Below are positions 1 through 64,000 of a DNA stretch of 64,000 bases, piece by piece. The translations under genes were made by a program, and so were the position numbers. The first letter of the stretch is position 1; the number at the start of each line of letters is the position of its first letter. The notes beneath the pieces are model-generated. The model saw nothing but the letters and a program-made list of their open reading frames with translations, ran no database searches and had not been told where the DNA came from. Source of the DNA: Candidatus Poseidoniaceae archaeon (GTDB lineage Archaea > Thermoplasmatota > Poseidoniia > Poseidoniales > Poseidoniaceae); contig CBFIJH010000005.1 of NCBI GenBank assembly GCA_965662895.1, positions 57,928-121,927 of the forward strand, written 5' to 3'.

Positions 1-809
1 GTGGTTTGATGAAACCAAGTGCGGGTTCAGTCAGTCTGGCTGGAAAGAACATGACCCGATTGAAAGGCCAAGAATTGGTTGAACTTCGACAAAAGACCGT
101 ATCGTTCATTTTCCAAGAAGGAAACCTCCTTCCCGACTTGAACGCTCGGGACAACGTCGCTCAACCACTTCGCCATCAAGGCGTCCCCTCAAAGAAAGCA
201 CTCGCACAGGCTGATGCTATGTTGGAACGACTAGGAATGGCGCATCGGACACAAGCGCTTCCAGCTAAGCTCAGTGGTGGAGAGCAACAACGCGTTGCCA
301 TTGCTCGAGCACTCATCACTCGTCCTCGATTGATTCTTGCTGACGAGCCAACGGGTGCACTTGATCCTGTGACGAGCAGAGAAGTTCTTGCTTTGTTCAA
401 AGACTTGCACGAAAACGATGGCGTCTCGTTCCTGATTGTTACACACTCAAAAGAAGTCGCTTCTTTTGCAAACCGATCGCTTGAACTTCGAGATGGTCGC
501 TTTGTGGCCGAACATGGTGATTCCATCGACGTTGAAGATTTGAGCAAGGACCGTGAACTCATCATCGATGAGACAGGAACAGTAACACTGCCTCCAGATC
601 TTTTGGTCCGCCTTGGTGGAGCAGGACGATACACCGTCGGAAACGTGGCAAGCGGGTACCTTTCACTGCAAGGTGATTCGGTCGAAGCCATGGGCAAAAT
701 GGAACTTGCTCAGGTCTGTCCTGCCTGCAAGCATGACTATGTTGATAGCGATGAGCAAATGTGTCCATCCTGCGGCTCAAGTCGGCCCATGGTGGAAGTT
801 GAAGTATGA
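1..809 (+). CDS. ABC transporter ATP-binding protein, 5'-partial (MacB/LolD-like), with C-terminal zinc-ribbon extension
   Basis: ORF runs off the window start and no Walker A is visible. ABC signature LSGGEQQRVAIARAL, Walker B LILADEPTGALD, H-loop VTHS. Extra ~90-aa tail carrying CPACKH...CPSCGS (Cys4). Stop overlaps the next start (ATGA at 806-809). Confidence 0.8.
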   Translation, partial: GLMKPSAGSVSLAGKNMTRLKGQELVELRQKTVSFIFQEGNLLPDLNARDNVAQPLRHQGVPSKKALAQADAMLERLGMAHRTQALPAKLSGGEQQRVAIARALITRPRLILADEPTGALDPVTSREVLALFKDLHENDGVSFLIVTHSKEVASFANRSLELRDGRFVAEHGDSIDVEDLSKDRELIIDETGTVTLPPDLLVRLGGAGRYTVGNVASGYLSLQGDSVEAMGKMELAQVCPACKHDYVDSDEQMCPSCGSSRPMVEVEV

Positions 810-1093
810 AGCAACTCGTCTCATTTGTTAGTTATCTCGAGGGTTTCTCAGCCCTGTTTCTATTTGCAGTAGCGATGCCTGTCAAGTATATCGGTGGCGA
901 TCCATCACTGGTTTCACTCGTTGGCGCCATCCACGGAGGTCTTTTTGTTGCGTTCATTGGTTTGTTGTTCTTCGGTGTAGGACGTCAATGGAACCTGACT
1001 GCACTGATTCACGGATTCATCGCTGCCGTCGTTCCAGCAGGACCGTTTCTCTTTGATGGAATGCTCATCAGTGGAGAGTACGACCCCAAGTAA
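806..1093 (+). CDS. DUF3817-like small integral membrane protein
   Basis: 95 aa with 3 hydrophobic helices (LFLFAVAMPVKYIGG..., GGLFVAFIGLLFFGV, LIHGFIAAVVPAGPFLF). Start overlaps the ABC ATPase stop, suggesting translational coupling. Family assignment is from memory of DUF3817 architecture. Confidence 0.55.
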   Translation: MKQLVSFVSYLEGFSALFLFAVAMPVKYIGGDPSLVSLVGAIHGGLFVAFIGLLFFGVGRQWNLTALIHGFIAAVVPAGPFLFDGMLISGEYDPK

Positions 1094-1164
1094 TTTGATA
1101 TATAATCAGTTTTATTTAGTCAAGACTATAAGTAACGTGTTGTGTCGCTGGCTAACGTGATAAA

Positions 1165-1578
1165 ATGGACGCGAAAACTATCTTTCAACCGAAAATATGG
1201 TACATCATCTGTGGCGCTATAGCCCTCTTTGGTGGAATTGAAAACATGATGAACGCTGAAACTTGGGCTGAAAGCGCCTGGGGTAAGGACGGCGTAAACG
1301 ATCAAAGCAAAGCAATGGAGACCCTCTTCGGCCTCTTCATGTGTGGATTTGGGGTGATGGGTCTTGTTTGTGCCTTCGTGCTTGATGGTACAACTCAGGC
1401 CAAATTTGCGATGGCCAATGCAGGCGCAATCATGGCGTTCTTCCTCGCTATGTTTTTTGTTCTCCCAGAAACTGGCTACGAAATGCCAGGTGTTGCTTTC
1501 TTAGTACCACCATTCTTGTTCCTTGGTGGTCTTCTCGCTGCAGGATACTTGCACATGAACGACACGGAAATGGTTTGA
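1165..1578 (+). CDS. Small 4-TM membrane protein, MDAK-family paralog 1
   Basis: N-terminus MDAKTIFQPKIWY followed by hydrophobic helices. Stop TGA lies immediately before the next ATG at 1579. A TATA-like ttgatatataatc sits ~60 nt upstream. Confidence 0.6.
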   Translation: MDAKTIFQPKIWYIICGAIALFGGIENMMNAETWAESAWGKDGVNDQSKAMETLFGLFMCGFGVMGLVCAFVLDGTTQAKFAMANAGAIMAFFLAMFFVLPETGYEMPGVAFLVPPFLFLGGLLAAGYLHMNDTEMV

Positions 1579-1959
1579 ATGGATGCAAAGTCGATTCTTA
1601 ACACGAAAGTATGGCTAACAATCATTGGCGTTATGCATCTTCTCATGGGTGTCATTGTCAACTATATGGAAAATGGTAGTGAAGACAATCTTGCAGGATT
1701 TGGATTCTTTGCCATGATTAGTTTCTACCTACTTTATGTCGCATTTATGACCACAGGACAGGTACAAGCACGATTGGCAGTTATTTTCTGCGGACCAGTC
1801 GTTGTTTGGTTTATCGTTTGTATGGTTATGGATCTCAATCTCTTTGGGGCTCCGGTCGCATCTATGCCGGAAGCAGTTCTACCACTCGTTCTTTGGGGTA
1901 TGCCTGCTCTCTGCGGTATTCTCGATTGGAACATGGACGACACCGCAACTGAGGCATGA
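1579..1959 (+). CDS. Small membrane protein, MDAK-family paralog 2
   Basis: N-terminus MDAKSILNTKVWL. Same length class and same TM pattern as paralog 1. Confidence 0.6.
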   Translation: MDAKSILNTKVWLTIIGVMHLLMGVIVNYMENGSEDNLAGFGFFAMISFYLLYVAFMTTGQVQARLAVIFCGPVVVWFIVCMVMDLNLFGAPVASMPEAVLPLVLWGMPALCGILDWNMDDTATEA

Positions 1960-2432
1960 TGATGGATGCAAAGCGTATTTTTCAACCAAAAATATGGCTA
2001 CTCGTATTCGCTTTGGTCCATACTCTTGGGATGAGTGCTGATCTTCTACCGGTCCTAACGGATGACGAAGCTGCAGGTACACACTTAGGTAACACCGTCA
2101 ATGAATCGCTTGCCGATGATGAAAGTGCAATCGAGGCTTATCAAGGTGGCATGTCACAGGTGTATGGTATCGGATTGTCATGGACCATCATCATGGTTGG
2201 TGGTGCCTTCTGGACACGTGGGAAATCACAGGCCCAACTGAGCGTATTGTTCGGTGGTGGACTTTTTGTGACCGGCTTAACCTTGGGCATTATGGGTTCG
2301 ATGGTCGGTGACGGCTTCGACGCGTTTGCCTTTGTCATGACTACGCTCTTTGCGGCTCCGATCATCGCGAGTGGTGTTCTTCATCTTGAAGATGAGGCCG
2401 AAGAACCGTCCGCATCTCACGTTGATGCTTGA
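1956..2432 (+). CDS. Small membrane protein, MDAK-family paralog 3
   Basis: N-terminus MMMDAKRIFQPKIWL. ATGA overlap with the paralog 2 stop. Alternative starts at 1959 or 1962. Confidence 0.6.
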   Translation: MMMDAKRIFQPKIWLLVFALVHTLGMSADLLPVLTDDEAAGTHLGNTVNESLADDESAIEAYQGGMSQVYGIGLSWTIIMVGGAFWTRGKSQAQLSVLFGGGLFVTGLTLGIMGSMVGDGFDAFAFVMTTLFAAPIIASGVLHLEDEAEEPSASHVDA

Positions 2433-2449
2433 ACGAGTCTTGAACTCGA

Positions 2450-3706
2450 TCAACTGATTTTGAGTTCGAGAAAGCCAAATCCGCCGTTGTCGACCGCCAC
2501 CACGAGGTTGCCGTCTTTGTTGACACAGATGTCTTCACCGGCCCAATCTCCGCCTTCAGGTCCGTAGGTGGCTTCCCATTCCAACATACCTGTAGAATCA
2601 TACTTCAGCACGTAGACCCGCCATGCATCGGAACATTCCTCACCGTCGCATTTCGAGTAGCGCCAATATTCGTCACCCGTGCCCGCTACCACGACAACGC
2701 CACCATCCTCGAGCGCTTGCAAGCCCCAGACTTCGTCGTGAATGTATCGAGCATCAAAGCCTCGAGGGTTGCCGTTGGTAGCCTCCCAAAGCACCTCTCC
2801 TTGGGTATTCACTTTCACGGTATAGGTGTCCCAGTTTTCAGTTCCTGAAAGCGTGTGTCCGGAGAGATACATCAAGCCCTCAGAGGTCATGCCGAACGCA
2901 AAGTTGTGATCGGGCTCGCTGCCACCGTAGGTTTTGGCCCACTTCACTTCGCCCGTTATGTCTGCTCTCAGGAGGGCATAATCCTCAGCGCCTTCGGTTA
3001 GCCCGGACACGTACAGGTCTCCCTCATACATGGCAATACGATAAGCTTGAGCCATGTGGACTTGGAGTGATTTATCTGAAATTTGTTCGCCTGATGGTCC
3101 AAAGACCATCATGTGCCCTCGTCCTTCGGTGAAGAAGGTGTTCTCGTCGTCCTCCGCATTGGTGTAGCCAACAGCAACAAAGCCACTTGGAACCGCCACC
3201 AGGTGTTCAAGAGCATCGCTGCCTCCGTAATTGTAGGTCTTTAACCAAAAGCTCTCACCCGTGGTTTTGTTAAGTTTCATGATGCTACTGTCCTCGCCCA
3301 ACGCGCCGACAACAACGTAGCCGTCCGCAACCTCAATGGCGCTGTTGCCCAAATTGTGGCCTTTCGTACCGAATTCTTTCTTCCATTCAAGAACCCCTGT
3401 GGCATTCACCTTGACGACGAGAAGCTTTGCTCCGTTTGGGATGAAACCAGTCTCGCCGATTTGCAAGTAACCCCCGTCCTCACAAGCGAGAATGAAGTGG
3501 CCATGCGATTCTTCCTGCGAGCCACCGTAGGAAGTCATCCAACCAACCTCCGGTACGGTGCCGCTGTGTTCGTTTGAGGCGACAAGAAGGGGACCATCGC
3601 CTTCACCTTCTCCGAAGCATCCAGCGATTGAGGATATGAGCAGCACCAAACAGAATAAGGCAAAGCTACGATGATGCATGGATTTCATCCGTCTCTGCTC
3701 CTTCAT
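2450..3706 (-). CDS. Secreted lipoprotein with SBBP-type beta-propeller repeats
   Basis: Start moved to MKEQRRMKSMHHRSFALFCLVLLISSIAGC, a signal peptide plus lipobox Cys. At least 6 repeats of ~50 aa matching the YGGS...D.g..v....G.hYhhG.T pattern (e.g. TYNYGGSDALEHLVAVPSGFVAVGYT, KTYGGSEPDHNFAFGMTSEGLMYLSGHT). Confidence 0.65.
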   Translation of the reverse strand: MKEQRRMKSMHHRSFALFCLVLLISSIAGCFGEGEGDGPLLVASNEHSGTVPEVGWMTSYGGSQEESHGHFILACEDGGYLQIGETGFIPNGAKLLVVKVNATGVLEWKKEFGTKGHNLGNSAIEVADGYVVVGALGEDSSIMKLNKTTGESFWLKTYNYGGSDALEHLVAVPSGFVAVGYTNAEDDENTFFTEGRGHMMVFGPSGEQISDKSLQVHMAQAYRIAMYEGDLYVSGLTEGAEDYALLRADITGEVKWAKTYGGSEPDHNFAFGMTSEGLMYLSGHTLSGTENWDTYTVKVNTQGEVLWEATNGNPRGFDARYIHDEVWGLQALEDGGVVVVAGTGDEYWRYSKCDGEECSDAWRVYVLKYDSTGMLEWEATYGPEGGDWAGEDICVNKDGNLVVAVDNGGFGFLELKIS

Positions 3707-3777
3707 GAATCCATTGGGTCGAGGGTGTTCTTTGGGCGATGGAGAATCTCGCTCTGTTCGACTATGCGAATCATGAT

Positions 3778-4140
3778 TCAGGCAGCCTTGACTCCTTGCG
3801 GCCAGAGTACGAGGATGAGCGTCTTTCCACGCGTCTTTGGCGTGTGGGTTGATTCTGGGTCCATCCAAACAATGGATCCAGTTGGATAAGTCCCATCTTC
3901 ATCCCAGACTTCACCTTCAAGGACGACGTAGCATTCGCCACCAGGGTGGCTGTGAGGCATGAACGCATCCACTTCGACTTCAGATTGTGCTTCATAGAGA
4001 ACCAGAGATGTTTTCTCTTCACGCTTGAGTTTGCCCAAGCGTACACCGGTTCCAAAATCCTTCCAGGAGATGTTCTCTTTGAGCCAATCCTCGTCAATGT
4101 TGAAACTGAGCCAATCGGCCATGTCGTGTGTGAAGACCAT
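3778..4140 (-). CDS. Cupin-fold protein (ChrR-like cupin)
   Basis: Cupin metal motif HSHPGGECYVVLEGEV...G..V.......H. Start trimmed to MVFTHD. The longer upstream reading has no support. Confidence 0.5.
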   Translation of the reverse strand: MVFTHDMADWLSFNIDEDWLKENISWKDFGTGVRLGKLKREEKTSLVLYEAQSEVEVDAFMPHSHPGGECYVVLEGEVWDEDGTYPTGSIVWMDPESTHTPKTRGKTLILVLWPQGVKAA

Positions 4141-4193
4141 GTCCGTCCCAACGACAACGGTTTGATGAGGTGTTCGGTTTCGTGGTTTGCAAA

Positions 4194-4724
4194 CTATTGT
4201 GCCGTTTCCCACAAATCAAGAACTTCTTGCGGTTCTTCCAGCATACCGACCTTTGTCGCAGTGATGTAACCTTCAGCATTGACGAACATCACTGTGCCTG
4301 GAGAAGTGATGTCAAGTTCGAGCCCTGGTTCAACACCTTTCATGAACGCATAGGTTGTGAGTGTGACGCCTGTATCGCCAGATTCGTCATCGAAGGCGTT
4401 GGCTGATTCATGCCAATCTTGGAGTGTAATGCCGCTGGCGTTTTCAGCAGGATCTGTGGACATGACAAGTACAGGAAGTTCAGGAAGCGCTTCCCAAATT
4501 GTGAACATCGATGTGTGACATGGGTTGTTGCACCACTCTGCTGAGAACATGACAATATATGGAGAACCCGCCATCTTTGCTTTGTTGTAGGTTTCATTGT
4601 CGTCTGCAACACTTGAAAATTGAGGGAAGACCTTCAGTTCTTCAGTTTCTTCGGATGTACATCCAGCAAAGCCTGTTGAAATCAACAGCAGTACGACCAA
4701 AATGGTGAGGTTTGATTTCATCAT
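4194..4724 (-). CDS. Thioredoxin-fold lipoprotein (TlpA/redoxin-like)
   Basis: Start at MMKSNLTILVVLLLISTGFAGC (signal peptide plus lipobox). CxxC-like WCNNPC in the expected thioredoxin position. Confidence 0.65.
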   Translation of the reverse strand: MMKSNLTILVVLLLISTGFAGCTSEETEELKVFPQFSSVADDNETYNKAKMAGSPYIVMFSAEWCNNPCHTSMFTIWEALPELPVLVMSTDPAENASGITLQDWHESANAFDDESGDTGVTLTTYAFMKGVEPGLELDITSPGTVMFVNAEGYITATKVGMLEEPQEVLDLWETAQ

Positions 4725-4808
4725 GTATCCTTCTCCGTCCGGTGCTATTGAAATGTTTTCCCTATAGGTTTCGCAAAAACCCAAATACGGCAGGCCATAT
4801 CCTGAGGC

Positions 4809-5882
4809 ATGAAACATCGGGTGCTGCTGGTTGGTCTCGTTGTTTTCTGCCTGGTTCAACCCATGGCCCATGCTGAAGATTCGTCCTACGAATGTACCGC
4901 AGGCGACTCGACCGAAGACCGAGTTGGTTGCCTCGACTCGGATGGAGATGGTTGGTCCGATCCAGATTCAAACTGGAACGAATCGATGGGTGCCGATGCG
5001 TTTCCAAACAATGCTTCTGAGCATCGAGATCTTGACGGAGACGGTCTAGGTGATGGCATCGATTCAGACATGGACGGCGATGGCTCCAACGATGATGTAG
5101 ATTTGTGGCCAGAAGATGCAGGCATTTGGTCAGATTCCGACGGAGATGGATACGCAGATCAAGGCTTGCATTCACTTTCTGACAATTGTCCATTCATCTA
5201 TGGAAAGAGCAAGATTCGTCTTATTGGGTGCTCCGACATTGATGGAGATTTCATGCCGGATGAATACGATGATGATGCAGACGGTGATGGAATTCGAAAT
5301 GAAATGGAACGTGCAGCATCCTCGGGAACAATCCTCTACGACCCCTACAATGCAGAATCAACCCCTCTCGATACGGACCGAGATACACTTCCCGATGTCC
5401 TCGATGATGACAACGATAACGATGGCTGGCCGGATGATGTCGAACTCGATCGTGGTTCTGGTATCTATGATGCTGATTCAACTCCGTTCAACATGTACAT
5501 GGGGGTGGAGACAGGATTCTTTTATCGCGGCGGTTTGAATGCAGACTCATTCACGAGCGAATACGATCCTGAGAGTTTCGAAATCTCTCTGTCTGCACTA
5601 AGTGAAATTGTGTTTGAGGAATTGGTGATACCTCTTCTTCTTGTTCCGATTTATTTTGCTGTCTTTTTCGCTCGACGTGGTGAATTCCGAAATTGTCTGA
5701 AGAAAATTGAGTCCGCTTCGACATCCAATGAACTCATTGAACTTGAGAAAATTGTCAATTCGATGGTAAAGGAAAAGAGAATCAAGGTTTATCATGGGCT
5801 TGTTTTGAGAAATGCATTGGAAGAAAAGGAATCCGAGTTTGGCTCTGAACCTCAATATGAAGCCAAATCAGAGGAAGAATAA
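4809..5882 (+). CDS. Cell-surface protein with thrombospondin-type-3-like acidic Ca-binding repeats and a C-terminal TM anchor
   Basis: Signal peptide MKHRVLLVGLVVFCLVQPMAHA. Repeated DSDGDGWSD, DLDGDGLGD and DSDMDGDGSNDD units. Single C-terminal helix LVIPLLLVPIYFAVFFA followed by an ~80-aa charged cytoplasmic tail. SD-like GAGG sits upstream. Confidence 0.7.
   Translation: MKHRVLLVGLVVFCLVQPMAHAEDSSYECTAGDSTEDRVGCLDSDGDGWSDPDSNWNESMGADAFPNNASEHRDLDGDGLGDGIDSDMDGDGSNDDVDLWPEDAGIWSDSDGDGYADQGLHSLSDNCPFIYGKSKIRLIGCSDIDGDFMPDEYDDDADGDGIRNEMERAASSGTILYDPYNAESTPLDTDRDTLPDVLDDDNDNDGWPDDVELDRGSGIYDADSTPFNMYMGVETGFFYRGGLNADSFTSEYDPESFEISLSALSEIVFEELVIPLLLVPIYFAVFFARRGEFRNCLKKIESASTSNELIELEKIVNSMVKEKRIKVYHGLVLRNALEEKESEFGSEPQYEAKSEEE
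4920..5450 (+). repeat. Intragenic tandem acidic D-x-D-x-D-G repeats (TSP3-like)
   Basis: Recurrent gatggagatgg / gacggtgatgg codon blocks. These also spawn spurious ORFs in the other frames. Confidence 0.55.
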
Positions 5883-5886
5883 TCCT

Positions 5887-6246
5887 TCATATCCAAACAT
5901 CGTTGGATGCGGTGAGATTGCTTTCAGCATCTCCAGTGTTGACAACACCTCGAGGTTCAATCAGCATAATTTTGCATTCTGCTTTTGCATAAGGGCGATG
6001 TCGTACACCCTTTGGAACAACGTACATTTCACCAGCATTCAACTCCATTGTTTCGGACTCAAATTCAATGAACAATGTCCCTTCAATGACGTAAAAGAAT
6101 TCATCCGTATCCGAGTGATTGTGCCAGACAAAATCACCCTCAACCTTGGCAATCTTGATTTGATAATCGTTCAATTCGCTGATGATTTTTGGTGTCCAGA
6201 GTTCATTGAACAAAGCAAATTTTTCATCCAAATTAATCTTCTTCAT
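5887..6246 (-). CDS. Cupin domain protein
   Basis: 119 aa. Two cupin motifs: VWHNHSDTDEFFYVIEGTLFIE and GEMYVVPKGVRHRP. Confidence 0.7.
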   Translation of the reverse strand: MKKINLDEKFALFNELWTPKIISELNDYQIKIAKVEGDFVWHNHSDTDEFFYVIEGTLFIEFESETMELNAGEMYVVPKGVRHRPYAKAECKIMLIEPRGVVNTGDAESNLTASNDVWI

Positions 6247-6387
6247 GTCATTATCTCGTACACTATACTATTGAAAAACTTTCCAGACTCGATTCAGATT
6301 CGACTCTCTTACATTTCTTTTCTTTGAGCCAATATTCATCCAACGATGTGGATTAAGTTAGAATACTGGGTGTGAATTACCCTCTAT

Positions 6388-6732
6388 ATGGAACGCAGGC
6401 GTCGAGACCTCTCCGTGACCATCTACCGTATCCTCTTGTACCTCTCCAGAATGCGAGAACGCGATGCTGAATCAAAGCGCTTGATGCGTATTGAACGGGC
6501 AACAGGTATTGAACGTAAGGAGTTGAAAATCCACCTTGAGAAACTCGTTGATGCGGGCTACGTCAAACAAATTGACTCAGATAAGAAAGGACGGGGAGGT
6601 CACCCTATTGTTACCTATGACATTTTAGAATCCGGCCGAAGTTTACGTAGTGACATAGGCCGATGGATCGATTTAGGGATTCGAATGAAATACTATCCAG
6701 ACAATTTTTTCTATCTTCCGAGTGATGCCTGA
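6388..6732 (+). CDS. Winged helix-turn-helix transcriptional regulator
   Basis: 114 aa. Pattern IYRILLYLS...LMRIERATGIERKELKIHLEKLVDAGYV fits the wHTH recognition helix plus wing (MarR/ArsR/PadR-like). Divergent from the cupin gene. Confidence 0.55.
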   Translation: MERRRRDLSVTIYRILLYLSRMRERDAESKRLMRIERATGIERKELKIHLEKLVDAGYVKQIDSDKKGRGGHPIVTYDILESGRSLRSDIGRWIDLGIRMKYYPDNFFYLPSDA

Positions 6733-6770
6733 TAGCGGGTAATTTAACCCCCTAAGAAAACCCTCCTTTG

Positions 6771-6777
6771 TTTATAT
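6771..6777 (+). promoter_or_regulatory. Archaeal TATA box (TTTATAT) centred about -26 from the ATG at 6800; implies a leaderless transcript
   Basis: tttatat at 6771-6777 with ATG at 6800. This spacing is the classic archaeal leaderless arrangement. Not experimentally supported. Confidence 0.4.
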
Positions 6778-6799
6778 CCATTAGGGCTATCCCAAAATC

Positions 6800-7075
6800 A
6801 TGTCCGGAAAGAAAGCCGTAGACAAGGTCAGCAAAGGACTCGGTTCCTTAATCGATGAATTTGCTTCAGCCGTCAAAGAGATGGTGAACGCTGGAGAAGA
6901 AACCGTTGTTCATCTAGCAGTTGGCTCAAGCCGAGTCATCAAGGCTGCCATCGATGCGACAGGTGAAGTGACTAAGATCACCGTAGAAACCGCTGGCAAC
7001 GTTGTCGGTTCGGTGGCACAAGGTGTGAAGAACGTCGTCGGTTCAAACGGGCAAAAAAAAGGTGAAGAAGAATGA
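6800..7075 (+). CDS. Small soluble Gly/Val/Ala-rich protein (91 aa), first gene of a 3-gene micro-operon
   Basis: ORF-track entry. Stop overlaps the next ATG (ATGA at 7072-7075). Confidence 0.55.
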   Translation: MSGKKAVDKVSKGLGSLIDEFASAVKEMVNAGEETVVHLAVGSSRVIKAAIDATGEVTKITVETAGNVVGSVAQGVKNVVGSNGQKKGEEE

Positions 7076-7251
7076 TAGGAAGATTGTTTGCAGCTACAAT
7101 TGTTGCAGGAACTGTTGGACTAATGGCTGGCGTTGCATCAAGCACATTCCGCCATTATTATCGAAAGCATGCTGAGTTTGAGGACCTAAAGAACGATTCC
7201 ATCCAGGAAGTCGTTGTCGTCACTGAATTCGTTGAAGGGGTGGAAGAATGA
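7072..7251 (+). CDS. Small single-TM protein (59 aa), absent from the ORF track
   Basis: Own translation: MIGRLFAATIVAGTVGLMAGVASSTFRHYYRKHAEFEDLKNDSIQEVVVVTEFVEGVEE. ATGA overlaps at both ends (7072-7075 and 7248-7251). Confidence 0.45.
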   Translation: MIGRLFAATIVAGTVGLMAGVASSTFRHYYRKHAEFEDLKNDSIQEVVVVTEFVEGVEE

Positions 7252-7421
7252 TTCCAGTTATTGTTGGTGGACTTGCAGTTGTCTCAGCAACGCTCAATGT
7301 TATGGCTGGAGCAGCAGCAATGGGCTCAGGATACGGAATCGGTCGCAAGTATGGTCGAAAGGTCTGTGAAGCTCTCGATGGCCTCGATTCAAACATGAAG
7401 AACATCCTCAAGAATGAATGA
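7248..7421 (+). CDS. Small membrane protein (57 aa), absent from the ORF track
   Basis: Own translation: MIPVIVGGLAVVSATLNVMAGAAAMGSGYGIGRKYGRKVCEALDGLDSNMKNILKNE. Coupled to the previous ORF. The antisense 63-aa ORF at 7220-7411 is rejected in favour of this one. Confidence 0.45.
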   Translation: MIPVIVGGLAVVSATLNVMAGAAAMGSGYGIGRKYGRKVCEALDGLDSNMKNILKNE

Positions 7422-7462
7422 GTTTAGCGATTTATTCATGAATCGTAGGGGGATGGGCAATT

Positions 7463-8275
7463 GTGTCTGACCCACTCCAAATCCCTTCCTTTCCGCCAGA
7501 AGGACCTTGGGAAATGTACGTTCTCGTACTGATCTGGTTACCATTTCTGTTCAGAACATTGTTGCTTACCAGACCATTGTATCGAGTCATCAAGAAATTC
7601 GCTCCTCATGGAGGGTGGGCTATTCGGCAACTACGCGAATTACCGATCAAAGGACTCTCAATTCTGGTTCTCAATGAATCTCTAGCATTTATGCTACCAC
7701 CATTGACTGTTATCCTCTTCAGATTGAGGTTTGATCCAATCGGTTGGGATACTTGGGGAGAAGCAGGTTTCCTTGGATTTCTTCTTCTCTTGATTTTCTT
7801 CTCATTGTGGATTGTTTTTGATGCATTTAGAATTTTTCGGGTTCGAAGAATGCTGATATCTGTTGATCGATACGATGTTGACAAATTGAAGAAAATCGCA
7901 GACGTAGGGATCAAAACTCGAAGATTTTTCAGGCGATTCTCAAGGAAAGAAACTGAGGATGGAGATGAAACAACGGCAGTTGATGCTGCCTCTCGAGTTG
8001 GTAAACGAAGCGCAAAGGTGTGGGGACTTCGTGTACTGAAGATGCGGAAATTGAGCCCTGCTGGATTGCTTAGTTCAGTAGCTGTTGGGGCAGCAATCGA
8101 GGCTGCAAGGGCAGGAGCAGGAAAAGTGTCTGATATCATCGATGAAAAAATGCAGGAAGAATTTGACAAAGTGGCAAAAACAAGCACAAAGTCACTCCTG
8201 ATTCTCTTCTTGAGAGATTTAGCGATGGCAGTATCCCCTTTGTTACTGTTCGCCGTTCTACCAATCATCCTTTGA
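7463..8275 (+). CDS. Hypothetical polytopic membrane protein
   Basis: 270 aa with 4 N-terminal TM helices, a charged central region and a C-terminal helix. The antisense 304-aa ORF is low-complexity Ser/Arg-rich and rejected. Confidence 0.6.
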   Translation: MSDPLQIPSFPPEGPWEMYVLVLIWLPFLFRTLLLTRPLYRVIKKFAPHGGWAIRQLRELPIKGLSILVLNESLAFMLPPLTVILFRLRFDPIGWDTWGEAGFLGFLLLLIFFSLWIVFDAFRIFRVRRMLISVDRYDVDKLKKIADVGIKTRRFFRRFSRKETEDGDETTAVDAASRVGKRSAKVWGLRVLKMRKLSPAGLLSSVAVGAAIEAARAGAGKVSDIIDEKMQEEFDKVAKTSTKSLLILFLRDLAMAVSPLLLFAVLPIIL

Positions 8276-8323
8276 CCGATGCACAATAGAAAGAACTTAG
8301 GAATCAGCGTCGCTGTATGAGTC

Positions 8324-8866
8324 ATGTCCCAACTGACAACGGGTGACCTGGCACCTACGCTTTCCTTACCAGCGATCGATGGCTCAACTTTCAACATGGC
8401 CGAAATGAAAGGAAAACGTGTTATTCTGACGTTTTTTAGGTTCTCATCGTGCCCATTGTGCAACATGCGCATTCGCCGCATTATCCAACGATGGGATGAG
8501 TTCTCTGAGGATACCGTCATGGTCGCAGTTTTTGATGCGAAGATCGGGGAACTTCAGAAACGAATGCGAAAGCACAATGCTCCTTTTGTTGTGGTTGCTG
8601 ATGAGACGTATGAGCATTTTCAAAACAACGGTGTCAAAAAGTCGTTTTTCAAATTCTTGTGGGGAGCGATGCGTTCGCCATTGACACTGCTGCAAGCTAC
8701 ATTGAGAGGCTATGTTCCGCTGACTCTATCCATCTCCAAGTTATCAACCATTCCTGTTGACATTCTTATCGATGAAGAAGGCACCGTCGTTGAGGCTCAT
8801 TATTGCAAGGACACTGCAGACCATCTTCCACTTGAGAAAATGATTGCTTTTTCCAACGGTGCGTAG
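8324..8866 (+). CDS. Redoxin/AhpC-TSA-like thioredoxin-fold protein
   Basis: FFRFSSCPLCNM CxxC motif following the beta-strand VILTFF. Length 180 aa. Confidence 0.55.
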   Translation: MSQLTTGDLAPTLSLPAIDGSTFNMAEMKGKRVILTFFRFSSCPLCNMRIRRIIQRWDEFSEDTVMVAVFDAKIGELQKRMRKHNAPFVVVADETYEHFQNNGVKKSFFKFLWGAMRSPLTLLQATLRGYVPLTLSISKLSTIPVDILIDEEGTVVEAHYCKDTADHLPLEKMIAFSNGA

Positions 8867-8943
8867 AACCACATTCTTTAGATAATTGTTCGATTTAGTC
8901 TTGAGCAGCCACACCCGTGAAGTGAAGCAATTGGAGGGATTGA

Positions 8944-9906
8944 ATGAGAAATCGAGGGAAGATTCTTTTTGTTATTTTTTCTCTTTTTTCTGTTTCACTT
9001 TCCGGGTGCATTGAAACTTCAGGAGTCCCAAAAACGGAATCGCAAGGCGAATCATTGGCCGAAGTCGCAAATCCATGTCTGATACCGACTGAATCAAATC
9101 TCCAATCTATGATTGGAATTACCGTTGACGGAGAGGAACGACTCTTCAGATTGTCCGTCCCAAATTCAGATGCTGGGACCAAGCTCCCAATCATCATTGC
9201 ATTCCATGGCGGAGATGGGGCAAACGAAGACTTCCAGCAACAAAACGAATTCGACCAATTGGGTGAACAGGAGAAGTTCATCATGGCTTATGCTATTGCA
9301 GAAAGCGACCGAACTGCAGCAGAAGGCGAATGGTTCCTCAACACGGCGGCGACGTCGAGAGAAGACAACAACTTCGCAGAGGCCATCGTTGATGAATTGT
9401 CCAATGTCTTTTGTGTTGACCAAGACCGATTGTATGCCATTGGATATTCATTGGGATCGATGTTCACGTACGAAGTTGCTTGTCAACTCAATGACCGATT
9501 TGCAGCAGTTGCGTCGTTTGCGGGTACAATGCCAGTAAGCCCAGAATCATGCAGTTTGGCAGGTTCAATGGCAGTTCTTCACATCCACGGTAAACTTGAC
9601 TACATCATCGATTATGATGAGGATTGGGATTGGAAAGATGGTGAACATGAAGGGGTTGGAACCATGAGTAATGTACCCGGTATGATCGATTTCTGGGCTC
9701 AAAAGTCAAATTGTCAGGATGAGAGTACCCCTTCTCACCTCTTTGGTGGCGATGATGTCGAACACATTGTTCACTCCGATTGTCTCGGAAACGTACGTAT
9801 TGAACACTATGGAATGGAAGCGCACGAACATACATGGCCCAGTCAAGTGGATGGAACAGATACCTACCGACTGATGTGGAATTTCTTGAGCGATTTTACG
9901 AATTGA
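8944..9906 (+). CDS. Secreted alpha/beta-hydrolase lipoprotein (esterase/PHB-depolymerase family)
   Basis: Signal peptide plus lipobox (FSVSLSGC). Oxyanion-region IIIAFHGGDG, nucleophile elbow GYSLGS (GxSxG), and a later HIHG. SD GGAGGG lies 6 nt upstream. Confidence 0.7.
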   Translation: MRNRGKILFVIFSLFSVSLSGCIETSGVPKTESQGESLAEVANPCLIPTESNLQSMIGITVDGEERLFRLSVPNSDAGTKLPIIIAFHGGDGANEDFQQQNEFDQLGEQEKFIMAYAIAESDRTAAEGEWFLNTAATSREDNNFAEAIVDELSNVFCVDQDRLYAIGYSLGSMFTYEVACQLNDRFAAVASFAGTMPVSPESCSLAGSMAVLHIHGKLDYIIDYDEDWDWKDGEHEGVGTMSNVPGMIDFWAQKSNCQDESTPSHLFGGDDVEHIVHSDCLGNVRIEHYGMEAHEHTWPSQVDGTDTYRLMWNFLSDFTN

Positions 9907-10002
9907 TCTTGTTCTATATTCACCCAGTAGCGTCCGTATCGACCAACTAAATCCCCTTTGTATTCCCCCTCATGACAAGGGTAGCCTCTGAAAATTCCAT
10001 GA

Positions 10003-10245
10003 CTAGACTATGCTCAACCCTTCAAGGGTTAACCAAACGCCGAGAGTCAGGAAGAGAATGATCATGCTCGCGAAAAAGATTGGACCTTCGGAAGCAGAAA
10101 CCCATCGGCCGCCTTTGTTTGTCCAATTTTGTTTCCAAAACCCACCTTTGACGAATAGACCGTATGCAAGATATGCAAGAAGGACCAAACCCGAAATCAG
10201 AGGTTCTGAATGTATCTCCATGACTTCTATCCATCCCATTCCCAA
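10003..10245 (-). CDS. Possible small 2-TM membrane protein
   Basis: 80 aa with two hydrophobic helices flanking KGGFWKQNWTNKGGRW. Sits in an otherwise ~435-bp non-coding stretch. Start is uncertain (MGMGW or MEIHS). Confidence 0.3.
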   Translation of the reverse strand: MGMGWIEVMEIHSEPLISGLVLLAYLAYGLFVKGGFWKQNWTNKGGRWVSASEGPIFFASMIILFLTLGVWLTLEGLSIV

Positions 10246-10342
10246 AATAACTTTTGCCAGGAATTGAGCATCAATTCTGTTTGTTATATTGCATCACTGC
10301 ATTTGAACAACCCTATTTACAACAAATTGCGTTATCCATACC

Positions 10343-11206
10343 ATGCGTCGTCGGGGTATTCACGAGGTTTTTCTCGGTTCATCGACGGATGCCCTTTTGA
10401 GACGTCTAGCGGTTAATGCTGCAATTGTTGGGTTCTTGCTCCATCTCTTGTGTTGTGTACTTTACGATGTAGGCGTTCTCAAAGAATCTGGAATCGAGAC
10501 GTTCGTTGACTCGTATCTTGATGCCTTGTACACACCGTTTTCAATTATTCTTGCTTACGAAGTGTACGAACTCATTCGAGCGATTCCGGAATCGTTCTCG
10601 AACTCCATTGGTAAGCAATTTGAAGTCGTTACGCTTCTTGTTGTTCGCGACATCTTCAAGAATTTGGCGGATCTTGGCGCATCCGAAGATGTCTCCATCG
10701 ACGCTGATGTTGCCTTTATTGCAATGGAAGCTGTTGCCTTCGTTGTGCTCTTCGGAACGGCGTTGTATTTCCGTTCAACAACCGCAACTTCGAAAACTCC
10801 CCGGCTTCAAGACGACTCTGTTCAAACATTTGTTCAGCAAAAGAAGCATCTCGCATGTGCACTGGTCGCTGTGTATGTCCTCGTTGCTTTGTATTCCTTT
10901 ACGACATGGTTGACAGGTGTCATTGATGGTGAAGCAGGTTTGAGCAGGACGGTGTTCTTCTCGGATTTCTTCACGTGGCTGATCGTTTCAGACATCGTAA
11001 TTTTGTTGGTCTCGTATCGGCACATTACCGATTTTCCTCAACTTGCTCGCAATACTGGATTTATTCTTTCGACCGTGATTATACGTGTTGGAATTGGAAT
11101 CCCTGGCTTTACTGGAGCCATTCTGTTCATTCTTTCTGCAGCACTTGCATCTTGCGTTCTCCGATTAAGCTTCCACTCTTCTCCCTTCGTCGAGTCAGAA
11201 GAATAA
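10343..11206 (+). CDS. Hypothetical polytopic membrane protein
   Basis: 287 aa with ~6 predicted helices. No recognisable motif. Confidence 0.55.
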   Translation: MRRRGIHEVFLGSSTDALLRRLAVNAAIVGFLLHLLCCVLYDVGVLKESGIETFVDSYLDALYTPFSIILAYEVYELIRAIPESFSNSIGKQFEVVTLLVVRDIFKNLADLGASEDVSIDADVAFIAMEAVAFVVLFGTALYFRSTTATSKTPRLQDDSVQTFVQQKKHLACALVAVYVLVALYSFTTWLTGVIDGEAGLSRTVFFSDFFTWLIVSDIVILLVSYRHITDFPQLARNTGFILSTVIIRVGIGIPGFTGAILFILSAALASCVLRLSFHSSPFVESEE

Positions 11207-11280
11207 CTGCATTCATGAGAGCAACTCAAGTTTGCACTGACTTGGCAACATATCATATGTGTGAAATTTGAGGTCCTGTT

Positions 11281-14004
11281 ATGCTGAAGCAACGGACCGT
11301 TGTGTTAACACTCTTGTTGCTTCTTACCTTCGTTCCGTCCTATGCGACTGAAGGGACTGAAGATGAAATTGTTGAAAAGTTCGGTGTTGGATTCGATGAA
11401 GTAACCATTGCAGATTCCTCGGACTATCTCAACGATCCGCGAGATTTGGAATTCCATCCAGGTCGCGCCAATGAGTTGTGGATCGCCAATCGAGCGACAG
11501 ACAGCATTACCATCGTTGAAAACACGGGATTGTCGAATCAAACCTCTCAAAATCGAGCAGATTCAAACAGGAATCATTTCTTGGAAGAAGTGAGTGCGAT
11601 TTCCTTCGGCGCCTATCATCCTGAATTCGATTGGCAATGGGGTTCTGCCCAAGAAACTGGAAACACCTACTGCGGTCAAGCCCCTGCGAATTATTTCATG
11701 GGTCCGACTCTTTGGCCATCATCGTTGAATCATTTTGCTGTTGAGAACCAAAACAACGGCAATGGGCTCCTTGGTAGCCACATCGATATGAACCATGAAT
11801 CGCCATTCGGTGTTGGGATTGCACACGATTATGACAACGTTTACTGGTACAACGATGGCTACTACGGCGAACTGGTTCGATACGATTTCAAAGAAGATCA
11901 CGATACGGGCCAAGACGATCATTCCGATGCTGTCGTGCGTCGTTACACGGAAATTAGTCTCACACACTTCTACGGTATTCCAGGCCACATGGTGATGGAC
12001 AAATCGAATGGAATGCTTTACATCGCAGACGCTGGAGCAAACCGTGTTCTTTGGGTCAATACTGACGATACGACAACCACATCGACCAATATCATGGACG
12101 ATGCCTCGCGATTGGAACCGCTTGCAGAGTACTCAGAAATCACCGACGTTGAATGGGGGGTTCTTGCAACTGGACTCAACCTCCCATCAGGAATAGCACT
12201 CGCAGACGGCCAGCTCTTTGTCTCAGAGAACGGGAACGGCAAGATTGTCGCTTACGAACTGGCTTCCGATGGAAAGAGCGCTGTTGAACTTGACGAAATC
12301 CAGACGACTGCTACGTCCATCATGGGATTGGAAGTTGGACCAAATGGACATCTCTACTATGTTGATAATGGTCAAGATAAGGTCGTTCGAATCGACCCTT
12401 ACACCGATGAAGACGATGATGGTGTCGGCGATCAAGTCGACAATTGTCCGAGCATCGCAAATCCGTTGCAAGCCAACTTTGACAACGATTCAATGGGAGA
12501 TGTTTGCGATTCCGATGACGACAATGACTCGGTGCTGGATGTTGACGACCAATGCATCCTCGGCCAACTCGACTGGACGTCAACGATACTGAACGATCAT
12601 GATGGAGACGGATGTCTCGATGCGACGGAAGACTTGGATGATGACAACGATGGTGTTGCTGATCCCTCCGACCTATGCTCCACAGGTGACTTGGGATGGA
12701 CCTCATCACCCTCAACCGATTACGATGGGGATGGATGCCAGGATGCACTGGAGGATGTTGATGATGACAACGACAGAGTTTGCGATGCAAGTGATCTGAG
12801 CAGCTCTTGGGCTTGTACACCATCGACTGCGAACGTCGATCTCTGCCCTCAAAGCTCTCTCGGTTTCTTCTCAAACAATCAAAACGACGTTGATGGTGAC
12901 GGTTGTGAAGATGCCACTGAAGATACGGACGACGACAACGATGGTTTTGCTGATGACGTTGATGCTTGTCCATTGGATGCAGGAACAAGTTCGCTTGGTT
13001 TTGTTGTTGGTTGCAGCGATTACGATTCCGATGGGTACAGTGATTCCATCGATTTGTTCCCGACAGAGTCGACACAGTGGTTGGATTCAGATGGTGATGG
13101 ATACGGTGACAATCCAGATGGTTTCGAAGCAGACGCCTGCGCAAACGAATCAGGGCAGTCAACTGCGGATTCATTTGGATGTCCCGATGCGGACGGTGAC
13201 GGTTGGTCGAATCTCAACGATGCTTTCCCGAACGAAGTAACCCAACATTCTGATGAAGATGGTGATGGCTTTGGAGATGCCACGGACGGCTTTCAAGGGG
13301 ACGACTGTCTCGGTGTTCCTGGAACATCAACAAAGGACTTCTTTGGATGCTTGGACCCGGATGGTGACGGATGGTCGGATTTGAACGATGCCTTCCCTCA
13401 AGAACCAACACAACATACTGACGCTGATGGAGATGGTTACGGTGATAATGCAGAGGGAAATCTTCCAGATAGTTGCCCAGAACTGTACGGTCTTTCTTCC
13501 ATCGATCGGTATGGTTGTCCAGATAGCGATGGTGACGGGTGGGAGGATCGCTCCGATGCATACGTAAATGACGCTCGACTTTGGTCCGATAGAGATGGTG
13601 ATGGCTATGCCGGCCAACAAGGAACAAATCTTTCCGATGATTGTCCTGAGACGTATGGCACATCAATTCTTGATTTCCGAGGGTGCTTGGATTCTGATGG
13701 TGATGGCTGGTCCGATAAGACCGATGCGTATCCAAACGATGCGTCGAAGTATCTCGCTTCAGAAGAGGCACCAGAAGACAACGACTTCACGCTCCTAGGT
13801 CTTGGAATCGGAGTACTTGTTCTCGTGTTCCTCATGTTTGCTATCATGCGTAGGAAGACAACAGTAGAGCCAGAGTTTGGCTTCGCAGCCCCTCCAATTC
13901 CACAACCGCTTCCACGTGCACCGCCGCTTCCTCCAGAAGGCTTGCCAGCTGGTTGGACGATGGAGCAATGGATGGTCTATGGCGAGGATTATCAAAAACC
14001 GTAA
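11281..14004 (+). CDS. Large type-I cell-surface protein: NHL/SMP-30-like beta-propeller N-domain plus ~10 TSP3-like acidic Ca-binding repeats, a C-terminal TM anchor and a Pro-rich cytoplasmic tail
   Basis: Signal peptide MLKQRTVVLTLLLLLTFVPSYA. SD GAGGT 8 nt upstream. NHL-like blades: YIADAGANRVLWVN, LPSGIALADGQLFVSENGNGKIVAYEL, GPNGHLYYVDNGQDKVVRIDP. Repeats: C.D.DGDGWSD..DAFP.E.TQH.D.DGDGYGDN. TM helix LLGLGIGVLVLVFLMFAI followed by PPIPQPLPRAPPLPPEGLPAGW. Confidence 0.75.
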   Translation: MLKQRTVVLTLLLLLTFVPSYATEGTEDEIVEKFGVGFDEVTIADSSDYLNDPRDLEFHPGRANELWIANRATDSITIVENTGLSNQTSQNRADSNRNHFLEEVSAISFGAYHPEFDWQWGSAQETGNTYCGQAPANYFMGPTLWPSSLNHFAVENQNNGNGLLGSHIDMNHESPFGVGIAHDYDNVYWYNDGYYGELVRYDFKEDHDTGQDDHSDAVVRRYTEISLTHFYGIPGHMVMDKSNGMLYIADAGANRVLWVNTDDTTTTSTNIMDDASRLEPLAEYSEITDVEWGVLATGLNLPSGIALADGQLFVSENGNGKIVAYELASDGKSAVELDEIQTTATSIMGLEVGPNGHLYYVDNGQDKVVRIDPYTDEDDDGVGDQVDNCPSIANPLQANFDNDSMGDVCDSDDDNDSVLDVDDQCILGQLDWTSTILNDHDGDGCLDATEDLDDDNDGVADPSDLCSTGDLGWTSSPSTDYDGDGCQDALEDVDDDNDRVCDASDLSSSWACTPSTANVDLCPQSSLGFFSNNQNDVDGDGCEDATEDTDDDNDGFADDVDACPLDAGTSSLGFVVGCSDYDSDGYSDSIDLFPTESTQWLDSDGDGYGDNPDGFEADACANESGQSTADSFGCPDADGDGWSNLNDAFPNEVTQHSDEDGDGFGDATDGFQGDDCLGVPGTSTKDFFGCLDPDGDGWSDLNDAFPQEPTQHTDADGDGYGDNAEGNLPDSCPELYGLSSIDRYGCPDSDGDGWEDRSDAYVNDARLWSDRDGDGYAGQQGTNLSDDCPETYGTSILDFRGCLDSDGDGWSDKTDAYPNDASKYLASEEAPEDNDFTLLGLGIGVLVLVFLMFAIMRRKTTVEPEFGFAAPPIPQPLPRAPPLPPEGLPAGWTMEQWMVYGEDYQKP
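12418..13780 (+). repeat. Intragenic tandem TSP3-like repeats (~35-45-aa units)
   Basis: Repeated gatggtgatgg / gacggtgacgg blocks. These create long spurious His/Arg-rich antisense ORFs. Confidence 0.6.
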
Positions 14005-14034
14005 TTGCATCGAAACAAATCGATTATGACGATT

Positions 14035-14436
14035 CTAAACGTTCTCATTTTCCTGTGTAGGGGCTTGCACAACGACATAGGATTTGCTCTTTTTTGCAGA
14101 AATAATGGATTTAATCCCAACAACAAAGAACGCAATTGAAGAGAGCAAATGCAACAACATAATCCAAATGAGATCATTTCGAACGCCAATGATGTTTATT
14201 CCTACAGCGACCGTTCCTAATGCGGCAAATCCTCCAATGATGACAACAAATGGCCTAGTCACTGGGAAAATCACCAAAACAAAACCTATGATGTACAAAG
14301 GTGCGCAAATTAACGAAAATAATGTTGCTCCAAAGACTCCACAAGAGTCCGCATCTGCGCACATTGCACTTGCAGGTTGAGCTGTAAGCGTTAGAGCGCA
14401 CAGGCCACTGATAAGTAGCAAAGATAACTTCTTCAC
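14035..14436 (-). CDS. Hypothetical secreted/membrane protein (GTG start)
   Basis: Translating the printed sequence gives V-K-K-L-S-L-L-L-I-S-G-L-C-A-L-T-L-T-A-Q-P-A-S-A (a signal peptide) then a Cys-rich segment and 3 helices. The start codon is GTG, not ATG. Confidence 0.4.
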   Translation of the reverse strand: MKKLSLLLISGLCALTLTAQPASAMCADADSCGVFGATLFSLICAPLYIIGFVLVIFPVTRPFVVIIGGFAALGTVAVGINIIGVRNDLIWIMLLHLLSSIAFFVVGIKSIISAKKSKSYVVVQAPTQENENV

Positions 14437-14547
14437 GAATATTTTTTACAATCTTAGCAAATAAGTATATTCCCAAATTATTGAATTGGATGTCAAATAT
14501 GGCGGAACATTACAATCGCTAAAGTACTACAAGTTCCTAGTTTAATC

Positions 14548-14946
14548 ATGAGCAAGAAATTCTTCATCAAAATCGTAACTGACCCAGACGTTGATCTCCG
14601 CAAGTGTGTTGTTGGTGTTGCTTGCGCAGCCCAAGCCATCAACGATGGCCATGACGTTGCCGTCTTCTTTGCAGCAGACGGAGTAAAGATGATCCACACT
14701 GATTACATCAAGGGACTCAATGAACAAGGAAACTTTCCAGATGGAATGATTTACAATATGCTGAACGTTATCACAGAAGGAGCATCCAAGATTTACTGTT
14801 CAACAGGTTCTCAAGCAGCCAATGGTGTCACAAAACAGAACGCAGATGAAATCCTCCTTGAAGGCTACTCAGAGTGGATGACGTGGAGCGGGCCTCCCGG
14901 TGTAATTGAGCTCAGTGCTGCATCCGATGTCCAACTCGTCTACTAG
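14548..14946 (+). CDS. DsrE/DsrF-like (sulfur-relay fold) protein
   Basis: 132 aa. N-terminus FFIKIVTDPDVD...VGVACAAQAINDGHDVAVFFAADGV resembles DsrE/YchN-family openings. Conserved Cys at CSTG. Confidence 0.55.
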   Translation: MSKKFFIKIVTDPDVDLRKCVVGVACAAQAINDGHDVAVFFAADGVKMIHTDYIKGLNEQGNFPDGMIYNMLNVITEGASKIYCSTGSQAANGVTKQNADEILLEGYSEWMTWSGPPGVIELSAASDVQLVY

Positions 14947-15347
14947 TTTGAGTTCGACTTGATCGAGAGAATCTCCTCGGGAATTCTGTAGGTGTAAAGG
15001 AAATCTTTTCCAATGAGCGTTAGCGATTCGAGTGAATCATCGAATGCAACTTGGTGAAACGTTGAGCCAAGATTGTGTAGTGGCATGTTTGCTGCCATCT
15101 TTCCTTGCCTTGAGAGCGAAATTCCAGTAACAACATATGGTTCAATGGAGTTGAATAGCAAGATTTCCTCTGAAGTTTCGATTCGTCCCAATCCTTGAAA
15201 CATCCTGACAAAATATTCACTGATTTTGTCCCATTGTTCGATGGAGAAGTTCATGGTTAAACCATCATCCATCAACGTAAAGAGATTCTCTCTGTGTCGT
15301 AGCCTTGATGCACCACCGACGAGTGGGATGTCCATGGCCTCACTCAT
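14943..15347 (-). CDS. Hypothetical protein (uncertain)
   Basis: Fills the 380-bp gap between the DsrE-like gene and gpmA. Composition is normal and not low-complexity. No motif. Its 5' end would overlap the gpmA start inside a CCATGG palindrome. Alternative starts at 15335 or 15272. Confidence 0.3.
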   Translation of the reverse strand: MSEAMDIPLVGGASRLRHRENLFTLMDDGLTMNFSIEQWDKISEYFVRMFQGLGRIETSEEILLFNSIEPYVVTGISLSRQGKMAANMPLHNLGSTFHQVAFDDSLESLTLIGKDFLYTYRIPEEILSIKSNSN

Positions 15348-16038
15348 CTTGATGCGACACGGTCAGTCGATGTGGAATGCTGCGAACCTGTTTACGGGTT
15401 GGGTTGATGTTCCGTTGACGCAAGTTGGTATCGATGAGGCGTTGGCTGGTGGAAAGAAGTTGGCGGATGTGCAGATCGATGAGGTCCACACATCCACTTT
15501 GATTCGTGCACAAATGACGGCCATGTTGGCCTTGAGTCAACACAACAGTGGAAAGACGCCGGTTCTGCAATACGCCGATTCGGGTGAACAGATGAGCGGA
15601 AACGAGCAAAAAATGGTTGAATGGTCGCAAATGCATGAAGATGCAGATGCTTCCAACATTCTCCCTGTCTACGTTTCATGGCAGTTGAATGAACGTATGT
15701 ATGGTGACTTGCAAGGGATGAACAAACAAGCAACTCGGGACAAGTTCGGAGATGAACAAGTCAAGATTTGGCGTCGCTCGTACGACATTCCTCCTCCAAA
15801 CGGGGAGAGTCTTGAATTGACCGCTGCTCGAACAATTCCATACTTGGAATCCGTTCTCCTACCTGCTTACGAGCAAGGGAAGCATCTCTTTGTTGCAGCT
15901 CATGGAAACTCTCTTCGAAGCATCATCATGCATCTTGAAGGCTTGAGCAAAGAAGAAGTTCTTGAGTTGGAAGTGCCGACTGGGGTCCCGATGATGTACG
16001 AATTGCAGAATGATGTTTGGAACCGAACGATGGGGTGA
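15328..16038 (+). CDS. gpmA: 2,3-bisphosphoglycerate-dependent phosphoglycerate mutase
   Basis: LILMRHGQSMWN (catalytic RHG), FTGW, and HGNSLR near the C-terminus. Start at MSMASLIL, with an alternative ATG at 15334. The upstream in-frame extension is unsupported. Confidence 0.8.
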   Translation: MSMASLILMRHGQSMWNAANLFTGWVDVPLTQVGIDEALAGGKKLADVQIDEVHTSTLIRAQMTAMLALSQHNSGKTPVLQYADSGEQMSGNEQKMVEWSQMHEDADASNILPVYVSWQLNERMYGDLQGMNKQATRDKFGDEQVKIWRRSYDIPPPNGESLELTAARTIPYLESVLLPAYEQGKHLFVAAHGNSLRSIIMHLEGLSKEEVLELEVPTGVPMMYELQNDVWNRTMG

Positions 16039-16042
16039 TGCT

Positions 16043-18088
16043 ATGCTTCTCAATTGGCGCTTCGATGGTTTCCCAGGACGTGTTCTTTGGGTTGATCTGA
16101 CCAAAGGAACAGTTGAAGCCAGAGAGATTCCACACGATTGGTTGATTGAATCAATGGGCGGAAAGGGGCTTGCTACTCGCTTGCTTGTTGAATGGGATAC
16201 GACCGATTATGATGCAGCGATGCAACTCAACCACCACGTTCTCGATCGGGTTGACGTTGCCAGACATCCATCAAACCCACTCCTTTTCATGACGGGTCCA
16301 TATCAAGCAAGCACGGTTGGTTCGTCCGGTCGTGCTGTGGTTGTGACGCGTTCTCCACTCACCGATTTGTACATCGACACCTACATTGGTGGAAACATTG
16401 GACATGTCCTTCGTCAAGCGGGTTGGGATGGTCTCTTCATTACAGGCGCTTCAGAGCGTCTCTGTCGTCTTGAGATTGTGGATGGCCGTGCGGAATTGCA
16501 CGAGGCAAAGGAGTTGCAAGGATTGACCACCTGGCAGGTTGAACAAGCGCTCGATGGAAAGGGCGAATGCCTTTCCATCGGACCAGCGGGAGAAAACGGC
16601 GTTCGTATTGCAAGTCCACTTACTGCAGGTCGAAGAGCTGCGGGTCGAGGTGGAACTGGTGCAGCATTCGGTTTCAAGAATCTCAAAGCGGTCACTGTAA
16701 AATCCACAACAAAGGAATCCATCCGATTTGCGAGTGAAGCCAGTCTCAAGTCTGCGGTGAAAGTTCAACGTCAAGAAATGGGATTGCGACGTCGCTCAGG
16801 CGATCCATTCTATTCCTTTGGAACGAGCCGTGGACCAATCTATGCCTCTGCAAACGGCCGTATGCCAACGGCCAATTACAGTTCGACCAATGCCATGATA
16901 CCAGAGTTTTCGGAATTGAAAGTGGGTGGTGGAGAAGGAGGAGTTGTTCCTTCAACAGGGACTGCAGTGACCATGACCACCAAACTCGATGCACATGAAT
17001 TATCTGGCGAACATTGGCATGAATCCTTGCCTGATGCGAAGCAGTCCGCTTGTTGTGCTCCATGTCCAATTGCTTGTGAAGCAGCAGACCGGCCAACCAT
17101 TGATGGAGAGAAGATCCGCAAGCGTCCAATCCACCTAAATCGTGTGGATCGTCCAGAATACGAGACGCTTGCAATGCTTGGCTCGAATTTGGGATTGACC
17201 AGTTCTCTCGACGTTATGGATGGAAACGATGCTTGCAATCGCTTAGGAATTGATACCATCTCTGGTGGTGCAGCTCTTTCCATTGTGTGTGAATTGGTCG
17301 AGCATGGTTGGCTTCCAGAAAACTGGTCGGACCATTTCCATGCACCGTTTGATTTTGGTCGGTACAAGCAAGGCGATGTTGTTCCCTGGCAATTTGGTAT
17401 ACCTGAGTTACCACCTCTTGCTCTCGCAATGCTTGCGAACGCTCAACCTGAGTCGGATGAATTGTTTTCCGTTCTCGGTGCTGGAGCAGTAGCATTTTCC
17501 GAGTATGTTGAGCGAGTTACGGGGCATCCTGCCACCAAATTGACAGCACACTGCAAAGGCCTTGATCTTCCTGCATGGGATCCGCGTGGAAAACGAGGCA
17601 ACGCGATGGCCTACATGACAGCGAACGTTGGCGCATCGCACATGCGGGCTGGCTACAAAGAGCCAACCGGTTTACCGAACGCTTCTGCGGTTGACTTAAT
17701 GGAAGAATTGATACAAAGTCAAAACAGCATTGTTGTTCGAGATTCAATGATTCTATGTGCATTTGCGAAAGGGGCGACACCAGATGAAGTCATGCTGGAT
17801 GCATGGAATGCGATTACAGGCGATGACGCTTCTTGGGACGATTTGATGCAGAGGGCGAGCATACAATGGGACTTGGCACGTGCATGGAATGTCGAACATT
17901 GGAAACGAATTGGTGTGAAACCAATGGACGCCGACTTGCTTTCATGGCGATTGCGCAAGGAACCCATCCCTGCTGGTGTTGCGGTAGGCATGGTCTCGTT
18001 TGTTGACGATGACGATGAGAAGGCTTGCATGGAAAAATACTACGCATTAAGAGGATGGCAGAAAGATGGAACCCCACAAACGGTGTAA
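16043..18088 (+). CDS. aor: Aldehyde:ferredoxin oxidoreductase family (tungsten/molybdopterin) enzyme
   Basis: N-terminus GRVLWVDLTKGTVEAREIP matches the AOR opening. Cys cluster SACCAPCPIACE. Length ~680 aa. Start at MLLNW just after the gpmA stop. Confidence 0.8.
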   Translation: MLLNWRFDGFPGRVLWVDLTKGTVEAREIPHDWLIESMGGKGLATRLLVEWDTTDYDAAMQLNHHVLDRVDVARHPSNPLLFMTGPYQASTVGSSGRAVVVTRSPLTDLYIDTYIGGNIGHVLRQAGWDGLFITGASERLCRLEIVDGRAELHEAKELQGLTTWQVEQALDGKGECLSIGPAGENGVRIASPLTAGRRAAGRGGTGAAFGFKNLKAVTVKSTTKESIRFASEASLKSAVKVQRQEMGLRRRSGDPFYSFGTSRGPIYASANGRMPTANYSSTNAMIPEFSELKVGGGEGGVVPSTGTAVTMTTKLDAHELSGEHWHESLPDAKQSACCAPCPIACEAADRPTIDGEKIRKRPIHLNRVDRPEYETLAMLGSNLGLTSSLDVMDGNDACNRLGIDTISGGAALSIVCELVEHGWLPENWSDHFHAPFDFGRYKQGDVVPWQFGIPELPPLALAMLANAQPESDELFSVLGAGAVAFSEYVERVTGHPATKLTAHCKGLDLPAWDPRGKRGNAMAYMTANVGASHMRAGYKEPTGLPNASAVDLMEELIQSQNSIVVRDSMILCAFAKGATPDEVMLDAWNAITGDDASWDDLMQRASIQWDLARAWNVEHWKRIGVKPMDADLLSWRLRKEPIPAGVAVGMVSFVDDDDEKACMEKYYALRGWQKDGTPQTV

Positions 18089-18091
18089 TCC

Positions 18092-18568
18092 ATGCATCCA
18101 ACGTTGAAGAAAGCGCTCCTGTTGGGGCTTCTCATTGCCTCTCCATGGCTTTTGGTTCAAGCATGGATCTTTGTCGCTGCTCAAGATGAATCCATCTCAT
18201 CCATGGAAACCTGTCCCGAAGGAAGCGCAAATTGTGCTCATCTTGGGGGAAATGCTGATTATCGAATGGATGCCACTTCAACAATTATCGATCGATCGAT
18301 GGATGACATTCGGTCCGAATTATCCGATTATATCTCTGAATACGATTGCGAAATTCTTGTTGAGGATGTCTCGGATACATCCTATTATGTTCATTTTGTT
18401 GAACGTACTCCGTTTTGGCTTTTCCCAGATGATGTTTTGGTTTCCATTGAACAAATCGATGAAGATACGGTGGAAATTGAACTTCATTCTCAATCTCGAC
18501 TCGGAGTTGGAGATTTGGGTGTGAATCCAGAACGATTGGAAGACATTTACAATCAATTAACAGACTGA
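18092..18568 (+). CDS. DUF1499-like small secreted/membrane-anchored protein
   Basis: N-terminal hydrophobic helix, ~150 aa, FPDDV motif. Family call is from memory. Starts 3 nt after the AOR stop. Confidence 0.45.
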   Translation: MHPTLKKALLLGLLIASPWLLVQAWIFVAAQDESISSMETCPEGSANCAHLGGNADYRMDATSTIIDRSMDDIRSELSDYISEYDCEILVEDVSDTSYYVHFVERTPFWLFPDDVLVSIEQIDEDTVEIELHSQSRLGVGDLGVNPERLEDIYNQLTD

Positions 18569-19293
18569 ATCAAATCATCCCAGCCATATGGATAACCGCT
18601 CTCATCGATGAGCAGGACATTGACGCCCAATCCTGTTTTATGGAAGGCAATCAATTGAATGTCGTGGATGGAATGACCGGTTGGAGCAACGCCGAGAACA
18701 GGCAATTCTTTTCGTGAGAACCAAGATCGTGTTTTTGTGGGTGCTTTTTCTGTTCCAAGGCTACGACGCGTACCATCAACATCATCGAACCAAGGGAGTG
18801 GTCCTTCAGGTGTAAATCGCAAACCAAGAATCATGTCGACGCCTGTGGTTTCCTGTGCTGCATCTGTATCGGCTCCACTCGGGATGGCAGGCGCATTCGG
18901 GTGCGTGTGCAACCAGTGTGTAAATCGTCCTGCCCGAGAACCGCGTTGTCCTGAGAAGAGATCATCCGTCCATTCTTCTGGAAGGTGATGGACAGAATAC
19001 GAATCGCCACGATTGACCACGTGAGCTTCTTTGATGACGTATCCTTGACCTCCGAAGAGATTTGACACGTGTTCCTGCCCCTCAAACGCAGATTCGACTT
19101 CATCGATGTGTCTCCTCTTCGGGTCAACATCTAGGCCGACCAGAATTTCGTCTGGAAGCGATTGCAAAGCCCAAACGACGAGTTCGCGAAAAACTGGTCC
19201 AGGGAGGTGCAATTGTGCCGCATAGGAGTGCCGCATCGAATACGATTCAGCGTTGTACGAACGCATCGCATCAACCAACCACGCTTCGACCAC
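18553..19293 (-). CDS. JAMM/MPN+ (Mov34) family metalloprotease-domain protein
   Basis: JAMM motif HWLHTHPNAPAIPSGADTDA (H-x-H-x7-S-x2-D) with upstream PDEILVGLD (Glu of the E...HxH site). ~100-aa C-terminal extension. Confidence 0.65.
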   Translation of the reverse strand: MVEAWLVDAMRSYNAESYSMRHSYAAQLHLPGPVFRELVVWALQSLPDEILVGLDVDPKRRHIDEVESAFEGQEHVSNLFGGQGYVIKEAHVVNRGDSYSVHHLPEEWTDDLFSGQRGSRAGRFTHWLHTHPNAPAIPSGADTDAAQETTGVDMILGLRFTPEGPLPWFDDVDGTRRSLGTEKAPTKTRSWFSRKELPVLGVAPTGHSIHDIQLIAFHKTGLGVNVLLIDESGYPYGWDDLIQSVN

Positions 19294-19372
19294 AGACCTT
19301 CCAGTGCATCATCCTTCATCAAGGAGCGCCTTGAGGAGAACCTTTGAAAAATCTAGAGTGCAAGCGCTTTTC

Positions 19373-20101
19373 ATGGCGAAGAAAAAACGAGGTGGCTTTG
19401 GCCGATTCCTCGGTGCCCTCACTGGGACGCCATACGAACGTCTTCTCAAGCAGGTCGAGAAACTTGCGAACGAACATGCGGACGATGAGCGCAAACTTGG
19501 AAAGGCACTGAAAAAACTCGTCGACGTTGTAGGGACCGCCTATGAAGAAGAAGAGATTGATGAGGATGAACATGATCTTGTTCTCGAAGCGATTGAGGAA
19601 GTTGATCCCAAAGGGCGCTCATTTCCGAAATTTGCTGAAGAAGATGCATTTTATGCAAACGATGCACCGGATGCCCCCGAACTCAATCTCGGGAAACGAA
19701 AGAACTTGGATGATTTAATGACTGCATCTGGAAAAGAATTCACTGGTAGTTTTGGCCGGGACGAATTCGATGAATTCAAAGCGCGGATGACTGAAGAGTT
19801 CTATGCAGAATCGGATGAGGCGATTCAGGCAGGCGACCATCAAGCCACCATTCGTACAGAGAATCGAGTGTTTACGGATGAAGAAGACGAACTTCAAAAT
19901 GTAAAGGCGATGATTTCTCAAGAGTCTGGCCTTGTCGATCCAACCACGGTCGAGGAAGAAGAGGAAGATTCCTTTGAAGACGATGAAAATTATTCCATCG
20001 ACGAGGATGGAACAGAGTGGTTCCAAGATGATGATGGCTATTGGTGGTACCGTCCAGAAGGTGAGCCTGACTGGCTACCATGGGAAGAGGACGAGGACTG
20101 A
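19373..20101 (+). CDS. Highly acidic hypothetical protein with a Trp-rich C-terminus
   Basis: Start trimmed to MAKKKRGGFGRF. Extreme D/E content. Ends ...EWFQDDDGYWWYRPEGEPDWLPWEEDED. Confidence 0.55.
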   Translation: MAKKKRGGFGRFLGALTGTPYERLLKQVEKLANEHADDERKLGKALKKLVDVVGTAYEEEEIDEDEHDLVLEAIEEVDPKGRSFPKFAEEDAFYANDAPDAPELNLGKRKNLDDLMTASGKEFTGSFGRDEFDEFKARMTEEFYAESDEAIQAGDHQATIRTENRVFTDEEDELQNVKAMISQESGLVDPTTVEEEEEDSFEDDENYSIDEDGTEWFQDDDGYWWYRPEGEPDWLPWEEDED

Positions 20102-21973
20102 TTACGAAGGAATCGGTTGTTGATCCCACCAAGGTGGAGCCAAGAACCATGCCTCATGATTTGCAGGCCGGTCTATGAGTGGCAATCCAATAGTACCTCC
20201 TTCAATGGAGACGCCTCCGAGTGGATTTGTTGCACATGGACCTGGAAGATAATCCTCTCCGCTTTCTGTCAGTTCGATTCGTAACGAGTGACCTGCTGGG
20301 ACAACAACATCGAGTGGATTAAATTCCATCAACATCGTATACGACGAAAACGGTGCAACAGGGTTGGCTTCGTATCCCCCGTCTCTGTAACGGATGTCCA
20401 TGGTCGCATGTCCCAGTCGAAGATTCAGTGTATCATCGTAGAGTGTCGCAAAAATCTGGCCACCGTTGCATGCCTGTGTGGAAACGTCGAGGTGAAGCGT
20501 TGGTAGCCCGGACAGATGGAGCCCATCTTCGTACACTTGGCTCGTAAGGAGAACAGTTCCTCCAGAGCCACTGACAACCCCATCACCATTCCACTCCGTT
20601 CCGATTTCTTCCATTTGCCACGTCATGTCTTCAGGAGGCCATGTTTCTTCGACGTGCCATTGACCATCATGCGTTTGAATTTGCACCATCGGCTCGGGTT
20701 CATCACCAATGTCTTTCAGATAGTATTGGAACCAGCCATACAGTTCAACGGCCCAATCCATTCGACTCATGTTCGGATAAGCCTCTCCGCCATAGCCAGG
20801 ACCCAACTCACTGTGTCGATCGGGTTGATCTGGGTAATTATGAGCCCACTGTCCTGCGATGGCTCTTGCATTAATGCCTGCATCTCGCATCAATTGATAC
20901 GTTGGGAACGCATGATACGGATCAACGTTCCAGTCCTGAAGACCCCATACAAGGTAGACGCTTCCACGGTAATTTTCGAGAACATCTGGAAGATGTCGGC
21001 GTTCGTCCCAATAATCATTCCATTCAGCTCCTCCAAATTCAGCGAAGGCATAAGTTGACCATGGATTGAGTGGGCCAACAAGGTCATCAGAGCAGACACG
21101 CATGTCGTCGGTGGTCAAATCCGCCGTTGCAGCTTGGTAGGCAGCGTCGTAACCCATTGCACGGGCTTCAGATGAGCCGTTTCTGTAGAACATCTCTTGC
21201 ACGCCAATCGATCCTGAAATAGGGACGATGGTTTTCAGATGTTCACTTGGTTGTTGAGCGGCTTCCCAATTGGTCGTTCCAGCATAGGATTTCCCCATCA
21301 AGCCAACGTTTCCATTGGACCAATTTTGTTGTCCCAACCACTCAACAACCGCTTGGATTCCAACCTGTTCTCCAAGTCCTTTCACATCTTGACAATGGGT
21401 CGATTTCCCTGTACCAAATGTACTTGCTTGGGCAAGTGCATAACCATGCGGAACGAAGGTGTCGTAAACCCACTGTCCAACTCCACCGTCTGGAATGGTG
21501 TTTGGATTGGAATCTTCACCAATGCCTGGCATGCCCTCTCCCCCGAAGTCATAGTACGGATGGATGGTCATGATGACAGGTACTTTGACCCCTTCTTCAA
21601 CATCTGGCAACCAAAGTGCAACATGCATTTTCGCTTCATCCGGATAACCGATATCTTGCTCGGAAGCGGGTAAGTCCACTGTGATGAAATGTTCTGAATA
21701 AGGAAGGATGTCATAGGTCCCGTTTTCCGGGAGTTGTGCTCGCATCGTGTCCATTGGTAAATCCATCATGTGACGGTCGTGGAGTGGTGTTTCCCACCAA
21801 TTCTCACTATTTTGAACATTCTTTTCATCCGAAAGAGCCTCTCCAAAAGACATTGAGAGGAAAAGGAAAGCGATACAAAACGCAATTGTTGCAGAGAGGG
21901 AGATGTTGAGTTGCGTCTTGGCCAACGATGATGTTGACTCGATGACATCTGCATCGACAACGTCATCAGCCAT
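20102..21973 (-). CDS. S15-family Xaa-Pro dipeptidyl-peptidase / CocE-NonD hydrolase with an N-terminal membrane anchor
   Basis: Nucleophile elbow VGLMGKSYAGTTNW (GxSYxG). Length ~620 aa. N-terminal helix IAFCIAFLFLSMSF. Confidence 0.75.
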   Translation of the reverse strand: MADDVVDADVIESTSSLAKTQLNISLSATIAFCIAFLFLSMSFGEALSDEKNVQNSENWWETPLHDRHMMDLPMDTMRAQLPENGTYDILPYSEHFITVDLPASEQDIGYPDEAKMHVALWLPDVEEGVKVPVIMTIHPYYDFGGEGMPGIGEDSNPNTIPDGGVGQWVYDTFVPHGYALAQASTFGTGKSTHCQDVKGLGEQVGIQAVVEWLGQQNWSNGNVGLMGKSYAGTTNWEAAQQPSEHLKTIVPISGSIGVQEMFYRNGSSEARAMGYDAAYQAATADLTTDDMRVCSDDLVGPLNPWSTYAFAEFGGAEWNDYWDERRHLPDVLENYRGSVYLVWGLQDWNVDPYHAFPTYQLMRDAGINARAIAGQWAHNYPDQPDRHSELGPGYGGEAYPNMSRMDWAVELYGWFQYYLKDIGDEPEPMVQIQTHDGQWHVEETWPPEDMTWQMEEIGTEWNGDGVVSGSGGTVLLTSQVYEDGLHLSGLPTLHLDVSTQACNGGQIFATLYDDTLNLRLGHATMDIRYRDGGYEANPVAPFSSYTMLMEFNPLDVVVPAGHSLRIELTESGEDYLPGPCATNPLGGVSIEGGTIGLPLIDRPANHEAWFLAPPWWDQQPIPS

Positions 21974-22146
21974 ATTCGACCCAAGCCTTGGATGTTGAAG
22001 AGGGTGGCGATTCTGTGGAAGTCAAAAATTCAAAGATTCATTCGAATACCAGTGCCATCGAAATCGTACTACAATTGATTCTCGGAATGGAAACAGCGTC
22101 GCATTGAGCCCACAACGCTCAAAGAGTTCGGAGCAAAGGCAGAGAT

Positions 22147-23382
22147 ATGAGCACCCGTCGCCTCTTCGCTGCAGTACGGGACCTTGATCCACCCGGCGGC
22201 GGCGCAGAGCGTTCCTTGGCGGCTCTGCTGAACGGAATTGCTCGGCCGGGTCCAACACTTGAAACAGCACCGACATACGTACCACTGTCCCCTGCGAAGG
22301 ATGCACCAACCCATCCAGCATGGACGGTCAGTGCCTTTGCGAGTCACGATCGAGGCGAACCAATCGGCTTGCTCGAGCCCGAAGTGAACCATGCAACCAC
22401 AGATCTTCCAATTGAAGGGCTCTGGTCGAAGGTTGCTTGGGGATTGAGGGAACGAAGAGGTGAGTTGCGACGTCGTAAGTGGGCCCTCGATCGACACATC
22501 GCTCGACGTAGTGCTCAATTCGCCGGTCGTGTCGGTTCGTGGTTGGACAAACAGGAACATACAGGTGGTATTGGATTAACCCAACTTGACTGGGCCCCTG
22601 GAGCTGCAAAAGCGTTTACTGCCCGTGGGATGCCATACATCATGTTCGTTCGTGATGACACGGCATTCCGCCTTGAGGAACGCTTTCGCCCTGTACTGGA
22701 GGGCGCAGCTCTTGTTTGTGCCGCTGGAGAAGGCCTCCTCGCTGACATACGCTCTCGCTTTGCTATTCAAAAAGGTCACAGCGTTCCTCTGCCAATTGAT
22801 TTTGAAGGGCGCTTTGGAAGCATGGACGATGTGAATGCTTTGCGGCTGGCTGAGCAGGCAAAGCGACCCGATACAGCTCCGCCCACGATCGGTGTAATTG
22901 TCGTAACTCCAGAAAAGGGTTTGCGAATCTATCAACGCCTCTTACCGAGGTTGCTTGAGCGATGGCCAGAAGCAGTAGTCCACATTGCTGGTGGAAGTGC
23001 TTATCCGCAACAACTCGTACGTCACTCGAACGCACGCGTGCTGGGTCATGTCGATGCAGCGACATTCTTCGCAGGCATCGATGTTCACCTTATTCTGTTT
23101 GAAACGACCGGTTCATGGGGCCGAGTTATAGGAGAAGCAGGCTTGTTCGGTGTGCCAACTGTAACGTCCGATGTTGGCTCACAAAAGGAAGCCTTGGGTG
23201 AGGGAGGCATTCTGGTGGACGATGGTCATGATACGGATGCAGTCATCGACGCCTTGAAGGCGGTTTATGACGATCGTGAGCGATACGGTGCATTGGCTCG
23301 AAAACACACCCAAATGGTAGATCATCGACGCTCTGTTGCGGCTTTCCGTAGCGGCCTCGAAGATTTGTTGAACGACCGATAA
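22147..23382 (+). CDS. Glycosyltransferase, GT4-like (GT-B fold)
   Basis: N-terminal PPGGGAERSLAALLNGIARPG (GT4 motif). C-terminal FETTGSWGRVIGEAGLFGVPTVTSDVGSQKE (E-x7-E region). Arg/Ala-rich non-acidic composition. The 5' half is 58-66% GC in hand-counted samples. Confidence 0.65.
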   Translation: MSTRRLFAAVRDLDPPGGGAERSLAALLNGIARPGPTLETAPTYVPLSPAKDAPTHPAWTVSAFASHDRGEPIGLLEPEVNHATTDLPIEGLWSKVAWGLRERRGELRRRKWALDRHIARRSAQFAGRVGSWLDKQEHTGGIGLTQLDWAPGAAKAFTARGMPYIMFVRDDTAFRLEERFRPVLEGAALVCAAGEGLLADIRSRFAIQKGHSVPLPIDFEGRFGSMDDVNALRLAEQAKRPDTAPPTIGVIVVTPEKGLRIYQRLLPRLLERWPEAVVHIAGGSAYPQQLVRHSNARVLGHVDAATFFAGIDVHLILFETTGSWGRVIGEAGLFGVPTVTSDVGSQKEALGEGGILVDDGHDTDAVIDALKAVYDDRERYGALARKHTQMVDHRRSVAAFRSGLEDLLNDR

Positions 23383-23439
23383 CACGTCAGTTGGTGCTTG
23401 TTGTAATACCTGCGTCAGAGAACTCTACCTGACCAACCT

Positions 23440-24195
23440 TCATCTTGTGAGTTTGTCCTTCATTCCCCAATAGAGTCGTTTTGCTGACTGTTTGACTTTT
23501 CTTCTAACCGAAATGTGCTCTTTTTGGAACAGGTAGGTCGGTGTTGCGGCGTAGTTAACACGATCCGTCGTGTACCCAAATTTGGACACAGCATCTCTGA
23601 ACAATCTGAATTCATTTTTTGTAGCCAATTCAGCAAAAATCACGGGTGACTGATTCTCAAGTATGTGCTTCGCACCTTGAATAATGGGAAGCTCGAATCC
23701 CTCAACATCTATCTTGATCAAAGCAATGTTGTCGACACCCTGCATAATGTGGTCAAGGGTGTCCACCTCTCTTTGGGAGCCTTCTACATTCACGATTTTT
23801 GTCATACCTGCATTGAGATGGTTGGTATCGGAGAGGTCAACAAACCCTTTTCTGTCCAGAATGCCAATTTCCCCAAGGATGTAGCTGTCCTCTGAGCAGT
23901 TGAGTTCCATGTTTTCCTTCAAGATTGCAAAAATCGATTCATCGATTTCAAAACTGTACACTTTTGTTGAGTTGCAAAAGCGATTGAAAAAAATAGAATG
24001 GTTGCCAATATTGGCCCCAATATCAACGTAGACACCCTCCAAACCCAATGAGCGAGCTTTTTCAAGCAACTTCTCTTCGTAGAATGTTTCCTCAGTTACG
24101 ATTCGGTCAAAGATTGAATCGTCAGCGTGGTAACCTTTCATGGTGATTTGCTGATTGGAATACACAAATTCCGTCACCACCCGGTCCTGACCCAT
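23440..24195 (-). CDS. FkbM-family SAM-dependent methyltransferase
   Basis: VDIGANIGNHSIFF (SAM motif I) and the FkbM signature LIKIDVEGFELPII. AT-richer than its surroundings (38-46% GC in samples). Confidence 0.75.
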   Translation of the reverse strand: MGQDRVVTEFVYSNQQITMKGYHADDSIFDRIVTEETFYEEKLLEKARSLGLEGVYVDIGANIGNHSIFFNRFCNSTKVYSFEIDESIFAILKENMELNCSEDSYILGEIGILDRKGFVDLSDTNHLNAGMTKIVNVEGSQREVDTLDHIMQGVDNIALIKIDVEGFELPIIQGAKHILENQSPVIFAELATKNEFRLFRDAVSKFGYTTDRVNYAATPTYLFQKEHISVRRKVKQSAKRLYWGMKDKLTR

Positions 24196-24219
24196 GGAAG
24201 GGCTACCAACTCGGTGCCT

Positions 24220-25419
24220 TTAATTCTCTTTCAAGGGTGCGTTGGATGAGAGGACAGTCTCGTAAACCTCCAGCAATCGGTTCCGAATTGCATCTTTGCT
24301 GTACCTCGCTTCAACGCCATCTCGCATTATTTGAGTGTCCCATTCCATGTCAATCATGCTGCCCATCGCCTCTGCCAAGCCATCCACATCGTCGACGTCG
24401 ACGAGCAGACCATCCTCCTTCCGGACGATGTCGTTTGGGCCGCCACAGCGGGTGGCGACGACAGGTCGACCTGTGGAAAGTGCTTCGATTAACACGATGC
24501 CAAATGTTTCGTATCGGCTTGGGTGAACAAAGGCATCGATTTCTTGAAAGAATTCACACGCTTTTTCCCTTGGTACTGTGCCAACAAACTCGACTCTGTC
24601 GTCCATTCCATATGCAGAGGCTAACGCCTGCAGCTGTTTCCGAAGTGGGCCGTCACCAGCCAGCAGAAGTTTTGCGTTTGTGACTTGTTTGAAAGCTTGC
24701 AGCAAGGTTTTGTGGCCTTTGTCATTCACTAGGTTAGCCATGTATCCAAACGTGAATGTAGCGTTTTTTGGTTGAGGTGTGTAAGGGAATTTTTCTACAT
24801 CGATCATGTTCGGTATTGTGGTGAATTTTGATGCCTGGATGCCCAGAACTTGTTCCAAATCGTTGGCCAATGTACTACTGACTGACAAGAGCCGGTTGGC
24901 TGATTTCAATGCTGACTTTGCAGTAATTTGTTCCCGCGGCCCAACAATGTTTCTTCCGAAAATGCTTGAGTGGACGGTCACAATGTACGGGATTTTTTCT
25001 CTCTCAGCGATGGCTTTCGCTAGAATAGCTCCCCACATTGTTGCTTTGGCATGAATGATGTCCGGGGGGCCGTGCACTGCTCTGTAGGCGTCGTACATCT
25101 TCAGTGCCAACTTCTCATGAGAACGGACAAATGAACGGTATACCGAGGGAATATTGTGAAGTGGACCCGGTTGGAACAACCGTTTGCTGGCTCGTACCAC
25201 GGTCAAGTTGTTTTCCACAGTCGTTGTGATTGACCGACTCGGCCCTTTGAGCCATGTTGCAGAGGGAAGGTGATGAAATATTGCATGAAGAACCCCGACT
25301 TTGTGGCCGACTTCTGCGAACATTTCGGCCTGTTCTCTGAAAAAGGTGCCTGAAAGAGGTGCATCTGGGCTTGGGTACCAAGAGGGAATAAAGAGGATAT
25401 GGTGTTTCGTCAATTGCAT
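24220..25419 (-). CDS. Glycosyltransferase family 4 (GT1 superfamily)
   Basis: RYETFGIVLIEALSTGRPVVATRCGGPNDIV (E-x7-E). Start trimmed to MQLTKHHILFIPSWYP. Confidence 0.8.
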   Translation of the reverse strand: MQLTKHHILFIPSWYPSPDAPLSGTFFREQAEMFAEVGHKVGVLHAIFHHLPSATWLKGPSRSITTTVENNLTVVRASKRLFQPGPLHNIPSVYRSFVRSHEKLALKMYDAYRAVHGPPDIIHAKATMWGAILAKAIAEREKIPYIVTVHSSIFGRNIVGPREQITAKSALKSANRLLSVSSTLANDLEQVLGIQASKFTTIPNMIDVEKFPYTPQPKNATFTFGYMANLVNDKGHKTLLQAFKQVTNAKLLLAGDGPLRKQLQALASAYGMDDRVEFVGTVPREKACEFFQEIDAFVHPSRYETFGIVLIEALSTGRPVVATRCGGPNDIVRKEDGLLVDVDDVDGLAEAMGSMIDMEWDTQIMRDGVEARYSKDAIRNRLLEVYETVLSSNAPLKEN

Positions 25420-25642
25420 CACCACTCCTTCGCGAACCACTGGCGGTGAGCCGGTCTGAGGACACACATGCAAACCAACAATCTTGTTGGTTATGAGTCA
25501 ATTCATGTGTGCTTAAACCTTTCCAAGTACTGGATTTCGTGCCGAATTCAGCCTGCTGGACACGACGTTAAATCACTCGCTTTCAGTCCTATCAGCCGAT
25601 TCATGGGATTGGTTATTTAATGATGGAGCCGGTGTTCTCACT

Positions 25643-26242
25643 ATGACAGAAAGTCCTGAAGGGGGTTCATTTTTCAAAAAGTGGGTCATGAGGCAATACT
25701 GGAGAATGCAACAATCTCAAGCTGTCGTCAGTTTGTTGTTGTGGGGGACAACCATCACCCTACTTGTTTGGCCTCTAATCAAATGGAGATTCACTGCAGA
25801 ATGCGCTTCAGGTCTTTGTATTTCTGACGAGTTTTTTGGCATATCCAGTACGTATTTTGCACTTGCTGGCATCTTTTTCACAGTCATGTTCGGCGTTCTC
25901 ACAATTGGATTTCTTTACGATCAAGTGTTCTCTCTTTGGACCGAGTATCGAAATGTCGATATGGAGCGCAACCCATTTGCAACCTATGCGCTTGCTCCAA
26001 TTTGGGTCATGACGATTGCATTACAAGCCGAGGTTTTGAAGCGCACTTCACCCGATGATGAAGCAATGGTCAAACAAGCTAATTGGTGCCTCAAATGGTG
26101 CGAGGCGTACACAGAAGGTGAGATGTTTGCTCGTGCTGTTCAACGCTGGGACGAAGATTTAGGAGAAACGCCAACATTTTGGTTTACAAGCGATGAGGCG
26201 ATGGAGCGAGCCCGGCAGACTTCCTTCGAAGATGAATCTTGA
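25643..26242 (+). CDS. Hypothetical membrane protein
   Basis: 199 aa. 3-4 helices followed by an acidic tail. Confidence 0.5.
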   Translation: MTESPEGGSFFKKWVMRQYWRMQQSQAVVSLLLWGTTITLLVWPLIKWRFTAECASGLCISDEFFGISSTYFALAGIFFTVMFGVLTIGFLYDQVFSLWTEYRNVDMERNPFATYALAPIWVMTIALQAEVLKRTSPDDEAMVKQANWCLKWCEAYTEGEMFARAVQRWDEDLGETPTFWFTSDEAMERARQTSFEDES

Positions 26243-26349
26243 TTGAGTTCGCACAAGAAACATCCAACATCGGACATGTTTGCTCCACAATTATCTTTGA
26301 ATGAAAGTGGTTGTAGCTTACAATCAAATTGCTCTTTAACCGCTAGGTT

Positions 26350-27357
26350 GTGCCTCCAAACATGCCCAGCGTTCTTGTCACAGGCGGGTCGGGAATGCTT
26401 GGCCAACACCTCGTTCCGATGCTTATAGAGCATGGACATGATGTCCGTGCTCCAACCAGTCAAGAACTTGATCTTACGGATGCTGAAGCAACAATGGATT
26501 TTTTCAAAGACAAGCAAATCAGCATTGTAATCCATTGCGCAGCCTATGTTGCAGGTATTGCATCAAGTCAAACCATCAAACATCATTCTCTGGATCAAAA
26601 CATATCCATGGGTTTGAATCTCATACGTGCCTGTGTTCGAAATGGCATTTCAGATCTCATCAATGTCGGGAGTGCCACTGTCTACCCAAATGAAGCACCT
26701 CAACCTCTCTCCGAATCCTCAATTGGAAACGGCCCGCTCGAAGGCCCGATTGAAGGTTATGCCTTATCGAAATACGTCGTTTATCGAGCGTGTGCAATGG
26801 CCAATGAACAGCATGATGTTTCCTTCAAGACGATTCTACCTTGCAATCTGTTTGGTCCTTACGATAATTTTTCCTTGGAAACTGGGCACATGCTCCCAGC
26901 CATCTTGCATAGAATGCATCAGGCAAAACAGAGCAAGCAAGCATCTGTTACAATATGGGGTGATGGAACGGCCAAGCGAGAATTCCTTTACGCCCCAGAT
27001 TTCGCGGATTTCCTTTGTTTTGCTCTTGACAACTTCGATGCACTACCAGATGTGATGAACGTAGGCTCGGGTCTTGAGATAAGTGTCAATGAAATGCATA
27101 AACACATGGCTGATGTCATTGAGTTCACGGGCGATTTTCTCCACGATTTCGACAAACCGGTTGGCCGTCTTCGCAGATGTTTGGACTTGAAGCATCAACG
27201 GGCCTTGGGATGGGCTCCAAAGACGCCGTTTAAACAAGCCTTGGAATCAACCTACAATTATCTCCTTGATCGCTTTCATGAAAGTCCTATCTGGAGAAAA
27301 GATGCTACATCCTATTCGCAAAGTTGTTGGAGCCGAAGTAATTCGTCAAATGATTGA
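26350..27357 (+). CDS. NAD-dependent epimerase/reductase, GDP-L-fucose synthase-like
   Basis: Rossmann motif VLVTGGSGMLGQHL. The HDVRAPTSQELDLTD spacing resembles GMER/Fcl. Y...K expected downstream of YALSKY. Confidence 0.7.
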   Translation: MPPNMPSVLVTGGSGMLGQHLVPMLIEHGHDVRAPTSQELDLTDAEATMDFFKDKQISIVIHCAAYVAGIASSQTIKHHSLDQNISMGLNLIRACVRNGISDLINVGSATVYPNEAPQPLSESSIGNGPLEGPIEGYALSKYVVYRACAMANEQHDVSFKTILPCNLFGPYDNFSLETGHMLPAILHRMHQAKQSKQASVTIWGDGTAKREFLYAPDFADFLCFALDNFDALPDVMNVGSGLEISVNEMHKHMADVIEFTGDFLHDFDKPVGRLRRCLDLKHQRALGWAPKTPFKQALESTYNYLLDRFHESPIWRKDATSYSQSCWSRSNSSND

Positions 27358-27382
27358 TGAATGGGCGCATCGTGGTTTGTCC

Positions 27383-28351
27383 ATGGGCAAGGCATCCAGG
27401 CAAAGGATTGTTTTGTCGCTCTTGCTCGTATTTCTTCTCCTACCATTTTCTGTGACTGGGGAAGATGAATCCACTTGGCAAAGCAATGGTATTGATCCTT
27501 CAAATTGGAGCGACGGCCCTCTCGTTGAAGACACGCCGATGCAATATTCCTATTTTGGAGACCCAGTGTTTGCCATCGATGTTACCTACATACCGGGCCA
27601 CCTCCAAGACGAGGTATCCGGAACAATCATCATCGAACTGTTTCCACAATGGGCGCCAATAACGGTCGAGAACATGATTCAACACATCGAAGATGACCTT
27701 TACGATGGAATCTTTTTTCATCGAGTCATCAATGATTTCGTAACACAATCCGGCGATCCTGAATGCAAAACAAATGGTGCCTACATTCCAGGCTTGCCTG
27801 CTCAATGCGGTAGTGGAGGAACTGGGGAAACCATTCCGCTTGAGCACAACGAAAATCTCAGCCATGTCGATGGCGCAATTGGGATGGCTCGTGGAAATGA
27901 GGAGGATTCGGCAGATTCGCAATGGTACATTGCTGAAACGGAAGCACACGGGCTTGATCCCGAAAACCGTGACGATGGAGGCTATGCTACCTTTGGAATT
28001 GTCCGTGATGGAATGAGTCATGTGCGAGCGATAGCAGAAATTCCGACATCGGACGACCCATCTGGTACGGACTTGGACAATCCATTCTCTACAGCAGGAA
28101 GACCCCTCTACGAGACAAAAATCAATAGCATAGAAATGATTGGTATTGCCGACCCTGAAGGTCAACTTTCGGGGGAAATCTCGAGTGGAGAAGCCGATTC
28201 TGGCAACGGAACAACCATTCTCTTCGTCGTGCTGTTCGTCGTCCTTGCTCTCGGTATTGCTTACATTGTTGTCCAGAACAACGTGAAACAAGATGCTCCG
28301 GTTTACGATGCTGAATTGATTGACGAAAATGAAACGTCCAATACGACGTGA
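27383..28351 (+). CDS. Cyclophilin-type peptidyl-prolyl isomerase, extracytoplasmic and membrane-anchored
   Basis: Start at MGKASRQRIVLSLLLVFLLLPFSVTG (signal peptide). Cyclophilin core FHRVINDFVTQSGDP...GAIGMARG. C-terminal helix TILFVVLFVVLALGIAYIV. Confidence 0.75.
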   Translation: MGKASRQRIVLSLLLVFLLLPFSVTGEDESTWQSNGIDPSNWSDGPLVEDTPMQYSYFGDPVFAIDVTYIPGHLQDEVSGTIIIELFPQWAPITVENMIQHIEDDLYDGIFFHRVINDFVTQSGDPECKTNGAYIPGLPAQCGSGGTGETIPLEHNENLSHVDGAIGMARGNEEDSADSQWYIAETEAHGLDPENRDDGGYATFGIVRDGMSHVRAIAEIPTSDDPSGTDLDNPFSTAGRPLYETKINSIEMIGIADPEGQLSGEISSGEADSGNGTTILFVVLFVVLALGIAYIVVQNNVKQDAPVYDAELIDENETSNTT

Positions 28352-29409
28352 CGAATTCGAGGTGCGTACCACTTTACTTTCTCAATGTGGTAATCCATCA
28401 CGTGCCAGTTTCTGCCAGCTTCTTTCGCATATTGCAGACATTGCTGCATCGTCGCTTCACACCATGCTTCGATTCGCTCCTCCTCAACGTTCATGTGAAT
28501 GTGAAGCGTACCACCTTCTGCTTTGAGTGCACAAACTGCAGGCTCCCAAGTTGCTTGCGAACTTGGCAAGTAACCAAGAAGAACACGATCGGCTGAACCC
28601 TCCAATTGCCTAAGGGTAATTTGGTTGTCTTGTGGATAGATGGTAAGTTTTGATTCTACGTCATTCGCTTTTGCTGCCCATTTGAGGGCCTTGATGCTAT
28701 GAGGGTTGATCTCACAAGCATGAATGTGCTTAACATTGGCATGAACGAGAAGCTGCATGGTGTAATATCCAATTCCTGCATAGGCATCGATGATGACTTC
28801 TCCCTTTGCATCAATCGATGCCATGCGGTGACGTTCCGTCACATTGCCTGAGGAATACATCACCTTTGTAGCATCGAAGCCATAGATTAGGCCGTTATCC
28901 TTGACTTCGACCCAAGCATCGTCGCCGTACAATAATTCGACTTGAGATGAACGCATTTGATCATCTGCAATAGGTTGTTGGCGACCGATTCTCCGGGCCT
29001 TAAGTGCATCAGCAATACGTTCAAAGAAATCCTTATTTCGGTGTATGATTCCATCCCAATTCTTTCCTTGAAAAGCATCTTTTGGGAACAAGATAAGGTC
29101 ATCCAGCCGCTCCCATCTTCTGGGGATGGATTGCATCAATTCCTCGTTTGAATTCAGCATTGGAAGGATTGCACTCAACAATCGGTTGTGTGGGTCGATT
29201 GGTGGTGGTGCTTCAACAACTTCAATTCGTTGAAATCGATGTTCAAAATCGAAGCGTGTCGATTCAACACCTTCTCGAATTGGCAACGCTAATTCTTTAC
29301 CGACACGCTGAGGTGTATAGGTTCGGTCAAGAATTTCGAGGTCAATCAAGACCTGTCGAGCCACCTCTCCTTTGGCAAGCGGTACGAGAAGACACGGTTG
29401 CACTGGCAT
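28303..29409 (-). CDS. tRNA (guanine37-N1)-methyltransferase Trm5 / TYW2-like (Met-10+ family)
   Basis: SAM motif DAYAGIGYYTMQL. NPHS in place of the catalytic NPP-type loop. ~340 aa, matching archaeal or eukaryal Trm5 rather than bacterial TrmD. Confidence 0.7.
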   Translation of the reverse strand: MPVQPCLLVPLAKGEVARQVLIDLEILDRTYTPQRVGKELALPIREGVESTRFDFEHRFQRIEVVEAPPPIDPHNRLLSAILPMLNSNEELMQSIPRRWERLDDLILFPKDAFQGKNWDGIIHRNKDFFERIADALKARRIGRQQPIADDQMRSSQVELLYGDDAWVEVKDNGLIYGFDATKVMYSSGNVTERHRMASIDAKGEVIIDAYAGIGYYTMQLLVHANVKHIHACEINPHSIKALKWAAKANDVESKLTIYPQDNQITLRQLEGSADRVLLGYLPSSQATWEPAVCALKAEGGTLHIHMNVEEERIEAWCEATMQQCLQYAKEAGRNWHVMDYHIEKVKWYAPRIRHVVLDVSFSSINSAS

Positions 29410-29471
29410 GATGACGCCTACATGCCTCCCAAGGGGAAGTCCTTTGAAGGTCTTCGGTCTGTTGCAACATC

Positions 29472-32400
29472 ATGGAAGAACGGCCAGTATGGAAAGGGCG
29501 ATTTTTGGCACTGTGTTTCACCGTGTTTTTTGCAACCCCCATACTTGCACCGTTTGCCTCTGCAGACGGTATGACAACCTGTGATGGCGTACCCGGTTTC
29601 AGTGATTGCGATGATTATGATTCAAACGATGATGGAACACCCTTTCAACAAGATTGGATTCGTGGAACGTACGATTTCGATTTGCAAGATACTTCAACAA
29701 TCCAAATGACATTGAGTTGGGCGGTGCGTGAATTCGATCGCAGCAAAGTCGGTCTCGATGATTCGACGACGAGTACTGCTCTCGCAAATGATGGATTGGA
29801 TGAGGATGATGGGATTCCAGCTGATATGATTCGAACCTACTTCGCCTACGAACCCAGCCCAGGAGCTGGTACCGTTGGTGACCAAATGTTGGACGACGTT
29901 CAAGATACAATCAGCGAACTCCTCTCGAGTGGATTCGGAACCGTTACAGCAATCAACACACAATACGATGGAATTTATTCCGAGGGAGGAAACACCGAGA
30001 TTTGTACGACCGATGCAAACGAAGACTCGGTCTACGATTCTGGCTCGGGCGTTACGGAGAACAACGTCTTCGACCCGCCCATTTGCTTCTCGACCATTGC
30101 CGAGATTCAGTTATCAACAAGCACATTCAATTTACTTGAAAATACGGACCTTGAACTTGAACGTGCGTATCAAGGCCTGCTTATTATGGGTTCAGAATTG
30201 ACAACGCAATTCAACGTCTTTGCAGAACCCGGTCACGTCTCAACCTTCTCGATTCATCCTCCGAATTATGCCACGGTCGTCGGTGTCGATGGAAACGGTT
30301 CCATCGTTCCTAATCCTTGTACAGTGGCGACCTGCGCAGGTCAGTGGACAGTGGAAAATCTGAACGCAGGTACAGATGCGTCTCGTGCCGAACAAACGGT
30401 CAGTTTGACCATGGGATATCGAAACACCTCGACAACGTCCATTGTCGAACTCGATCCGAACAAAGAGGCCGTATCGCTCCATCTCAAGGTGGATTTATTT
30501 GACGAACAAGAGGTTCAAATCGACTTCGTTGCAGGTATCAACTATCTTGATACGACAACAATGGACAATTGGGGCATTTCTCTCGTAGAATTATCCGAAT
30601 TAGCAACCATTCCTCAAATTACCTCCGATGGAATTCGTTTAGCGTATGAAAACGGAATCGCTCCTCTCGACGATTTCACCGATCAATTCCCAGTTGCATC
30701 GATTGGCGATGCGTTTTCAGCATCTATCCCAGGATCGCCTGACATTCAGATGGGACAATTATCATGGGTAAGTGATTCAGTCGCTGAGGGAATTGATGGG
30801 CCGGCTGGAGGATTGAATTACAGTCATTCCGTTGGCTGTTCTGAAACTGTGACACCACCGAACACAATCTCCTACTGTATCGAAGGACCCAGTGCTATGG
30901 GTTACGACCATCCAATCTATCTCCGTTCAACGAGCAACACGTTTGATCTTGGGTTGCTGGACCTCATTCAAGAGAATATACCGGATTCTGAATTCGAACT
31001 GGATGGTAAAACATACAACACGAAGGATTATTTTGAACTTATTACGAACGAAGACCTTCGAAGGCTGATGGATGCTGGTTTGTCGATTGAAACGGTCCTT
31101 GATACAGATTTCCTCGAAACCATGATTCCGTCTGATCTTCCACCGTCAAAAATTACACTTGAACTGATTCTACCGAGTTGGATTGTAACCGCCGATGGTT
31201 CTGACCGCATCATCCTTGAACACTCAGCATCAGGTGAAACCAGGAATGAAATCTCAATTGCAGGACCTTCTCCTTACACCTATAATCATCCAATCCTCAA
31301 TGAAGACGGTGAAACCATTTGTTTGCAAACGCAGAAGACCTGTGTTTCAACATCCCTATCCATTGATTTCGAGACCTTCGACATCAACGAATGGACGAAA
31401 TCTGTTTCCATTGAGTTTGGCCTTGAAGCCACTGCAGTTGTTCACCGAATCGCTGTTCCACAGGGGTATTACGACGTGAATGACACAACTGTCCGCATGG
31501 AGGTCATTCCAAGCGATTTAATCCGGTTGATTGGGGATATTATGAGTCGTGATGAGGAAAAAGCAATCTCCATCGAACGATGCCTTGAGTCAAACATAAA
31601 AAATTCCAATGCCTGTCCTGAGGAAAGTAGGCTTCAATTCAATCTTACATCCGATGGTTTGATGCAATTTGGAACCGATGCTGGAGAACTTCTCACACAC
31701 CAGATTCACACGCAGGTTGAAAAACTAGAAACGAGTGACGAAGGGCCTGAATTCTCGGAGGTTGACATCAGTGATTTTGTCATTGAAACGAGCCTTGCAG
31801 GACTTGGAAGTCCAGGACAAACCGTTTCTGATGAAGTGGGCCTAAGCGTGAGTCTCAAGATTCCAAAAGTTCGATTTACACTGGCTGTATCGAGCCCATG
31901 GGGCGATTTACTGAGTGGCGATCCTGACGCAATAACGCTCTCACTTCTTACCGAGGACATCAGTGGTGCTTTCCGTTCACCACTGCTTCAACCCATGGTC
32001 ATGATGGTCGATGAAATGTCGTCGATGATGACAGCAAGCCTTGTTTCATCAGAGGGAATTACATTCCCGCCGCTCGAGCAGGAAGCATTGATTGTTGAAA
32101 CAGGTTCTTGGGATACGACAATTCACGAAGATACGGAATTTGATTTGACTGGACCGGTCAGTTTCACGTTACCAAAAGGCATCATCGTCAAAGAGGGAAC
32201 ATCTACGCAAGGAAACATGATCATCACCGAAGATGATGAAGGGCGTCAAGTCATTACGTACACAATTCCGCCGGACGGTCTCGATGATGAAGTAACACTT
32301 CGGCTTCAAGTAACGTGGATGTATCTGCTTGGTCAATTTTGGGCTTATCCGGCTGTTGTTGTTATTCTGCTCATCCTTCTGATACGGCGTCGCCGCAAGA

Positions 32401-32579
32401 AGAAAAAGAAAAAGCGAGCTGCTAGAGAAGCAAAGAATTCACTGTACAAGGCCCAGAAGATGGGCTTATCGGAGTCCGACTTCGCTCAAATGGCTGGATC
32501 GGTTGACCGTCAAGTCGGAGGATACGATGAGGGAATCAATCCATTTGAAGCGATGCAACGTGAACCGCCTCAACCTTAG
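29472..32579 (+). CDS. Large secreted cell-surface protein (1035 aa) with a C-terminal TM anchor and polybasic tail
   Basis: Signal peptide ...FATPILAPFASADG. No recognisable repeat family. C-terminal helix YPAVVVILLILLI followed by RRRRKKKKKKR. Confidence 0.65.
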   Translation: MEERPVWKGRFLALCFTVFFATPILAPFASADGMTTCDGVPGFSDCDDYDSNDDGTPFQQDWIRGTYDFDLQDTSTIQMTLSWAVREFDRSKVGLDDSTTSTALANDGLDEDDGIPADMIRTYFAYEPSPGAGTVGDQMLDDVQDTISELLSSGFGTVTAINTQYDGIYSEGGNTEICTTDANEDSVYDSGSGVTENNVFDPPICFSTIAEIQLSTSTFNLLENTDLELERAYQGLLIMGSELTTQFNVFAEPGHVSTFSIHPPNYATVVGVDGNGSIVPNPCTVATCAGQWTVENLNAGTDASRAEQTVSLTMGYRNTSTTSIVELDPNKEAVSLHLKVDLFDEQEVQIDFVAGINYLDTTTMDNWGISLVELSELATIPQITSDGIRLAYENGIAPLDDFTDQFPVASIGDAFSASIPGSPDIQMGQLSWVSDSVAEGIDGPAGGLNYSHSVGCSETVTPPNTISYCIEGPSAMGYDHPIYLRSTSNTFDLGLLDLIQENIPDSEFELDGKTYNTKDYFELITNEDLRRLMDAGLSIETVLDTDFLETMIPSDLPPSKITLELILPSWIVTADGSDRIILEHSASGETRNEISIAGPSPYTYNHPILNEDGETICLQTQKTCVSTSLSIDFETFDINEWTKSVSIEFGLEATAVVHRIAVPQGYYDVNDTTVRMEVIPSDLIRLIGDIMSRDEEKAISIERCLESNIKNSNACPEESRLQFNLTSDGLMQFGTDAGELLTHQIHTQVEKLETSDEGPEFSEVDISDFVIETSLAGLGSPGQTVSDEVGLSVSLKIPKVRFTLAVSSPWGDLLSGDPDAITLSLLTEDISGAFRSPLLQPMVMMVDEMSSMMTASLVSSEGITFPPLEQEALIVETGSWDTTIHEDTEFDLTGPVSFTLPKGIIVKEGTSTQGNMIITEDDEGRQVITYTIPPDGLDDEVTLRLQVTWMYLLGQFWAYPAVVVILLILLIRRRRKKKKKKRAAREAKNSLYKAQKMGLSESDFAQMAGSVDRQVGGYDEGINPFEAMQREPPQP

Positions 32580-34303
32580 CGATGCAACGATTCGTGAATT
32601 CGCTCTGCGAGGGAAGGACCAATTCCAGGTACCGTTTTCAAATCCTCAATGCTGGCATTGTTGATTCCTTGGCGACCACCGAAATGGCGCAGGAGCGACT
32701 GCAGCTTCTTCGCACCCAAACCGAGAACGTTTTCGAGAGGGTCACCTAGTCGACTCTTTTTTCGACGTTTTCGATGGAAGGTGTTGACAAACCTGTGTGC
32801 TTCATCGCGAGCATGAACAAAGACTCGTCCACGACGGTCAAGGATAATCGGGTCTTTTTCTTCCTGATGCAGGGTTTCTTCTCGTTTTGCTAAAGCAGCC
32901 AACATAAATCGGTCTTGAACACCGTGCTCGTCCAACATCGAACGTATTGTACTCAAATGCGTTTCACCACCATCGAGCAAGAGTAAATCCGGCCATTCCT
33001 CTTGTCGTTTGAGCCACCGTTCTACGACTTCTCGCATCATTCGCAAATCATCCATCGCATCCCCCTTGACGATGTAGGTCCGATACTCCTTCTTTGCTGG
33101 ACGGCCGTTGCGGAGAACAACGCTTGCTCCAACTCGCTCATCACCTTGCAATTGTGCCATATCGAAGCAAACGACGTGATTCATTTGCTCAACATTGAGC
33201 AACATTGCAGCATCATCAGCAGCACGTTGTTCGAGCGATCCGCTTGATTTGTTGGCGAGTCGAGTTACCTGAATCTTTGCGTTCTGGTCGGCAAGAGTTC
33301 GGAGCGTGACCATCTCTCCACGCATAGGTGTTCGAACTTCGACGGTTGAACCTCTTCGTTCATCCAACCACTGCTGTATTCCATCGAGAAGTGGTGTCGG
33401 TGTCAACAACAAACGTGGAGGCCTTCGGTGGATGTAGTGCTCGCTAATGAATCGGCTTACGGTTTCACCAATGTCACCACGGTGAACAAATGGCCACACT
33501 TCCTGACCTTTGACGACACCTTCATCTGCGTGCAAGACGACAAGTGCAGCCAGATCTCCCTGTTCTGCAAATCCGATGGCATCACAATCACGATACAACT
33601 TGCTTGAAACGACGTGCTGGCCTATTGTCGTTCGAATCGATCGTATGAGATCACGGAAATATGCTGCCCGTTCGAACTGCATGTTCTGGGCGCAAGCATC
33701 CATTTTTTCACCAAGTTCTTCCAAGAATTCCGTCGCCTCACCATCAAGTATTTTTTTGACGGCTCGGACTTGTTCAGCATAACCTTCACCATTGATGCAT
33801 GGTCCTGTGCATAGGCCAATATGCATGGCCAAACAACCCTGTGGAAGCAGTTCCTTGCAATCCCGTATTCCGAAATGTCGACGCAACAATTGCATGACTT
33901 GTTTTGCAGCACCTGCGTTGGGGAATGGTCCCCATCGGTGTGCTTTTTTTGGCGGATGACGTGTGTACATAATCCGGGGAAATTCTTCGTTGGTTAGGAC
34001 AAGGTAGGGATAGGATTTGTCGTCCTTGAGCATTGAGTTGAACCGCGGTTTGTGTTCTCGGATGAGTTGACGTTCGAGAATGAGTGCTTCTTGCGGTGTT
34101 GTTGTAACAATGCACTCAACATCATCGGCCCGAGCAACGAGTTCTGGTATCATTTGACGGTCGGGATTTGTTGCAAAATACGACCGGATTCGTTCATTGA
34201 GCCTCGTTGCTTTACCAATGTAGAGGACACGCCCTTCCTCTGTTTTGAAAAGATACACGCCTGGAGAAGCAGGCAAATCGATGGATGAAGCATCAACCGC
34301 CAT
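32576..34303 (-). CDS. uvrC: Excinuclease ABC subunit C
   Basis: GIY-YIG PGVYLFKTEEGRVLYIGKATRLNERIRSYF, central UvrC region, C-terminal HhH VPGIGPSLAERI. Start trimmed to MAVDASSIDLP. Confidence 0.85.
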   Translation of the reverse strand: MAVDASSIDLPASPGVYLFKTEEGRVLYIGKATRLNERIRSYFATNPDRQMIPELVARADDVECIVTTTPQEALILERQLIREHKPRFNSMLKDDKSYPYLVLTNEEFPRIMYTRHPPKKAHRWGPFPNAGAAKQVMQLLRRHFGIRDCKELLPQGCLAMHIGLCTGPCINGEGYAEQVRAVKKILDGEATEFLEELGEKMDACAQNMQFERAAYFRDLIRSIRTTIGQHVVSSKLYRDCDAIGFAEQGDLAALVVLHADEGVVKGQEVWPFVHRGDIGETVSRFISEHYIHRRPPRLLLTPTPLLDGIQQWLDERRGSTVEVRTPMRGEMVTLRTLADQNAKIQVTRLANKSSGSLEQRAADDAAMLLNVEQMNHVVCFDMAQLQGDERVGASVVLRNGRPAKKEYRTYIVKGDAMDDLRMMREVVERWLKRQEEWPDLLLLDGGETHLSTIRSMLDEHGVQDRFMLAALAKREETLHQEEKDPIILDRRGRVFVHARDEAHRFVNTFHRKRRKKSRLGDPLENVLGLGAKKLQSLLRHFGGRQGINNASIEDLKTVPGIGPSLAERIHESLHR

Positions 34304-34407
34304 ATCGAATCCTTGCATCCATAGGTCAAAAAAACCTGCATGAATTCTGTCAATCAACAGAAGGACAACATCAAATGCGATGTTGCCAAGGTAGGGTATG
34401 AGTTCCG

Positions 34408-36591
34408 ATGCTGACACCAGCCATGTTGCGGATTTTGCGTTGGTTGGATGACCACCCAACCACGCTCGAATCGGCTTGGGACGTCCCACGAACCATCTCA
34501 TTGGAAGGCATCGCCGACGGAATTGGTGTTGTTCGTTCTGCCCTTTTTCAGCCAATGAGCGTACTGGAAGATAACGAATTCCTAAAAACCAGACAAGCCC
34601 ATGTACTTGGATCAGGGCGCAGAAAACGGAAAGTTGTCCACATTACTGAAAAGGGACGCCAACAACTTCGAGAACAGGTGGAAAACCTCCCCGAGCGACG
34701 TTCAAGAGAATCGTTGAAGTTGAAAGGACAGATTCCTGAATGTACGAATTTGCACGGGCGTCAGTCTGAACTGGAATTGATGAAAAAATCCCTGGAGCAG
34801 AAAAGACCGATTCATCTACGAGGGATGCCGGGAATTGGCAAATCGACGCTCGCTCGTACCATGGTTCAGGAATTGGCTGAACGAGGAACAGAAATCCACT
34901 GGGCGGTTCTCGACGCCTACTGCGACGTGCATGAGGCGATGCAACGAATGGAGGTCGATTCACCAAGAATTCTTGAGGTTGAACATTATGCTAACATATT
35001 CGAAACCGAGAACGTTGTTCTGGTGTTTGATGATGTGCATACCATTTCTTCAAGACACAAATCATCCTTCCTCAGCTTCTTTCAAACACTCCTGAACAAC
35101 AACATCGCCTTCATGTTGATTGGAAGAGATCGAGAAACATTCTCAATCGAAGCAACCGTTGTTGATTTGGGACCGTTGGACCAATCCGATGCAATTGAAT
35201 TACTGGACCCTGAACTCGGCGAGAACAGAGCGTCAATTGTTGAAACATTGGGTGGTCACCCGCTTGCGATTTTGCTCTACAATGTCTCGACTCCACTTCC
35301 AGAGACGGATCAAGACGTTCGAGCCTACGTTGAACAGGTTGTGCTTGAACATGCCTCAACAGAGGTCCATGATGCAATGCAACCCTTCCTTGTCTTGCCA
35401 TTTCCAATCCCTGCAATGCGGATGCCCGAACCTGACCACGTTCCATTGCTCGATGAACACACGCTGTTGCGTTGGGGCGCACAGAATTCGGCAATGGAGA
35501 TGCAACATCTCATTCGCAACGTTTGTCGTTCTTCTCTTGAAGAATCTGATATTGATGCTCTCCATCAGTCTGCTATTTCACACTGGGAGAACGACGACGA
35601 CGCACTTGCGAAGATTCTTGAATTGCATCATCGGATTCAGAGAGGTGAAACGAATGTTTCAGTGCATTTGTCGCAACGCGCAAATGAATTGATGAATGCC
35701 CATTCGGGTGCTTTCGCAACTCTTTTGGATGAAGCTTTGGTCAATGAAAATGTGAACCTCGAATTGATTGAACTTGCCGCACAACATGCATTAAATCGGG
35801 CTGAACTTAACACTGCTAAAGAATACATCAAGGAGTTTGATGACCCTCGACTCGCCAACATCCGATTTCAGATTGCCCAGTATGAGGGAAAGAACGACGT
35901 CGTTCAACACTTGGAATCTTTGACCGATGGAATCGATGATCCGAATCAAAAATTACGTGTTCAACTTTCTGTTCTCTCTCGCAGCATTGATGACCTTACA
36001 CCACAGGCGACCGAGGATGACCATCGCCGCATCCATGGACTGCTCGAACGCGTCGATCTTCCTGACAAAGAAGGCGAACGCCAACGCATTTTGACCACAA
36101 TTGTCGTCATGCGACATGCGCTTGCCCTTGAACAGAGAGATTTCAATGCTGCAAATTTTCTTCTCGATCAATTGAAGAATATTGCGTTAACAGACGATCC
36201 TCTTCTTCACTATCTTTCAACAAAAACGGAACTGAAAATGTTGGAAAAAGGCTCTGCAGATGCTGCATTTACCTTGAAGAATGCAGAGCGTATCGCAACA
36301 CAGTTGAAACATCCGCTGTACAACGTTTCACTTTTCTTACTGCTTTGCGAACATCTTGTTGAAACGCAACCCCAGCGTGCTCAACTTCTCCATGAACAAA
36401 TCGATATCCAGGCCATTGAAACAATGACCGCACCATCAGCACGTCGAATCGTTGCGAAATGGTGGGAGGTGAAGTCGATGGTTGACGAGAAAGGTCGAAT
36501 TCTTGCACTGCGGGAAGCCATTCTTCGTTATCGTTCAGTAGGATGCCCAAACCGTGCTCGAAGGTTATCCAAGCGCTTGCACAGCCTGTGA
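34408..36591 (+). CDS. wHTH-STAND-type P-loop NTPase regulator (N-terminal winged helix, AAA_16-like ATPase, C-terminal helical/TPR-like)
   Basis: N-terminal ~100-aa wHTH, Walker A LRGMPGIGKSTLART, Walker B VVLVFDDVH, then ~400 aa of helical repeats. Divergent from uvrC. Confidence 0.65.
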   Translation: MLTPAMLRILRWLDDHPTTLESAWDVPRTISLEGIADGIGVVRSALFQPMSVLEDNEFLKTRQAHVLGSGRRKRKVVHITEKGRQQLREQVENLPERRSRESLKLKGQIPECTNLHGRQSELELMKKSLEQKRPIHLRGMPGIGKSTLARTMVQELAERGTEIHWAVLDAYCDVHEAMQRMEVDSPRILEVEHYANIFETENVVLVFDDVHTISSRHKSSFLSFFQTLLNNNIAFMLIGRDRETFSIEATVVDLGPLDQSDAIELLDPELGENRASIVETLGGHPLAILLYNVSTPLPETDQDVRAYVEQVVLEHASTEVHDAMQPFLVLPFPIPAMRMPEPDHVPLLDEHTLLRWGAQNSAMEMQHLIRNVCRSSLEESDIDALHQSAISHWENDDDALAKILELHHRIQRGETNVSVHLSQRANELMNAHSGAFATLLDEALVNENVNLELIELAAQHALNRAELNTAKEYIKEFDDPRLANIRFQIAQYEGKNDVVQHLESLTDGIDDPNQKLRVQLSVLSRSIDDLTPQATEDDHRRIHGLLERVDLPDKEGERQRILTTIVVMRHALALEQRDFNAANFLLDQLKNIALTDDPLLHYLSTKTELKMLEKGSADAAFTLKNAERIATQLKHPLYNVSLFLLLCEHLVETQPQRAQLLHEQIDIQAIETMTAPSARRIVAKWWEVKSMVDEKGRILALREAILRYRSVGCPNRARRLSKRLHSL

Positions 36592-36592
36592 A

Positions 36593-36826
36593 TTACAATT
36601 CAGCACCAATCATGGTTTTGGTTTCTTGAATACCACTGATCGGACGAATTTCTTCGACAATGCAGCGTGTTAGCGTGAACTCGTCGTCGGCTTGTACTCG
36701 TGCGAGCAAATCGAATTCTCCAAACAGCATCCATTTGTCTGTGACATGCTCGATTCCATCAAGGGCATCTCGCACGTCTTTTTCTTGTCCCGGGGAGGTG
36801 GTTATCAAAACGAATCCTATCGGCAT
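36593..36826 (-). CDS. Stand-alone Lrp/AsnC C-terminal (RAM) domain protein
   Basis: 77 aa. VLITTSPGQEKDVRDAL...GEFDLLARVQADD...ISGIQETKTMIGAEL fits RAM-domain ligand-binding topology with no HTH. Confidence 0.7.
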   Translation of the reverse strand: MPIGFVLITTSPGQEKDVRDALDGIEHVTDKWMLFGEFDLLARVQADDEFTLTRCIVEEIRPISGIQETKTMIGAEL

Positions 36827-36835
36827 CTTTTCACC

Positions 36836-37069
36836 TCAGTATTCCACCGCAATTAGCGTTCGCGTGTCCCGAATTCCTTCAATGGTTCTGAACTCTTTCA
36901 TGAGCAGTGCGGTGAGATTTTTTGCTGTGTTGCTGCTCACATGAGCGAGAAGATCGTACTCTCCATACAAGGCGTGGACTTCTTTGACATCAGCATGGGA
37001 GGTTATAGCGAGATAGACATCACGCTCATGGGACGGTTCGGTCTTGACAAGGATGAATGCTTCTGGCAC
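36836..37069 (-). CDS. Stand-alone Lrp/AsnC C-terminal (RAM) domain protein, tandem paralog
   Basis: 77 aa. ILVKTEPSHERDVYLAI...GEYDLLAHVSSNT...IEGIRDTRTLIAVEY. Confidence 0.7.
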   Translation of the reverse strand: MPEAFILVKTEPSHERDVYLAITSHADVKEVHALYGEYDLLAHVSSNTAKNLTALLMKEFRTIEGIRDTRTLIAVEY

Positions 37070-37167
37070 AATGTCCGCTTGAGCAGAAGGGTCTTATCGC
37101 TTTGGTTTCGTTTTTCGGTGAACATGCAAAGGGTGCTTTCAAATGGTATCGCTTTGGATTATACAAT

Positions 37168-40100
37168 ATGGAGAGGCAAAAGCGGTTCTTTGCCCTTGGT
37201 TTGTTGCTGCTTCTCCTGATGATGTCCATGGCGCCCATGGTTCAATCCTTTCACGATTCGCAGGGGAAGCCAACTGCGGTTTCAGGACGCGCTACGACCA
37301 CATGGTCCGGTACGGTGACATTGACGAGCGATTATTTTGTGAACGTTCAAGATGAACTGCTGATTACGTCGTGCACAAGTGTTGTTCTGTCTCCAGGGAT
37401 CCGAATTTACATCGATGGACGTTTGACCGTTCAGGGAACTCCTACGTGTCCGATTGTTCTGTCAAGTTCTTCGTCCACAGGCGATCATGAAGGAATACAA
37501 TTCAATTCCTCGTCGTTTGGTCGTGGTAGTACAGTGAACCACCTTCACATTGAGGATGCGATTTATGGGATTACCATGTATGGCTCAAATCCGATTTTGA
37601 ACAATGTGACCATCTTCAATCCGGACCGTGTTGGCATCGATATGTTTGGAAGCTCAAGCCCAGTCATTCGAGACTTGCATGTGGAACAGGCTGGTCGCTC
37701 CGTTGGGTTCCAGAATGATTGGCGTTACGGCATTGGATTGTCCGTTGGCGACGGATCAACACCGATTGTTCAAGGAGCATATTTCACCGACCACCAATTG
37801 CGAGGTCTCAACTTGTGGGGCGCATCTGGAGGTATTTATCGGGACATTGTCATGGACAACATATCGGGCTCCGTTCTTGGAGAGGTGGCGGGAGTATGGG
37901 TCGAAGACAGCGTTCCACTGTTCGAAAATTTAACCATCGATAAAAGCGACACGGGCATCATCGTTCGACACATTGACGATTCGGGGTATACGCGTGGTGT
38001 TTTTAGGGACGTCGACATATCGAACAGTATGTTTCGTGGCGTTTATTTGGACAAAAACAACCACACGAATTACACCAATTACGAAACAGCAGATTTCACC
38101 AATCTTACGGTCAGAGGAACTGGTTCATCTGGGGCAACGTCCCCCGGAATTGCGCTTGCAGCTATCGACATTAACGCAACAGGCGCATGGCTTGAGAATG
38201 TCCTTGTAGATGACGCATCGTCTGTCGGCATCCGAATGTTCTTTGTTGATTCAACGACCACACTCCGAAATGTGACCATACGTGACGCTGGTGAAGTTGG
38301 ACAAGGTGCACATTCAGCGGGATTAAGCATCCAAACCTCTTACTTTGCTGCACATGTTGAAGATCTTGAAATCAGTGGCTCCCCCGGGCCAGGTGTTCAT
38401 TCGTCCAGTGGTGGCTCTCTTCAGGGGTCCGACTGGAATCTTCACAACAACTCAGAACATGGCTTGTTCATCGATTCTGCAACTGTTGTTGTTGACGGAA
38501 TCTCGACGATGAAAAATGGATATTCGGGCGTTCATGTGTTTGACTCGCGTTATGTGAGCATTTCAAATCTAACCTCTGTCAACGATGGTGATCTTGGTTC
38601 GGACGCTATGGAACAAGCGGGTCTTTCGTACCAAAAATCCAACGATTTAGAAACAAACTCAGGAGATGTTGTTTGTAGGAATTGTCACGTTGAATCCTCG
38701 CAAGGCCATGGTGTCTACGTTCGTGATTCCGTTGACCTTTGGCTGCACAACCTTTCGATATCGGACATCGACCCAACACTTCCAGCAATGTACGTCGATA
38801 ACGGAGGCTTGACGCTTGGCACACAAGGTGGACGCATCAATCTCTTCAATTCACAGATCGAGCATGAATCAACAACGCAACATGCCTTGTACATTCAACA
38901 AGCAGCGGGTCATATCGATGGACTATCATTGATTGGAAATCACAGTGGAATCTATTGGGATGCAAACCATAACGGGAATTTCCCATCGACATTAAGCAAT
39001 ACTGAATTTGTAGGCAGTGAATGTCTCAAACTTGTGAATCATCCCGACCTTGGAGGTTATGGAAATACGATCGGTTCGGATTGTGAAGGACGGATATGGG
39101 TCGAAAATTCCGATGTGAATTTCTCCAATTTGGTTGATGTAAGTGGTACACACATTTTGGACCTTGATGCAGCATCAACCATGCATTTGCATCAACCCAG
39201 TAACATTGATCTCACGATTGCAAACATTCCATCAGGCGCATCCATCGACGTTGCTTGGGATGTTACCGTGTGGGTTGTAAACAATCTCTCCAACGGCATT
39301 CCAAATGCCTATGCCAACGTGAGTTTCACACAATTTGAACCATCTGTGTCGGAGTTTACCAACGATATTGGTGTTGTACAATTGATCGATTTCATTGGAC
39401 AACGTTGGACGAATTCTGGTGCATCGGCCATGAATGATGTTGCTGTTGAATGCGGTTATGATAGCGAGAGCAACACTACGACGGTAAGTTTGGATGGTGA
39501 CAAAGTGATGTATTGTGTTCTCGAATTGGACAACCAACCCCCATTTTTGAACTGGACTTCACCGATGGACGGGGATGTGTTCCCTTCACAGGGACAGGTT
39601 TTGTTTGATGCTCAAGAGTCCTGGGATTTGGACGACGATCCTCTCACACTCACGTGGACTTCCTCCCTTGATGGCGTCATCTCATCAACACAAAGCACGG
39701 CCCCGTTTACGGTCAACGATGGCGTATCTGGGATTACGCTTAGTGATGGTATTCATGATATAACGCTGGACGTTTGTGACAATGCTGGACATTGTGTATC
39801 AGAAACACGTACAATCGAATTAACGAATCTCGCTCCGGAACTCAACGTGTCCTTTGAACCGGGCCTGACCCAGTGGAATGAACTCATTATGCCTCAAACG
39901 GGAACGGTCACCATCAATACGACAGGGACATTTGACCCTGAAGGTGATGATTTTGCTTGTACAATTTCCTTTGGAGGGTACAACCGACAAGGTACTGGAT
40001 GGGGCAATCAATATGTCTGTCCAGAGTTGTTGACGTACACCTTTGATCATTATTCGGACGACCCACCAGCATCGTTCTTCTTGAACGTCGTTGCATTTGA

Positions 40101-41877
40101 TGAAGTAGGGAATTCAGATACCTACACCGTTGAAGTCAAGTTGTACAATGAGATGCCAACCGCTGCTTTCACGCTCGAACGTAATGGAACAGCGAGTGAG
40201 GATGTGATTTTCTTCAATGGAAGCAGTTCAGCAGACCCAGAAAACAATCCAATTTCGTTTGAATGGTGGTCCAATGTGGATGGAACGCTCATGGTTGGTC
40301 AAGGTATTGAGAACATTTCTTGGTACGGACATCTCTCTCGTGGTGTTCATCAAATTGAGTTGCGAATCACCGACGATCGTATGGATCATGGAGGTCAAAT
40401 GTCGGTTGTCTCTCAATTGATTACCGTCGACAATTCTGCACCACGAGCTGTCATTGAAGAATTGGCTCTGTTCGATGACCTTGACTCGTCCGTTTTGATT
40501 CCGTTCAGTGCAAATGGTAGTGGCGATTTCGATTCAGGATGTTTTACATTCCCAAGTGAGGGGACCTGGCACTGTGCAGAGAACGAGCCTGCAGCTGGCT
40601 CCGAATTCCTGCAAATCGATTGGTCGAGCGACATCGATGGACGATTGACACCAGAAGATGAGGATTGGTTGACCTTTGAAACGCGTCTCTCCGCAGGCAC
40701 GCACCAGATTACACTCACGCTCAGCGATGGCATCAATCCCAACGTTTCCGTTTCGACAACACTTGAGGTTGCTGAATCAGCCCCTGTCTTGGTGTTGGAT
40801 TCTCCGGTAAATGGTAGCCAATTCGCCTCGAGTGATTTGATTGTTATCGATGCACGAAACAGCGTTGATTACGATGAGGATGACTTTACACTCACCTTGC
40901 GAAGTTACGAGGATTCATCTTCGACGTATCTCCCCATTCTGTCCGGTGTTTCAACATCGGTTGTTCATGAAATTCAACTCGATGCTGGATTAAGAGATTT
41001 GCAAATCGAATTACTGGATGCGACTGGAAAATCTCGCGTTGAATCGCTCGAACTACTCATTCTCCCCAGCGACCCAGAGGCCGTGATTGTATCGCCTGCT
41101 AATCTTGAATCGTTCGATCCAGGAGTAACCATCGTCTTCGAAGGTTCCTCCAGTGATGCTGATCAAGATCTCATTGTTCGAGAATGGCGATTGCACCAAC
41201 CAGGAGTCCAAACAAGCATTCTGAGTACCCAGTCAACATTCTCCCAGGTCTTTGTTCCCGGTTCGCATCATGTTTCGTTGTACGTTCAAGATGCCCGTGG
41301 AGCTTCCTCGGAGCAGCACATCAACTTCACAGTGCGATCAAGCCTTCCTGAATTGGTTCAGACCAGTTTGGAACTGTCACAGACCGAGTTCATCTCAGAC
41401 GAGCAAGTTACACTCGATGTAGCGGTCCAGCTGATTGATGCGGATGGAACAACCAACGATGTGCGCGCCGATATCGTCCACAACATTCAGACGTGGACAT
41501 TCAATCTCAGCGATGATGATGGCGATGGAATTTGGACTGGCTCGATTGAATTCCAGCCTTCGGGTGCAGGACAACCAAGTTTCAAGGTCATTGCAACCGA
41601 TGGAGAAGGCGATTCTGCCAGTGTTGATGTTCTTTACACGCCGCTGAAAGTTGTTGACGCCGAGGGTGAAGGATTTATGTCAACGGGTGTCCTTCTCGGT
41701 GCAGTTTCGATTGTTGTTCTCGTGGCCCTGCTTATCACGCTCCAGCGTCGAAGGCAAGCAGCAGAGGAAATGAAAATCATTGATTCATGGGGCGTCTTTG
41801 GTGATGGAGCAGTCGAGGATGATGCATCTGAACAAGAAGTGAATGAGGACGAAAAGTTGGATTGGGAGAACGTCTGA
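37168..41877 (+). CDS. Giant type-I surface protein: parallel beta-helix (PbH1) domain plus ~6 PKD/Ig-like domains and a C-terminal TM anchor
   Basis: Start at MERQKRFFALGLLLLLLMMSMAPMVQS (signal peptide). PbH1-like repeats NPILNNVTIFNPDRVGIDMFGSS, GIGLSVGDGSTPIVQGAYF. PKD-like modules marked by LTWTSSLDGV, FEWWSNVDGT, IDWSSDIDGR. TM helix GVLLGAVSIVVLVALLI followed by an acidic tail. Confidence 0.75.
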   Translation: MERQKRFFALGLLLLLLMMSMAPMVQSFHDSQGKPTAVSGRATTTWSGTVTLTSDYFVNVQDELLITSCTSVVLSPGIRIYIDGRLTVQGTPTCPIVLSSSSSTGDHEGIQFNSSSFGRGSTVNHLHIEDAIYGITMYGSNPILNNVTIFNPDRVGIDMFGSSSPVIRDLHVEQAGRSVGFQNDWRYGIGLSVGDGSTPIVQGAYFTDHQLRGLNLWGASGGIYRDIVMDNISGSVLGEVAGVWVEDSVPLFENLTIDKSDTGIIVRHIDDSGYTRGVFRDVDISNSMFRGVYLDKNNHTNYTNYETADFTNLTVRGTGSSGATSPGIALAAIDINATGAWLENVLVDDASSVGIRMFFVDSTTTLRNVTIRDAGEVGQGAHSAGLSIQTSYFAAHVEDLEISGSPGPGVHSSSGGSLQGSDWNLHNNSEHGLFIDSATVVVDGISTMKNGYSGVHVFDSRYVSISNLTSVNDGDLGSDAMEQAGLSYQKSNDLETNSGDVVCRNCHVESSQGHGVYVRDSVDLWLHNLSISDIDPTLPAMYVDNGGLTLGTQGGRINLFNSQIEHESTTQHALYIQQAAGHIDGLSLIGNHSGIYWDANHNGNFPSTLSNTEFVGSECLKLVNHPDLGGYGNTIGSDCEGRIWVENSDVNFSNLVDVSGTHILDLDAASTMHLHQPSNIDLTIANIPSGASIDVAWDVTVWVVNNLSNGIPNAYANVSFTQFEPSVSEFTNDIGVVQLIDFIGQRWTNSGASAMNDVAVECGYDSESNTTTVSLDGDKVMYCVLELDNQPPFLNWTSPMDGDVFPSQGQVLFDAQESWDLDDDPLTLTWTSSLDGVISSTQSTAPFTVNDGVSGITLSDGIHDITLDVCDNAGHCVSETRTIELTNLAPELNVSFEPGLTQWNELIMPQTGTVTINTTGTFDPEGDDFACTISFGGYNRQGTGWGNQYVCPELLTYTFDHYSDDPPASFFLNVVAFDEVGNSDTYTVEVKLYNEMPTAAFTLERNGTASEDVIFFNGSSSADPENNPISFEWWSNVDGTLMVGQGIENISWYGHLSRGVHQIELRITDDRMDHGGQMSVVSQLITVDNSAPRAVIEELALFDDLDSSVLIPFSANGSGDFDSGCFTFPSEGTWHCAENEPAAGSEFLQIDWSSDIDGRLTPEDEDWLTFETRLSAGTHQITLTLSDGINPNVSVSTTLEVAESAPVLVLDSPVNGSQFASSDLIVIDARNSVDYDEDDFTLTLRSYEDSSSTYLPILSGVSTSVVHEIQLDAGLRDLQIELLDATGKSRVESLELLILPSDPEAVIVSPANLESFDPGVTIVFEGSSSDADQDLIVREWRLHQPGVQTSILSTQSTFSQVFVPGSHHVSLYVQDARGASSEQHINFTVRSSLPELVQTSLELSQTEFISDEQVTLDVAVQLIDADGTTNDVRADIVHNIQTWTFNLSDDDGDGIWTGSIEFQPSGAGQPSFKVIATDGEGDSASVDVLYTPLKVVDAEGEGFMSTGVLLGAVSIVVLVALLITLQRRRQAAEEMKIIDSWGVFGDGAVEDDASEQEVNEDEKLDWENV

Positions 41878-41900
41878 GGCCACTTTATTTTGTAGGCCAT

Positions 41901-41916
41901 AGTATAATATATAACA
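41901..41916 (+). promoter_or_regulatory. TATA-like element (tagtataatatataac) about -25 from the ATG at 41934
   Basis: AT-rich box in the 56-bp gap between two large genes, with the right spacing for a leaderless archaeal promoter. Confidence 0.35.
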
Positions 41917-41933
41917 GAACTCCAGTGCGACGC

Positions 41934-44195
41934 ATGAGAAAAGCACTCACGCTCATCCTCGTTGGACTAATGATAGGAACAACCTTGCCAGCAAGCGTTG
42001 CAGCCGAAGAGACAGAACCGATTGCATTTGGTATTGAATACAACTATTCGAATCTTAACACAGATATTGCTTCGATGATTGGTGTCGATCTTCAGGAAGT
42101 CTTCCAGGAAGTGATGGCTGCTGGTGATGATGTGGGAATCGATTTGCTCATTGGTAGTGTAACATCCGGTTCGACAACCATCGTTTTTGAACAGTATGAC
42201 GGCCCGATGAAGACGCTTACAGTCGATGGAACGCAGACAGACTTTTCCACAAAAGTAACCGAACTTACCGTGCGTCACGGACTCCTTGATGACTTTGCAG
42301 TTCACTCGGAGTGGAGCGATTCCTACGGAGGAATCGACCTGACAATTGGTTATGATTCCGAGCAACTCTTCAATGCAGATGTCGTCTACACAGAGTACTT
42401 TGATTCTGAAATGGGTCTTCATGGAATGGATATGGAGATGGACGTTGAAGCGGAAATTGAATACGCCTTTGGAATAAACGGAGAACTCTCTGGCGATGGC
42501 GAAACCATGCCGTTCGACATCGAACTCAAACTTGGTACATCTTTTGAAATCAACAACGGTTTGCTCGAAGTCCGCATGGATGAAGCATCTCCTTTGTACA
42601 CAGAGATGGTAAACCTGCAACCGGGTCAAACATTGACGTGGAATTGTGGAACAGACGAAAGATATGTTGAATCCGAATTCGACGATGTTGATGTTGGGGA
42701 TTTATGCTCTGAGCGCAACATCCACTACGAGACAGAGACATCAGTTCTCCTCGAATTGACCGGAATTCCAACGGAAGAATTTGGTCTTCCGGAAGGAGAT
42801 TTTGATTTTACTGTTTCAGACACTGTTACCGACATGTATGATGGTGATGTTGAACTTTTCTTCATGGGTGGAGGAATGGAATTGCTTGATGAACCTACAC
42901 AAATGATTACCATTGACGATGGAAGCATGATCGAAGTTCACCAAGCCTATGCTTCACCTACTCCACTTGCGTTCCCTGCAATGTGGGCAATGATGTGGGC
43001 AAACTCTGTTGTTGGTAGCGGAGATTATCCTGGTATTGTCGATGCGTTGTTGGGCAATGAGGACATTGACGACGCATTTGGCGGATGGTTTGATGAGATG
43101 CTTGAATCTGCAGAAGAAGATGATGATGACTACTTCGTCTGTGCGAACCTCAATGAAATTCCTCGTCAATATGTCGAAGATGGATTCGATGATTGCGGCG
43201 ACAACTCAGATGAAGAATTCGTGTGCGATGATGGAGGTGTTATCCCCGGAGGCTGGGTCAATGATGGATGGGAGGATTGTTCAAATGGTGAGGATGAAAC
43301 CAATGTTCAACAAGAATTTGTATATGTTAATGTTTTCATGAACGGAGCAAGCGAATCAGAAATGAACTTCGATTACGAAGTGCAGGGCATGGAATATGAT
43401 GAGAATTACGAGATTTCTTGGACAGTCACGGATGATGAAGGAACCACATCCGATGCAGGTTCCGCTGCTATTACAGACGGTTCCTACAGTGCATACGAAA
43501 GTGCTAATGCAGAAATCAATGGGTTTGGTGAATACTGCGTTGATATTGTCGTTACTCAAATGAGCGATGATGAAATTGTTGGAACACAGCAGGAATGTGA
43601 ATCGGTCTCGCAGGATATCGAGCCGAGCGATCGTTTGATGACCATTGCTGAGGCACTCGCAGAATCGACCCTAGACAACACACTCGAGTCATTCGGTCAG
43701 AATCTTGAGAACCGTTTGTCGAACTTTGAGGACGATTTCGATGTCGCTTACGAAGATGGTATGGCTTATGCGCTGTATGATGCTAACGACGATCGCTTTG
43801 TTGGTTTCCAGCTGGTCGCATCACCTGGTGGGACACAGTGGTACACGCTCATTGGACCTGAGAGTTCTGCGTACGGTACGCCACAACGCGGCCTGAGCAT
43901 CACATACTTCACTGGAGTCGATGCAACACAAGAAGCGGCCGAGATTGAGGACCAAACGGATTTGTCAGACCTTGTTGATGTGACACAGCACAACACCGAT
44001 GAGGTTGAGGCAGTCAACACGGGTGTCGACCCTGCTACACTCCCTGACAACACAAACGATGACGTTGATAATACGAGTGAAGCAACAGAAGATGATGTAT
44101 CGGATCTCCTTCCGTTCCTCTCGCCGATTACAACTCTTGCAATGATTGCGCTTGCAGGAATGTTTGTATCAATCCGTTACAAGGATGAAGAATGA
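41934..44195 (+). CDS. Large acidic type-I surface protein with two LDL-receptor-class-A-like Ca-cage modules
   Basis: Signal peptide MRKALTLILVGLMIGTTLPASVAA. FVCANLNEIPRQYVEDGFDDCGDNSDEE and FVCDDGGVIPGGWVNDGWEDCSNGEDE match the D-G-x-x-D-C-x-D-x-S-D-E end of LDLa. C-terminal helix TTLAMIALAGMFVSI. Confidence 0.65.
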   Translation: MRKALTLILVGLMIGTTLPASVAAEETEPIAFGIEYNYSNLNTDIASMIGVDLQEVFQEVMAAGDDVGIDLLIGSVTSGSTTIVFEQYDGPMKTLTVDGTQTDFSTKVTELTVRHGLLDDFAVHSEWSDSYGGIDLTIGYDSEQLFNADVVYTEYFDSEMGLHGMDMEMDVEAEIEYAFGINGELSGDGETMPFDIELKLGTSFEINNGLLEVRMDEASPLYTEMVNLQPGQTLTWNCGTDERYVESEFDDVDVGDLCSERNIHYETETSVLLELTGIPTEEFGLPEGDFDFTVSDTVTDMYDGDVELFFMGGGMELLDEPTQMITIDDGSMIEVHQAYASPTPLAFPAMWAMMWANSVVGSGDYPGIVDALLGNEDIDDAFGGWFDEMLESAEEDDDDYFVCANLNEIPRQYVEDGFDDCGDNSDEEFVCDDGGVIPGGWVNDGWEDCSNGEDETNVQQEFVYVNVFMNGASESEMNFDYEVQGMEYDENYEISWTVTDDEGTTSDAGSAAITDGSYSAYESANAEINGFGEYCVDIVVTQMSDDEIVGTQQECESVSQDIEPSDRLMTIAEALAESTLDNTLESFGQNLENRLSNFEDDFDVAYEDGMAYALYDANDDRFVGFQLVASPGGTQWYTLIGPESSAYGTPQRGLSITYFTGVDATQEAAEIEDQTDLSDLVDVTQHNTDEVEAVNTGVDPATLPDNTNDDVDNTSEATEDDVSDLLPFLSPITTLAMIALAGMFVSIRYKDEE

Positions 44196-45130
44196 GCGAA
44201 GGCGAAGGGTTTCAACCCGTTGCTAGATGGCGAATTGTCGCCAGTCTTCTTCTGATCGCTCAACTTGTGGTTTTACTCGCTTTCAAATCGGCCCTCGAGG
44301 AAGAATCCTGGTTTGTTGGAAGCGTCCAAGCAACGGTCGAAGAAGGGCCACTGCAACTTGAGGGCGTATCCGTCAACTTGTCCATCGATATGCAGAATGA
44401 GCAAGACGACCTTAGCATCGAGTTTTTTGGTCCACTTCGATTGAGTCATTGGCAAAATGAACGCGATGACCGTGCAGCACTATCCGAACAAGAAGCTGAA
44501 GCGTATGATGAAAATCTGAACGAAACGTTTGACGCTCCATCACCAGATTCAATCAAATCAACAACGTTCGCACTCATCCATGTTGGAATCGGATTTTCGG
44601 TTTTTTTGATGATGGTTCTTTGCTTCGATTTAAGGAAACAAGCAAGTCAGTCATGGATTACATATTCTCGTCGCTTCGTTTCGTTTGTATCCTTTGTGAA
44701 TACATTGGCGATTCTGCTGCTCATTCTTCTGGTTCTACCTGGCGGTTGGTTAGCATCGGTTGCAGGGAATCCTCAACAATTTAGCAACAGTGATGAAAAT
44801 GATGCATTTCTTGCCCATGCTGATTTCTCGCAAGAATTCAGCATTGGGCTGGATGGTTTTTCCTTGGAATTTGAAGCGAGTGGATACGATATCGGTATGG
44901 TTCGTCCTGCAAATCGAAGTGCAGTTGAAGCCCAACCCCCACTTCCTGATACGCCTGATGCAGAATCCTTCATCTTGATTTCAGGTGAAATGCGTGCTGA
45001 TACGCCTTCTTATGTTACTGAAATGATGTATTACTGTTTCATTTTATGGGTAGTTTTACCGCTTGCTCTCCTCATTCAACAACGAACAGCAATCGATGCA
45101 CGACTTGCACCGATCAATTTGAATGGTTGA
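44192..45130 (+). CDS. Hypothetical membrane protein co-transcribed with the preceding surface protein
   Basis: ATGA overlap at 44192-44195. N-terminal helix, an acidic ectodomain-like stretch, and 3 further helices. Confidence 0.55.
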   Translation: MSEGEGFQPVARWRIVASLLLIAQLVVLLAFKSALEEESWFVGSVQATVEEGPLQLEGVSVNLSIDMQNEQDDLSIEFFGPLRLSHWQNERDDRAALSEQEAEAYDENLNETFDAPSPDSIKSTTFALIHVGIGFSVFLMMVLCFDLRKQASQSWITYSRRFVSFVSFVNTLAILLLILLVLPGGWLASVAGNPQQFSNSDENDAFLAHADFSQEFSIGLDGFSLEFEASGYDIGMVRPANRSAVEAQPPLPDTPDAESFILISGEMRADTPSYVTEMMYYCFILWVVLPLALLIQQRTAIDARLAPINLNG

Positions 45131-45901
45131 TCACTGTTCTGGTAACGTACCGTTCAAACTGTCAGGATTGTCCTCAAGTGGACCCCATTCTGTCTTGGTT
45201 CGATGGAGGCCAAATCGCTTTGCATAGAGGAATCTAAGGTTCTTCCAGCCATCACCCCACGTGTGGATTTCAGCATCTCCAACGCGTTCTCGGTATGGGA
45301 CGGAAATTTCGATGGCTTTCTTACGACCAAGATGCTTGCGTGCAAGGATCTTGATCTCTTCTGAAAGTGGCATTCCATCGTTGGTTGGGCGCATCTTTGG
45401 ATTCTCAAAAATCGACTTGCGGAACACCCACATCCCCGATTGCGAATCCTTAATTCCATAACCGAAGAGGAGTCGAGCATTGAATGAGAGAGCCCAATTT
45501 CCAAATCCGTGGAGACCAGACATGGATCCGTCTTCTGCCATGCTCAGGCGATCACACGTGATGAAATCGAGGTCATCATCCAAAAGTCGCTTGACCAATT
45601 CAGGAATCAATTCTGCAGGATAGGTACAGTCTGCATCCATTGTGACAATGATGTCGTTCGATGCAACAACGAAACCCGTACGGTATGCCCGGCCGTAACC
45701 CTTCCGTGGTTCAAGGTGAACGCGAACATCTTTTTCAAGGGCGATTTCTCGAGTACGATCGGTCGATGAACCATCGACAATCATGATTTCGAGGGATTCG
45801 CACCATCCGCGCGGAATTGCATCAACGGTCGCACCAAGTGCTTCCTCTTCATTTCGAGTGGGAAGAAGAACCGTCACAGATACTGGTAGTACCTCGTCCA
45901 T
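45131..45901 (-). CDS. GT2-family glycosyltransferase (dolichyl-phosphate hexose synthase-like) with a C-terminal membrane helix
   Basis: VLLPTRNEEEAL, MIVDGSSTDRT, MDADCTYPAE (DxD). Start at MDEVLPVSV. Confidence 0.75.
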   Translation of the reverse strand: MDEVLPVSVTVLLPTRNEEEALGATVDAIPRGWCESLEIMIVDGSSTDRTREIALEKDVRVHLEPRKGYGRAYRTGFVVASNDIIVTMDADCTYPAELIPELVKRLLDDDLDFITCDRLSMAEDGSMSGLHGFGNWALSFNARLLFGYGIKDSQSGMWVFRKSIFENPKMRPTNDGMPLSEEIKILARKHLGRKKAIEISVPYRERVGDAEIHTWGDGWKNLRFLYAKRFGLHRTKTEWGPLEDNPDSLNGTLPEQ

Positions 45902-45954
45902 GTTGTGACGATAGGCAATGAGCGTTTCAATGCATTGCCTCAACGGTCAAACGA

Positions 45955-46947
45955 TTACGACCATCGAGCACGTAGGCGACGGAGTGAAAGTTTCACAGCA
46001 AGACGAATCTTTCTCCATTTTGACAAGGAAGGACGCTTGCTAAACACGTCGCCTGAGCGGCGCACGATCTCGTGGAAAATAGCATCATAGGCTTCACACA
46101 TCAGTTGTGGTTGCAATTGGGATTTTGAATCAAGATATTCAAACAAATGCTGTGCTGATTCTTGGTGTCGTCGAACGATTTCGATGTATTCTTGAACAAA
46201 AGACTTCCACCGATGGTTGGTTCCAAATTCAGTATTCCCGAGCTCTGAAATATCGATATTGTATTCGCCTAATGCATTGATTGGAAGGTAAATTCGACCG
46301 CTTCGATAATCTTCAGAAACGTCACGAAGGATGTTGATGAGTTGCAATTGGATGCCCATATCGATGGCGTGAATTCTCCCTCCGGCATCCTCACATCCAT
46401 AAATTTCGATGAGAACCAAACCTACTGCAGAAGCCACCTTGTAACAGTATGCACGGACCTCGTCCCAAGTTTTGTGACGAACTTCGAACAGATCGTCTTC
46501 CATTCCTTCGATAATGGTTTCAAAATCAGAAAGTCGAACAGGGAAATGCTTGAACACTTCGTTGATGGCGATGAAAATGGCTTCATCTTGCGTTGCTGAT
46601 TCATCACCTGCGAACAATCGTGTGAGTCGCTCCTTGGCATCAACAAGGGCCATCAATCGGTATCGGTGCTCCTCAGGAGGGTTGTTCATTGCCGTTTGGT
46701 GGATGCTCTGGAGAAGTCCGTCTCGCTCATCCACGAGTTTGTTGAGGGCTTCGGATTCTCGAACAACTGGTCGAGAGTCTCCATCAGCAATATCATCGAG
46801 GTAACGGCACAGTGCGTAGACCGCATGAACTGCACGACGTTTCTTGAAGGGCAGTGCTGAGAAACTAGCAAAAAATGTGGATGACGCACGACGACAAATT
46901 TCTTCACATTCAAGAAAAGCCTCTTCAATGGAAGTTGTTTTGTTCAT
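45955..46947 (-). CDS. crtB: Phytoene/squalene synthase family (phytoene synthase)
   Basis: Asp-rich motifs YALCRYLDDIADG and ILRDVSEDYRSGRIYLP. YCYKVASAVG. Confidence 0.8.
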   Translation of the reverse strand: MNKTTSIEEAFLECEEICRRASSTFFASFSALPFKKRRAVHAVYALCRYLDDIADGDSRPVVRESEALNKLVDERDGLLQSIHQTAMNNPPEEHRYRLMALVDAKERLTRLFAGDESATQDEAIFIAINEVFKHFPVRLSDFETIIEGMEDDLFEVRHKTWDEVRAYCYKVASAVGLVLIEIYGCEDAGGRIHAIDMGIQLQLINILRDVSEDYRSGRIYLPINALGEYNIDISELGNTEFGTNHRWKSFVQEYIEIVRRHQESAQHLFEYLDSKSQLQPQLMCEAYDAIFHEIVRRSGDVFSKRPSLSKWRKIRLAVKLSLRRLRARWS

Positions 46948-46969
46948 TTTTTCACCTCAATTCTATTGT

Positions 46970-47425
46970 TTATGAATGCGTGTTGTTTTCCTTGTTCATC
47001 TGCATTGTAATGAAATGGATGGCGAGTCCTACTGGCATGAGCATAACGCCGAACAAAATTGCCACTTGCGCAGCAGTTTTGTTGATTTCTGTTTCAACAC
47101 TTCGCTTCCAAATCCATCGCGTGACGATGATGTCACCAATCACAAAGTGCGTCCATGCAAGAACAGCACCATCGTCTGTGCCAAGGACTTCAGCAAGGCC
47201 CGAAACGAAACCGCTCAGGGTACCGTCCCCGATCATATCGCTGAGAGCACCGAGATTCATTGCAAGAACGATCAGATAAGCAATCAACGGTCCAAGGACA
47301 AACCATGGTCCATCCATCCATTTTTTCGTTCGTTCAGCATATGGTTGAAGGAGCATAAGCATCCAGAACGGACCAACCCACATCGATGCTGCGAAGAAGG
47401 CGACCAGAAGCATTGTTTCAACCAT
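46970..47425 (-). CDS. DUF4281/ABA4-like 4-TM membrane protein
   Basis: 151 aa. FAASMWVGPFWMLMLLQPYAERTKKWM resembles the DUF4281 opening. Family call is from memory. Sits between crtB and crtI. Confidence 0.45.
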   Translation of the reverse strand: MVETMLLVAFFAASMWVGPFWMLMLLQPYAERTKKWMDGPWFVLGPLIAYLIVLAMNLGALSDMIGDGTLSGFVSGLAEVLGTDDGAVLAWTHFVIGDIIVTRWIWKRSVETEINKTAAQVAILFGVMLMPVGLAIHFITMQMNKENNTHS

Positions 47426-47988
47426 TAAATCACCTTCTCATATGCTTGTTCGATTTCGTCAATCGAGTTCTCGGTCGGATAATAGGTGTCACTTTCCCAC
47501 TGGATGACGCCGTTTTGGTCGATGAGGAACAACGCAGGTGTTCCAGGAAGACCATAGTATTCAAAAATGGATTGACTCAAATCGGCTTGATCTTCGATTC
47601 GTTGGATTGAATCATCGTCTGTTGGCAAAACAATCGGCCATGGAGTGTAGTGGTCGCTTTCCGTGAAACCAAATTCTTCAGCGACGTCCTCTTTGGTTTC
47701 AAATCGGAGGTACCGTTCAACAGAAACGATTTGCAAAGGTGGCTCCTGATTCATCCAATCGTTGTGATGTTCTCGCAAATCATCGGTCCAATCTTTGCAG
47801 CCAGTACATCCTACTCCGATGAAGAGCACGAGGACGGGCCCCTCGCTCAAGTTTTCTTTCATCGAATACATTGGTCCACCGTCTTCCTCCCGGTCGAGGG
47901 TTTCGACAGTAAAGACACGTCCGTCCTCAGGGGTCGGTTCAATGCAGCCTGCCAGGAGCAAAATGAGCACAAGGGCAACGAAACGCAC
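47425..47988 (-). CDS. Thioredoxin-fold lipoprotein (TlpA/ResA-like thiol-disulfide oxidoreductase)
   Basis: MRFVALVLILLLAGC (lipobox) and a CxxC GCTGC after the strand VLVLFIG. Stop overlaps the DUF4281 start by 1 nt. Confidence 0.65.
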   Translation of the reverse strand: MRFVALVLILLLAGCIEPTPEDGRVFTVETLDREEDGGPMYSMKENLSEGPVLVLFIGVGCTGCKDWTDDLREHHNDWMNQEPPLQIVSVERYLRFETKEDVAEEFGFTESDHYTPWPIVLPTDDDSIQRIEDQADLSQSIFEYYGLPGTPALFLIDQNGVIQWESDTYYPTENSIDEIEQAYEKVI

Positions 47989-47997
47989 GTTGCTCCC

Positions 47998-49605
47998 TCA
48001 AGCGTTGGTCGGCGTTCCTGCTTCTTTCGCAGTTGTCACCTTTCGTTGAGCTTTCCGTCCACGAGGCGAGCGGCGAATGCCTTCGAACCAAGTATCGACG
48101 CCGTTCCAATCCGGGTCAATTCCGAGGTCATCCAACACGAGTTTGCTGCTGATTCGAGCGCTCTCAAAGATGGTCGGTAGTCCACTGCCGGGATGTGTAC
48201 CTCCACCGACAATGTAGAGGTTGTTTGCTTCTTCAAACCGGTTGTGCGGGCGTCGCCAGAGCATTTGTTTGAGGTCGTGTGTGAGGTTAAACACTGCACC
48301 GCGATAGATGTCAGATGCACCCCAGTCATCGGGTGTGATTACGGTCTCTGAAACGATGTGATCGCCAATATCATCGTACCCAAGTTTTGCCAGTTGTTTG
48401 ACAACAATTTCTCTGAAATCTGCTTTGATGTCATCCCAAACGATGCTCTCGTGCTGGTTTGGTACAGGTACGAGAACGTAAATCGTCGAGTGTCCCTCAG
48501 GAGCGAGCGAGTCATCGGTTATTGACGCATTTTGAACGTAGACGGATGGGTCGTCCCATGTCAAACGATGATTGGTGATATCTTTGAGATTCTTTTCGTA
48601 CTCTGAGGATGCATAGATTTGATGATGTGGTAAATCGTATTGCTTGTCAACACCCAAGTAGAGCATAAAGGTTGAACAAGAATATCCTTTCTTTTCCAGT
48701 TTCTTATCGGACCATTTCTTGCGCTTCTCATTGGGGACGAGTGTTGTCATTGCATGAGCAAAATCTGCGTTGACAACCACTCTGTCGGCCATTATTTCAG
48801 CGCCGTCAATCCGGACGCCTTTGACGGTTTTACCTTCATAGATGAGGGACTCAACCGGAGTGCTGAGTCGAATATTGACGCCCATTTCTTCCGCAATTTC
48901 AGCCATTCGAGCAGTGATGCTTCCTAGGCCTCCTTTGGCGTGGAAAATGCCGTGCTCGTACTCAAGGAAGGCGAGAATCGTAAACAGCGAAGGGGCATGG
49001 AACGGGCTCATTCCCAGGTACTTGGTTTGGAACGACATTGCGAGTCGAATGCGTTCATCATCGAAATGCTTACTGAGATCTCCAGCAACGCTGGCCCAAG
49101 GCTTGAGGACAGAAGCCACCCGCATGGCTCGTCTCGAAAGAATGTCCAACGGACTTCGCCATGGAGTTTGCAAACACTTCTTGCTGAGGTCAAGCTTTCT
49201 TCGGTTTTGTTTGACGTACTTTTTGAATCCTTCAGCGTTTTTGTCACCGGCAAGCTCTCGAATACGTTCTGTCATTTCTTCGAGGTTGCTTGTCGCATCG
49301 ATGTGGCCTCCAGCGCCAAAGACAAGCCTGTACATCGGGTCCAATGGCATCAAACCGAGTTCCTTGTGTGCGTCTCGACCAATTGCTTGGAAGATCTCTT
49401 CGATAACTTCTGGATAGTGGAAGAAGGTTGGTCCACGGTCGAACGTGTATCCGTCCTTTGTGTACAATCTGGTGCGTCCACCGACGGCATCGGCTTTCTC
49501 GAGTACGGTCACGTTGACACCTGAATGGGCGAGGAGAAGTGCAGAAGCAAGACCGCCCGGTCCTGACCCTACGATGATTGCGGTTGGTTTATTCTGAGTA
49601 CTCAT
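47998..49605 (-). CDS. crtI: Phytoene desaturase family FAD-dependent oxidoreductase (CrtI/CrtD-like)
   Basis: N-terminal dinucleotide fold IIVGSGPGGLASALLLAHSGVNVTVLEKADAVGGR. ~500-aa CrtI-like core plus a basic C-terminal extension. Confidence 0.8.
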   Translation of the reverse strand: MSTQNKPTAIIVGSGPGGLASALLLAHSGVNVTVLEKADAVGGRTRLYTKDGYTFDRGPTFFHYPEVIEEIFQAIGRDAHKELGLMPLDPMYRLVFGAGGHIDATSNLEEMTERIRELAGDKNAEGFKKYVKQNRRKLDLSKKCLQTPWRSPLDILSRRAMRVASVLKPWASVAGDLSKHFDDERIRLAMSFQTKYLGMSPFHAPSLFTILAFLEYEHGIFHAKGGLGSITARMAEIAEEMGVNIRLSTPVESLIYEGKTVKGVRIDGAEIMADRVVVNADFAHAMTTLVPNEKRKKWSDKKLEKKGYSCSTFMLYLGVDKQYDLPHHQIYASSEYEKNLKDITNHRLTWDDPSVYVQNASITDDSLAPEGHSTIYVLVPVPNQHESIVWDDIKADFREIVVKQLAKLGYDDIGDHIVSETVITPDDWGASDIYRGAVFNLTHDLKQMLWRRPHNRFEEANNLYIVGGGTHPGSGLPTIFESARISSKLVLDDLGIDPDWNGVDTWFEGIRRSPRGRKAQRKVTTAKEAGTPTNA

Positions 49606-49650
49606 GAATCCACCAGTGAGAAACGGCTTATAAATCGACGTTTTGAACCA

Positions 49651-50940
49651 CTAGTCGGCTGGCTGTATCTCGCCTTCCCAGAACGTTTTCGTGATGGTTT
49701 TTTGCGTCCTGGAATCTTTTGAATACGGTAGTTCGACGATCGAAGCAAATTCATCGAGATAAGGCCCCATTGATGAGATAAGATCGATGTCTGGATGCCC
49801 ACGAAGAACCATTCCATCCATGTACATCAACGAACGGATGATTGGGAAGGCTTCCTCACCAAAGCGACAGCCAGCCAGGACAGCGATGCGCACCGTTTTC
49901 ATCATCTGCTGTGTGAGACTAACCTCGCTGACGGATTTGCCGACAAATCCATCATAGATTTCGTGCATTTCACGCATGTATCGCGCCTTCGCCTCACCAG
50001 TTGGAGGTGTGTCTGCCATGGTCAACATTGCTTCAAACGCACCCTCAAGTTCTCCCTTCGCAAGATAGTAGAAGAAGCCGAACAGCGCTGAACGTACACT
50101 TTCTGGAGCGTGAGAAATTGCACCAGTATCAATAAAGGTGAATTGCCCGTTTTCATCGACCATCGCATTTCCTGGGTGAAGGTCGCCGTGGAATGTCCCG
50201 ATACCAAACATGAAAGCACCGTGGATGCGAAACAACTGCAACAAGTCGTCCCAGGATAGATTTCCTTTCGAAAGTCTAGATTCGAGAGTAGGGGCTTTGA
50301 TGTGTTCCATGACCAAAACGTGTTGATTTGAGAGTTCTGGCCAAACTTTTGGAAAGTTCAACAAGGGCATGGGGAATTGGTGTTCGACCTCTTTGGCTTT
50401 CGATTGAAGCAACTCAGCACCTTGAATTTCGTTTCGCAAGTCAAGCTCTCGAAGTGTGTAATCCTCAACGTGCTGAAGCAAACCGACTGGATTGCCCACT
50501 TTTCGAAGTCGAGGATTCAAAAACAGTCCAATTCTAAGCCATCGGCGCATTCGAGCGACATCTTTGCGGAACGATTTCTCAAAATCCGCCTTGATGATCT
50601 TCACCACCACTTGACTTCCGTCTTTGAGGACACCACGGTGTACCTGTCCGATGCTTGCTGCTGCAAAGGGTTCTTCTTCGAAGGACTCAAAGGCATCAAG
50701 GAATCCGGCAGGAGCTCGACTTCGAATCAGCGACATCGAATCCTCCTTCGGAATCGAATTTGCTCTCTGATACAGCGATTGAAGTTGTCTGCACTTTTCT
50801 TCAGACAGTAGATCGGGACGGAGTGCGAAGATTTGAGTGAGTTTAACAGCAAGCAACCCCATCTTCTGTATTTTATCGAGGTCGGCAGGGCCGTCCTTCG
50901 TAATCATGCGAATAAAACGAACGAATGTCAGGAGGCGCAT
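49651..50940 (-). CDS. ABC1/UbiB-family atypical protein kinase
   Basis: FEEEPFAAASIGQVHRG, VVVKI (Lys), HGDLHPGNAMVD (catalytic loop), FIDTG. Confidence 0.8.
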   Translation of the reverse strand: MRLLTFVRFIRMITKDGPADLDKIQKMGLLAVKLTQIFALRPDLLSEEKCRQLQSLYQRANSIPKEDSMSLIRSRAPAGFLDAFESFEEEPFAAASIGQVHRGVLKDGSQVVVKIIKADFEKSFRKDVARMRRWLRIGLFLNPRLRKVGNPVGLLQHVEDYTLRELDLRNEIQGAELLQSKAKEVEHQFPMPLLNFPKVWPELSNQHVLVMEHIKAPTLESRLSKGNLSWDDLLQLFRIHGAFMFGIGTFHGDLHPGNAMVDENGQFTFIDTGAISHAPESVRSALFGFFYYLAKGELEGAFEAMLTMADTPPTGEAKARYMREMHEIYDGFVGKSVSEVSLTQQMMKTVRIAVLAGCRFGEEAFPIIRSLMYMDGMVLRGHPDIDLISSMGPYLDEFASIVELPYSKDSRTQKTITKTFWEGEIQPAD

Positions 50941-50965
50941 AGTAAAAAAATCTCCTTTTCATTTA

Positions 50966-51787
50966 TCAATCGGCGTTTTTTTTCAGGAGTGCTTTGATAG
51001 GATTTGCAAAGAGAGCAGGTGTTGTTTTCACCCATTCATCAAATCCTTCACGTTGTTGCAAATCAACTTCCGACATCTTGACACCGCTTACATAACGAAG
51101 GAGAAGTGTGAGGATAAGGGGACCAATGAGTACTGGAAGAGCGTCAAAACCCGAAACGATGACAGCAAAACCGCCAATCGACCACCACAAGATTGCTTCT
51201 CCCAAATGGTTCGGGTGACGAGTGACTGAGAACATTCCATCCGTTTTGAGGTGACCTGGGCCGTGCATAGCACGATATTTTTTCAACTCCATGTCTGCTT
51301 TGTGTTCCAAGGATAAGCCAAGCAGGAAACCGAAAAGACAAGCCAAGGACAATGCAGTAGAAGTCACGGTCCACTCAATGGATTCCGATTGTTCTGGAAT
51401 GAGGGCGAAAATTGGAAGCGCAACCACAAGGAGGAAAACCGCTTGAAGCATGAATACCTGAAGGAAACTGATCCACCACCAATTGTTCCCAGCAACCTCG
51501 CGCATGCGAACATAGCGTGGATCTTCCCCACGATTCTTTGTTCGATAATGCAATACAACTGCAAGACGCAGTCCCCACAGGGTGACACATGCGAGGCAGA
51601 GTAGTGCAGCAAGATTCGTGGCATCGGTGAAGAGAAATCGAGTCCAAGCGATGAGGACAAAACCCATTCCCCATAAGACGTCCATAACCGTAACATTGCC
51701 GGTTGATAGCGTCTTAATCCATGCAATTGTGACGTATGCGAGGACAACAAGAACGGTCAGCAAATTCAATCCAATGTCCACCATCAT
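50966..51787 (-). CDS. DUF1295 / steroid-5-alpha-reductase-like membrane protein
   Basis: ~8 helices. C-terminal SVTRHPNHLGEAILWW is typical of the ICMT/DUF1295 superfamily. Start overlaps the trmB-like stop. Confidence 0.7.
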   Translation of the reverse strand: MMVDIGLNLLTVLVVLAYVTIAWIKTLSTGNVTVMDVLWGMGFVLIAWTRFLFTDATNLAALLCLACVTLWGLRLAVVLHYRTKNRGEDPRYVRMREVAGNNWWWISFLQVFMLQAVFLLVVALPIFALIPEQSESIEWTVTSTALSLACLFGFLLGLSLEHKADMELKKYRAMHGPGHLKTDGMFSVTRHPNHLGEAILWWSIGGFAVIVSGFDALPVLIGPLILTLLLRYVSGVKMSEVDLQQREGFDEWVKTTPALFANPIKALLKKNAD

Positions 51788-53181
51788 GCAGACGGTTCCG
51801 CTGGTTGTTCTTCATTGTTCATGATGATATGGTAGCGCCAGAGGTCTTCTGGCTCACCGGTTCCATCGTATCTTCGGACGTTGACGTTTCCATCTTTCGG
51901 GAATCGAGTCATCAAGGCTCCTTCGATGATACCATCATCAAGTTCCCACATGGGTAGTACGTCTGGATCTTCGCTTGGAGGATGGTCGAGTCCAACCTGC
52001 ACATGGAAGACCGGATCGATACCGTATTCAAGCCGACCAAGTCCAGCAAATTCCCACCAATCCATCATTTCATCGAGGAATTCGACGTGATTTTCGATTG
52101 AACGGAGTGAGAAAGCCAACTCGTGTCCGACACGATTTCCGACTTGACGCAACATTCGAGCCAAGTCAATACCGAGGATTTTCAAATTTGATAATCTGCC
52201 CTTCGTAAGCTCCTGCCGTGCTTGGTTGACTTCCGTTCCAGCTGCGAGGAAGGCATCTGGGTCGAATGGTGTGTCGTGTTCGGGAAGGTCGTCAACGCCG
52301 AGGGCACCGACTAGGGAATCGAGGAAGGAACCCTCGCCGATTGTCAGTCGAAGTGGGTCATGGATTCTCCCTTTCGAAAATCGGGCTTCTGCGACTTCAA
52401 ACTGTACTGCGTCTTCCCAGATTGTATCGATTAGATTCTCTTGTGCTTTAGCGAAAGGTTCGCTTTCGATGACGAGTGCAGCGTCTTCTTTTCCACGTCC
52501 AACTGGATTTTCTTCGATGTTGAGGAACTGAACAACGTGTGTACAATCCTGGAGGAATCCTTGGGAATCAAGGTCATCTGAATGTTTGATTTCAATTGAA
52601 TCATGAAGTTTCTGGAAGAAACGTGTTGTTCGGCGATCAAGTTGGGCAATGACCTGGACCACAACACCCTTTTCAGCAACTGAATTGATGGTTTCTAGGG
52701 CTTCACTTCTGCAGAGGTGAAGAATACCGTACCGTCCGAGGAGTAGGACGAGCCGTTCTTCAGCATCCTCTGCCATTCGCTCAAGCCTGCGGTAAATGTG
52801 GCTTCGTTCTTTGAGAACTGCGAATCGTGGTTCATCACGCTGGCGGCGGTTCGCCTCGTAGGAAGCATTTGCTTCCGTGATGCCTTTGGAGAGCTCATTG
52901 AATCCTTCTTCGAGGTTATCCAGTTGCCTGCGGCGCATCTCAATAATGTGCTGCAACGCTTCATCAACACGCAAGCTTGAAAACAACATCGGCCGGTCAG
53001 CAGTTGCTGTAACGATACCCATTTCTTGGAGCCTTGAGAGGCTGTTGTACGCATCCAGTCGCGTTGTTTGCAATTCCTTTGCGAGTTCGCTTGCACGCAT
53101 GTTTGGATTGTTGCCAAGCACCATGATTGAGCGTACTTCTCGTTCAGTGAGACCAGCTTCGTTCAGAAGGCTGTCCCACAT
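51784..53181 (-). CDS. TrmB-family transcriptional regulator with a large C-terminal sensor domain
   Basis: Start at MWDSLLNEAGLTEREVRSIMVLGNNPNMRASELAKELQTTRLDAYNSLSRLQEMGIV (TrmB wHTH). ~380-aa C-terminal region. Confidence 0.65.
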   Translation of the reverse strand: MWDSLLNEAGLTEREVRSIMVLGNNPNMRASELAKELQTTRLDAYNSLSRLQEMGIVTATADRPMLFSSLRVDEALQHIIEMRRRQLDNLEEGFNELSKGITEANASYEANRRQRDEPRFAVLKERSHIYRRLERMAEDAEERLVLLLGRYGILHLCRSEALETINSVAEKGVVVQVIAQLDRRTTRFFQKLHDSIEIKHSDDLDSQGFLQDCTHVVQFLNIEENPVGRGKEDAALVIESEPFAKAQENLIDTIWEDAVQFEVAEARFSKGRIHDPLRLTIGEGSFLDSLVGALGVDDLPEHDTPFDPDAFLAAGTEVNQARQELTKGRLSNLKILGIDLARMLRQVGNRVGHELAFSLRSIENHVEFLDEMMDWWEFAGLGRLEYGIDPVFHVQVGLDHPPSEDPDVLPMWELDDGIIEGALMTRFPKDGNVNVRRYDGTGEPEDLWRYHIIMNNEEQPAEPSA

Positions 53182-53711
53182 TAGTCGGATCCCCCAGTGA
53201 CGGATGAGAGGCTCTTGAGGATTCGAGCAACGTGTCGGCGTGGACGGAACAACCAATCGTATACATGGTGGATTCGATTGTCAGGCCCAATCAAGAAACT
53301 GGATTTGGCAGGAAACATTCCGAGATGGACTGGAACCAGGAATTTGTCTGCGACTTCCCTTTCCGGATCGGCAAGAAGTGGAAACGGAAGTCCACCAATT
53401 TCTTTCTTGAACTTGGCATGCGATTCGCTTGTTCCTTCCCCAATTCCAACGACTTTGCATCCTGCTGAGACGAACAAATCGTGTTGTTCCTTGAAGGTGA
53501 GACAGCCTCGCTTGCACGTCGGTGACCCATCCTTCGCATAGAAGAACAAAATTCGCCATGAATCATTCAGCGATTTGCTGTCAAAAACGTTGCCTACGTC
53601 ATCAGTAAGCGTGAATTCAGGTGCGAGTTCTCCAATCAAATCTTTGCTCACTCGCTTCGCCTCATTGTGGGTGAGGCGCTCTGCTGTCAATATGACTTCC
53701 CCCATGTGCAT
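53181..53711 (-). CDS. bcp: Peroxiredoxin, Bcp-type (AhpC/TSA)
   Basis: APEFTLTDDVGNV, FFYAKDGSPTCKRGC (P-x3-T-x2-C peroxidatic Cys). Start at MHMGEV; the track begins upstream at a TTG codon. Stop and the trmB-like start share a TAATG. The start coordinate may be off by 1 nt: the printed sequence and the track frame disagree by one base in this region. Confidence 0.65.
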   Translation of the reverse strand: MHMGEVILTAERLTHNEAKRVSKDLIGELAPEFTLTDDVGNVFDSKSLNDSWRILFFYAKDGSPTCKRGCLTFKEQHDLFVSAGCKVVGIGEGTSESHAKFKKEIGGLPFPLLADPEREVADKFLVPVHLGMFPAKSSFLIGPDNRIHHVYDWLFRPRRHVARILKSLSSVTGGSD

Positions 53712-53716
53712 CACCC

Positions 53717-54328
53717 TCAGATTGGCAGAATGTGACGCATTCGCAACGCTTTTGTTCGCAGATAATTTTTGTTTTCTGAGCAAAATCCTGCTTTGTGAGA
53801 TACACGGTCGACAACCGATATGCCGTGCTGTTCGAGTTGCTCGACCTTGTCCGGGTTGTTGGTCATGAGACGAACGCTGTCATATCCTATATCAGTGAGG
53901 ATGTGGGCTGCGATTGTGTAGTCACGGCCATCGGCGGGTAAATTGAGCGCAAGATTAGCATCGAGTGTGTCAAGCCCACGGTCTTGTAGGTTGTAGGCCT
54001 GCATCTTTGCAAATAGTCCAATGCCGCGACCTTCCTGGCGGAGGTAAAGAACGATGCCACGTCCTTCTTTTTGGATGGTCTTTAATGCACGTTGCAACTG
54101 TGGTCCACAATCGCATCGAAGACTTCCAAGAGCGTCTCCAGTTAGGCATTCTGAGTGGATGCGGACAAGAGGGGGGGTTTGATCGTTCATGTCGCCGTGA
54201 TAGATGGCTGCGTGTTCGGAGCCATCTTTCGGGTCGATGTATGATCGTATGCGGAACTCACCATACTTCGTGGGGAGTTTTGCGTCAGCAGGAACTGCCG
54301 TAAACTTCTGGTTAGGATTTACCTTCAT
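53717..54328 (-). CDS. ribA: GTP cyclohydrolase II
   Basis: RIHSECLTGDALGSLRCDCGPQL (zinc Cys triad), LRQEGRGIGL, HGISVV. Confidence 0.85.
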   Translation of the reverse strand: MKVNPNQKFTAVPADAKLPTKYGEFRIRSYIDPKDGSEHAAIYHGDMNDQTPPLVRIHSECLTGDALGSLRCDCGPQLQRALKTIQKEGRGIVLYLRQEGRGIGLFAKMQAYNLQDRGLDTLDANLALNLPADGRDYTIAAHILTDIGYDSVRLMTNNPDKVEQLEQHGISVVDRVSHKAGFCSENKNYLRTKALRMRHILPI

Positions 54329-54417
54329 GTTTTACTTCAACGACGTTGTAGGTATAAAGGACTGTTTCTGAACAAGCCTGTTTGTGCTAATTTGTTAAAC
54401 GGTCCTTCAAATACCTG

Positions 54418-54933
54418 TTGTGGATTATTCGGATTATGACTGGCGACTTCGATGTAGGCGTGGCTGCTGCGGTCACCAACGATTCCGGCATCCTACTGGT
54501 CAAAGAATCCAAGGGCCCCTACGCCGGGTTCTGGGGCTTGCCAAAAGGATACGTCGAGCCGAACGAATCGATCGAATCAGCCGTACTACGGGAACTCAAA
54601 GAGGAAACGCACCTCGACGGGAAAATCTCAGGATTCCTTGGCTTAAGAACGACCAAGACAAACAAAGGCGTTGGTTTGTTTCTCTGCTACAAAATCGAAC
54701 CAACGAGCACGGAAATCCGACCACAACAGGATGAGATATCCGATGTGAAGTTTTTCAATCTTGAATCCTTTGACCAACTCGAATGGGTTTCTGCAGCAAT
54801 GCGAGGGTTTGCTGAAGTAGCACTCAAAGACACATCGCTCCCCCTTGTCGACCTGAGCCATGAATCAAAGCGCCCGTATCATCTCGTATTCAGCGATGGG
54901 CGTGCAACACTTTTGGATGAGGTGATTCAATGA
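54418..54933 (+). CDS. NUDIX hydrolase
   Basis: Nudix box GLPKGYVEPNESIESAVLRELKEETHL. Confidence 0.7.
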   Translation: MWIIRIMTGDFDVGVAAAVTNDSGILLVKESKGPYAGFWGLPKGYVEPNESIESAVLRELKEETHLDGKISGFLGLRTTKTNKGVGLFLCYKIEPTSTEIRPQQDEISDVKFFNLESFDQLEWVSAAMRGFAEVALKDTSLPLVDLSHESKRPYHLVFSDGRATLLDEVIQ

Positions 54934-56420
54934 TTGACGTTCGTCGGATTGATGCCAATGATAAGCCTCTCAATCCCGAAGGGACCCATATTGTCTATTG
55001 GATGACCAGTGCACGACGGGCACGATGGAATCATGCCCTCGATCACGCCATCGAACTTGCCAATGAACACAATGTTCCACTCCTAGTCGTCGAATGTCTG
55101 GCGCTTGGGCACCGATGGGCAAACGATCGCATACACACCTTCGTTTTGCAGGGAATGATTGACAACAGAAAGCTGTTCGAATCGAGTGCTGTAACGTATG
55201 TCCCTTACGTCGAGACCAAGAAAGCCCAAGCCGGAGGTCTACTGCAATCCTTCTCCGAAGATGCAGTCGCCGTCGTCATCGACTATTTCCCGACCTACAT
55301 GCCCCGCGATGTTGCCCAGCGAGCCAAGGATTTAGCCAAATGCTCGGTCCAATGCATCGACAGCAACGGAATCGTTCCTCTGGCGGCTCCTCAACGCTCT
55401 TTCTCAACGGCACATTCCTTCCGCCGATACATCCACAAGAATGTCCTCAACTACATCGCAAGTCCGCCACACTCCGAACCTCTCAAGCACCTGAAGGATG
55501 TACCTAACGGTACGAACATCGTTAAGGAATGCTTTGAGCGCGTCGATGTTCCCTTAACACCGCTCGAGTTTATTTGGAGAGTTTCAGAAGCCTCACGAGA
55601 AGGACGAGAAGCCCTCGCTGTATTGGACATCGATCACGAAGTTCCACCAGTCGACGAACGACGTGGAGGCTCGGTTACAGCTCGTACAGAACTCAAGAAA
55701 TTCATCGAGCAGAAACTTGAATCGTATCACGTTGATCGTAATCACCCGGAGCGTTCTGGAGGAAGTGGCTTGTCTCCATGGCTCCACTATGGTCACATTT
55801 CGACGTTCGAAATCATCCATGAAGTGCTCGATTCACAGGGTTGGAATCCAATGAAAATCACACCACCGCACAACGGTCGTCGGGCCGGTTGGTGGGGTAT
55901 GAGCGAAGGTGCTGAAGCCTTTTTGGACCAGGTCATCACATGGAGAGAACTTGGATTTGTTTACTGTCATGAACATCCGGATCACACCGCTTACGGCACG
56001 CTTCCAGAATGGGCCAAAGCCACGCTTGAGGAACACGAGAATGACGAACGGCCCTACATCTACACCTTCGAGCAGTTGGAACGTGGTGAAACGCATGACC
56101 CGTTGTGGAATGCAGCACAAATTCAACTTCGCAAAGATGGAATCATTCACAACTACCTCCGAATGCTATGGGGTAAGAAGGTGTTGGAATGGTGTCCCGA
56201 TCCGGAAACTGCATGCAAGTGGTTGATTCGTCTCAATGATCGCTGGGCCCTCGACGGACGAGATCCGAACTCCTACACTGGCATCTTCTGGATTTTCGGT
56301 CGCTTCGACCGAGGATGGTTCGAACGCTCCGTCTTTGGAAAGGTACGGTACATGACATCCGCATCAACCCAACGTAAGTTCAAAACTGAGGATTATATAC
56401 GAAAATACGCGGATTCTTAA
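54930..56420 (+). CDS. phr: Class II CPD photolyase (cryptochrome/photolyase family)
   Basis: C-terminal FAD region YTGIFWIFGRFDRGWFERSVFGKVRYM matches the class II signature (the G.HDR.W.ER.hFGK.RYM type). ATGA overlap with nudix. Confidence 0.8.
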   Translation: MIDVRRIDANDKPLNPEGTHIVYWMTSARRARWNHALDHAIELANEHNVPLLVVECLALGHRWANDRIHTFVLQGMIDNRKLFESSAVTYVPYVETKKAQAGGLLQSFSEDAVAVVIDYFPTYMPRDVAQRAKDLAKCSVQCIDSNGIVPLAAPQRSFSTAHSFRRYIHKNVLNYIASPPHSEPLKHLKDVPNGTNIVKECFERVDVPLTPLEFIWRVSEASREGREALAVLDIDHEVPPVDERRGGSVTARTELKKFIEQKLESYHVDRNHPERSGGSGLSPWLHYGHISTFEIIHEVLDSQGWNPMKITPPHNGRRAGWWGMSEGAEAFLDQVITWRELGFVYCHEHPDHTAYGTLPEWAKATLEEHENDERPYIYTFEQLERGETHDPLWNAAQIQLRKDGIIHNYLRMLWGKKVLEWCPDPETACKWLIRLNDRWALDGRDPNSYTGIFWIFGRFDRGWFERSVFGKVRYMTSASTQRKFKTEDYIRKYADS

Positions 56421-56429
56421 CATTAGGAG

Positions 56430-57827
56430 ATGCGTATGCCGATTTTTGAACACACCGCAACCTTTCCATTTTCTCGTCAAACCGTCTGGGATTGGCATGC
56501 TCGACCCGGAGCTGTTCGCCGCATCATGCCGGATTGGGAAGGAATCCGTCCTGTTGAAGTCGGTGGAATTACCGATGGAGCCATCACCGAATTTCGAATG
56601 AAAATTGGTATTGTGCCACAACGATGGGTGGCAAAACATCACGGTTACATGGAAGGCGAACAATTCTGTGATGATATGGTGAAGGGTCCTTTCGGGCGCT
56701 GGAATCATGTCCACAAATTCGTTGAGAACAACGAAAATGAAATGCAAATTCACGACCGTATCGATTGGAAATTACCGTTTCATTTCTTTACCCGAATTGG
56801 TGCTCCAATCATGGTCATGCCCCGTGTCAATCAAATGTTCAAGCATCGTTCGCGACGCATTCTTGCGGATTTAAATCGCCAACAGATGTTCAAAGATGCA
56901 CCACGAAAAAGAATTCTCATTACTGGCTCGACAGGTCTCATTGGAACACAACTAGGGGCATTTCTTGAGACCGACGGTCATGATGTCCATCGACTCTTGC
57001 GGCCGAGTACACGACTCCACGCCGATCAGGATTCAACAAAGGTTGTCAAATGGAACGATCGAACCGGAGAAGTTACGCAAGGTTCGCTTGAAGACTTCGA
57101 CGTCGTGATTCACCTTGCCGGTGCTGGAATTGGGGAGAAACGCTGGAGTAAGAAACGAAAGAAACTCATTTCTGAAAGTCGCGAAATCCCAACACGTCAT
57201 CTTTCCAATGCTTTGGCGGAACTAAAATCACCTCCATCGCTGTTCATTTGTGCTTCCGCAGTTGGGTTTTACGACAATCGAGGCGATGAAGACCTTGACG
57301 AAAACAGTAGCATCGGCGAAGGCTTCCTCGCTCGGATTTGTAAGAAGTGGGAAGATGCCACTGAACCTGCTGTGAATGCTGGCATCCGGACAATTTTGAT
57401 GCGAACTGGGATCGTTACCACGGCGGCAGGTGGTATGCTTCAACAGATTCTCTTGCCTGCAAAATTCGGCGCTTTGGGTCCCATAGGTGGCGGTCGCCAA
57501 TGGCAATCATGGATTTCTTTGGACGACCAAATCTATGCAATTCATTTCCTTATGAACCATGAAACTGCAAGTGGAGTTATCAATCTCACTGCTCCAAACC
57601 CGGTCACACAGAAACAATTTGCAAAGACACTTGGGAAGGTTTTACGACGTCCAGCATTTGCTCCAGCACCTGGATTTGTCATGAAAATTCTCTTTGGTGA
57701 GATGGGGAAATCGCTTATTCTGGATGGGCAAAAAGTCCATCCGAAGCGACTGTTGAATTTGGGATACAAATTTGAACATGAAACGCTCGAACCAGCGCTT
57801 CGTGATGCTTTAGGACGGTTCAATTAA
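56430..57827 (+). CDS. SRPBCC (polyketide-cyclase-like) domain fused to a TIGR01777/YfcH-type NAD-dependent epimerase (DUF1731)
   Basis: N-terminal ~150-aa SRPBCC fold, then ILITGSTGLIGTQLGAFL (Rossmann) and a C-terminal DUF1731-like tail. This architecture is familiar from bacteria. Confidence 0.8.
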   Translation: MRMPIFEHTATFPFSRQTVWDWHARPGAVRRIMPDWEGIRPVEVGGITDGAITEFRMKIGIVPQRWVAKHHGYMEGEQFCDDMVKGPFGRWNHVHKFVENNENEMQIHDRIDWKLPFHFFTRIGAPIMVMPRVNQMFKHRSRRILADLNRQQMFKDAPRKRILITGSTGLIGTQLGAFLETDGHDVHRLLRPSTRLHADQDSTKVVKWNDRTGEVTQGSLEDFDVVIHLAGAGIGEKRWSKKRKKLISESREIPTRHLSNALAELKSPPSLFICASAVGFYDNRGDEDLDENSSIGEGFLARICKKWEDATEPAVNAGIRTILMRTGIVTTAAGGMLQQILLPAKFGALGPIGGGRQWQSWISLDDQIYAIHFLMNHETASGVINLTAPNPVTQKQFAKTLGKVLRRPAFAPAPGFVMKILFGEMGKSLILDGQKVHPKRLLNLGYKFEHETLEPALRDALGRFN

Positions 57828-57852
57828 TCGTCGCTTTGTTCATAACCGGTAC

Positions 57853-60399
57853 ATGTCATGGGCGAACATGCTCGGGCGCAGCATTGCGATTGGCATTTTT
57901 GCCTTGCTCCTGCTCTCGATTGTACCATCCGTCCAAGCAGATGACAGTCAGGCATCATCAAATTTGCTCACTGACGGCGTGTCATCAAACGGTTACGTTT
58001 GCGATCCAGACGGTTGTTCCCCGAACGATGGGACCGACTGGTGGCGGATTGATGCGTACAAGGGCGATATTGTGAGCATCACATTTTCTGGCTCGATGAG
58101 CAATGCTGCATGGTGGTGTCCTGGCGACGGTTGGGAAGGTGATTTTTCGATGCACGATGAGAGTGGCAGTCAAATTGCTTCCATGGGTCGCAGCGATGAC
58201 AATCCTTCCGGAACGCTTTCGAAAACCATGTCACAACCTGGCTCAGTTTACGTGAAAATCAAAGCGAAGAACTCATGGTGCAATGATGGATTTGATTACA
58301 CGTTGCTCGCCTCCATCGATAAGACCGATCGAGACACAGATGAGGATGGCTTTGTTGACGCTGATGATGATTGCGATATCATCGTCGGGACATCCACCAA
58401 CGATCGAAAAGGCTGCATTGATTCTGATTCTGATGGATGGTCCGACACAGATTCGGGATGGGATGTTCAAAACGGTGCGGATGCGTTTGAATCCGATCCG
58501 ACACAATGGAGAGACCGTGATTTTGATGGGTATGGTGACAACATACTCGGAAATCAACCCGATCACTGTCCCGATAGCCGTGGTTACTCAACATCCGATC
58601 GGTACGGCTGCATTGATTCAGATGGTGACTCATACTCGGATGCGGACCCGGGAGGGTTGGACGGTTTGGAACCTTGGTTTGCCCATCCCGATGGCTTTGC
58701 TGATGCGTTCCCGTTCGAATCGACGCAATGGCACGATACAGACGGTGATGGCTACGGCGACAATTGGGAGGATCCCATGTGGAATGAATCCCACACGGAT
58801 TGGGGGATAGGCCAGTGGCTTGAAATTGCCAATCAACCGGATGCCTGTCCATTCATTACGGGTACTTCCTTCGCAGATCGATACGGTTGTCCCGATGCGG
58901 ATGGTGACGCTTGGTCAGATCCAGGTGAAAATTGGACCTCCGTTGAAGGCGCAGATGCGTTCCCGCTCGAACCAACGCAATGGCGTGACAGAGATTTTGA
59001 CGGGTATGGTGACAATCAGTCCGAAGGTGCACGACTCATCGATGATTTCCCAGACAACCCAACCCAATTCAGAGATTCGGATTTTGACGGATGGGGTGAC
59101 AATCAAACGTATGGAGCTACCCAAATCGATGACTTCCCTATGGTTCCGAGTCAGTATCGTGATTCGGATGGTGATGGCTACGGTGACAACATCAGCGGTT
59201 TCGAGGGTGACGTCTGCGTGAACTCAAATGCTGAAGAAGTCGAGAGTGGATGGATTTCAAGGTTTGACCGTTTGGGCTGTCGTGACGTTGACAGCGATGG
59301 TTATTCTGATCCAAGCGATGATTGGATTTCTCACCCACAAGGATTTGCCGACGCTTTCCCAAATGACGCTTCTCAGTGGTTCGACACCGACAATGATGGG
59401 TTTGGTGATAATACGGAGTATTTCGATGGACTTGCTTGGCGCCTCGCTTACAGAGGAGATGGCTGTCGAACAACCTACGGGCTCTCAACTTTCGACCGAT
59501 GGGGTTGTCCTGATTCGGATGAGGATGGGTGGTCCGATCCAACTCCGTACTGGCTTGCGAGTCCGGGTGGTATGGGTGATGCGTGGCCTGAAGATTCTAC
59601 GCAATGGCACGATCGAGATGGAGACGGTCGAGGAGACAATCCTTCCGGAACGAAAGCGGATGTGTGTCCTTCTGAGCCAGGAACCTCGGTCGGACCGAGT
59701 TCCGGTGGTGATAGATGGGGATGTCCGGACACCGATGGTGATGGATGGTCGAATCTTGGAGATGCTTTCATCCATGAGCCAACGCAATGGCGGGATACGG
59801 ATGGAGACGGATACGGGGATGAAGTTGATGGCAATGAACCAGATGCTTGCCCCACGATACGCGGGACCTCGATTCTCGACCGGTTTGGTTGTCGTGACAC
59901 CGACGGAGATGGTTGGTCTGACCCAACCGATGATTGGGATGCACACCCCTACGGCCGAGCGGATGCTTTTCCAACCGAAGCGTTGCAATGGAAAGACACG
60001 GATGCAGATGGATTCGGTGATGTTCCACTTGGTGCTCTTCGGGATGACTGTCCAGAAGACTTCGGTACCTCTGTGCGCGATCTGCAAGGATGCGAAGACA
60101 ACAACGGTGATGGTTGGTCGAACGAATACGGTGAGTGGAATGCTGCACTTGCCATCATGGGTGAAGATCCGGCTGCATCTTGGCTGACGTATCTCATCGT
60201 TGGAATTTCCTTCATTCTTGGCGCATCGGCGGCTCTTGTTGTTCGAACCATGCGTACAGAAGATGAGAAGATGCTGACGGAAGACTTGCTGGACATAGGG
60301 GGAATCGTGCAACAGTCATCTCCTGAACCAAATCCAACGCAACTTCCAGATTTGGCCATACCTCTACCACCGCCTCCGGGAGGTGACCATGATGCGTAA
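57853..60399 (+). CDS. Large type-I surface protein: PPC-like N-domain plus ~15 TSP3-like Ca-binding repeats, a C-terminal TM anchor and a Pro-rich tail
   Basis: Signal peptide MSWANMLGRSIAIGIFALLLLSIVPSVQA. Repeats DSDGDGWSD..DAFP.E.TQW.D.D.DGYGDN. Helix LTYLIVGISFILGASAALVV followed by PEPNPTQLPDLAIPLPPPPGG. Confidence 0.75.
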   Translation: MSWANMLGRSIAIGIFALLLLSIVPSVQADDSQASSNLLTDGVSSNGYVCDPDGCSPNDGTDWWRIDAYKGDIVSITFSGSMSNAAWWCPGDGWEGDFSMHDESGSQIASMGRSDDNPSGTLSKTMSQPGSVYVKIKAKNSWCNDGFDYTLLASIDKTDRDTDEDGFVDADDDCDIIVGTSTNDRKGCIDSDSDGWSDTDSGWDVQNGADAFESDPTQWRDRDFDGYGDNILGNQPDHCPDSRGYSTSDRYGCIDSDGDSYSDADPGGLDGLEPWFAHPDGFADAFPFESTQWHDTDGDGYGDNWEDPMWNESHTDWGIGQWLEIANQPDACPFITGTSFADRYGCPDADGDAWSDPGENWTSVEGADAFPLEPTQWRDRDFDGYGDNQSEGARLIDDFPDNPTQFRDSDFDGWGDNQTYGATQIDDFPMVPSQYRDSDGDGYGDNISGFEGDVCVNSNAEEVESGWISRFDRLGCRDVDSDGYSDPSDDWISHPQGFADAFPNDASQWFDTDNDGFGDNTEYFDGLAWRLAYRGDGCRTTYGLSTFDRWGCPDSDEDGWSDPTPYWLASPGGMGDAWPEDSTQWHDRDGDGRGDNPSGTKADVCPSEPGTSVGPSSGGDRWGCPDTDGDGWSNLGDAFIHEPTQWRDTDGDGYGDEVDGNEPDACPTIRGTSILDRFGCRDTDGDGWSDPTDDWDAHPYGRADAFPTEALQWKDTDADGFGDVPLGALRDDCPEDFGTSVRDLQGCEDNNGDGWSNEYGEWNAALAIMGEDPAASWLTYLIVGISFILGASAALVVRTMRTEDEKMLTEDLLDIGGIVQQSSPEPNPTQLPDLAIPLPPPPGGDHDA
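58330..60103 (+). repeat. Intragenic tandem TSP3-like repeats
   Basis: Repeated gatggtgatgg / gacggtgatgg blocks. Multiple long spurious ORFs in the other frames. Confidence 0.6.
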
Positions 60400-61678
60400 G
60401 ATTCCGTTCTTCCTCGTGTTGCTGTTCCTTTTCCCTGCCGCAAGTACAATGAATGTCAGCGCTGAGGCTGACGCTGGTCTCGAAGAGTTGGGCATTGCAA
60501 TGGTTGCCCTCCGAAACGACACGCTCGACTTGAATCAAGATGGTGATGTTGATGCAGTTCGTGTGGTTGTTATCCTCAATTCCACAATGGAGTCGATTTA
60601 CATCGATGTCCGATTGATTGCAACGCACAACGATCGAGAAGTTATCGAGTCATCAACCATTGAAGTGATCGGTCAGACCAATGCAAGTCTGACGTACGAT
60701 GCATGGTCGCGAGGTGAACATGAGCTCTTGTTGGGTTTCTATGATATGAACGGGGCAGAAATTTCGATGATTGAACTACCGACCTATGAAATGGTTCCAG
60801 CATTGCAGACGCCGATGCTCTCTCTCCAATTGAATGGGAACATGAATTTGCAAACAGGTTCAAGTTGCGAGATTACTCGAATGTTTGCAGATGAAACCGG
60901 CCCACGATATGGTGCCATTGGAACATTGACCTTCACTGGTGCCCCCTTCATCGTTCTCGATAATGCTACCAACATCGATTGCTCAAGTTGGCCCGCTGGC
61001 GAATATTTGCTCCGTGAAACTTATCGAAACGAACTTGGTCAAACTGCTGAAACATCGCTCAATCTGACCATCGAAAATCGACCCGCACCCGCCTTCGATT
61101 TGGTCGTTACGGGCGATGGATTGACAACCGACAGGTCGTGTTTGGTCGCACTGCAACCCGTCGATTCGAATGAAGATTTTGAACAGTACACCAAGGAATG
61201 GGATGTCTCAACCACGTCGATGACTGGTGATGGAGCCGTCTACGACTGTTCGAGTCTACCTGCTGGTGTTCATCTCATTGTTCTCAAAGTCACCAACCTA
61301 GAAAACATCGCAAGTACGCAAGCTGTCAACATCGTCCGATTGCCCGCTGATGAACTGACTGCTGAAGAACAGGAAACACTCCCCAGTCAATCGTTTGGTG
61401 AGGATACGGCAACCGAACAAGTTGGTTGGTACACCATTGGCGTACTCGGATTACTTGTTGCGATCGCCGTTTTTGTACTTCTGGTTCGAATTCGTGAGGA
61501 TGATGACCTTCTCTCTTTGCCTGAGCTTGGACCGGCTCCGCAGATTCTGAACGATGGATCACCCGACCCTGAAGGATTGCCTACGGTCGTTGATGATGAT
61601 GGGCAATTATGGCGAAAGCATCCAGACGGTTCACTTGATTGGTGGGATACAACCTACAACATTTGGCAGAAGTGGTGA
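60383..61678 (+). CDS. Secreted type-I membrane-anchored protein with Ig-like beta-rich ectodomain (hypothetical)
   Basis: Signal peptide MTMMRKIPFFLVLLFLFPAASTMNVSA. C-terminal helix WYTIGVLGLLVAIAVFVLLV. Tail LPELGPAPQ...PDPEGLP...WWDTTYNIWQKW. Overlaps the upstream gene by 17 nt. Confidence 0.6.
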   Translation: MTMMRKIPFFLVLLFLFPAASTMNVSAEADAGLEELGIAMVALRNDTLDLNQDGDVDAVRVVVILNSTMESIYIDVRLIATHNDREVIESSTIEVIGQTNASLTYDAWSRGEHELLLGFYDMNGAEISMIELPTYEMVPALQTPMLSLQLNGNMNLQTGSSCEITRMFADETGPRYGAIGTLTFTGAPFIVLDNATNIDCSSWPAGEYLLRETYRNELGQTAETSLNLTIENRPAPAFDLVVTGDGLTTDRSCLVALQPVDSNEDFEQYTKEWDVSTTSMTGDGAVYDCSSLPAGVHLIVLKVTNLENIASTQAVNIVRLPADELTAEEQETLPSQSFGEDTATEQVGWYTIGVLGLLVAIAVFVLLVRIREDDDLLSLPELGPAPQILNDGSPDPEGLPTVVDDDGQLWRKHPDGSLDWWDTTYNIWQKW

Positions 61679-62556
61679 TTGAATTGGCAACGTGGTTGAC
61701 GTATGTTCTTCTCTCCTTTGTTGTTCTTCTCGTTCTGCTTGTCTTGAATGGTGTTTGGATTTGGTGGACTCGAATCCGACCACGACAGCCAAAATTGAAT
61801 GCAAACTGGGCTTCGGATTGTGAACTCACAACAAGTGCAGTGTTCCATGAATCGCAAATCACGTTCCGCAATGTCCGAGATTTTCACTGGAGGACAACAA
61901 AAGATCGTGATGAGAAATGGGCCGATGAGGTCACAGTCGATTCAACAAAGGTGAAACACATCTGGTTTGTGGTCGACCAATTCCACTCGTTTCGTGGTTT
62001 ATCGCACACATATCTAACGTTCGAATTTTTGGACGGGACGTGTCTTTCATTCTCCTTTGAAACTCGCCGTGAGCGCGGGAAGCGTTACCATCCTTGGACA
62101 GGGCTTTGGCGTTCCTATGAGTTGTACTTACTCGTTGGTTTTGAGCGAGATGTGACCCAGTTGCGCACGCACGGGCGTGACAACATCGTATCGATGTATC
62201 GTGTGATTACGCCGCCTGACAAAGATCGACAAATGATTGTTCAAATGGCTCATAGATTGAATCAACTTGCTGAACGCGCAGAATTTTATCATACGCTTTT
62301 CAAAACCTGCAATACTTCAATTGTGAGGGCAGTGAACACGGTCACGCCTGGTCGAATTCCGTTTTTATGGCGTAATTTCCTTCCGGGGTATACGCCAAAA
62401 GCTGCTCTCAAACTCAATTTGGTTGAAGACTGGGGTGGGCTTGAAGCCACGATGGAACGTTCTCGAATCGATCAACATGCCAAAGATTGGGACGGTGTGA
62501 GCGATTACAGTGCGTTCATTCGCTCCGCACTACCTCCATCACCTTTGGACGAGTAA
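61675..62556 (+). CDS. DUF4105-like membrane-anchored protein (GTG start)
   Basis: N-terminal helix LTYVLLSFVVLLVLLVLNGVWIWW. YHTLFKTCNTSIV resembles the DUF4105 motif (from memory). GTGA overlap with the upstream stop. Track start at 61639 is the alternative. Confidence 0.45.
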   Translation: MIELATWLTYVLLSFVVLLVLLVLNGVWIWWTRIRPRQPKLNANWASDCELTTSAVFHESQITFRNVRDFHWRTTKDRDEKWADEVTVDSTKVKHIWFVVDQFHSFRGLSHTYLTFEFLDGTCLSFSFETRRERGKRYHPWTGLWRSYELYLLVGFERDVTQLRTHGRDNIVSMYRVITPPDKDRQMIVQMAHRLNQLAERAEFYHTLFKTCNTSIVRAVNTVTPGRIPFLWRNFLPGYTPKAALKLNLVEDWGGLEATMERSRIDQHAKDWDGVSDYSAFIRSALPPSPLDE

Positions 62557-63162
62557 CAACAAGTCACCGTCTTTTGCTGATACGGTGATACTTGACTCAA
62601 TTGCCGTATTCGAAACACCTCGAGTTCCAGTGACGAGGGTCGCATCCTCAAGCGAATATTGACAACCAATCAGACACACACCCGTTACTTTTCCAAATGG
62701 AATCAAACTCACAAGACAGCCTGGTTGAACGGCTATTTGTTCTGGATGAGCGGAAACTCGTCGTGCCACCCATCCGTTGAGGAGGATGGTAGCAGAACTT
62801 TTGTGCTCAAACAATGAGGAATAAGCTGCAAGGTGGTGATCGTATCGTCCGATCTCAACACCCACAATGCTTACTTCCGCTGTCGAGTCATGCTGTTCAA
62901 TCCAACGCAAGCCCTTTGAGATGTCGCTGCGTTCTTGATTGGAATCGTGAATGATTTGTGCACCTTTGTTCCGGCAATGCGCCAAGGTTTCTGGTGCAAT
63001 GCTGTCCATGTCGCCAACAACGACATCCGGCACTATACCACGTTCGAGGAGGCGGTTTGAGGCTCCATCAAGTGCGATAAGAGTGGAATAATTGGGAAGC
63101 TCTCTCTCAAGATTGAATGATTCGGGCCACGCACCGTTGGCGATGATGAGTACCCGTGCCAT
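62539..63162 (-). CDS. Thiamine pyrophosphokinase
   Basis: VLIIANGAW...LIALDGASN...VVVGDMDSI matches the TPK catalytic-domain motifs. ~205 aa. Confidence 0.75.
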   Translation of the reverse strand: MARVLIIANGAWPESFNLERELPNYSTLIALDGASNRLLERGIVPDVVVGDMDSIAPETLAHCRNKGAQIIHDSNQERSDISKGLRWIEQHDSTAEVSIVGVEIGRYDHHLAAYSSLFEHKSSATILLNGWVARRVSAHPEQIAVQPGCLVSLIPFGKVTGVCLIGCQYSLEDATLVTGTRGVSNTAIESSITVSAKDGDLLLLVQR

Positions 63163-63270
63163 GTTCCGTCCATTGAAGACTGATTCTTGACATCATGGGT
63201 CATATTGAATCAACAAATTGCAACGCAAAGTCTGACAATGGTTTAGAACGTTGAGTGTTCTAAGGATTTC

Positions 63271-64000
63271 ATGCGCGAGGAGCGGACGCTTTTCAAATCG
63301 GTTTTGTCAACCGGACTTGTTCTGCTCATGCTGGTGCAATTGATGGGGCCAATTGCATCGCAATCGTTGTCAAGCGGACCTGTTTTGCTTGAAGAATTAG
63401 AAGCGAATTACACGCTCCCCAACGATCTTCAACATGGCCACGACTTTGCTGGTAGGACCATTGATGCCGAAGGAATATCCGACTTGCTCGTTCGCCAAGA
63501 TTCCTCAATCGACATGTGGATGAGCGAAGTACTCGTTACTGGCAATTCCGGCGAGCGAAGTACGCCAAGTGTCTACTTGGCAGAGAACGGATCAAAGTAC
63601 ATTTGTTGGATGAACGCACAAGGTGAGGTGCACATGGGCGTCTACACATCAAGTGGCGTATTTTCAGATTCAATCATCGATAACGTTCCTACCACACATG
63701 GAATTATCGGTTGTTCAGTGGTTGTCGATGAAGCGTATCGCCCACTCGCCATCTATGCAGATGGAGCCAATTTGTCCATGGCAAGACTTGCTTTTGAAGG
63801 ACAAATTTACAGTTCAGACACGTGGCTCAAACGCACCATTATTGAAAACCTCCACCCTCAATCAATGACGGTTCGAGTCACCGATCAAGGTACTGAATTT
63901 GCAGTCGTCAGAACGACATCCGGTGAGTTGTGGCAGGTGAACAACAGCGGCCTACGCTGGTATCATTCTCTCCTTGATGCAGGTCCAGTCGGTGAGGAAT
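63271..64000 (+). CDS. Secreted hypothetical protein, 3'-partial (runs off window end)
   Basis: Own translation, no stop through 64000: MREERTLFKSVLSTGLVLLMLVQLMGPIASQS... (signal peptide). SD-like AAGGA 5-9 nt upstream. Not in the ORF track because it has no in-window stop. Confidence 0.5.
   Translation, partial: MREERTLFKSVLSTGLVLLMLVQLMGPIASQSLSSGPVLLEELEANYTLPNDLQHGHDFAGRTIDAEGISDLLVRQDSSIDMWMSEVLVTGNSGERSTPSVYLAENGSKYICWMNAQGEVHMGVYTSSGVFSDSIIDNVPTTHGIIGCSVVVDEAYRPLAIYADGANLSMARLAFEGQIYSSDTWLKRTIIENLHPQSMTVRVTDQGTEFAVVRTTSGELWQVNNSGLRWYHSLLDAGPVGEE

Follow-up and report, generated by a model that had tools for sequence, protein, structure and literature searches.

In haloarchaea, the regulators Bat and Brz control bop, crtB1 and brp, and Bat contains GAF/PAS domains. 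The operators of the archaeal regulators TrmB and TrmBL1 adjoin BRE/TATA elements, their position determining whether transcription is repressed or activated, and the characterised sites of the TrmB family are inverted repeats. In methanogens, the V4R-domain redox regulator MsvR is encoded divergently from an oxidative-stress operon. In bacteria, the LitR/CarH regulons depend on MerR-family, B12- or LOV-dependent regulators, such as Pseudomonas PplR/PmlR and Thermus LitR/LdrP (PMC9758184, PMC11417400). Bacterial light regulons typically contain RudS, photolyase, short-chain dehydrogenase, FAD oxidoreductase and GTP cyclohydrolase genes (PMC11417400, PMC9758184), RudS genes being typical of light-responsive operons (PMC11417400).

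Here, a 13-gene locus is described within a 64,000-nucleotide stretch of DNA, referred to as the window, from a Candidatus Poseidoniaceae archaeon. Poseidoniaceae are the Marine Group II a archaea, and Marine Group II, which is uncultured, is among the most abundant archaea of surface seawater. A literature search found no paper tying Poseidoniales to TrmB or to a photolyase–phytoene cluster. The interpretation favoured here, with moderate confidence, is that the locus is a conserved cluster with several promoters by which Poseidoniaceae defend themselves against sunlight and photo-oxidative stress, and in which a shared promoter box would serve as the operator of an embedded regulator.

Gene content, transcription units and conservation

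Pfam and NCBIfam searches recovered all ten minus-strand and three plus-strand genes listed in the initial annotation, in the same order and with the same identities. The plus-strand genes encode a nudix hydrolase (54436..54933; PF00293 E 4e-21), a class II CPD photolyase (54930..56420; TIGR00591 E 1.5e-110) and a fusion of SRPBCC and SDR39U1/YfcH (DUF1731) domains (56430..57827; TIGR01777 314 bits, above cut-off). The assignment of the photolyase to class II is supported by its similarity to solved enzymes, M. mazei 2XRY being matched over the full length (E 2.5e-71, aa 20–494) and rice 3UMV being matched as well (E 1.6e-59), its score of 371 bits against TIGR00591 lying under the cut-off of 550. 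Residues 12–462 of the SRPBCC–YfcH protein match 3OH8, and a Polyketide_cyc N-terminal domain is recorded for its orthologues. The nudix gene is accessory and is missing from the 75% clade.

On the minus strand, ribA (GTP cyclohydrolase II, 53717..54328; PF00925 E 5e-68; TIGR00505 257 bits, above cut-off) opens the unit that contains the regulator gene, ahead of a bcp/PrxQ-type peroxiredoxin gene (53181..53711; PF00578 E 1.5e-26), the candidate cluster regulator, a 465-aa TrmB-family protein with a C-terminal V4R-like sensor domain (51784..53181), and a DUF1295 membrane protein (50966..51787; PF06966 E 5e-50). An ABC1/UbiB-family atypical kinase (49651..50940; PF03109 E 1e-43; 173 bits against TIGR01982, below cut-off) lies next on the same strand. 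DUF1295 occupies its cluster position only in clades whose regulator is at least 91% identical, and lies nearby in a distant lineage (L095).

The minus-strand crtI gene (phytoene desaturase family, 47998..49605; TIGR02734 E 1.7e-145, 486 bits against a cut-off of 238) is a divergent allele in the window, with 64–67% identity to all other clades. It is followed on this strand by a thioredoxin-fold lipoprotein (47425..47988; weak AhpC-TSA and Thioredoxin matches), in which a CTGC motif and a lipobox-like LLAGC can be read, an ABA4-like/DUF4281 small membrane protein (46970..47425; PF14108 E 6e-21) and, as the last gene of the unit, crtB (phytoene synthase, SQS_PSY family, 45955..46947; PF00494 E 1e-56), the ATG of which is preceded by an SD-like GAGGTGA. 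CrtB and CrtI belong to their respective families and would together yield a lycopene-type carotenoid, a product that is only predicted because crtB scores under the cut-offs of the equivalog-level CrtB models. The genus Poseidonia has crtB immediately after crtI, and in another archaeal lineage (L093) crtI and an ABA4-like gene precede a 350-aa IMPDH/FMN_dh-fold gene, which is read as a type-2 IDI. The DUF1295, thioredoxin-like and ABA4-like genes are accessory, with a cluster position limited to the clade of the window.

Four tight junctions had been claimed, and all can be read directly in the sequence: bcp and trmB share TAATG between stop and start (a 1-nt overlap), trmB and DUF1295 overlap by 4 nt, the thioredoxin-like and ABA4-like genes by 1 nt, and nudix and phr by 4 nt (ATGA). 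Such coupling is, however, confined to ribA–bcp–trmB–DUF1295, crtI–trx–ABA4–crtB and nudix–phr–YfcH. The earlier picture of a single 9-kb co-directional operon must be abandoned, since conserved TATA promoters before ABC1, crtI and GT2 rule out a single transcript. The locus comprises at least five transcription units, the remaining two being ABC1 and GT2. The divergent region, previously placed at 54329–54417 (~90 bp), extends over 107 bp (54329–54435), because the nudix start is most likely ATG 54436 and not TTG 54418; the nudix-side TATA box lies just ~12 nt upstream of the latter.

The minus-strand GT2 gene (45131..45901; AglJ/dolichyl-phosphate hexose transferase-like; PF00535 E 6e-25), which had been counted as a member of the array and for which AglJ and DPhHxTase are the best NCBIfam matches, probably starts at ATG 45901 rather than TTG 45943. 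Its role is probably a housekeeping one, as a dolichyl-phosphate hexose transferase outside the regulon, because a separate conserved promoter that lacks the box described below precedes it, its identity across clades is 82–98% where that of crtB is only 45–55%, and in the genus Poseidonia it lies 3–5 kb away from crtB.

Conservation in relatives, on which the proposed cluster could have failed, was borne out, the synteny extending over at least four Poseidoniaceae clades of genus rank. On one side, the core comprises SRPBCC–YfcH, the class II photolyase and, in most cases, nudix; on the other lie ribA–bcp–trmB-like, ABC1 and crtI–crtB. Across 80 species-level genomes, all loci of sufficient length keep this core in synteny while their flanks vary, and 58%-identity relatives keep it as well; since the order recurs in all such loci, the arrangement is far beyond chance. 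Other clades carry further genes inserted into the cluster, among them a RudS-like gene (TudS+DUF1722), which is preceded by the shared promoter box, and a CarF/TMEM189-like desaturase gene, and these strengthen the light and oxidative-stress theme that had been suggested for the window.

A cluster-specific promoter box

The nudix/phr, ribA, ABC1 and crtI promoters share one architecture, in which RAAC is followed after 5 nt by a TATA box beginning 29–30 nt before the ATG. The nudix/phr promoter (AAACGGTCCTTCAAA, 54397..54411, plus strand) and the ribA promoter (AAACAGTCCTTTATA, 54353..54367, minus strand) have their TATA 30 nt before ATG 54436 and the ribA ATG, respectively. The ABC1 promoter (AAACGCCGATTGATA, 50964..50978, minus strand) lies across the stop codon of DUF1295 and has a T7 run after it, and in the crtI promoter (AAACGTCGATTTATA, 49629..49643, minus strand) the TATA begins 29 nt before the ATG. 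All four are predicted to be of the leaderless type. A shared palindrome had been anticipated in the spacer between ribA and nudix and ahead of crtI and ABC1; a shared element is indeed present at these sites, but it is the promoter-proximal RAAC box, in which no extended palindrome was found. Only the four bases, the spacing and the TATA are common to the box promoters, the N5 segment being variable. Within the divergent spacer, the ribA-side and nudix-side boxes lie 40 nt apart and constitute an inverted repeat of 11 nt.

The pattern AAAC-N5-TTNAWA occurs five times in the 64-kb window, where 1.6 occurrences are expected, and four of the five fall at the four promoters. Related loci totalling 1.35 Mb contain 197 matches; 177 of these lie 5–60 nt upstream of nudix, crtI, ABC1 or ribA, and ~12 of the remaining 20 are likewise at cluster promoters, although orthologous promoters are not independent and the effective sample is four to five promoter types in a few deep lineages. 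The box does not occur in these loci upstream of bcp, trmB, GT2 or two flanking control genes. Among TATA-bearing starts in eight representative loci, RAAC or AGAC is present at all 13 cluster promoters and at none of six others, of which five are genuine starts without the box and one is a wrongly called crtI start. An equivalent of the crtI-promoter box was found in 62/64 loci, covering all clades, the nudix/phr promoter block in 74/75 loci, and the box itself in 63/65 nudix loci. The window clade and the 75% clade have the ABC1 promoter but Poseidonia does not, and there ABC1 comes after trmB with only an SD sequence; the ribA promoter of this genus has AGAC with a different spacing.

The box might instead be a promoter-class signature (an extended BRE or the mark of an alternative TFB/TBP paralogue) or the site of a factor encoded elsewhere, so that the genes would be co-expressed without the embedded regulator being their master. 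Such a reading, which we regard as unlikely, is suggested by the position of the box, which adjoins the TATA where a BRE is expected, by its short, non-palindromic form, and by the four promoters being unusually consensus-like and leaderless in a window where most other starts have no clear TATA at −30. However, RAAC is separated from the TATA by 5 nt, and the canonical archaeal BRE lies ~3 nt closer; moreover, the five genuine non-box TATA promoters sampled all lack the box. The box also accompanies the ribA–bcp–trmB triad into lineage L095 (68% GC, regulator 45% identical), where the pattern matches once in 17.5 kb (0.01 expected), 30 nt before the ATG of ribA–bcp–trmB.

The embedded regulator and predicted control of the cluster

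The earlier description of a TrmB-like regulator with a ~380-aa sensor was correct as to family. The TrmB-type winged helix-turn-helix (PF01978) matches aa 7–68 of 465 (34 bits against a cut-off of 25.6) and is matched by 13/13 aligned homologues. The presumed sensor region, however, resolves into a PLD-like domain of the TrmBL2 type, then a linker, then a V4R-like domain of ~120 aa. The AF2 model (pLDDT 84–91) contains a coiled-coil helix (aa 72–98) and a PLD-like domain (aa 119–257), and Foldseek matched the N-terminal half to 5bpd (E 4e-13), 3qph (E 1.7e-9), 2f5t (E 1.2e-5) and PLD-fold proteins, with TrmBL2 as the best structural match. The C-terminal 140 aa are predicted to adopt a fold like those of V4R/DmpR/Bet3 domains, in place of the TrmB sugar-binding C-terminal subdomain, which was not encountered in the regulator. 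The Pfam V4R sequence profile gave no match at E up to 1 in 13 homologues, and aa 358–462 weakly match the NCBIfam MsvR model (E 3e-6, 27 bits against a cut-off of 220); the homologues carry the source label 'predicted hydrocarbon binding protein'. No invariant cysteine is present in the regulator, and an MsvR-like thiol switch is therefore unlikely.

The embedded TrmB-like protein is probably the regulator of the cluster. Its gene is the most conserved of the locus (95–99% identity, against 72–93% for its neighbours), and bcp directly precedes it in every Poseidoniaceae-type locus and in L095. A 39%-identical paralogue in L094 lies in an unrelated context without bcp.

It is less probable still than a promoter-class signature that the protein is a global or chromatin-type factor like TrmBL2, or is governed by metabolites such as isoprenoid diphosphates, quinones or carotenoids, in the manner of CrtR-type feedback, its position after bcp being historical and the cluster a constitutive housekeeping defence neighbourhood. 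The closest structure is indeed that of TrmBL2, an archaeal chromatin protein, and conservation is extreme (98% against 72–93% for neighbours). V4R-type pockets take hydrophobic or aromatic ligands, and there is a precedent in Corynebacterium, where light-inducible carotenogenesis is under a MarR-type regulator that isoprenoid diphosphates release (PMC6739363, PMC5401885). On the other hand, the sensor domain is absent from TrmBL2, the start–stop overlap with bcp is retained across all clades, and the promoter box is specific to the cluster.

If the cluster is a photo-oxidative stress defence system, the TrmB-like regulator would bind the box as its operator and, through the box at the ribA–bcp–trmB promoter, would also control its own synthesis. 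Its V4R-like domain would sense a small hydrophobic signal tied to light or oxidative damage, and the four box-bearing units (nudix–phr–YfcH, ribA–bcp–trmB–DUF1295, ABC1 and crtI–trx–ABA4–crtB) would be switched jointly. Photolyase would then repair UV lesions, Bcp would remove peroxides, RibA would contribute to the flavin cofactor of photolyase and CrtI, and CrtB and CrtI would supply the carotenoid. A more specific and more tentative possibility is that the TrmB–V4R protein is a new archaeal photo-oxidative stress sensor-regulator, with a pocket binding a chromophore or a hydrophobic molecule made by light or ROS, that activates the photolyase, peroxiredoxin, flavin and carotenoid genes via the RAAC box. 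Candidate ligands include porphyrins, flavin photoproducts, oxidised quinones or lipids, and signals derived from carotenoids.

The crtB and crtI genes encode the first steps towards β-carotene and retinal. It is improbable that they serve to supply a chromophore (retinal for proteorhodopsin) rather than photoprotection, in a cluster coupling light harvesting and repair: all rhodopsin-bearing Poseidoniales genera also encode photolyase (PMC6461757), but no lycopene cyclase, blh/β-carotene dioxygenase or rhodopsin gene was found in the cluster of any clade or in the 36 window ORFs scanned, and the neighbours of the carotenoid genes are repair and antioxidant genes.

The locus offers four promoters with a common 15-nt architecture and a single highly conserved candidate regulator of ~465 aa that is suited to recombinant production. 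It also yields a clear prediction for diel metatranscriptomes, and hence a testable lead on the sunlight response of uncultured archaea. The cluster ties the poorly understood ABA4-like/DUF4281, DUF1295, SRPBCC–YfcH and ABC1 proteins to one putative stress response. If confirmed, it would give the bacterial LitR/CarH light regulons a counterpart in archaea and the V4R fold a new biological input, with the TrmB–V4R sensor-regulator, if real, being a functional analogue of LitR/CarH built from unrelated parts.

Comparison with known regulatory systems

The cluster resembles the haloarchaeal bop regulon in that an archaeal cluster-encoded regulator, here a candidate, ties carotenoid synthesis to a light-related function; unlike in that regulon, no opsin, brp or blh is linked, and the partners are repair and antioxidant genes. 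In 'Ca. Kariarchaeum', a planktonic pelagic Heimdallarchaeia with linear-carotenoid genes only, a putative crtB–crtI operon likewise contains two additional, uncharacterised genes, but no linkage of that operon to a photolyase or regulator is reported there (PMC12137139, Extended Data Fig. 3).

MsvR shares with the cluster regulator a winged helix-turn-helix, a V4R-type domain (in the latter a predicted one), adjacent antioxidant genes and a divergent promoter region, whereas the regulator's DNA-binding half is TrmB-type and twice as long, and it lacks invariant cysteines for a thiol switch. With TrmB, TrmBL1 and TrmBL2 of Thermococcales and Halobacterium, the regulator has in common the N-terminal TrmB winged helix-turn-helix, the long coiled-coil helix and the PLD-like domain. 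It differs in having a linker and a V4R-like domain instead of the sugar-binding C-terminal subdomain, and in a context of photolyase, peroxiredoxin and carotenoid genes rather than sugar metabolism; a palindromic TGM-like site was not found at the box promoters.

The LitR/CarH regulons differ from the cluster in their regulatory components: the candidate regulator here belongs to the archaeal TrmB family and carries a V4R-like domain, its target promoters would be of the archaeal TATA type, and no MerR, B12-binding or LOV/PAS domain was detected in the 13 cluster proteins and three flanking proteins scanned. The cyclohydrolase is RibA, of the flavin branch, and not FolE, of the pterin branch. 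Nevertheless, their gene content is parallel, with photolyase, short-chain dehydrogenase, FAD-dependent oxidoreductase, GTP cyclohydrolase (supplying a cofactor), RudS (TudS+DUF1722) and carotenoid genes common to both (PMC9758184, PMC11417400), and in each case the regulator is encoded within the cluster and one operator, here a predicted one, is distributed across several promoters.

Gene content and conservation of the cluster

The minus strand of the cluster carries GT2 (45131-45901), crtB (45955-46947), an ABA4-like/DUF4281 gene (46970-47425), a thioredoxin-fold lipoprotein gene (trx, 47425-47988), crtI (47998-49605), an ABC1/UbiB kinase gene (49651-50940), a DUF1295 gene (50966-51787), the gene of a TrmB-family regulator (trmB, 51784-53181), bcp/PrxQ (53181-53711) and ribA (53717-54328). 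The plus strand carries a nudix gene (54436-54933), a class II CPD photolyase gene (phr, 54930-56420), whose product is similar to M. mazei 2XRY along its entire length (E 2.5e-71), and an SRPBCC-SDR39U1/YfcH fusion (56430-57827) resembling 3OH8. ORF mapping and profile searches recovered all genes named in the initial annotation with the same identities, as well as the junctions it described: TAATG at bcp/trmB, ATGA at trmB/DUF1295 and nudix/phr, and a 1-nt overlap of trx with the ABA4-like gene. The divergent region between the two strands is also present, but its extent, first given as approximately 90 bp (54329-54417), is corrected to 107 bp, since the nudix start is most likely the ATG at 54436. 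The most likely start of GT2 is the ATG at 45901, with which independent gene calls on identical contigs agree. Scans of the window for tRNAs and Rfam families returned no matches. Very acidic surface proteins rich in repeats are encoded on either side of the cluster (41862-44195 and 57853-60399). One contains LDL-receptor class A repeats; the other, of 848 aa, has no Pfam match, displays repeated Asp/Gly-rich motifs by eye, and keeps its synteny with the cluster in most clades without having the promoter box described below upstream.

Conservation was assessed by tblastn of 16 window proteins against 80 loci from a scan at one genome per species, nearly all under the names of Poseidoniaceae, Poseidoniales or unclassified archaeal MAGs, with four under bacterial bin names. 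This places the window in a Marine Group II a archaeon, whose closest relatives include MAGs labelled MGIIa-L2. The synteny comparison suggested in the initial annotation gave, for all sufficiently long loci, the order YfcH- phr- (nudix-) | ribA+ bcp+ trmB+ (DUF1295+) ABC1+ crtI+ (trx+ ABA4+) crtB+, which is kept across clades whose regulators are 98, 92, 75 and 70 % identical to that of the window. Relatives at 58 % identity retain YfcH-phr-nudix | (ribA) bcp-trmB-(ABC1)-crtI-like within wholly different flanks, while a 68 %-GC lineage (locus L095, regulator 45 % identical) retains ribA-bcp-trmB alone, with DUF1295 nearby. On the basis of this synteny, the core of the cluster comprises the photolyase, YfcH, bcp, regulator and crtI genes, usually together with ribA, ABC1 and crtB, the accessory genes being nudix, DUF1295, trx and ABA4. 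The regulator gene is the most conserved of all (95–99 % identity where its neighbours show 72–93 %).

Two crtI alleles occur within the genus of the window (L008, L016, L017 and L023 as opposed to L001, L009, L010, L026, L027 and L074). The allele of the window (47998-49605) is only 64–67 % identical to that of every other clade, while the other is 77–79 % identical to that of the 75 % clade; the surrounding ABC1, trx and crtB genes are approximately 90 % identical in both groups. It looks as if crtI alone was replaced in situ, with its promoter box kept.

Other clades have added genes to the cluster. A gene combining TudS (2-thiouracil desulfurase) and DUF1722, which corresponds to a RudS-like tRNA 4-thiouridine desulfidase (L039 6183-7139, minus strand; L087 4214-5164), separates phr from YfcH in the 75 % clade, where a RAAC-N5-TATA promoter of its own precedes it (AAACTGCCGTTCATA), and adjoins YfcH in the 58 % clade. 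The 75 % clade also encodes a CarF/TMEM189-type lipid desaturase (L039 12664-13332, minus strand; PF10520, E 3e-39) on the opposite strand between ABC1 and crtI. CarF is the plasmalogen desaturase that Myxococcus requires for singlet-oxygen signalling when light induces carotenogenesis, and its presence in an archaeon with ether lipids is odd.

GT2 adjoins the cluster in some clades only, lying 3–5 kb off in Poseidonia behind BNR and GT4 genes. It resembles AglJ and dolichyl-phosphate hexose transferases in profile searches, is far better conserved than crtB (82–98 % versus 45–55 %), and is treated here as a presumed housekeeping neighbour. Its assignment as a CruG-like carotenoid glycosyltransferase was rejected because it scores 34 bits on CruG, where the cut-off is 600, and shows a pattern of conservation that fits a housekeeping gene. 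Likewise, crtB and crtI were rejected as squalene genes (HpnD/HpnE), as crtI reaches 486 bits with the CrtI family model versus 49 with HpnE and a single SQS_PSY gene is present. Bacterial homologues of the ABA4-like gene adjoin heme or unrelated genes and are uninformative with respect to carotenoids. In another marine archaeal contig, with MCM and GatB neighbours (L093 4421-7521), crtI, an ABA4-like gene and a 350-aa IMPDH/FMN_dh-fold gene, probably a type-2 IDI (idi2), are consecutive, which supports a carotenoid-related role of prokaryotic DUF4281.

Four promoters share a cluster-specific box

Alignment of orthologous intergenic regions identified two back-to-back TATA promoters in the divergent spacer, a promoter of crtI in all clades and a promoter of ABC1 in the window and 75 % clades; in Poseidonia, ABC1 follows trmB with a Shine-Dalgarno-like sequence only. 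crtB, bcp and YfcH have Shine-Dalgarno-like sequences without TATA elements and are therefore internal genes of their units. The GT2 promoter is conserved and different from the others. The ten-gene array, initially described as 9 kb long and co-directional, is thus divided by the separate conserved promoters of ABC1, crtI and GT2. In the region of 50941-50965, the ABC1 TATA box overlaps the stop codon of DUF1295, and a run of seven T residues 6–12 nt upstream of the ABC1 ATG is plausible as an archaeal oligo-T terminator of the upstream unit, located just before the next transcription start. A scan with bacterial sigma-70 promoter and terminator models, which are irrelevant to an archaeal host, showed no enrichment and was discarded.

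The ribA (AAAC AGTCC TTTATA), nudix/phr (AAAC GGTCC TTCAAA), ABC1 (AAAC GCCGA TTGATA) and crtI (AAAC GTCGA TTTATA) promoters have in common a box of RAAC, five nucleotides and TATA, with the TATA starting 29–30 nt upstream of the ATG at all four, a spacing that matches the geometry expected of leaderless archaeal mRNAs. Where the initial annotation looked to shared palindromes in 54329-54417 and upstream of crtI and abc1, a shared element was indeed found in the form of this box, but no extended palindrome surrounds it and no positions besides RAAC and TATA are conserved. In the window, the two spacer boxes make up an inverted repeat with arms of 11 nt (AAGGACTGTTT / AAACGGTCCTT) separated by 29 nt. 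A palindrome between the ribA TATA and ATG (AACGTCGTT, motif AACGNCGWT) has 17 matches scattered over the window and was dropped as a shared operator because it is conserved in the genus of the window only.

The pattern AAAC-N5-TTNAWA has five matches in the 64-kb window versus 1.6 expected, four of them at the cluster promoters. The fifth, the sole match outside the cluster (31090-31104, plus strand; AAACGGTCCTTGATA), is nearly the same as the nudix-side box, lies within a 1035-aa ORF without a Pfam match, is followed by an out-of-frame ATG, and is probably due to chance. In 1.35 Mb of related loci, 177 of 197 matches are located 5–60 nt upstream of nudix, crtI, ABC1 or ribA, and about 12 of the other 20 are also cluster promoters (of crtI truncated at contig ends, or of the RudS-like gene between phr and YfcH). 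A slightly relaxed pattern precedes nudix in 63/65 loci, crtI in 62/64, ABC1 in 39/75 and ribA in 31/73 (the Poseidonia ribA promoter deviates from it), orthologous promoters being non-independent samples in these counts, and was found upstream of none of bcp, trmB, GT2 and two flanking control genes. The photolyase gene contains, within its 3′ end, a box-like AAACTGAGGATTATA (56383-56397, plus strand) whose TATA starts 38 nt upstream of the ATG of YfcH. Found in 24 of 70 loci, it may be an internal promoter or a mere consequence of the conserved C-terminal peptide.

An independent test was provided by L095, the 68 %-GC locus left out of pattern derivation. Its 17.5 kb contain a single match versus 0.01 expected, equalled in 1 of 200 shuffles and positioned 30 nt upstream of the ribA-bcp-trmB ATG. 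The box and the regulator have been co-inherited into distant lineages. In the crtI-ABA4-probable idi2 lineage of L093, AAACGTCCCCTATATG is found upstream of crtI.

The features in common are only RAAC, the spacing and TATA. The box may instead denote a class of promoters recognised by the basal machinery, or by a factor whose gene lies elsewhere. Eight representative sequences contain 95 ORF starts whose upstream gap is at least 40 nt, and only 19 of these starts show a TATA at -34 to -26; RAAC or AGAC occupies the box position in 13/13 cluster TATA promoters versus 0/6 others, one of these six being a mis-called crtI start in L055.

The embedded regulator

One of the four units includes the gene of this predicted DNA-binding protein with a putative ligand-pocket domain. 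In the AlphaFold model of the whole regulator (pLDDT 68), the winged helix spans aa 1-70 and is followed by a long helix (aa 72-98), an alpha/beta domain that is well predicted (aa 119-257), a low-confidence linker (aa 270-338) and the C-terminal domain. Sequence searches of the protein and of this domain against the PDB gave nothing useful, and fold comparison alone was informative, matching the N-terminal 260 residues to TrmBL2 (5bpd, E 4e-13), TrmB (3qph, E 1.7e-9) and PLD-fold proteins. The sequence evidence for V4R is weak, comprising a sub-threshold match to MsvR and the source label 'hydrocarbon binding protein', and a Pfam V4R search gave no match. In contrast to MsvR, the regulator has no invariant cysteine, which argues against a thiol switch of that type.

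The full-length architecture is rare: 34 of 1.84 billion cluster representatives reach E 1e-30, about ten of them full-length proteins with 23–58 % identity, and more distant matches cover the TrmB-like half only. A full-length paralogue, 39 % identical, occurs in a different context (L094 8001-9389), next to genes for a TPR protein, a HesB-like Fe-S assembly protein, an FMN reductase and ArsC, with no box seen upstream. In L089, the cluster itself is bordered by an Fe-S assembly/NifU gene.

The regulator may, on the other hand, act globally in the manner of TrmBL2, or serve as a sensor in metabolic feedback. If this, or the reading of the box by the basal machinery or another factor, were true, co-regulation would be intact and only the role of the regulator changed.

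Proposed control and relation to known regulons

The reading preferred here is that the regulator binds the box and thereby controls its own unit plus the other three; bound as two dimers or as a tetramer, it could bridge the spacer's 40-nt dyad. As the box abuts the BRE/TATA, the bound regulator could recruit or exclude TFB/TBP, either sign being possible. Its input would presumably be a hydrophobic small molecule tied to light or oxidative damage. A light and photo-oxidative theme is suggested by the photolyase, peroxiredoxin, carotenoid synthesis, RibA flavin supply and the genes added by other clades. FAD is required by both photolyase and CrtI, and in methanogens the antenna of class II photolyases is the deazaflavin 8-HDF. 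RibA of the bacterial type is uncommon among archaea. The carotenoid genes may instead supply retinal for proteorhodopsin, although a cyclase, blh or opsin is neither linked to them in any clade nor present among the window ORFs scanned.

No paper in the searchable literature links Poseidoniales to TrmB or to a photolyase-phytoene cluster; Rinke et al. (PMC6461757) noted, and only that far, that rhodopsin-bearing genera also have photolyase. Clustered light or photo-oxidative stress regulons with an embedded regulator are of a kind well known in bacteria, such as the Pseudomonas LitR regulon, which includes PhrB, an SDR, an FAD oxidoreductase and FolE, among others (PMC9758184). New in the present case are the type of regulator, the box shared by the promoters, and the host.

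Follow-up and report, generated by a model that had tools for sequence, protein, structure and literature searches.

Core carotenoid operons such as crtEXYIBZ of Pantoea and crtB/crtI of haloarchaea place a CrtI-type desaturase and a CrtB synthase on one strand, and the marine planktonic archaeon Kariarchaeum pelagium resembles the locus studied here, as judged from its description, in having a crtB/crtI operon with two unassigned genes (PMC12137139). The plant protein ABA4, to which one product of our locus is related by sequence, has no established enzymatic activity (PMC8770946). We analysed a 64,000-nucleotide stretch of DNA (the window) from a Candidatus Poseidoniaceae (Marine Group II) archaeon, which carries the same one-strand crtI and crtB core but differs from the Pantoea and haloarchaeal operons in two extra genes between crtI and crtB and in flanks made up of ABC1 kinase and photolyase/peroxiredoxin genes. 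Our best explanation, with a probability of roughly 0.55, is that the cluster comprises two functionally separate neighbouring units, one in which a DUF4281 protein handles the CrtI product with a thioredoxin-fold (Trx) lipoprotein as accessory, and one in which a GT2 glycosyltransferase goes with a surface protein.

Gene order and setting of the crt cluster

The cluster and its flanks contain the following features.

37057..45130, plus strand: three surface/membrane protein genes (1606 aa with beta-helix/PKD, 777 aa and 312 aa), converging on the GT2 gene
45131..45943, minus strand: GT2 glycosyltransferase (PF00535, 88.5 bits)
45955..46947, minus strand: crtB, phytoene/squalene synthase family, 330 aa (PF00494, 192.6 bits)
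46970..47425, minus strand: DUF4281/ABA4-like integral membrane protein, 151 aa (PF14108, 75.7 bits; cut-off 27)
47425..47988, minus strand: predicted Trx-fold lipoprotein, 187 aa (signal peptide, LLAGC lipobox, CTGC motif)
47998..49605, minus strand: crtI, phytoene desaturase family, 535 aa (TIGR02734, 485.6 bits; cut-off 238; also PF01593)
49628..49644, minus strand: BRE/TATA-like promoter element AAAACGTCGATTTATAA, an exact match 22-38 nt upstream of the crtI ATG
49651..50940, minus strand: ABC1/UbiB-type atypical kinase (PF03109, 149.4 bits), a conserved upstream neighbour of crtI
50966..56420, both strands: light/oxidative stress gene island, a conserved flank (Pfam assignments)

All five ORFs listed in the first-pass annotation are present on the minus strand in the order it gave, namely crtI, Trx-fold CxxC lipoprotein, DUF4281/ABA4-like protein, crtB and GT2. 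The overlaps it described are reduced to one, where the trx stop and the DUF4281 start share 1 nt (TAATG); the other junctions are annotated gaps of 9 nt (crtI-trx), 22 nt (DUF4281-crtB) and 11 nt (crtB-GT2). Because relatives show a GT2 start at the ATG of Met15, the likely true start is at 45902, giving a protein of 256 aa and a real crtB-GT2 gap of 53 nt. This spacer is conserved and contains the palindrome CAATGCATTG, and a Shine-Dalgarno-like GAGGTGA lies upstream of crtB. In every related locus crtI is the conserved gene on which the module is anchored. The crtB product has no equivalog-level assignment (HpnD, 191.9 versus 278.6; cyanobacterial CrtB, 151.6 versus 550), and the cluster showed no cyclase, hydroxylase, elongase or GT1-type CrtX. 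Dozens of metagenome contigs and species-level genomes have the same gene order, a recurrence that places the arrangement far beyond chance.

Relatives keep the promoter-like element ahead of crtI, even where the crtI allele is divergent. The ABC1 gene is preceded by a copy with one mismatch (50963-50979), and the window holds four matches in total against 0.7 expected by chance. Among the 56 archaeal loci whose upstream sequence is long enough, 45 have the ABC1 kinase gene before crtI. Further out, the island encodes DUF1295, a TrmB-like regulator, peroxiredoxin and RibA on the minus strand and NUDIX and a photolyase-like gene on the plus strand, with synteny kept across MGIIa and much of MGIIb. 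Metatranscriptomes record a drop of Poseidoniales phytoene desaturase transcripts in the dark, alongside those of UV-repair genes (PMC9723583).

A Trx-fold lipoprotein and an ABA4 homolog linked to crtI

Of 56 archaeal loci counted at species level, 48 have the DUF4281 gene immediately 3' of crtI, an adjacency that none of the eight Flavobacteriales loci shows, and crtI was directly upstream of the Trx-like gene in 55 of 55 metagenome loci, in a search started from the Trx side. This crtI-(trx)-DUF4281 core persists in at least six differing flanking contexts, with crtB moving or being locally absent; MGIIb loci show the order crtB-crtI-SDR-trx-DUF4281. The module is real, and no description of it was found in the searchable literature. 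For that literature, the earlier remark that a Trx lipoprotein inside a pigment operon has no obvious precedent stands, but in Poseidoniales crt loci the arrangement is standard. Two environmental contigs carry a clean deletion of DUF4281 with crtI-trx-crtB retained, one group of loci (L142-L173) has crtI-trx followed by succinate dehydrogenase genes and no DUF4281, and another lineage has crtI-crtB with neither trx nor DUF4281. Neither extra gene is therefore indispensable to the pathway. No linkage to crt genes is seen for the DUF4281 homologs of Flavobacteriales or for those of a second archaeal paralog clade, and one paralog near heme genes is about 2.4 kb from a CrtI-family protoporphyrinogen oxidase, with opposite-strand genes between.

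The DUF4281/ABA4-like call passed the profile search and aligned with ABA4 end to end (hhalign against ABA4_ARATH: probability 97.9, E 3.7e-13, 137 columns, 27% identity), with the polar positions conserved in the plant protein's membrane helices also kept; by sequence comparison the two are truly homologous. The archaeal protein spans the membrane with four helices, its AF2 model is all-helical (pLDDT 87.3), and its N-terminus is predicted to lie outside, a topology backed by positive-inside analysis. Invariant residues are W16, F20, T33, W91, H93, G97, T102, R103, W104, W106, P131 and G133, with G18, P19 and D98 nearly so. A conserved, predicted buried site of His93/Asp98/Thr102/Arg103 is rich in Trp and Met, the protein contains no Cys, and structure comparison returned no similarity to any known enzyme. 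A role of the family in cyanobacterial xanthophyll modification, also proposed in the first-pass annotation, found no support; one paper reports no Synechocystis ABA4 homolog.

The Trx-like protein has a signal peptide, an LLAGC lipobox, a C61-T-G-C64 motif and a cis-Pro at T150-P151. Pfam yields weak, sub-threshold hits (AhpC-TSA 24.2, Thioredoxin_2 21.1), yet lipobox G-C, C-x-G-C-x-x-W, R-Y, W-P, T-P and Y are invariant among MGIIa and MGIIb members only 27-35% identical, and the invariance of the C-x-G-C motif and the cis-Pro bears out the call as a Trx-fold CxxC lipoprotein. Foldseek matched ResA, CcmG and DsbE (E 4e-5, probability 1.0) from a low-confidence model (pLDDT 57). Only 51 cluster representatives among 1.84 billion match, and we predict a small, divergent ResA/TlpA/CcmG-like family.

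What follows on the activities of these two proteins and on the final pigment we infer. The carotenoid transcription unit crtI - trx-like lipoprotein - DUF4281 - crtB would be driven by the BRE/TATA-like promoter just upstream of crtI, within the conserved island of photolyase, NUDIX, RibA, peroxiredoxin, TrmB regulator and ABC1 kinase genes. Phytoene from CrtB would be desaturated by CrtI at the membrane, and the product would be received inside the bilayer by DUF4281, which may carry out a cofactor-free acid-base rearrangement of the isomerase, cyclase or hydratase type on an end group or the polyene, or else may be a membrane partner that such a step requires. This role would parallel the supposed action of ABA4 on violaxanthin. 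The trx-like product, genetically tied to crtI, would be a thiol:disulfide oxidoreductase of the ResA/TlpA/CcmG type that is anchored by lipid outside the cytoplasm, where it would serve redox or protective functions on the outer face of the membrane as an accessory, taking no direct part in pigment chemistry. Our best guess is thus a membrane-embedded carotenoid-handling or isomerase-type DUF4281 protein working with CrtI, and an extracytoplasmic ResA/TlpA-like oxidoreductase.

Alternatively, both proteins may ride the light-responsive crtI promoter because they guard the envelope against photo-oxidative stress or repair it under such stress, leaving the carotenoid untouched. The linkage to crtI could indeed stem from common light regulation and not common chemistry, with photolyase, NUDIX, RibA, peroxiredoxin and ABC1 kinase genes so close by; the usual targets of ResA/TlpA-like proteins are protein thiols, and the retention of Trx with crtI in L142-L173, the natural DUF4281 deletions and the crt-unlinked homologs of Flavobacteriales and the archaeal paralog clade all fit. 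We nevertheless regard this as unlikely, though to be taken seriously, as plant genetics links the DUF4281 family specifically to carotenoid conversion, the adjacency to crtI outlasts many rearrangements that separate crtB, photolyase and other stress genes, and the buried polar site of DUF4281 fits a lipid-soluble substrate while offering no Cys as a Trx target.

Most MGII genomes encode proteorhodopsin, yet have no annotated beta-carotene 15,15'-oxygenase (PMC6336850, PMC7734400). With many Poseidoniales showing no recognisable blh gene, DUF4281 might supply the missing retinal-pathway step, as a novel lycopene cyclase or in a rhodopsin chromophore route, perhaps together with the Trx lipoprotein and also, in MGIIb, the SDR encoded next to it. 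The membrane ORFs of the window and the crt neighbourhoods examined gave no match to known cyclase, Blh or rhodopsin families, which would leave room for such a protein. Small membrane cyclases and hydratases (CrtYc/Yd, CruF) perform acid-base chemistry on carotenoid end groups, a precedent for the chemistry required. However, DUF4281 is present in MGIIa lineages reported to have blh (PMC6336850) as well as in those without, natural deletion variants of it exist, and it resembles no known enzyme in structure; we find the proposal improbable.

Still less probable is that DUF4281 is non-catalytic, serving the peripheral flavoenzyme CrtI as a membrane dock or quinone-side electron outlet, with the Trx lipoprotein, the SDR and a MauE/DoxX-like plus Rieske protein as lineage-specific redox relays. 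Linkage to crtI rather than crtB, buried His/Asp/Arg/Trp residues that may resemble quinone sites, redox-type neighbours varying by lineage and the paralog near the protoporphyrinogen oxidase would agree with it. The argument is nonetheless purely inferential, and the ABA4-dependent plant step involves no net redox change. The MauE/DoxX-like gene of L142-L173 directly follows the succinate dehydrogenase genes and therefore needs no link to crtI, and the heme-gene paralog is set apart from its oxidase by distance and intervening genes.

The GT2 gene and its surface-protein partner

In our preferred reading of two units, the second would be the GT2, a dolichyl-phosphate hexose synthase-like enzyme that goes with the convergent giant surface protein in protein glycosylation. 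It had been annotated as a membrane enzyme, but a Kyte-Doolittle scan found no transmembrane segment. Across its whole catalytic domain it scores 102.5 bits with AglJ and 101.6 bits with dolichyl-phosphate hexose transferase, against 34 bits with CruG (cut-off 600), confined to the N-terminal Rossmann-like part; it falls below every NCBIfam equivalog cut-off (102 versus 325 and 375). The closest solved structure is the P. furiosus dolichol-phosphate mannose synthase DPMS (5mlz), with ArnC next. Profile scores, structure and context thus largely group it with the dolichol-phosphate mannose synthases.

GT2 is the most conserved protein of the cluster (88-97% identity), and crtB followed by GT2 is kept in all close relatives (26 loci), but it adjoins crt genes only there. 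Orthologs at 65-77% identity are found with a GT4 gene and a giant surface protein, apart from crt genes: two loci (L091, L092) have this company with no crt genes nearby, and a third (L093) has two opposite-strand genes between GT2 and crtB. In these three loci the giant proteins encoded convergently with GT2 are full-length orthologs of the 1606-aa protein of the window (tblastn, 35-53% identity), which is the conserved GT2 partner in other Poseidoniales. GT2 therefore probably adjoins the carotenoid pathway and is not a member of it. Lying 53 nt after crtB with no recognisable promoter, it may be co-transcribed and have a pigment role in this clade.

The first-pass reading, in which all five genes form one pathway to a carotenoid modified by glycosylation or otherwise, GT2 being a CrtQ/CruG-like glycosyltransferase, had in its favour this spacing, the 26 conserved loci and the existence of carotenoid GT2 enzymes, for which NCBIfam has a CruG model, but we reject it as the least probable of all, on the missing transmembrane segment, the Dol-P-hexose-like scores and nearest structures, the surface-protein context elsewhere and the failure to find in the cluster any hydroxylase, hydratase or other enzyme making a glycosyl acceptor on lycopene.

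Comparison with known systems

GT2 shares with the dolichyl-phosphate hexose synthases (PfDPMS, Haloferax AglJ, Dpm1; ArnC/GtrB) a GT-A domain, near full-length model alignment and a context of GT4 gene and giant surface protein, but, like human DPM1, which has no transmembrane segment, it is without the C-terminal membrane helices found in PfDPMS and AglJ. With cyanobacterial CruG and S. aureus CrtQ it shares the GT2 family and, in this clade, a position directly after a carotenoid gene, whereas it has no membrane segments and its crt linkage is lost beyond the closest relatives.

The Trx-like protein resembles ResA, CcmG (DsbE) and TlpA, its best structural matches, in the thioredoxin fold, the CxxC at the N-terminus of helix 1, the cis-Pro loop and a predicted membrane tether outside the cytoplasm. 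It differs in carrying some 45 extra residues between helix 2 and the cis-Pro loop, in sequence similarity under every Pfam cut-off, in its tiny, lineage-restricted family and in being linked to crtI rather than to cytochrome c or Cu-centre maturation genes, with no CcdA/DsbD partner seen nearby.

Arabidopsis ABA4 (At1g67080; PF14108) and the archaeal DUF4281 are homologous over the whole membrane domain. Both cross the membrane four times, keep the P-F, E-x-T-K-K, W-x-H, D, R and P-x-G positions and are genetically tied to carotenoid metabolism. The archaeal protein differs in having no transit peptide and in being operon-linked to crtI, often alongside the Trx lipoprotein; the plant system instead includes a cytosolic factor, NXD1. 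Epoxy-xanthophylls are not known from its archaeal host, which rules out violaxanthin and neoxanthin as substrates here. The archaeal module offers an accessible way to study what the ABA4 family does.

Architecture of the carotenoid operon

The genes crtI, trx, DUF4281 and crtB form a carotenoid operon into which two conserved but uncharacterised genes are inserted: trx, which encodes a thioredoxin (Trx)-like lipoprotein, and the ABA4-like gene DUF4281. A glycosyltransferase gene, GT2, lies beyond crtB. No description of an operon of the crtI-(trx)-DUF4281 type was found through full-text literature searches. The crtB-crtI operon of the Asgard (Heimdall) archaeon Ca. Kariarchaeum pelagium is reported to hold two genes of no assigned function (PMC12137139).

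Genes of the carotenoid cluster and its flanks (window coordinates)
47998-49605, minus strand: crtI, 535 aa; TIGR02734, 485.6 bits (cut-off 238.1)
47425-47988, minus strand: Trx-like lipoprotein gene (trx), 187 aa; hydrophobic N-terminus ending LLAGC; CTGC motif
46970-47425, minus strand: DUF4281, 151 aa; PF14108 (ABA4-like), 75.7 bits (cut-off 27)
45955-46947, minus strand: crtB, 330 aa; PF00494, 192.6 bits
45131-45943, minus strand: GT2, 270 aa as listed; PF00535, 88.5 bits
50966-56420 and 56430-57827: light/oxidative stress island; photolyase-like, NUDIX / RibA, peroxiredoxin, TrmB-like, (DUF1295), ABC1, then the crt genes
37057-45130: three surface/membrane protein genes; 1606 aa, beta-helix/PKD with C-terminal anchor; acidic, 777 aa; 312 aa with 4 TM segments

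The five co-directional minus-strand ORFs described in the first-pass annotation were recovered, but the overlaps it reported between them were largely absent. The sole overlap is a single nucleotide shared by the trx stop and the DUF4281 start (TAATG), while gaps of 9 nt and 22 nt separate crtI from trx and DUF4281 from crtB, respectively. Shine-Dalgarno-like GAGG/GGTGA sites are found 5' of trx, DUF4281 and crtB. Homologues and related loci assign the window to Candidatus Poseidoniaceae (Marine Group II, MGIIa), and in the closest locus, on a Poseidoniales MAG contig, the cluster proteins are 88-96% identical.

CrtI belongs to its family by a TIGR02734 score above the cut-off. The crtB product carries the SQS_PSY domain and scores below the cut-off of all equivalog models (HpnD, 191.9 of 278.6 bits; cyanobacterial CrtB, 151.6 of 550). 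Together, CrtB and CrtI would produce a lycopene-type carotenoid. The crtI gene is dimorphic, with two types occupying one syntenic slot in closely related Poseidoniaceae: type A in the related loci L011, L018, L034 and L001, and type B in L012, L014, L017, L021, L030 and L037. The two types are only ~66% identical over their full length and the flanking genes are 85-97% identical; within each type crtI is 88-99% conserved, and each sub-clade contains both. The pattern points to allelic replacement or to a long-standing polymorphism, and the two types may possibly yield different desaturation products.

A BRE/TATA-like element, AAAACGTCGATTTATAA, sits 22-38 nt ahead of the crtI start codon (49628-49644, minus strand), and this copy is conserved in relatives. 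The same element, AAAACGYCGATTKATAA, also precedes the ABC1 kinase gene (50963-50979, minus strand), in a copy that has one mismatch to AAAACGTCGATTTATAA. Across the window, four matches were observed at three or fewer mismatches, against 0.7 expected by chance. The sequence thus supports a transcription unit that begins at crtI, and suggests that crtI and the ABC1 kinase gene are under common, possibly light-responsive, control. Upstream of crtI on the same strand are genes for an ABC1/UbiB-type kinase, DUF1295, a TrmB-like regulator, a peroxiredoxin and RibA; divergent from this block are NUDIX, photolyase-like and YfcH/ThyD-like oxidoreductase genes. This light/stress gene block is syntenic in relatives. 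In published metatranscriptomes, Poseidoniales phytoene desaturase transcripts drop in the dark along with those of UV-repair genes (PMC9723583). The YfcH/ThyD-like oxidoreductase adjoining the photolyase has an unexplained N-terminal extension of ~160 aa (TIGR01777, 314 bits, residues 162-457).

DUF4281 and the Trx-like lipoprotein as companions of crtI

By sequence comparison DUF4281 is a real ABA4 homologue. The PF14108 match covers the full domain (residues 9-137 against profile positions 2-127 of 127), and the profile score bears out the ABA4-like call of the first-pass annotation. When Arabidopsis ABA4 (ABA4_ARATH, its sequence confirmed by exact look-up in the protein collection) was compared by hhalign with a profile of 51 archaeal and bacterial homologues, the two aligned over 137 columns with a probability of 97.9 (E = 3.7e-13). 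The family-conserved P-F, E-x-T-K-K, W-x-H, D, R and P-x-G positions line up between ABA4 and these homologues, and H93, D98, R103, P19/F20, T33 and P131/G133 of DUF4281 are aligned to identical ABA4 residues. The AF2 model (pLDDT 87.3) is all-helical with long helices and a Kyte-Doolittle scan gave three to four TM segments; together with positive-inside analysis, these results agree with the roughly four TM helices of the ABA4-like family. The positive-inside analysis places loops 27-40 and 107-118 in the cytoplasm and an acidic 27-residue loop (57-83) outside, and His93 and Asp98 would then lie inside TM3 of this predicted topology. In plants, ABA4 is needed to form neoxanthin and cis-violaxanthin; we know of no epoxy-xanthophylls made by this host. 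Full-text literature searches returned DUF4281 only in plant and algal papers, with nothing on the function of prokaryotic DUF4281/ABA4-like proteins; the action in cyanobacteria to which the first-pass annotation had appealed is contradicted by a paper stating that Synechocystis lacks an ABA4 homologue.

The linkage of DUF4281 to crtI was analysed by scanning one genome per species, which gave 80 DUF4281 loci, 68 of them archaeal. Among the 56 archaeal loci whose upstream sequence was long enough, crtI is directly upstream of DUF4281 in 48 (counting across an intervening trx), a Trx-like gene sits between the two in 33, and an ABC1 kinase gene is present in 45. None of the eight Flavobacteriales DUF4281 loci with enough upstream sequence has a crt gene within 10 kb. 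Clustering of neighbouring genes showed that crtI-(trx)-DUF4281 is kept through at least six different flanking arrangements, in which crtB lies on either side of this core, is inverted, or is more than 10 kb away. For MGIIb, one of the Marine Group II sub-groups (the window belongs to MGIIa), the order is crtB-crtI-SDR-trx-DUF4281. Two loci, L013 and L015, are archaeal crt-cluster contigs filed in MAGs labelled Rhodobiaceae and Salipiger bermudensis; they are probably Poseidoniales contigs that contaminate these bacterial MAGs through binning.

A second archaeal DUF4281 clade has no crt linkage (L005/L006:8001-8465 and L058). One MAG, NAT11, carries both kinds of DUF4281 (L067 and L070), and the clades are therefore paralogues. 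In two related contigs the unlinked paralogue adjoins a SOUL heme-binding gene and a heme-biosynthesis cluster, and several MGIIb loci, too, have SOUL genes at a distance of a few kb from their crt cluster. A family-wide link between DUF4281 and heme was rejected, since only those two closely related contigs place the paralogue near SOUL/heme genes. An apparent IDI2-like neighbour in locus L007 is really a gene of the IMPDH/GMP-reductase family, not related to isoprenoids.

The Trx-like protein is predicted from its sequence to be exported and lipid-anchored. Its single Kyte-Doolittle TM segment corresponds to the signal peptide, and in all members this N-terminal hydrophobic segment is followed by an invariant G14-C15 (L-[AS]-G-C). 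In an alignment of 20 sequences, with MGIIa and MGIIb members at 27-35% identity, the invariant positions include this lipobox, C61-x-G63-C64-x-x-W67, R92-Y93, W117-P118, the cis-Pro T150-P151 and Y169. All Trx-like Pfam matches fell below cut-off (AhpC-TSA, 24.2 against 26; Thioredoxin_2, 21.1 against 27; Thioredoxin_8, 17.9 against 27), so that by sequence profile the protein falls outside the Pfam families of TlpA/ResA/CcmG-like thioredoxins (Thioredoxin_8, AhpC-TSA and Redoxin), and no match to PDB sequences was obtained at E values up to 1. The thioredoxin fold is indicated by a CxxC motif starting helix 1 and a cis-Pro loop, both found family-wide, and by the order of secondary-structure elements in an AF2 model of low confidence (pLDDT 57). 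Foldseek searches from this pLDDT 57 model retrieved ResA, CcmG/DsbE and related thiol:disulfide oxidoreductases (best E = 4e-5, probability 1.0).

This small, lineage-restricted family of thioredoxin-fold lipoproteins, with 51 cluster representatives among 1.84 billion and about 20 at full length, is tied to crtI. When metagenome contigs were searched from the Trx side, crtI was within 1.2 kb upstream of trx in all 55 informative loci, and DUF4281 directly followed trx in 42 of 75. A third Poseidoniales lineage (L142-L173; for example L144:3359-9522) has crtI-trx without DUF4281, and there trx is directly followed by genes for a 274-aa membrane protein with no Pfam match, SdhA, SdhB and a MauE/DoxX-like protein. 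In L078 and L079, a MauE/DoxX-like protein and a small Rieske protein are encoded after DUF4281. Two metagenome contigs (L122:3100-3320 and L123:4495-4715) carry a natural deletion of DUF4281, in which ~170 nt of unrelated sequence replaces all but the last ~30 nt of the gene and crtI-trx-crtB is intact. Overall, trx and DUF4281 are thus satellites of crtI, neither of them universally required.

GT2 and the neighbouring surface-protein genes

The first-pass annotation had proposed that GT2 is a membrane-bound carotenoid glycosyltransferase. Against the CruG model (NF045692), GT2 scored 34 bits (cut-off 600), over N-terminal residues 21-129 only. Its first-ranked NCBIfam model was AglJ (TIGR04182; 102.5 bits, below the cut-off of 325), and NF041391, for haloarchaeal dolichyl-phosphate hexose transferases, gave 101.6 bits over positions 3-195 of 213 (cut-off 375). 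The nearest solved structures were the dolichol-phosphate mannose synthase of P. furiosus (5mlz, E = 1.1e-11) and then ArnC, so the nearest solved relatives of GT2 are dolichyl/polyprenyl-phosphate hexose synthases. Nor did a Kyte-Doolittle scan (1.6 over 19 residues) reveal any TM segment.

GT2 has thousands of homologues and shows the highest conservation among the cluster's proteins, with 88-97% identity compared with 60-91% for the Trx protein. Its linkage to crtB is confined to loci in which DUF4281 has 71% identity or more. In loci L091 and L092, GT2 orthologues (65-71% identity) adjoin a divergent GT4 gene and face, in convergent orientation, a gene for a giant beta-helix/PKD protein of ~1550 aa, and no crt gene lies within 6 kb. 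In L093 (GT2 77% identical), ABC1-crtI-crtB is present without trx or DUF4281, and two opposite-strand genes lie between crtB and GT2. The giant proteins of these three loci are full-length orthologues (35-53% identity) of the window ORF at 37057-41877, and this ORF likewise converges on GT2. GT2 thus forms a conserved pair with the giant surface protein, and its placement next to crtB is a juxtaposition particular to the lineage. Judged from its sequence relatives and crt linkage confined to the closest relatives, GT2 is probably not a carotenoid-pathway enzyme, which corrects the tempting inference that these archaea make carotenoid glycosides. Being conserved beside GT2 across Poseidoniales, the giant protein is a candidate major surface glycoprotein. 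It is encoded by one of three consecutive surface/membrane protein genes (37057-45130), which are mostly without Pfam matches.

The TTG start giving a GT2 of 270 aa was rejected; L025 has TTA at the equivalent codon, and gene calls in databases give lengths of 256-258 aa. The start is most likely the ATG at Met15, leaving a 53-nt spacer after crtB. No clear promoter was seen in this conserved spacer, and co-transcription of GT2 with crtB is therefore possible in this clade. The spacer (45944-45996) is highly conserved and non-coding, and contains a perfect palindrome, CAATGCATTG. All close relatives share it and L001 has part of it, but it is missing from the region 5' of GT2 in L091-L093. A role as an operator or RNA element is possible.

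Possible roles of the two-gene insert

We propose that DUF4281 would handle the carotenoid product in the bilayer, via a buried His/Asp/Arg and Trp/Met-rich site, with the Trx lipoprotein as an extracytoplasmic redox accessory. As DUF4281 has no conserved cysteine, it is not the substrate of the Trx protein; the idea of DUF4281 as a CcdA/DsbD-like reductant channel for Trx was rejected on the same ground.

The strongest of the alternatives, though still unlikely, is that DUF4281 and the Trx protein are merely co-regulated within a photo-oxidative stress regulon. The gene block upstream of crtI is of this kind. The association of DUF4281 with crtI is nevertheless strict and resistant to rearrangement in a prokaryote, and so is independent evidence for a carotenoid function of the DUF4281 family as a whole.

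Marine Group II are among the most abundant planktonic archaea and depend on proteorhodopsin, yet only a rough picture exists of how they make pigments and retinal. The crtI-linked DUF4281 could represent an unrecognised class of intramembrane carotenoid isomerase/cyclase, assisted by Trx/SDR proteins in some lineages, that in Poseidoniales supplies the missing step towards a cyclic carotenoid or the retinal chromophore of proteorhodopsins; we give this roughly one chance in eight. The operon itself is relevant to how a globally abundant group of archaea obtains its pigments and retinal. That DUF4281 is a novel cyclase or a retinal-pathway step is an attractive idea because many Marine Group II genomes have no recognisable blh gene (PMC6336850; PMC7734400), yet we regard it as quite improbable. 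Pfam and NCBIfam scans found no cyclase, Blh or rhodopsin among the multi-TM ORFs of the window, and none was found among ORFs near crt genes in related loci; the sequence beyond the window ends held nothing relevant to them, and literature searches returned nothing on a lycopene cyclase in Poseidoniales. The window also has a run of small multi-TM ORFs (806-2432; DUF3817, then proteins of 137, 126 and 158 aa without a family) and a 287-aa ORF (10343-11206) for which some six or seven hydrophobic segments are predicted and which has no Pfam/NCBIfam match; none of these ORFs matches a rhodopsin, Blh or lycopene cyclase family.

It is very unlikely that DUF4281 serves CrtI as a membrane dock or electron outlet, a role that would sit with its place beside crtI. 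Least probable of all is a carotenoid-glycoside pathway, against which the GT2 evidence argues.

Returning to DUF4281 as a protein that acts on the carotenoid product, it would be a cofactor-free catalyst of the isomerase type, or the obligatory partner of one, and this would parallel ABA4. What plant ABA4 does as an enzyme in making neoxanthin and ABA precursors is still undefined (PMC8770946). Expressing crtEBI in a heterologous host, alone or together with DUF4281, is a simple way to test the activity of the ABA4 family, of a kind that plants have not given. Should DUF4281 prove to be an intramembrane isomerase/cyclase, the homology would also reveal the biochemical activity of plant ABA4, and so bear on the neoxanthin synthase problem.
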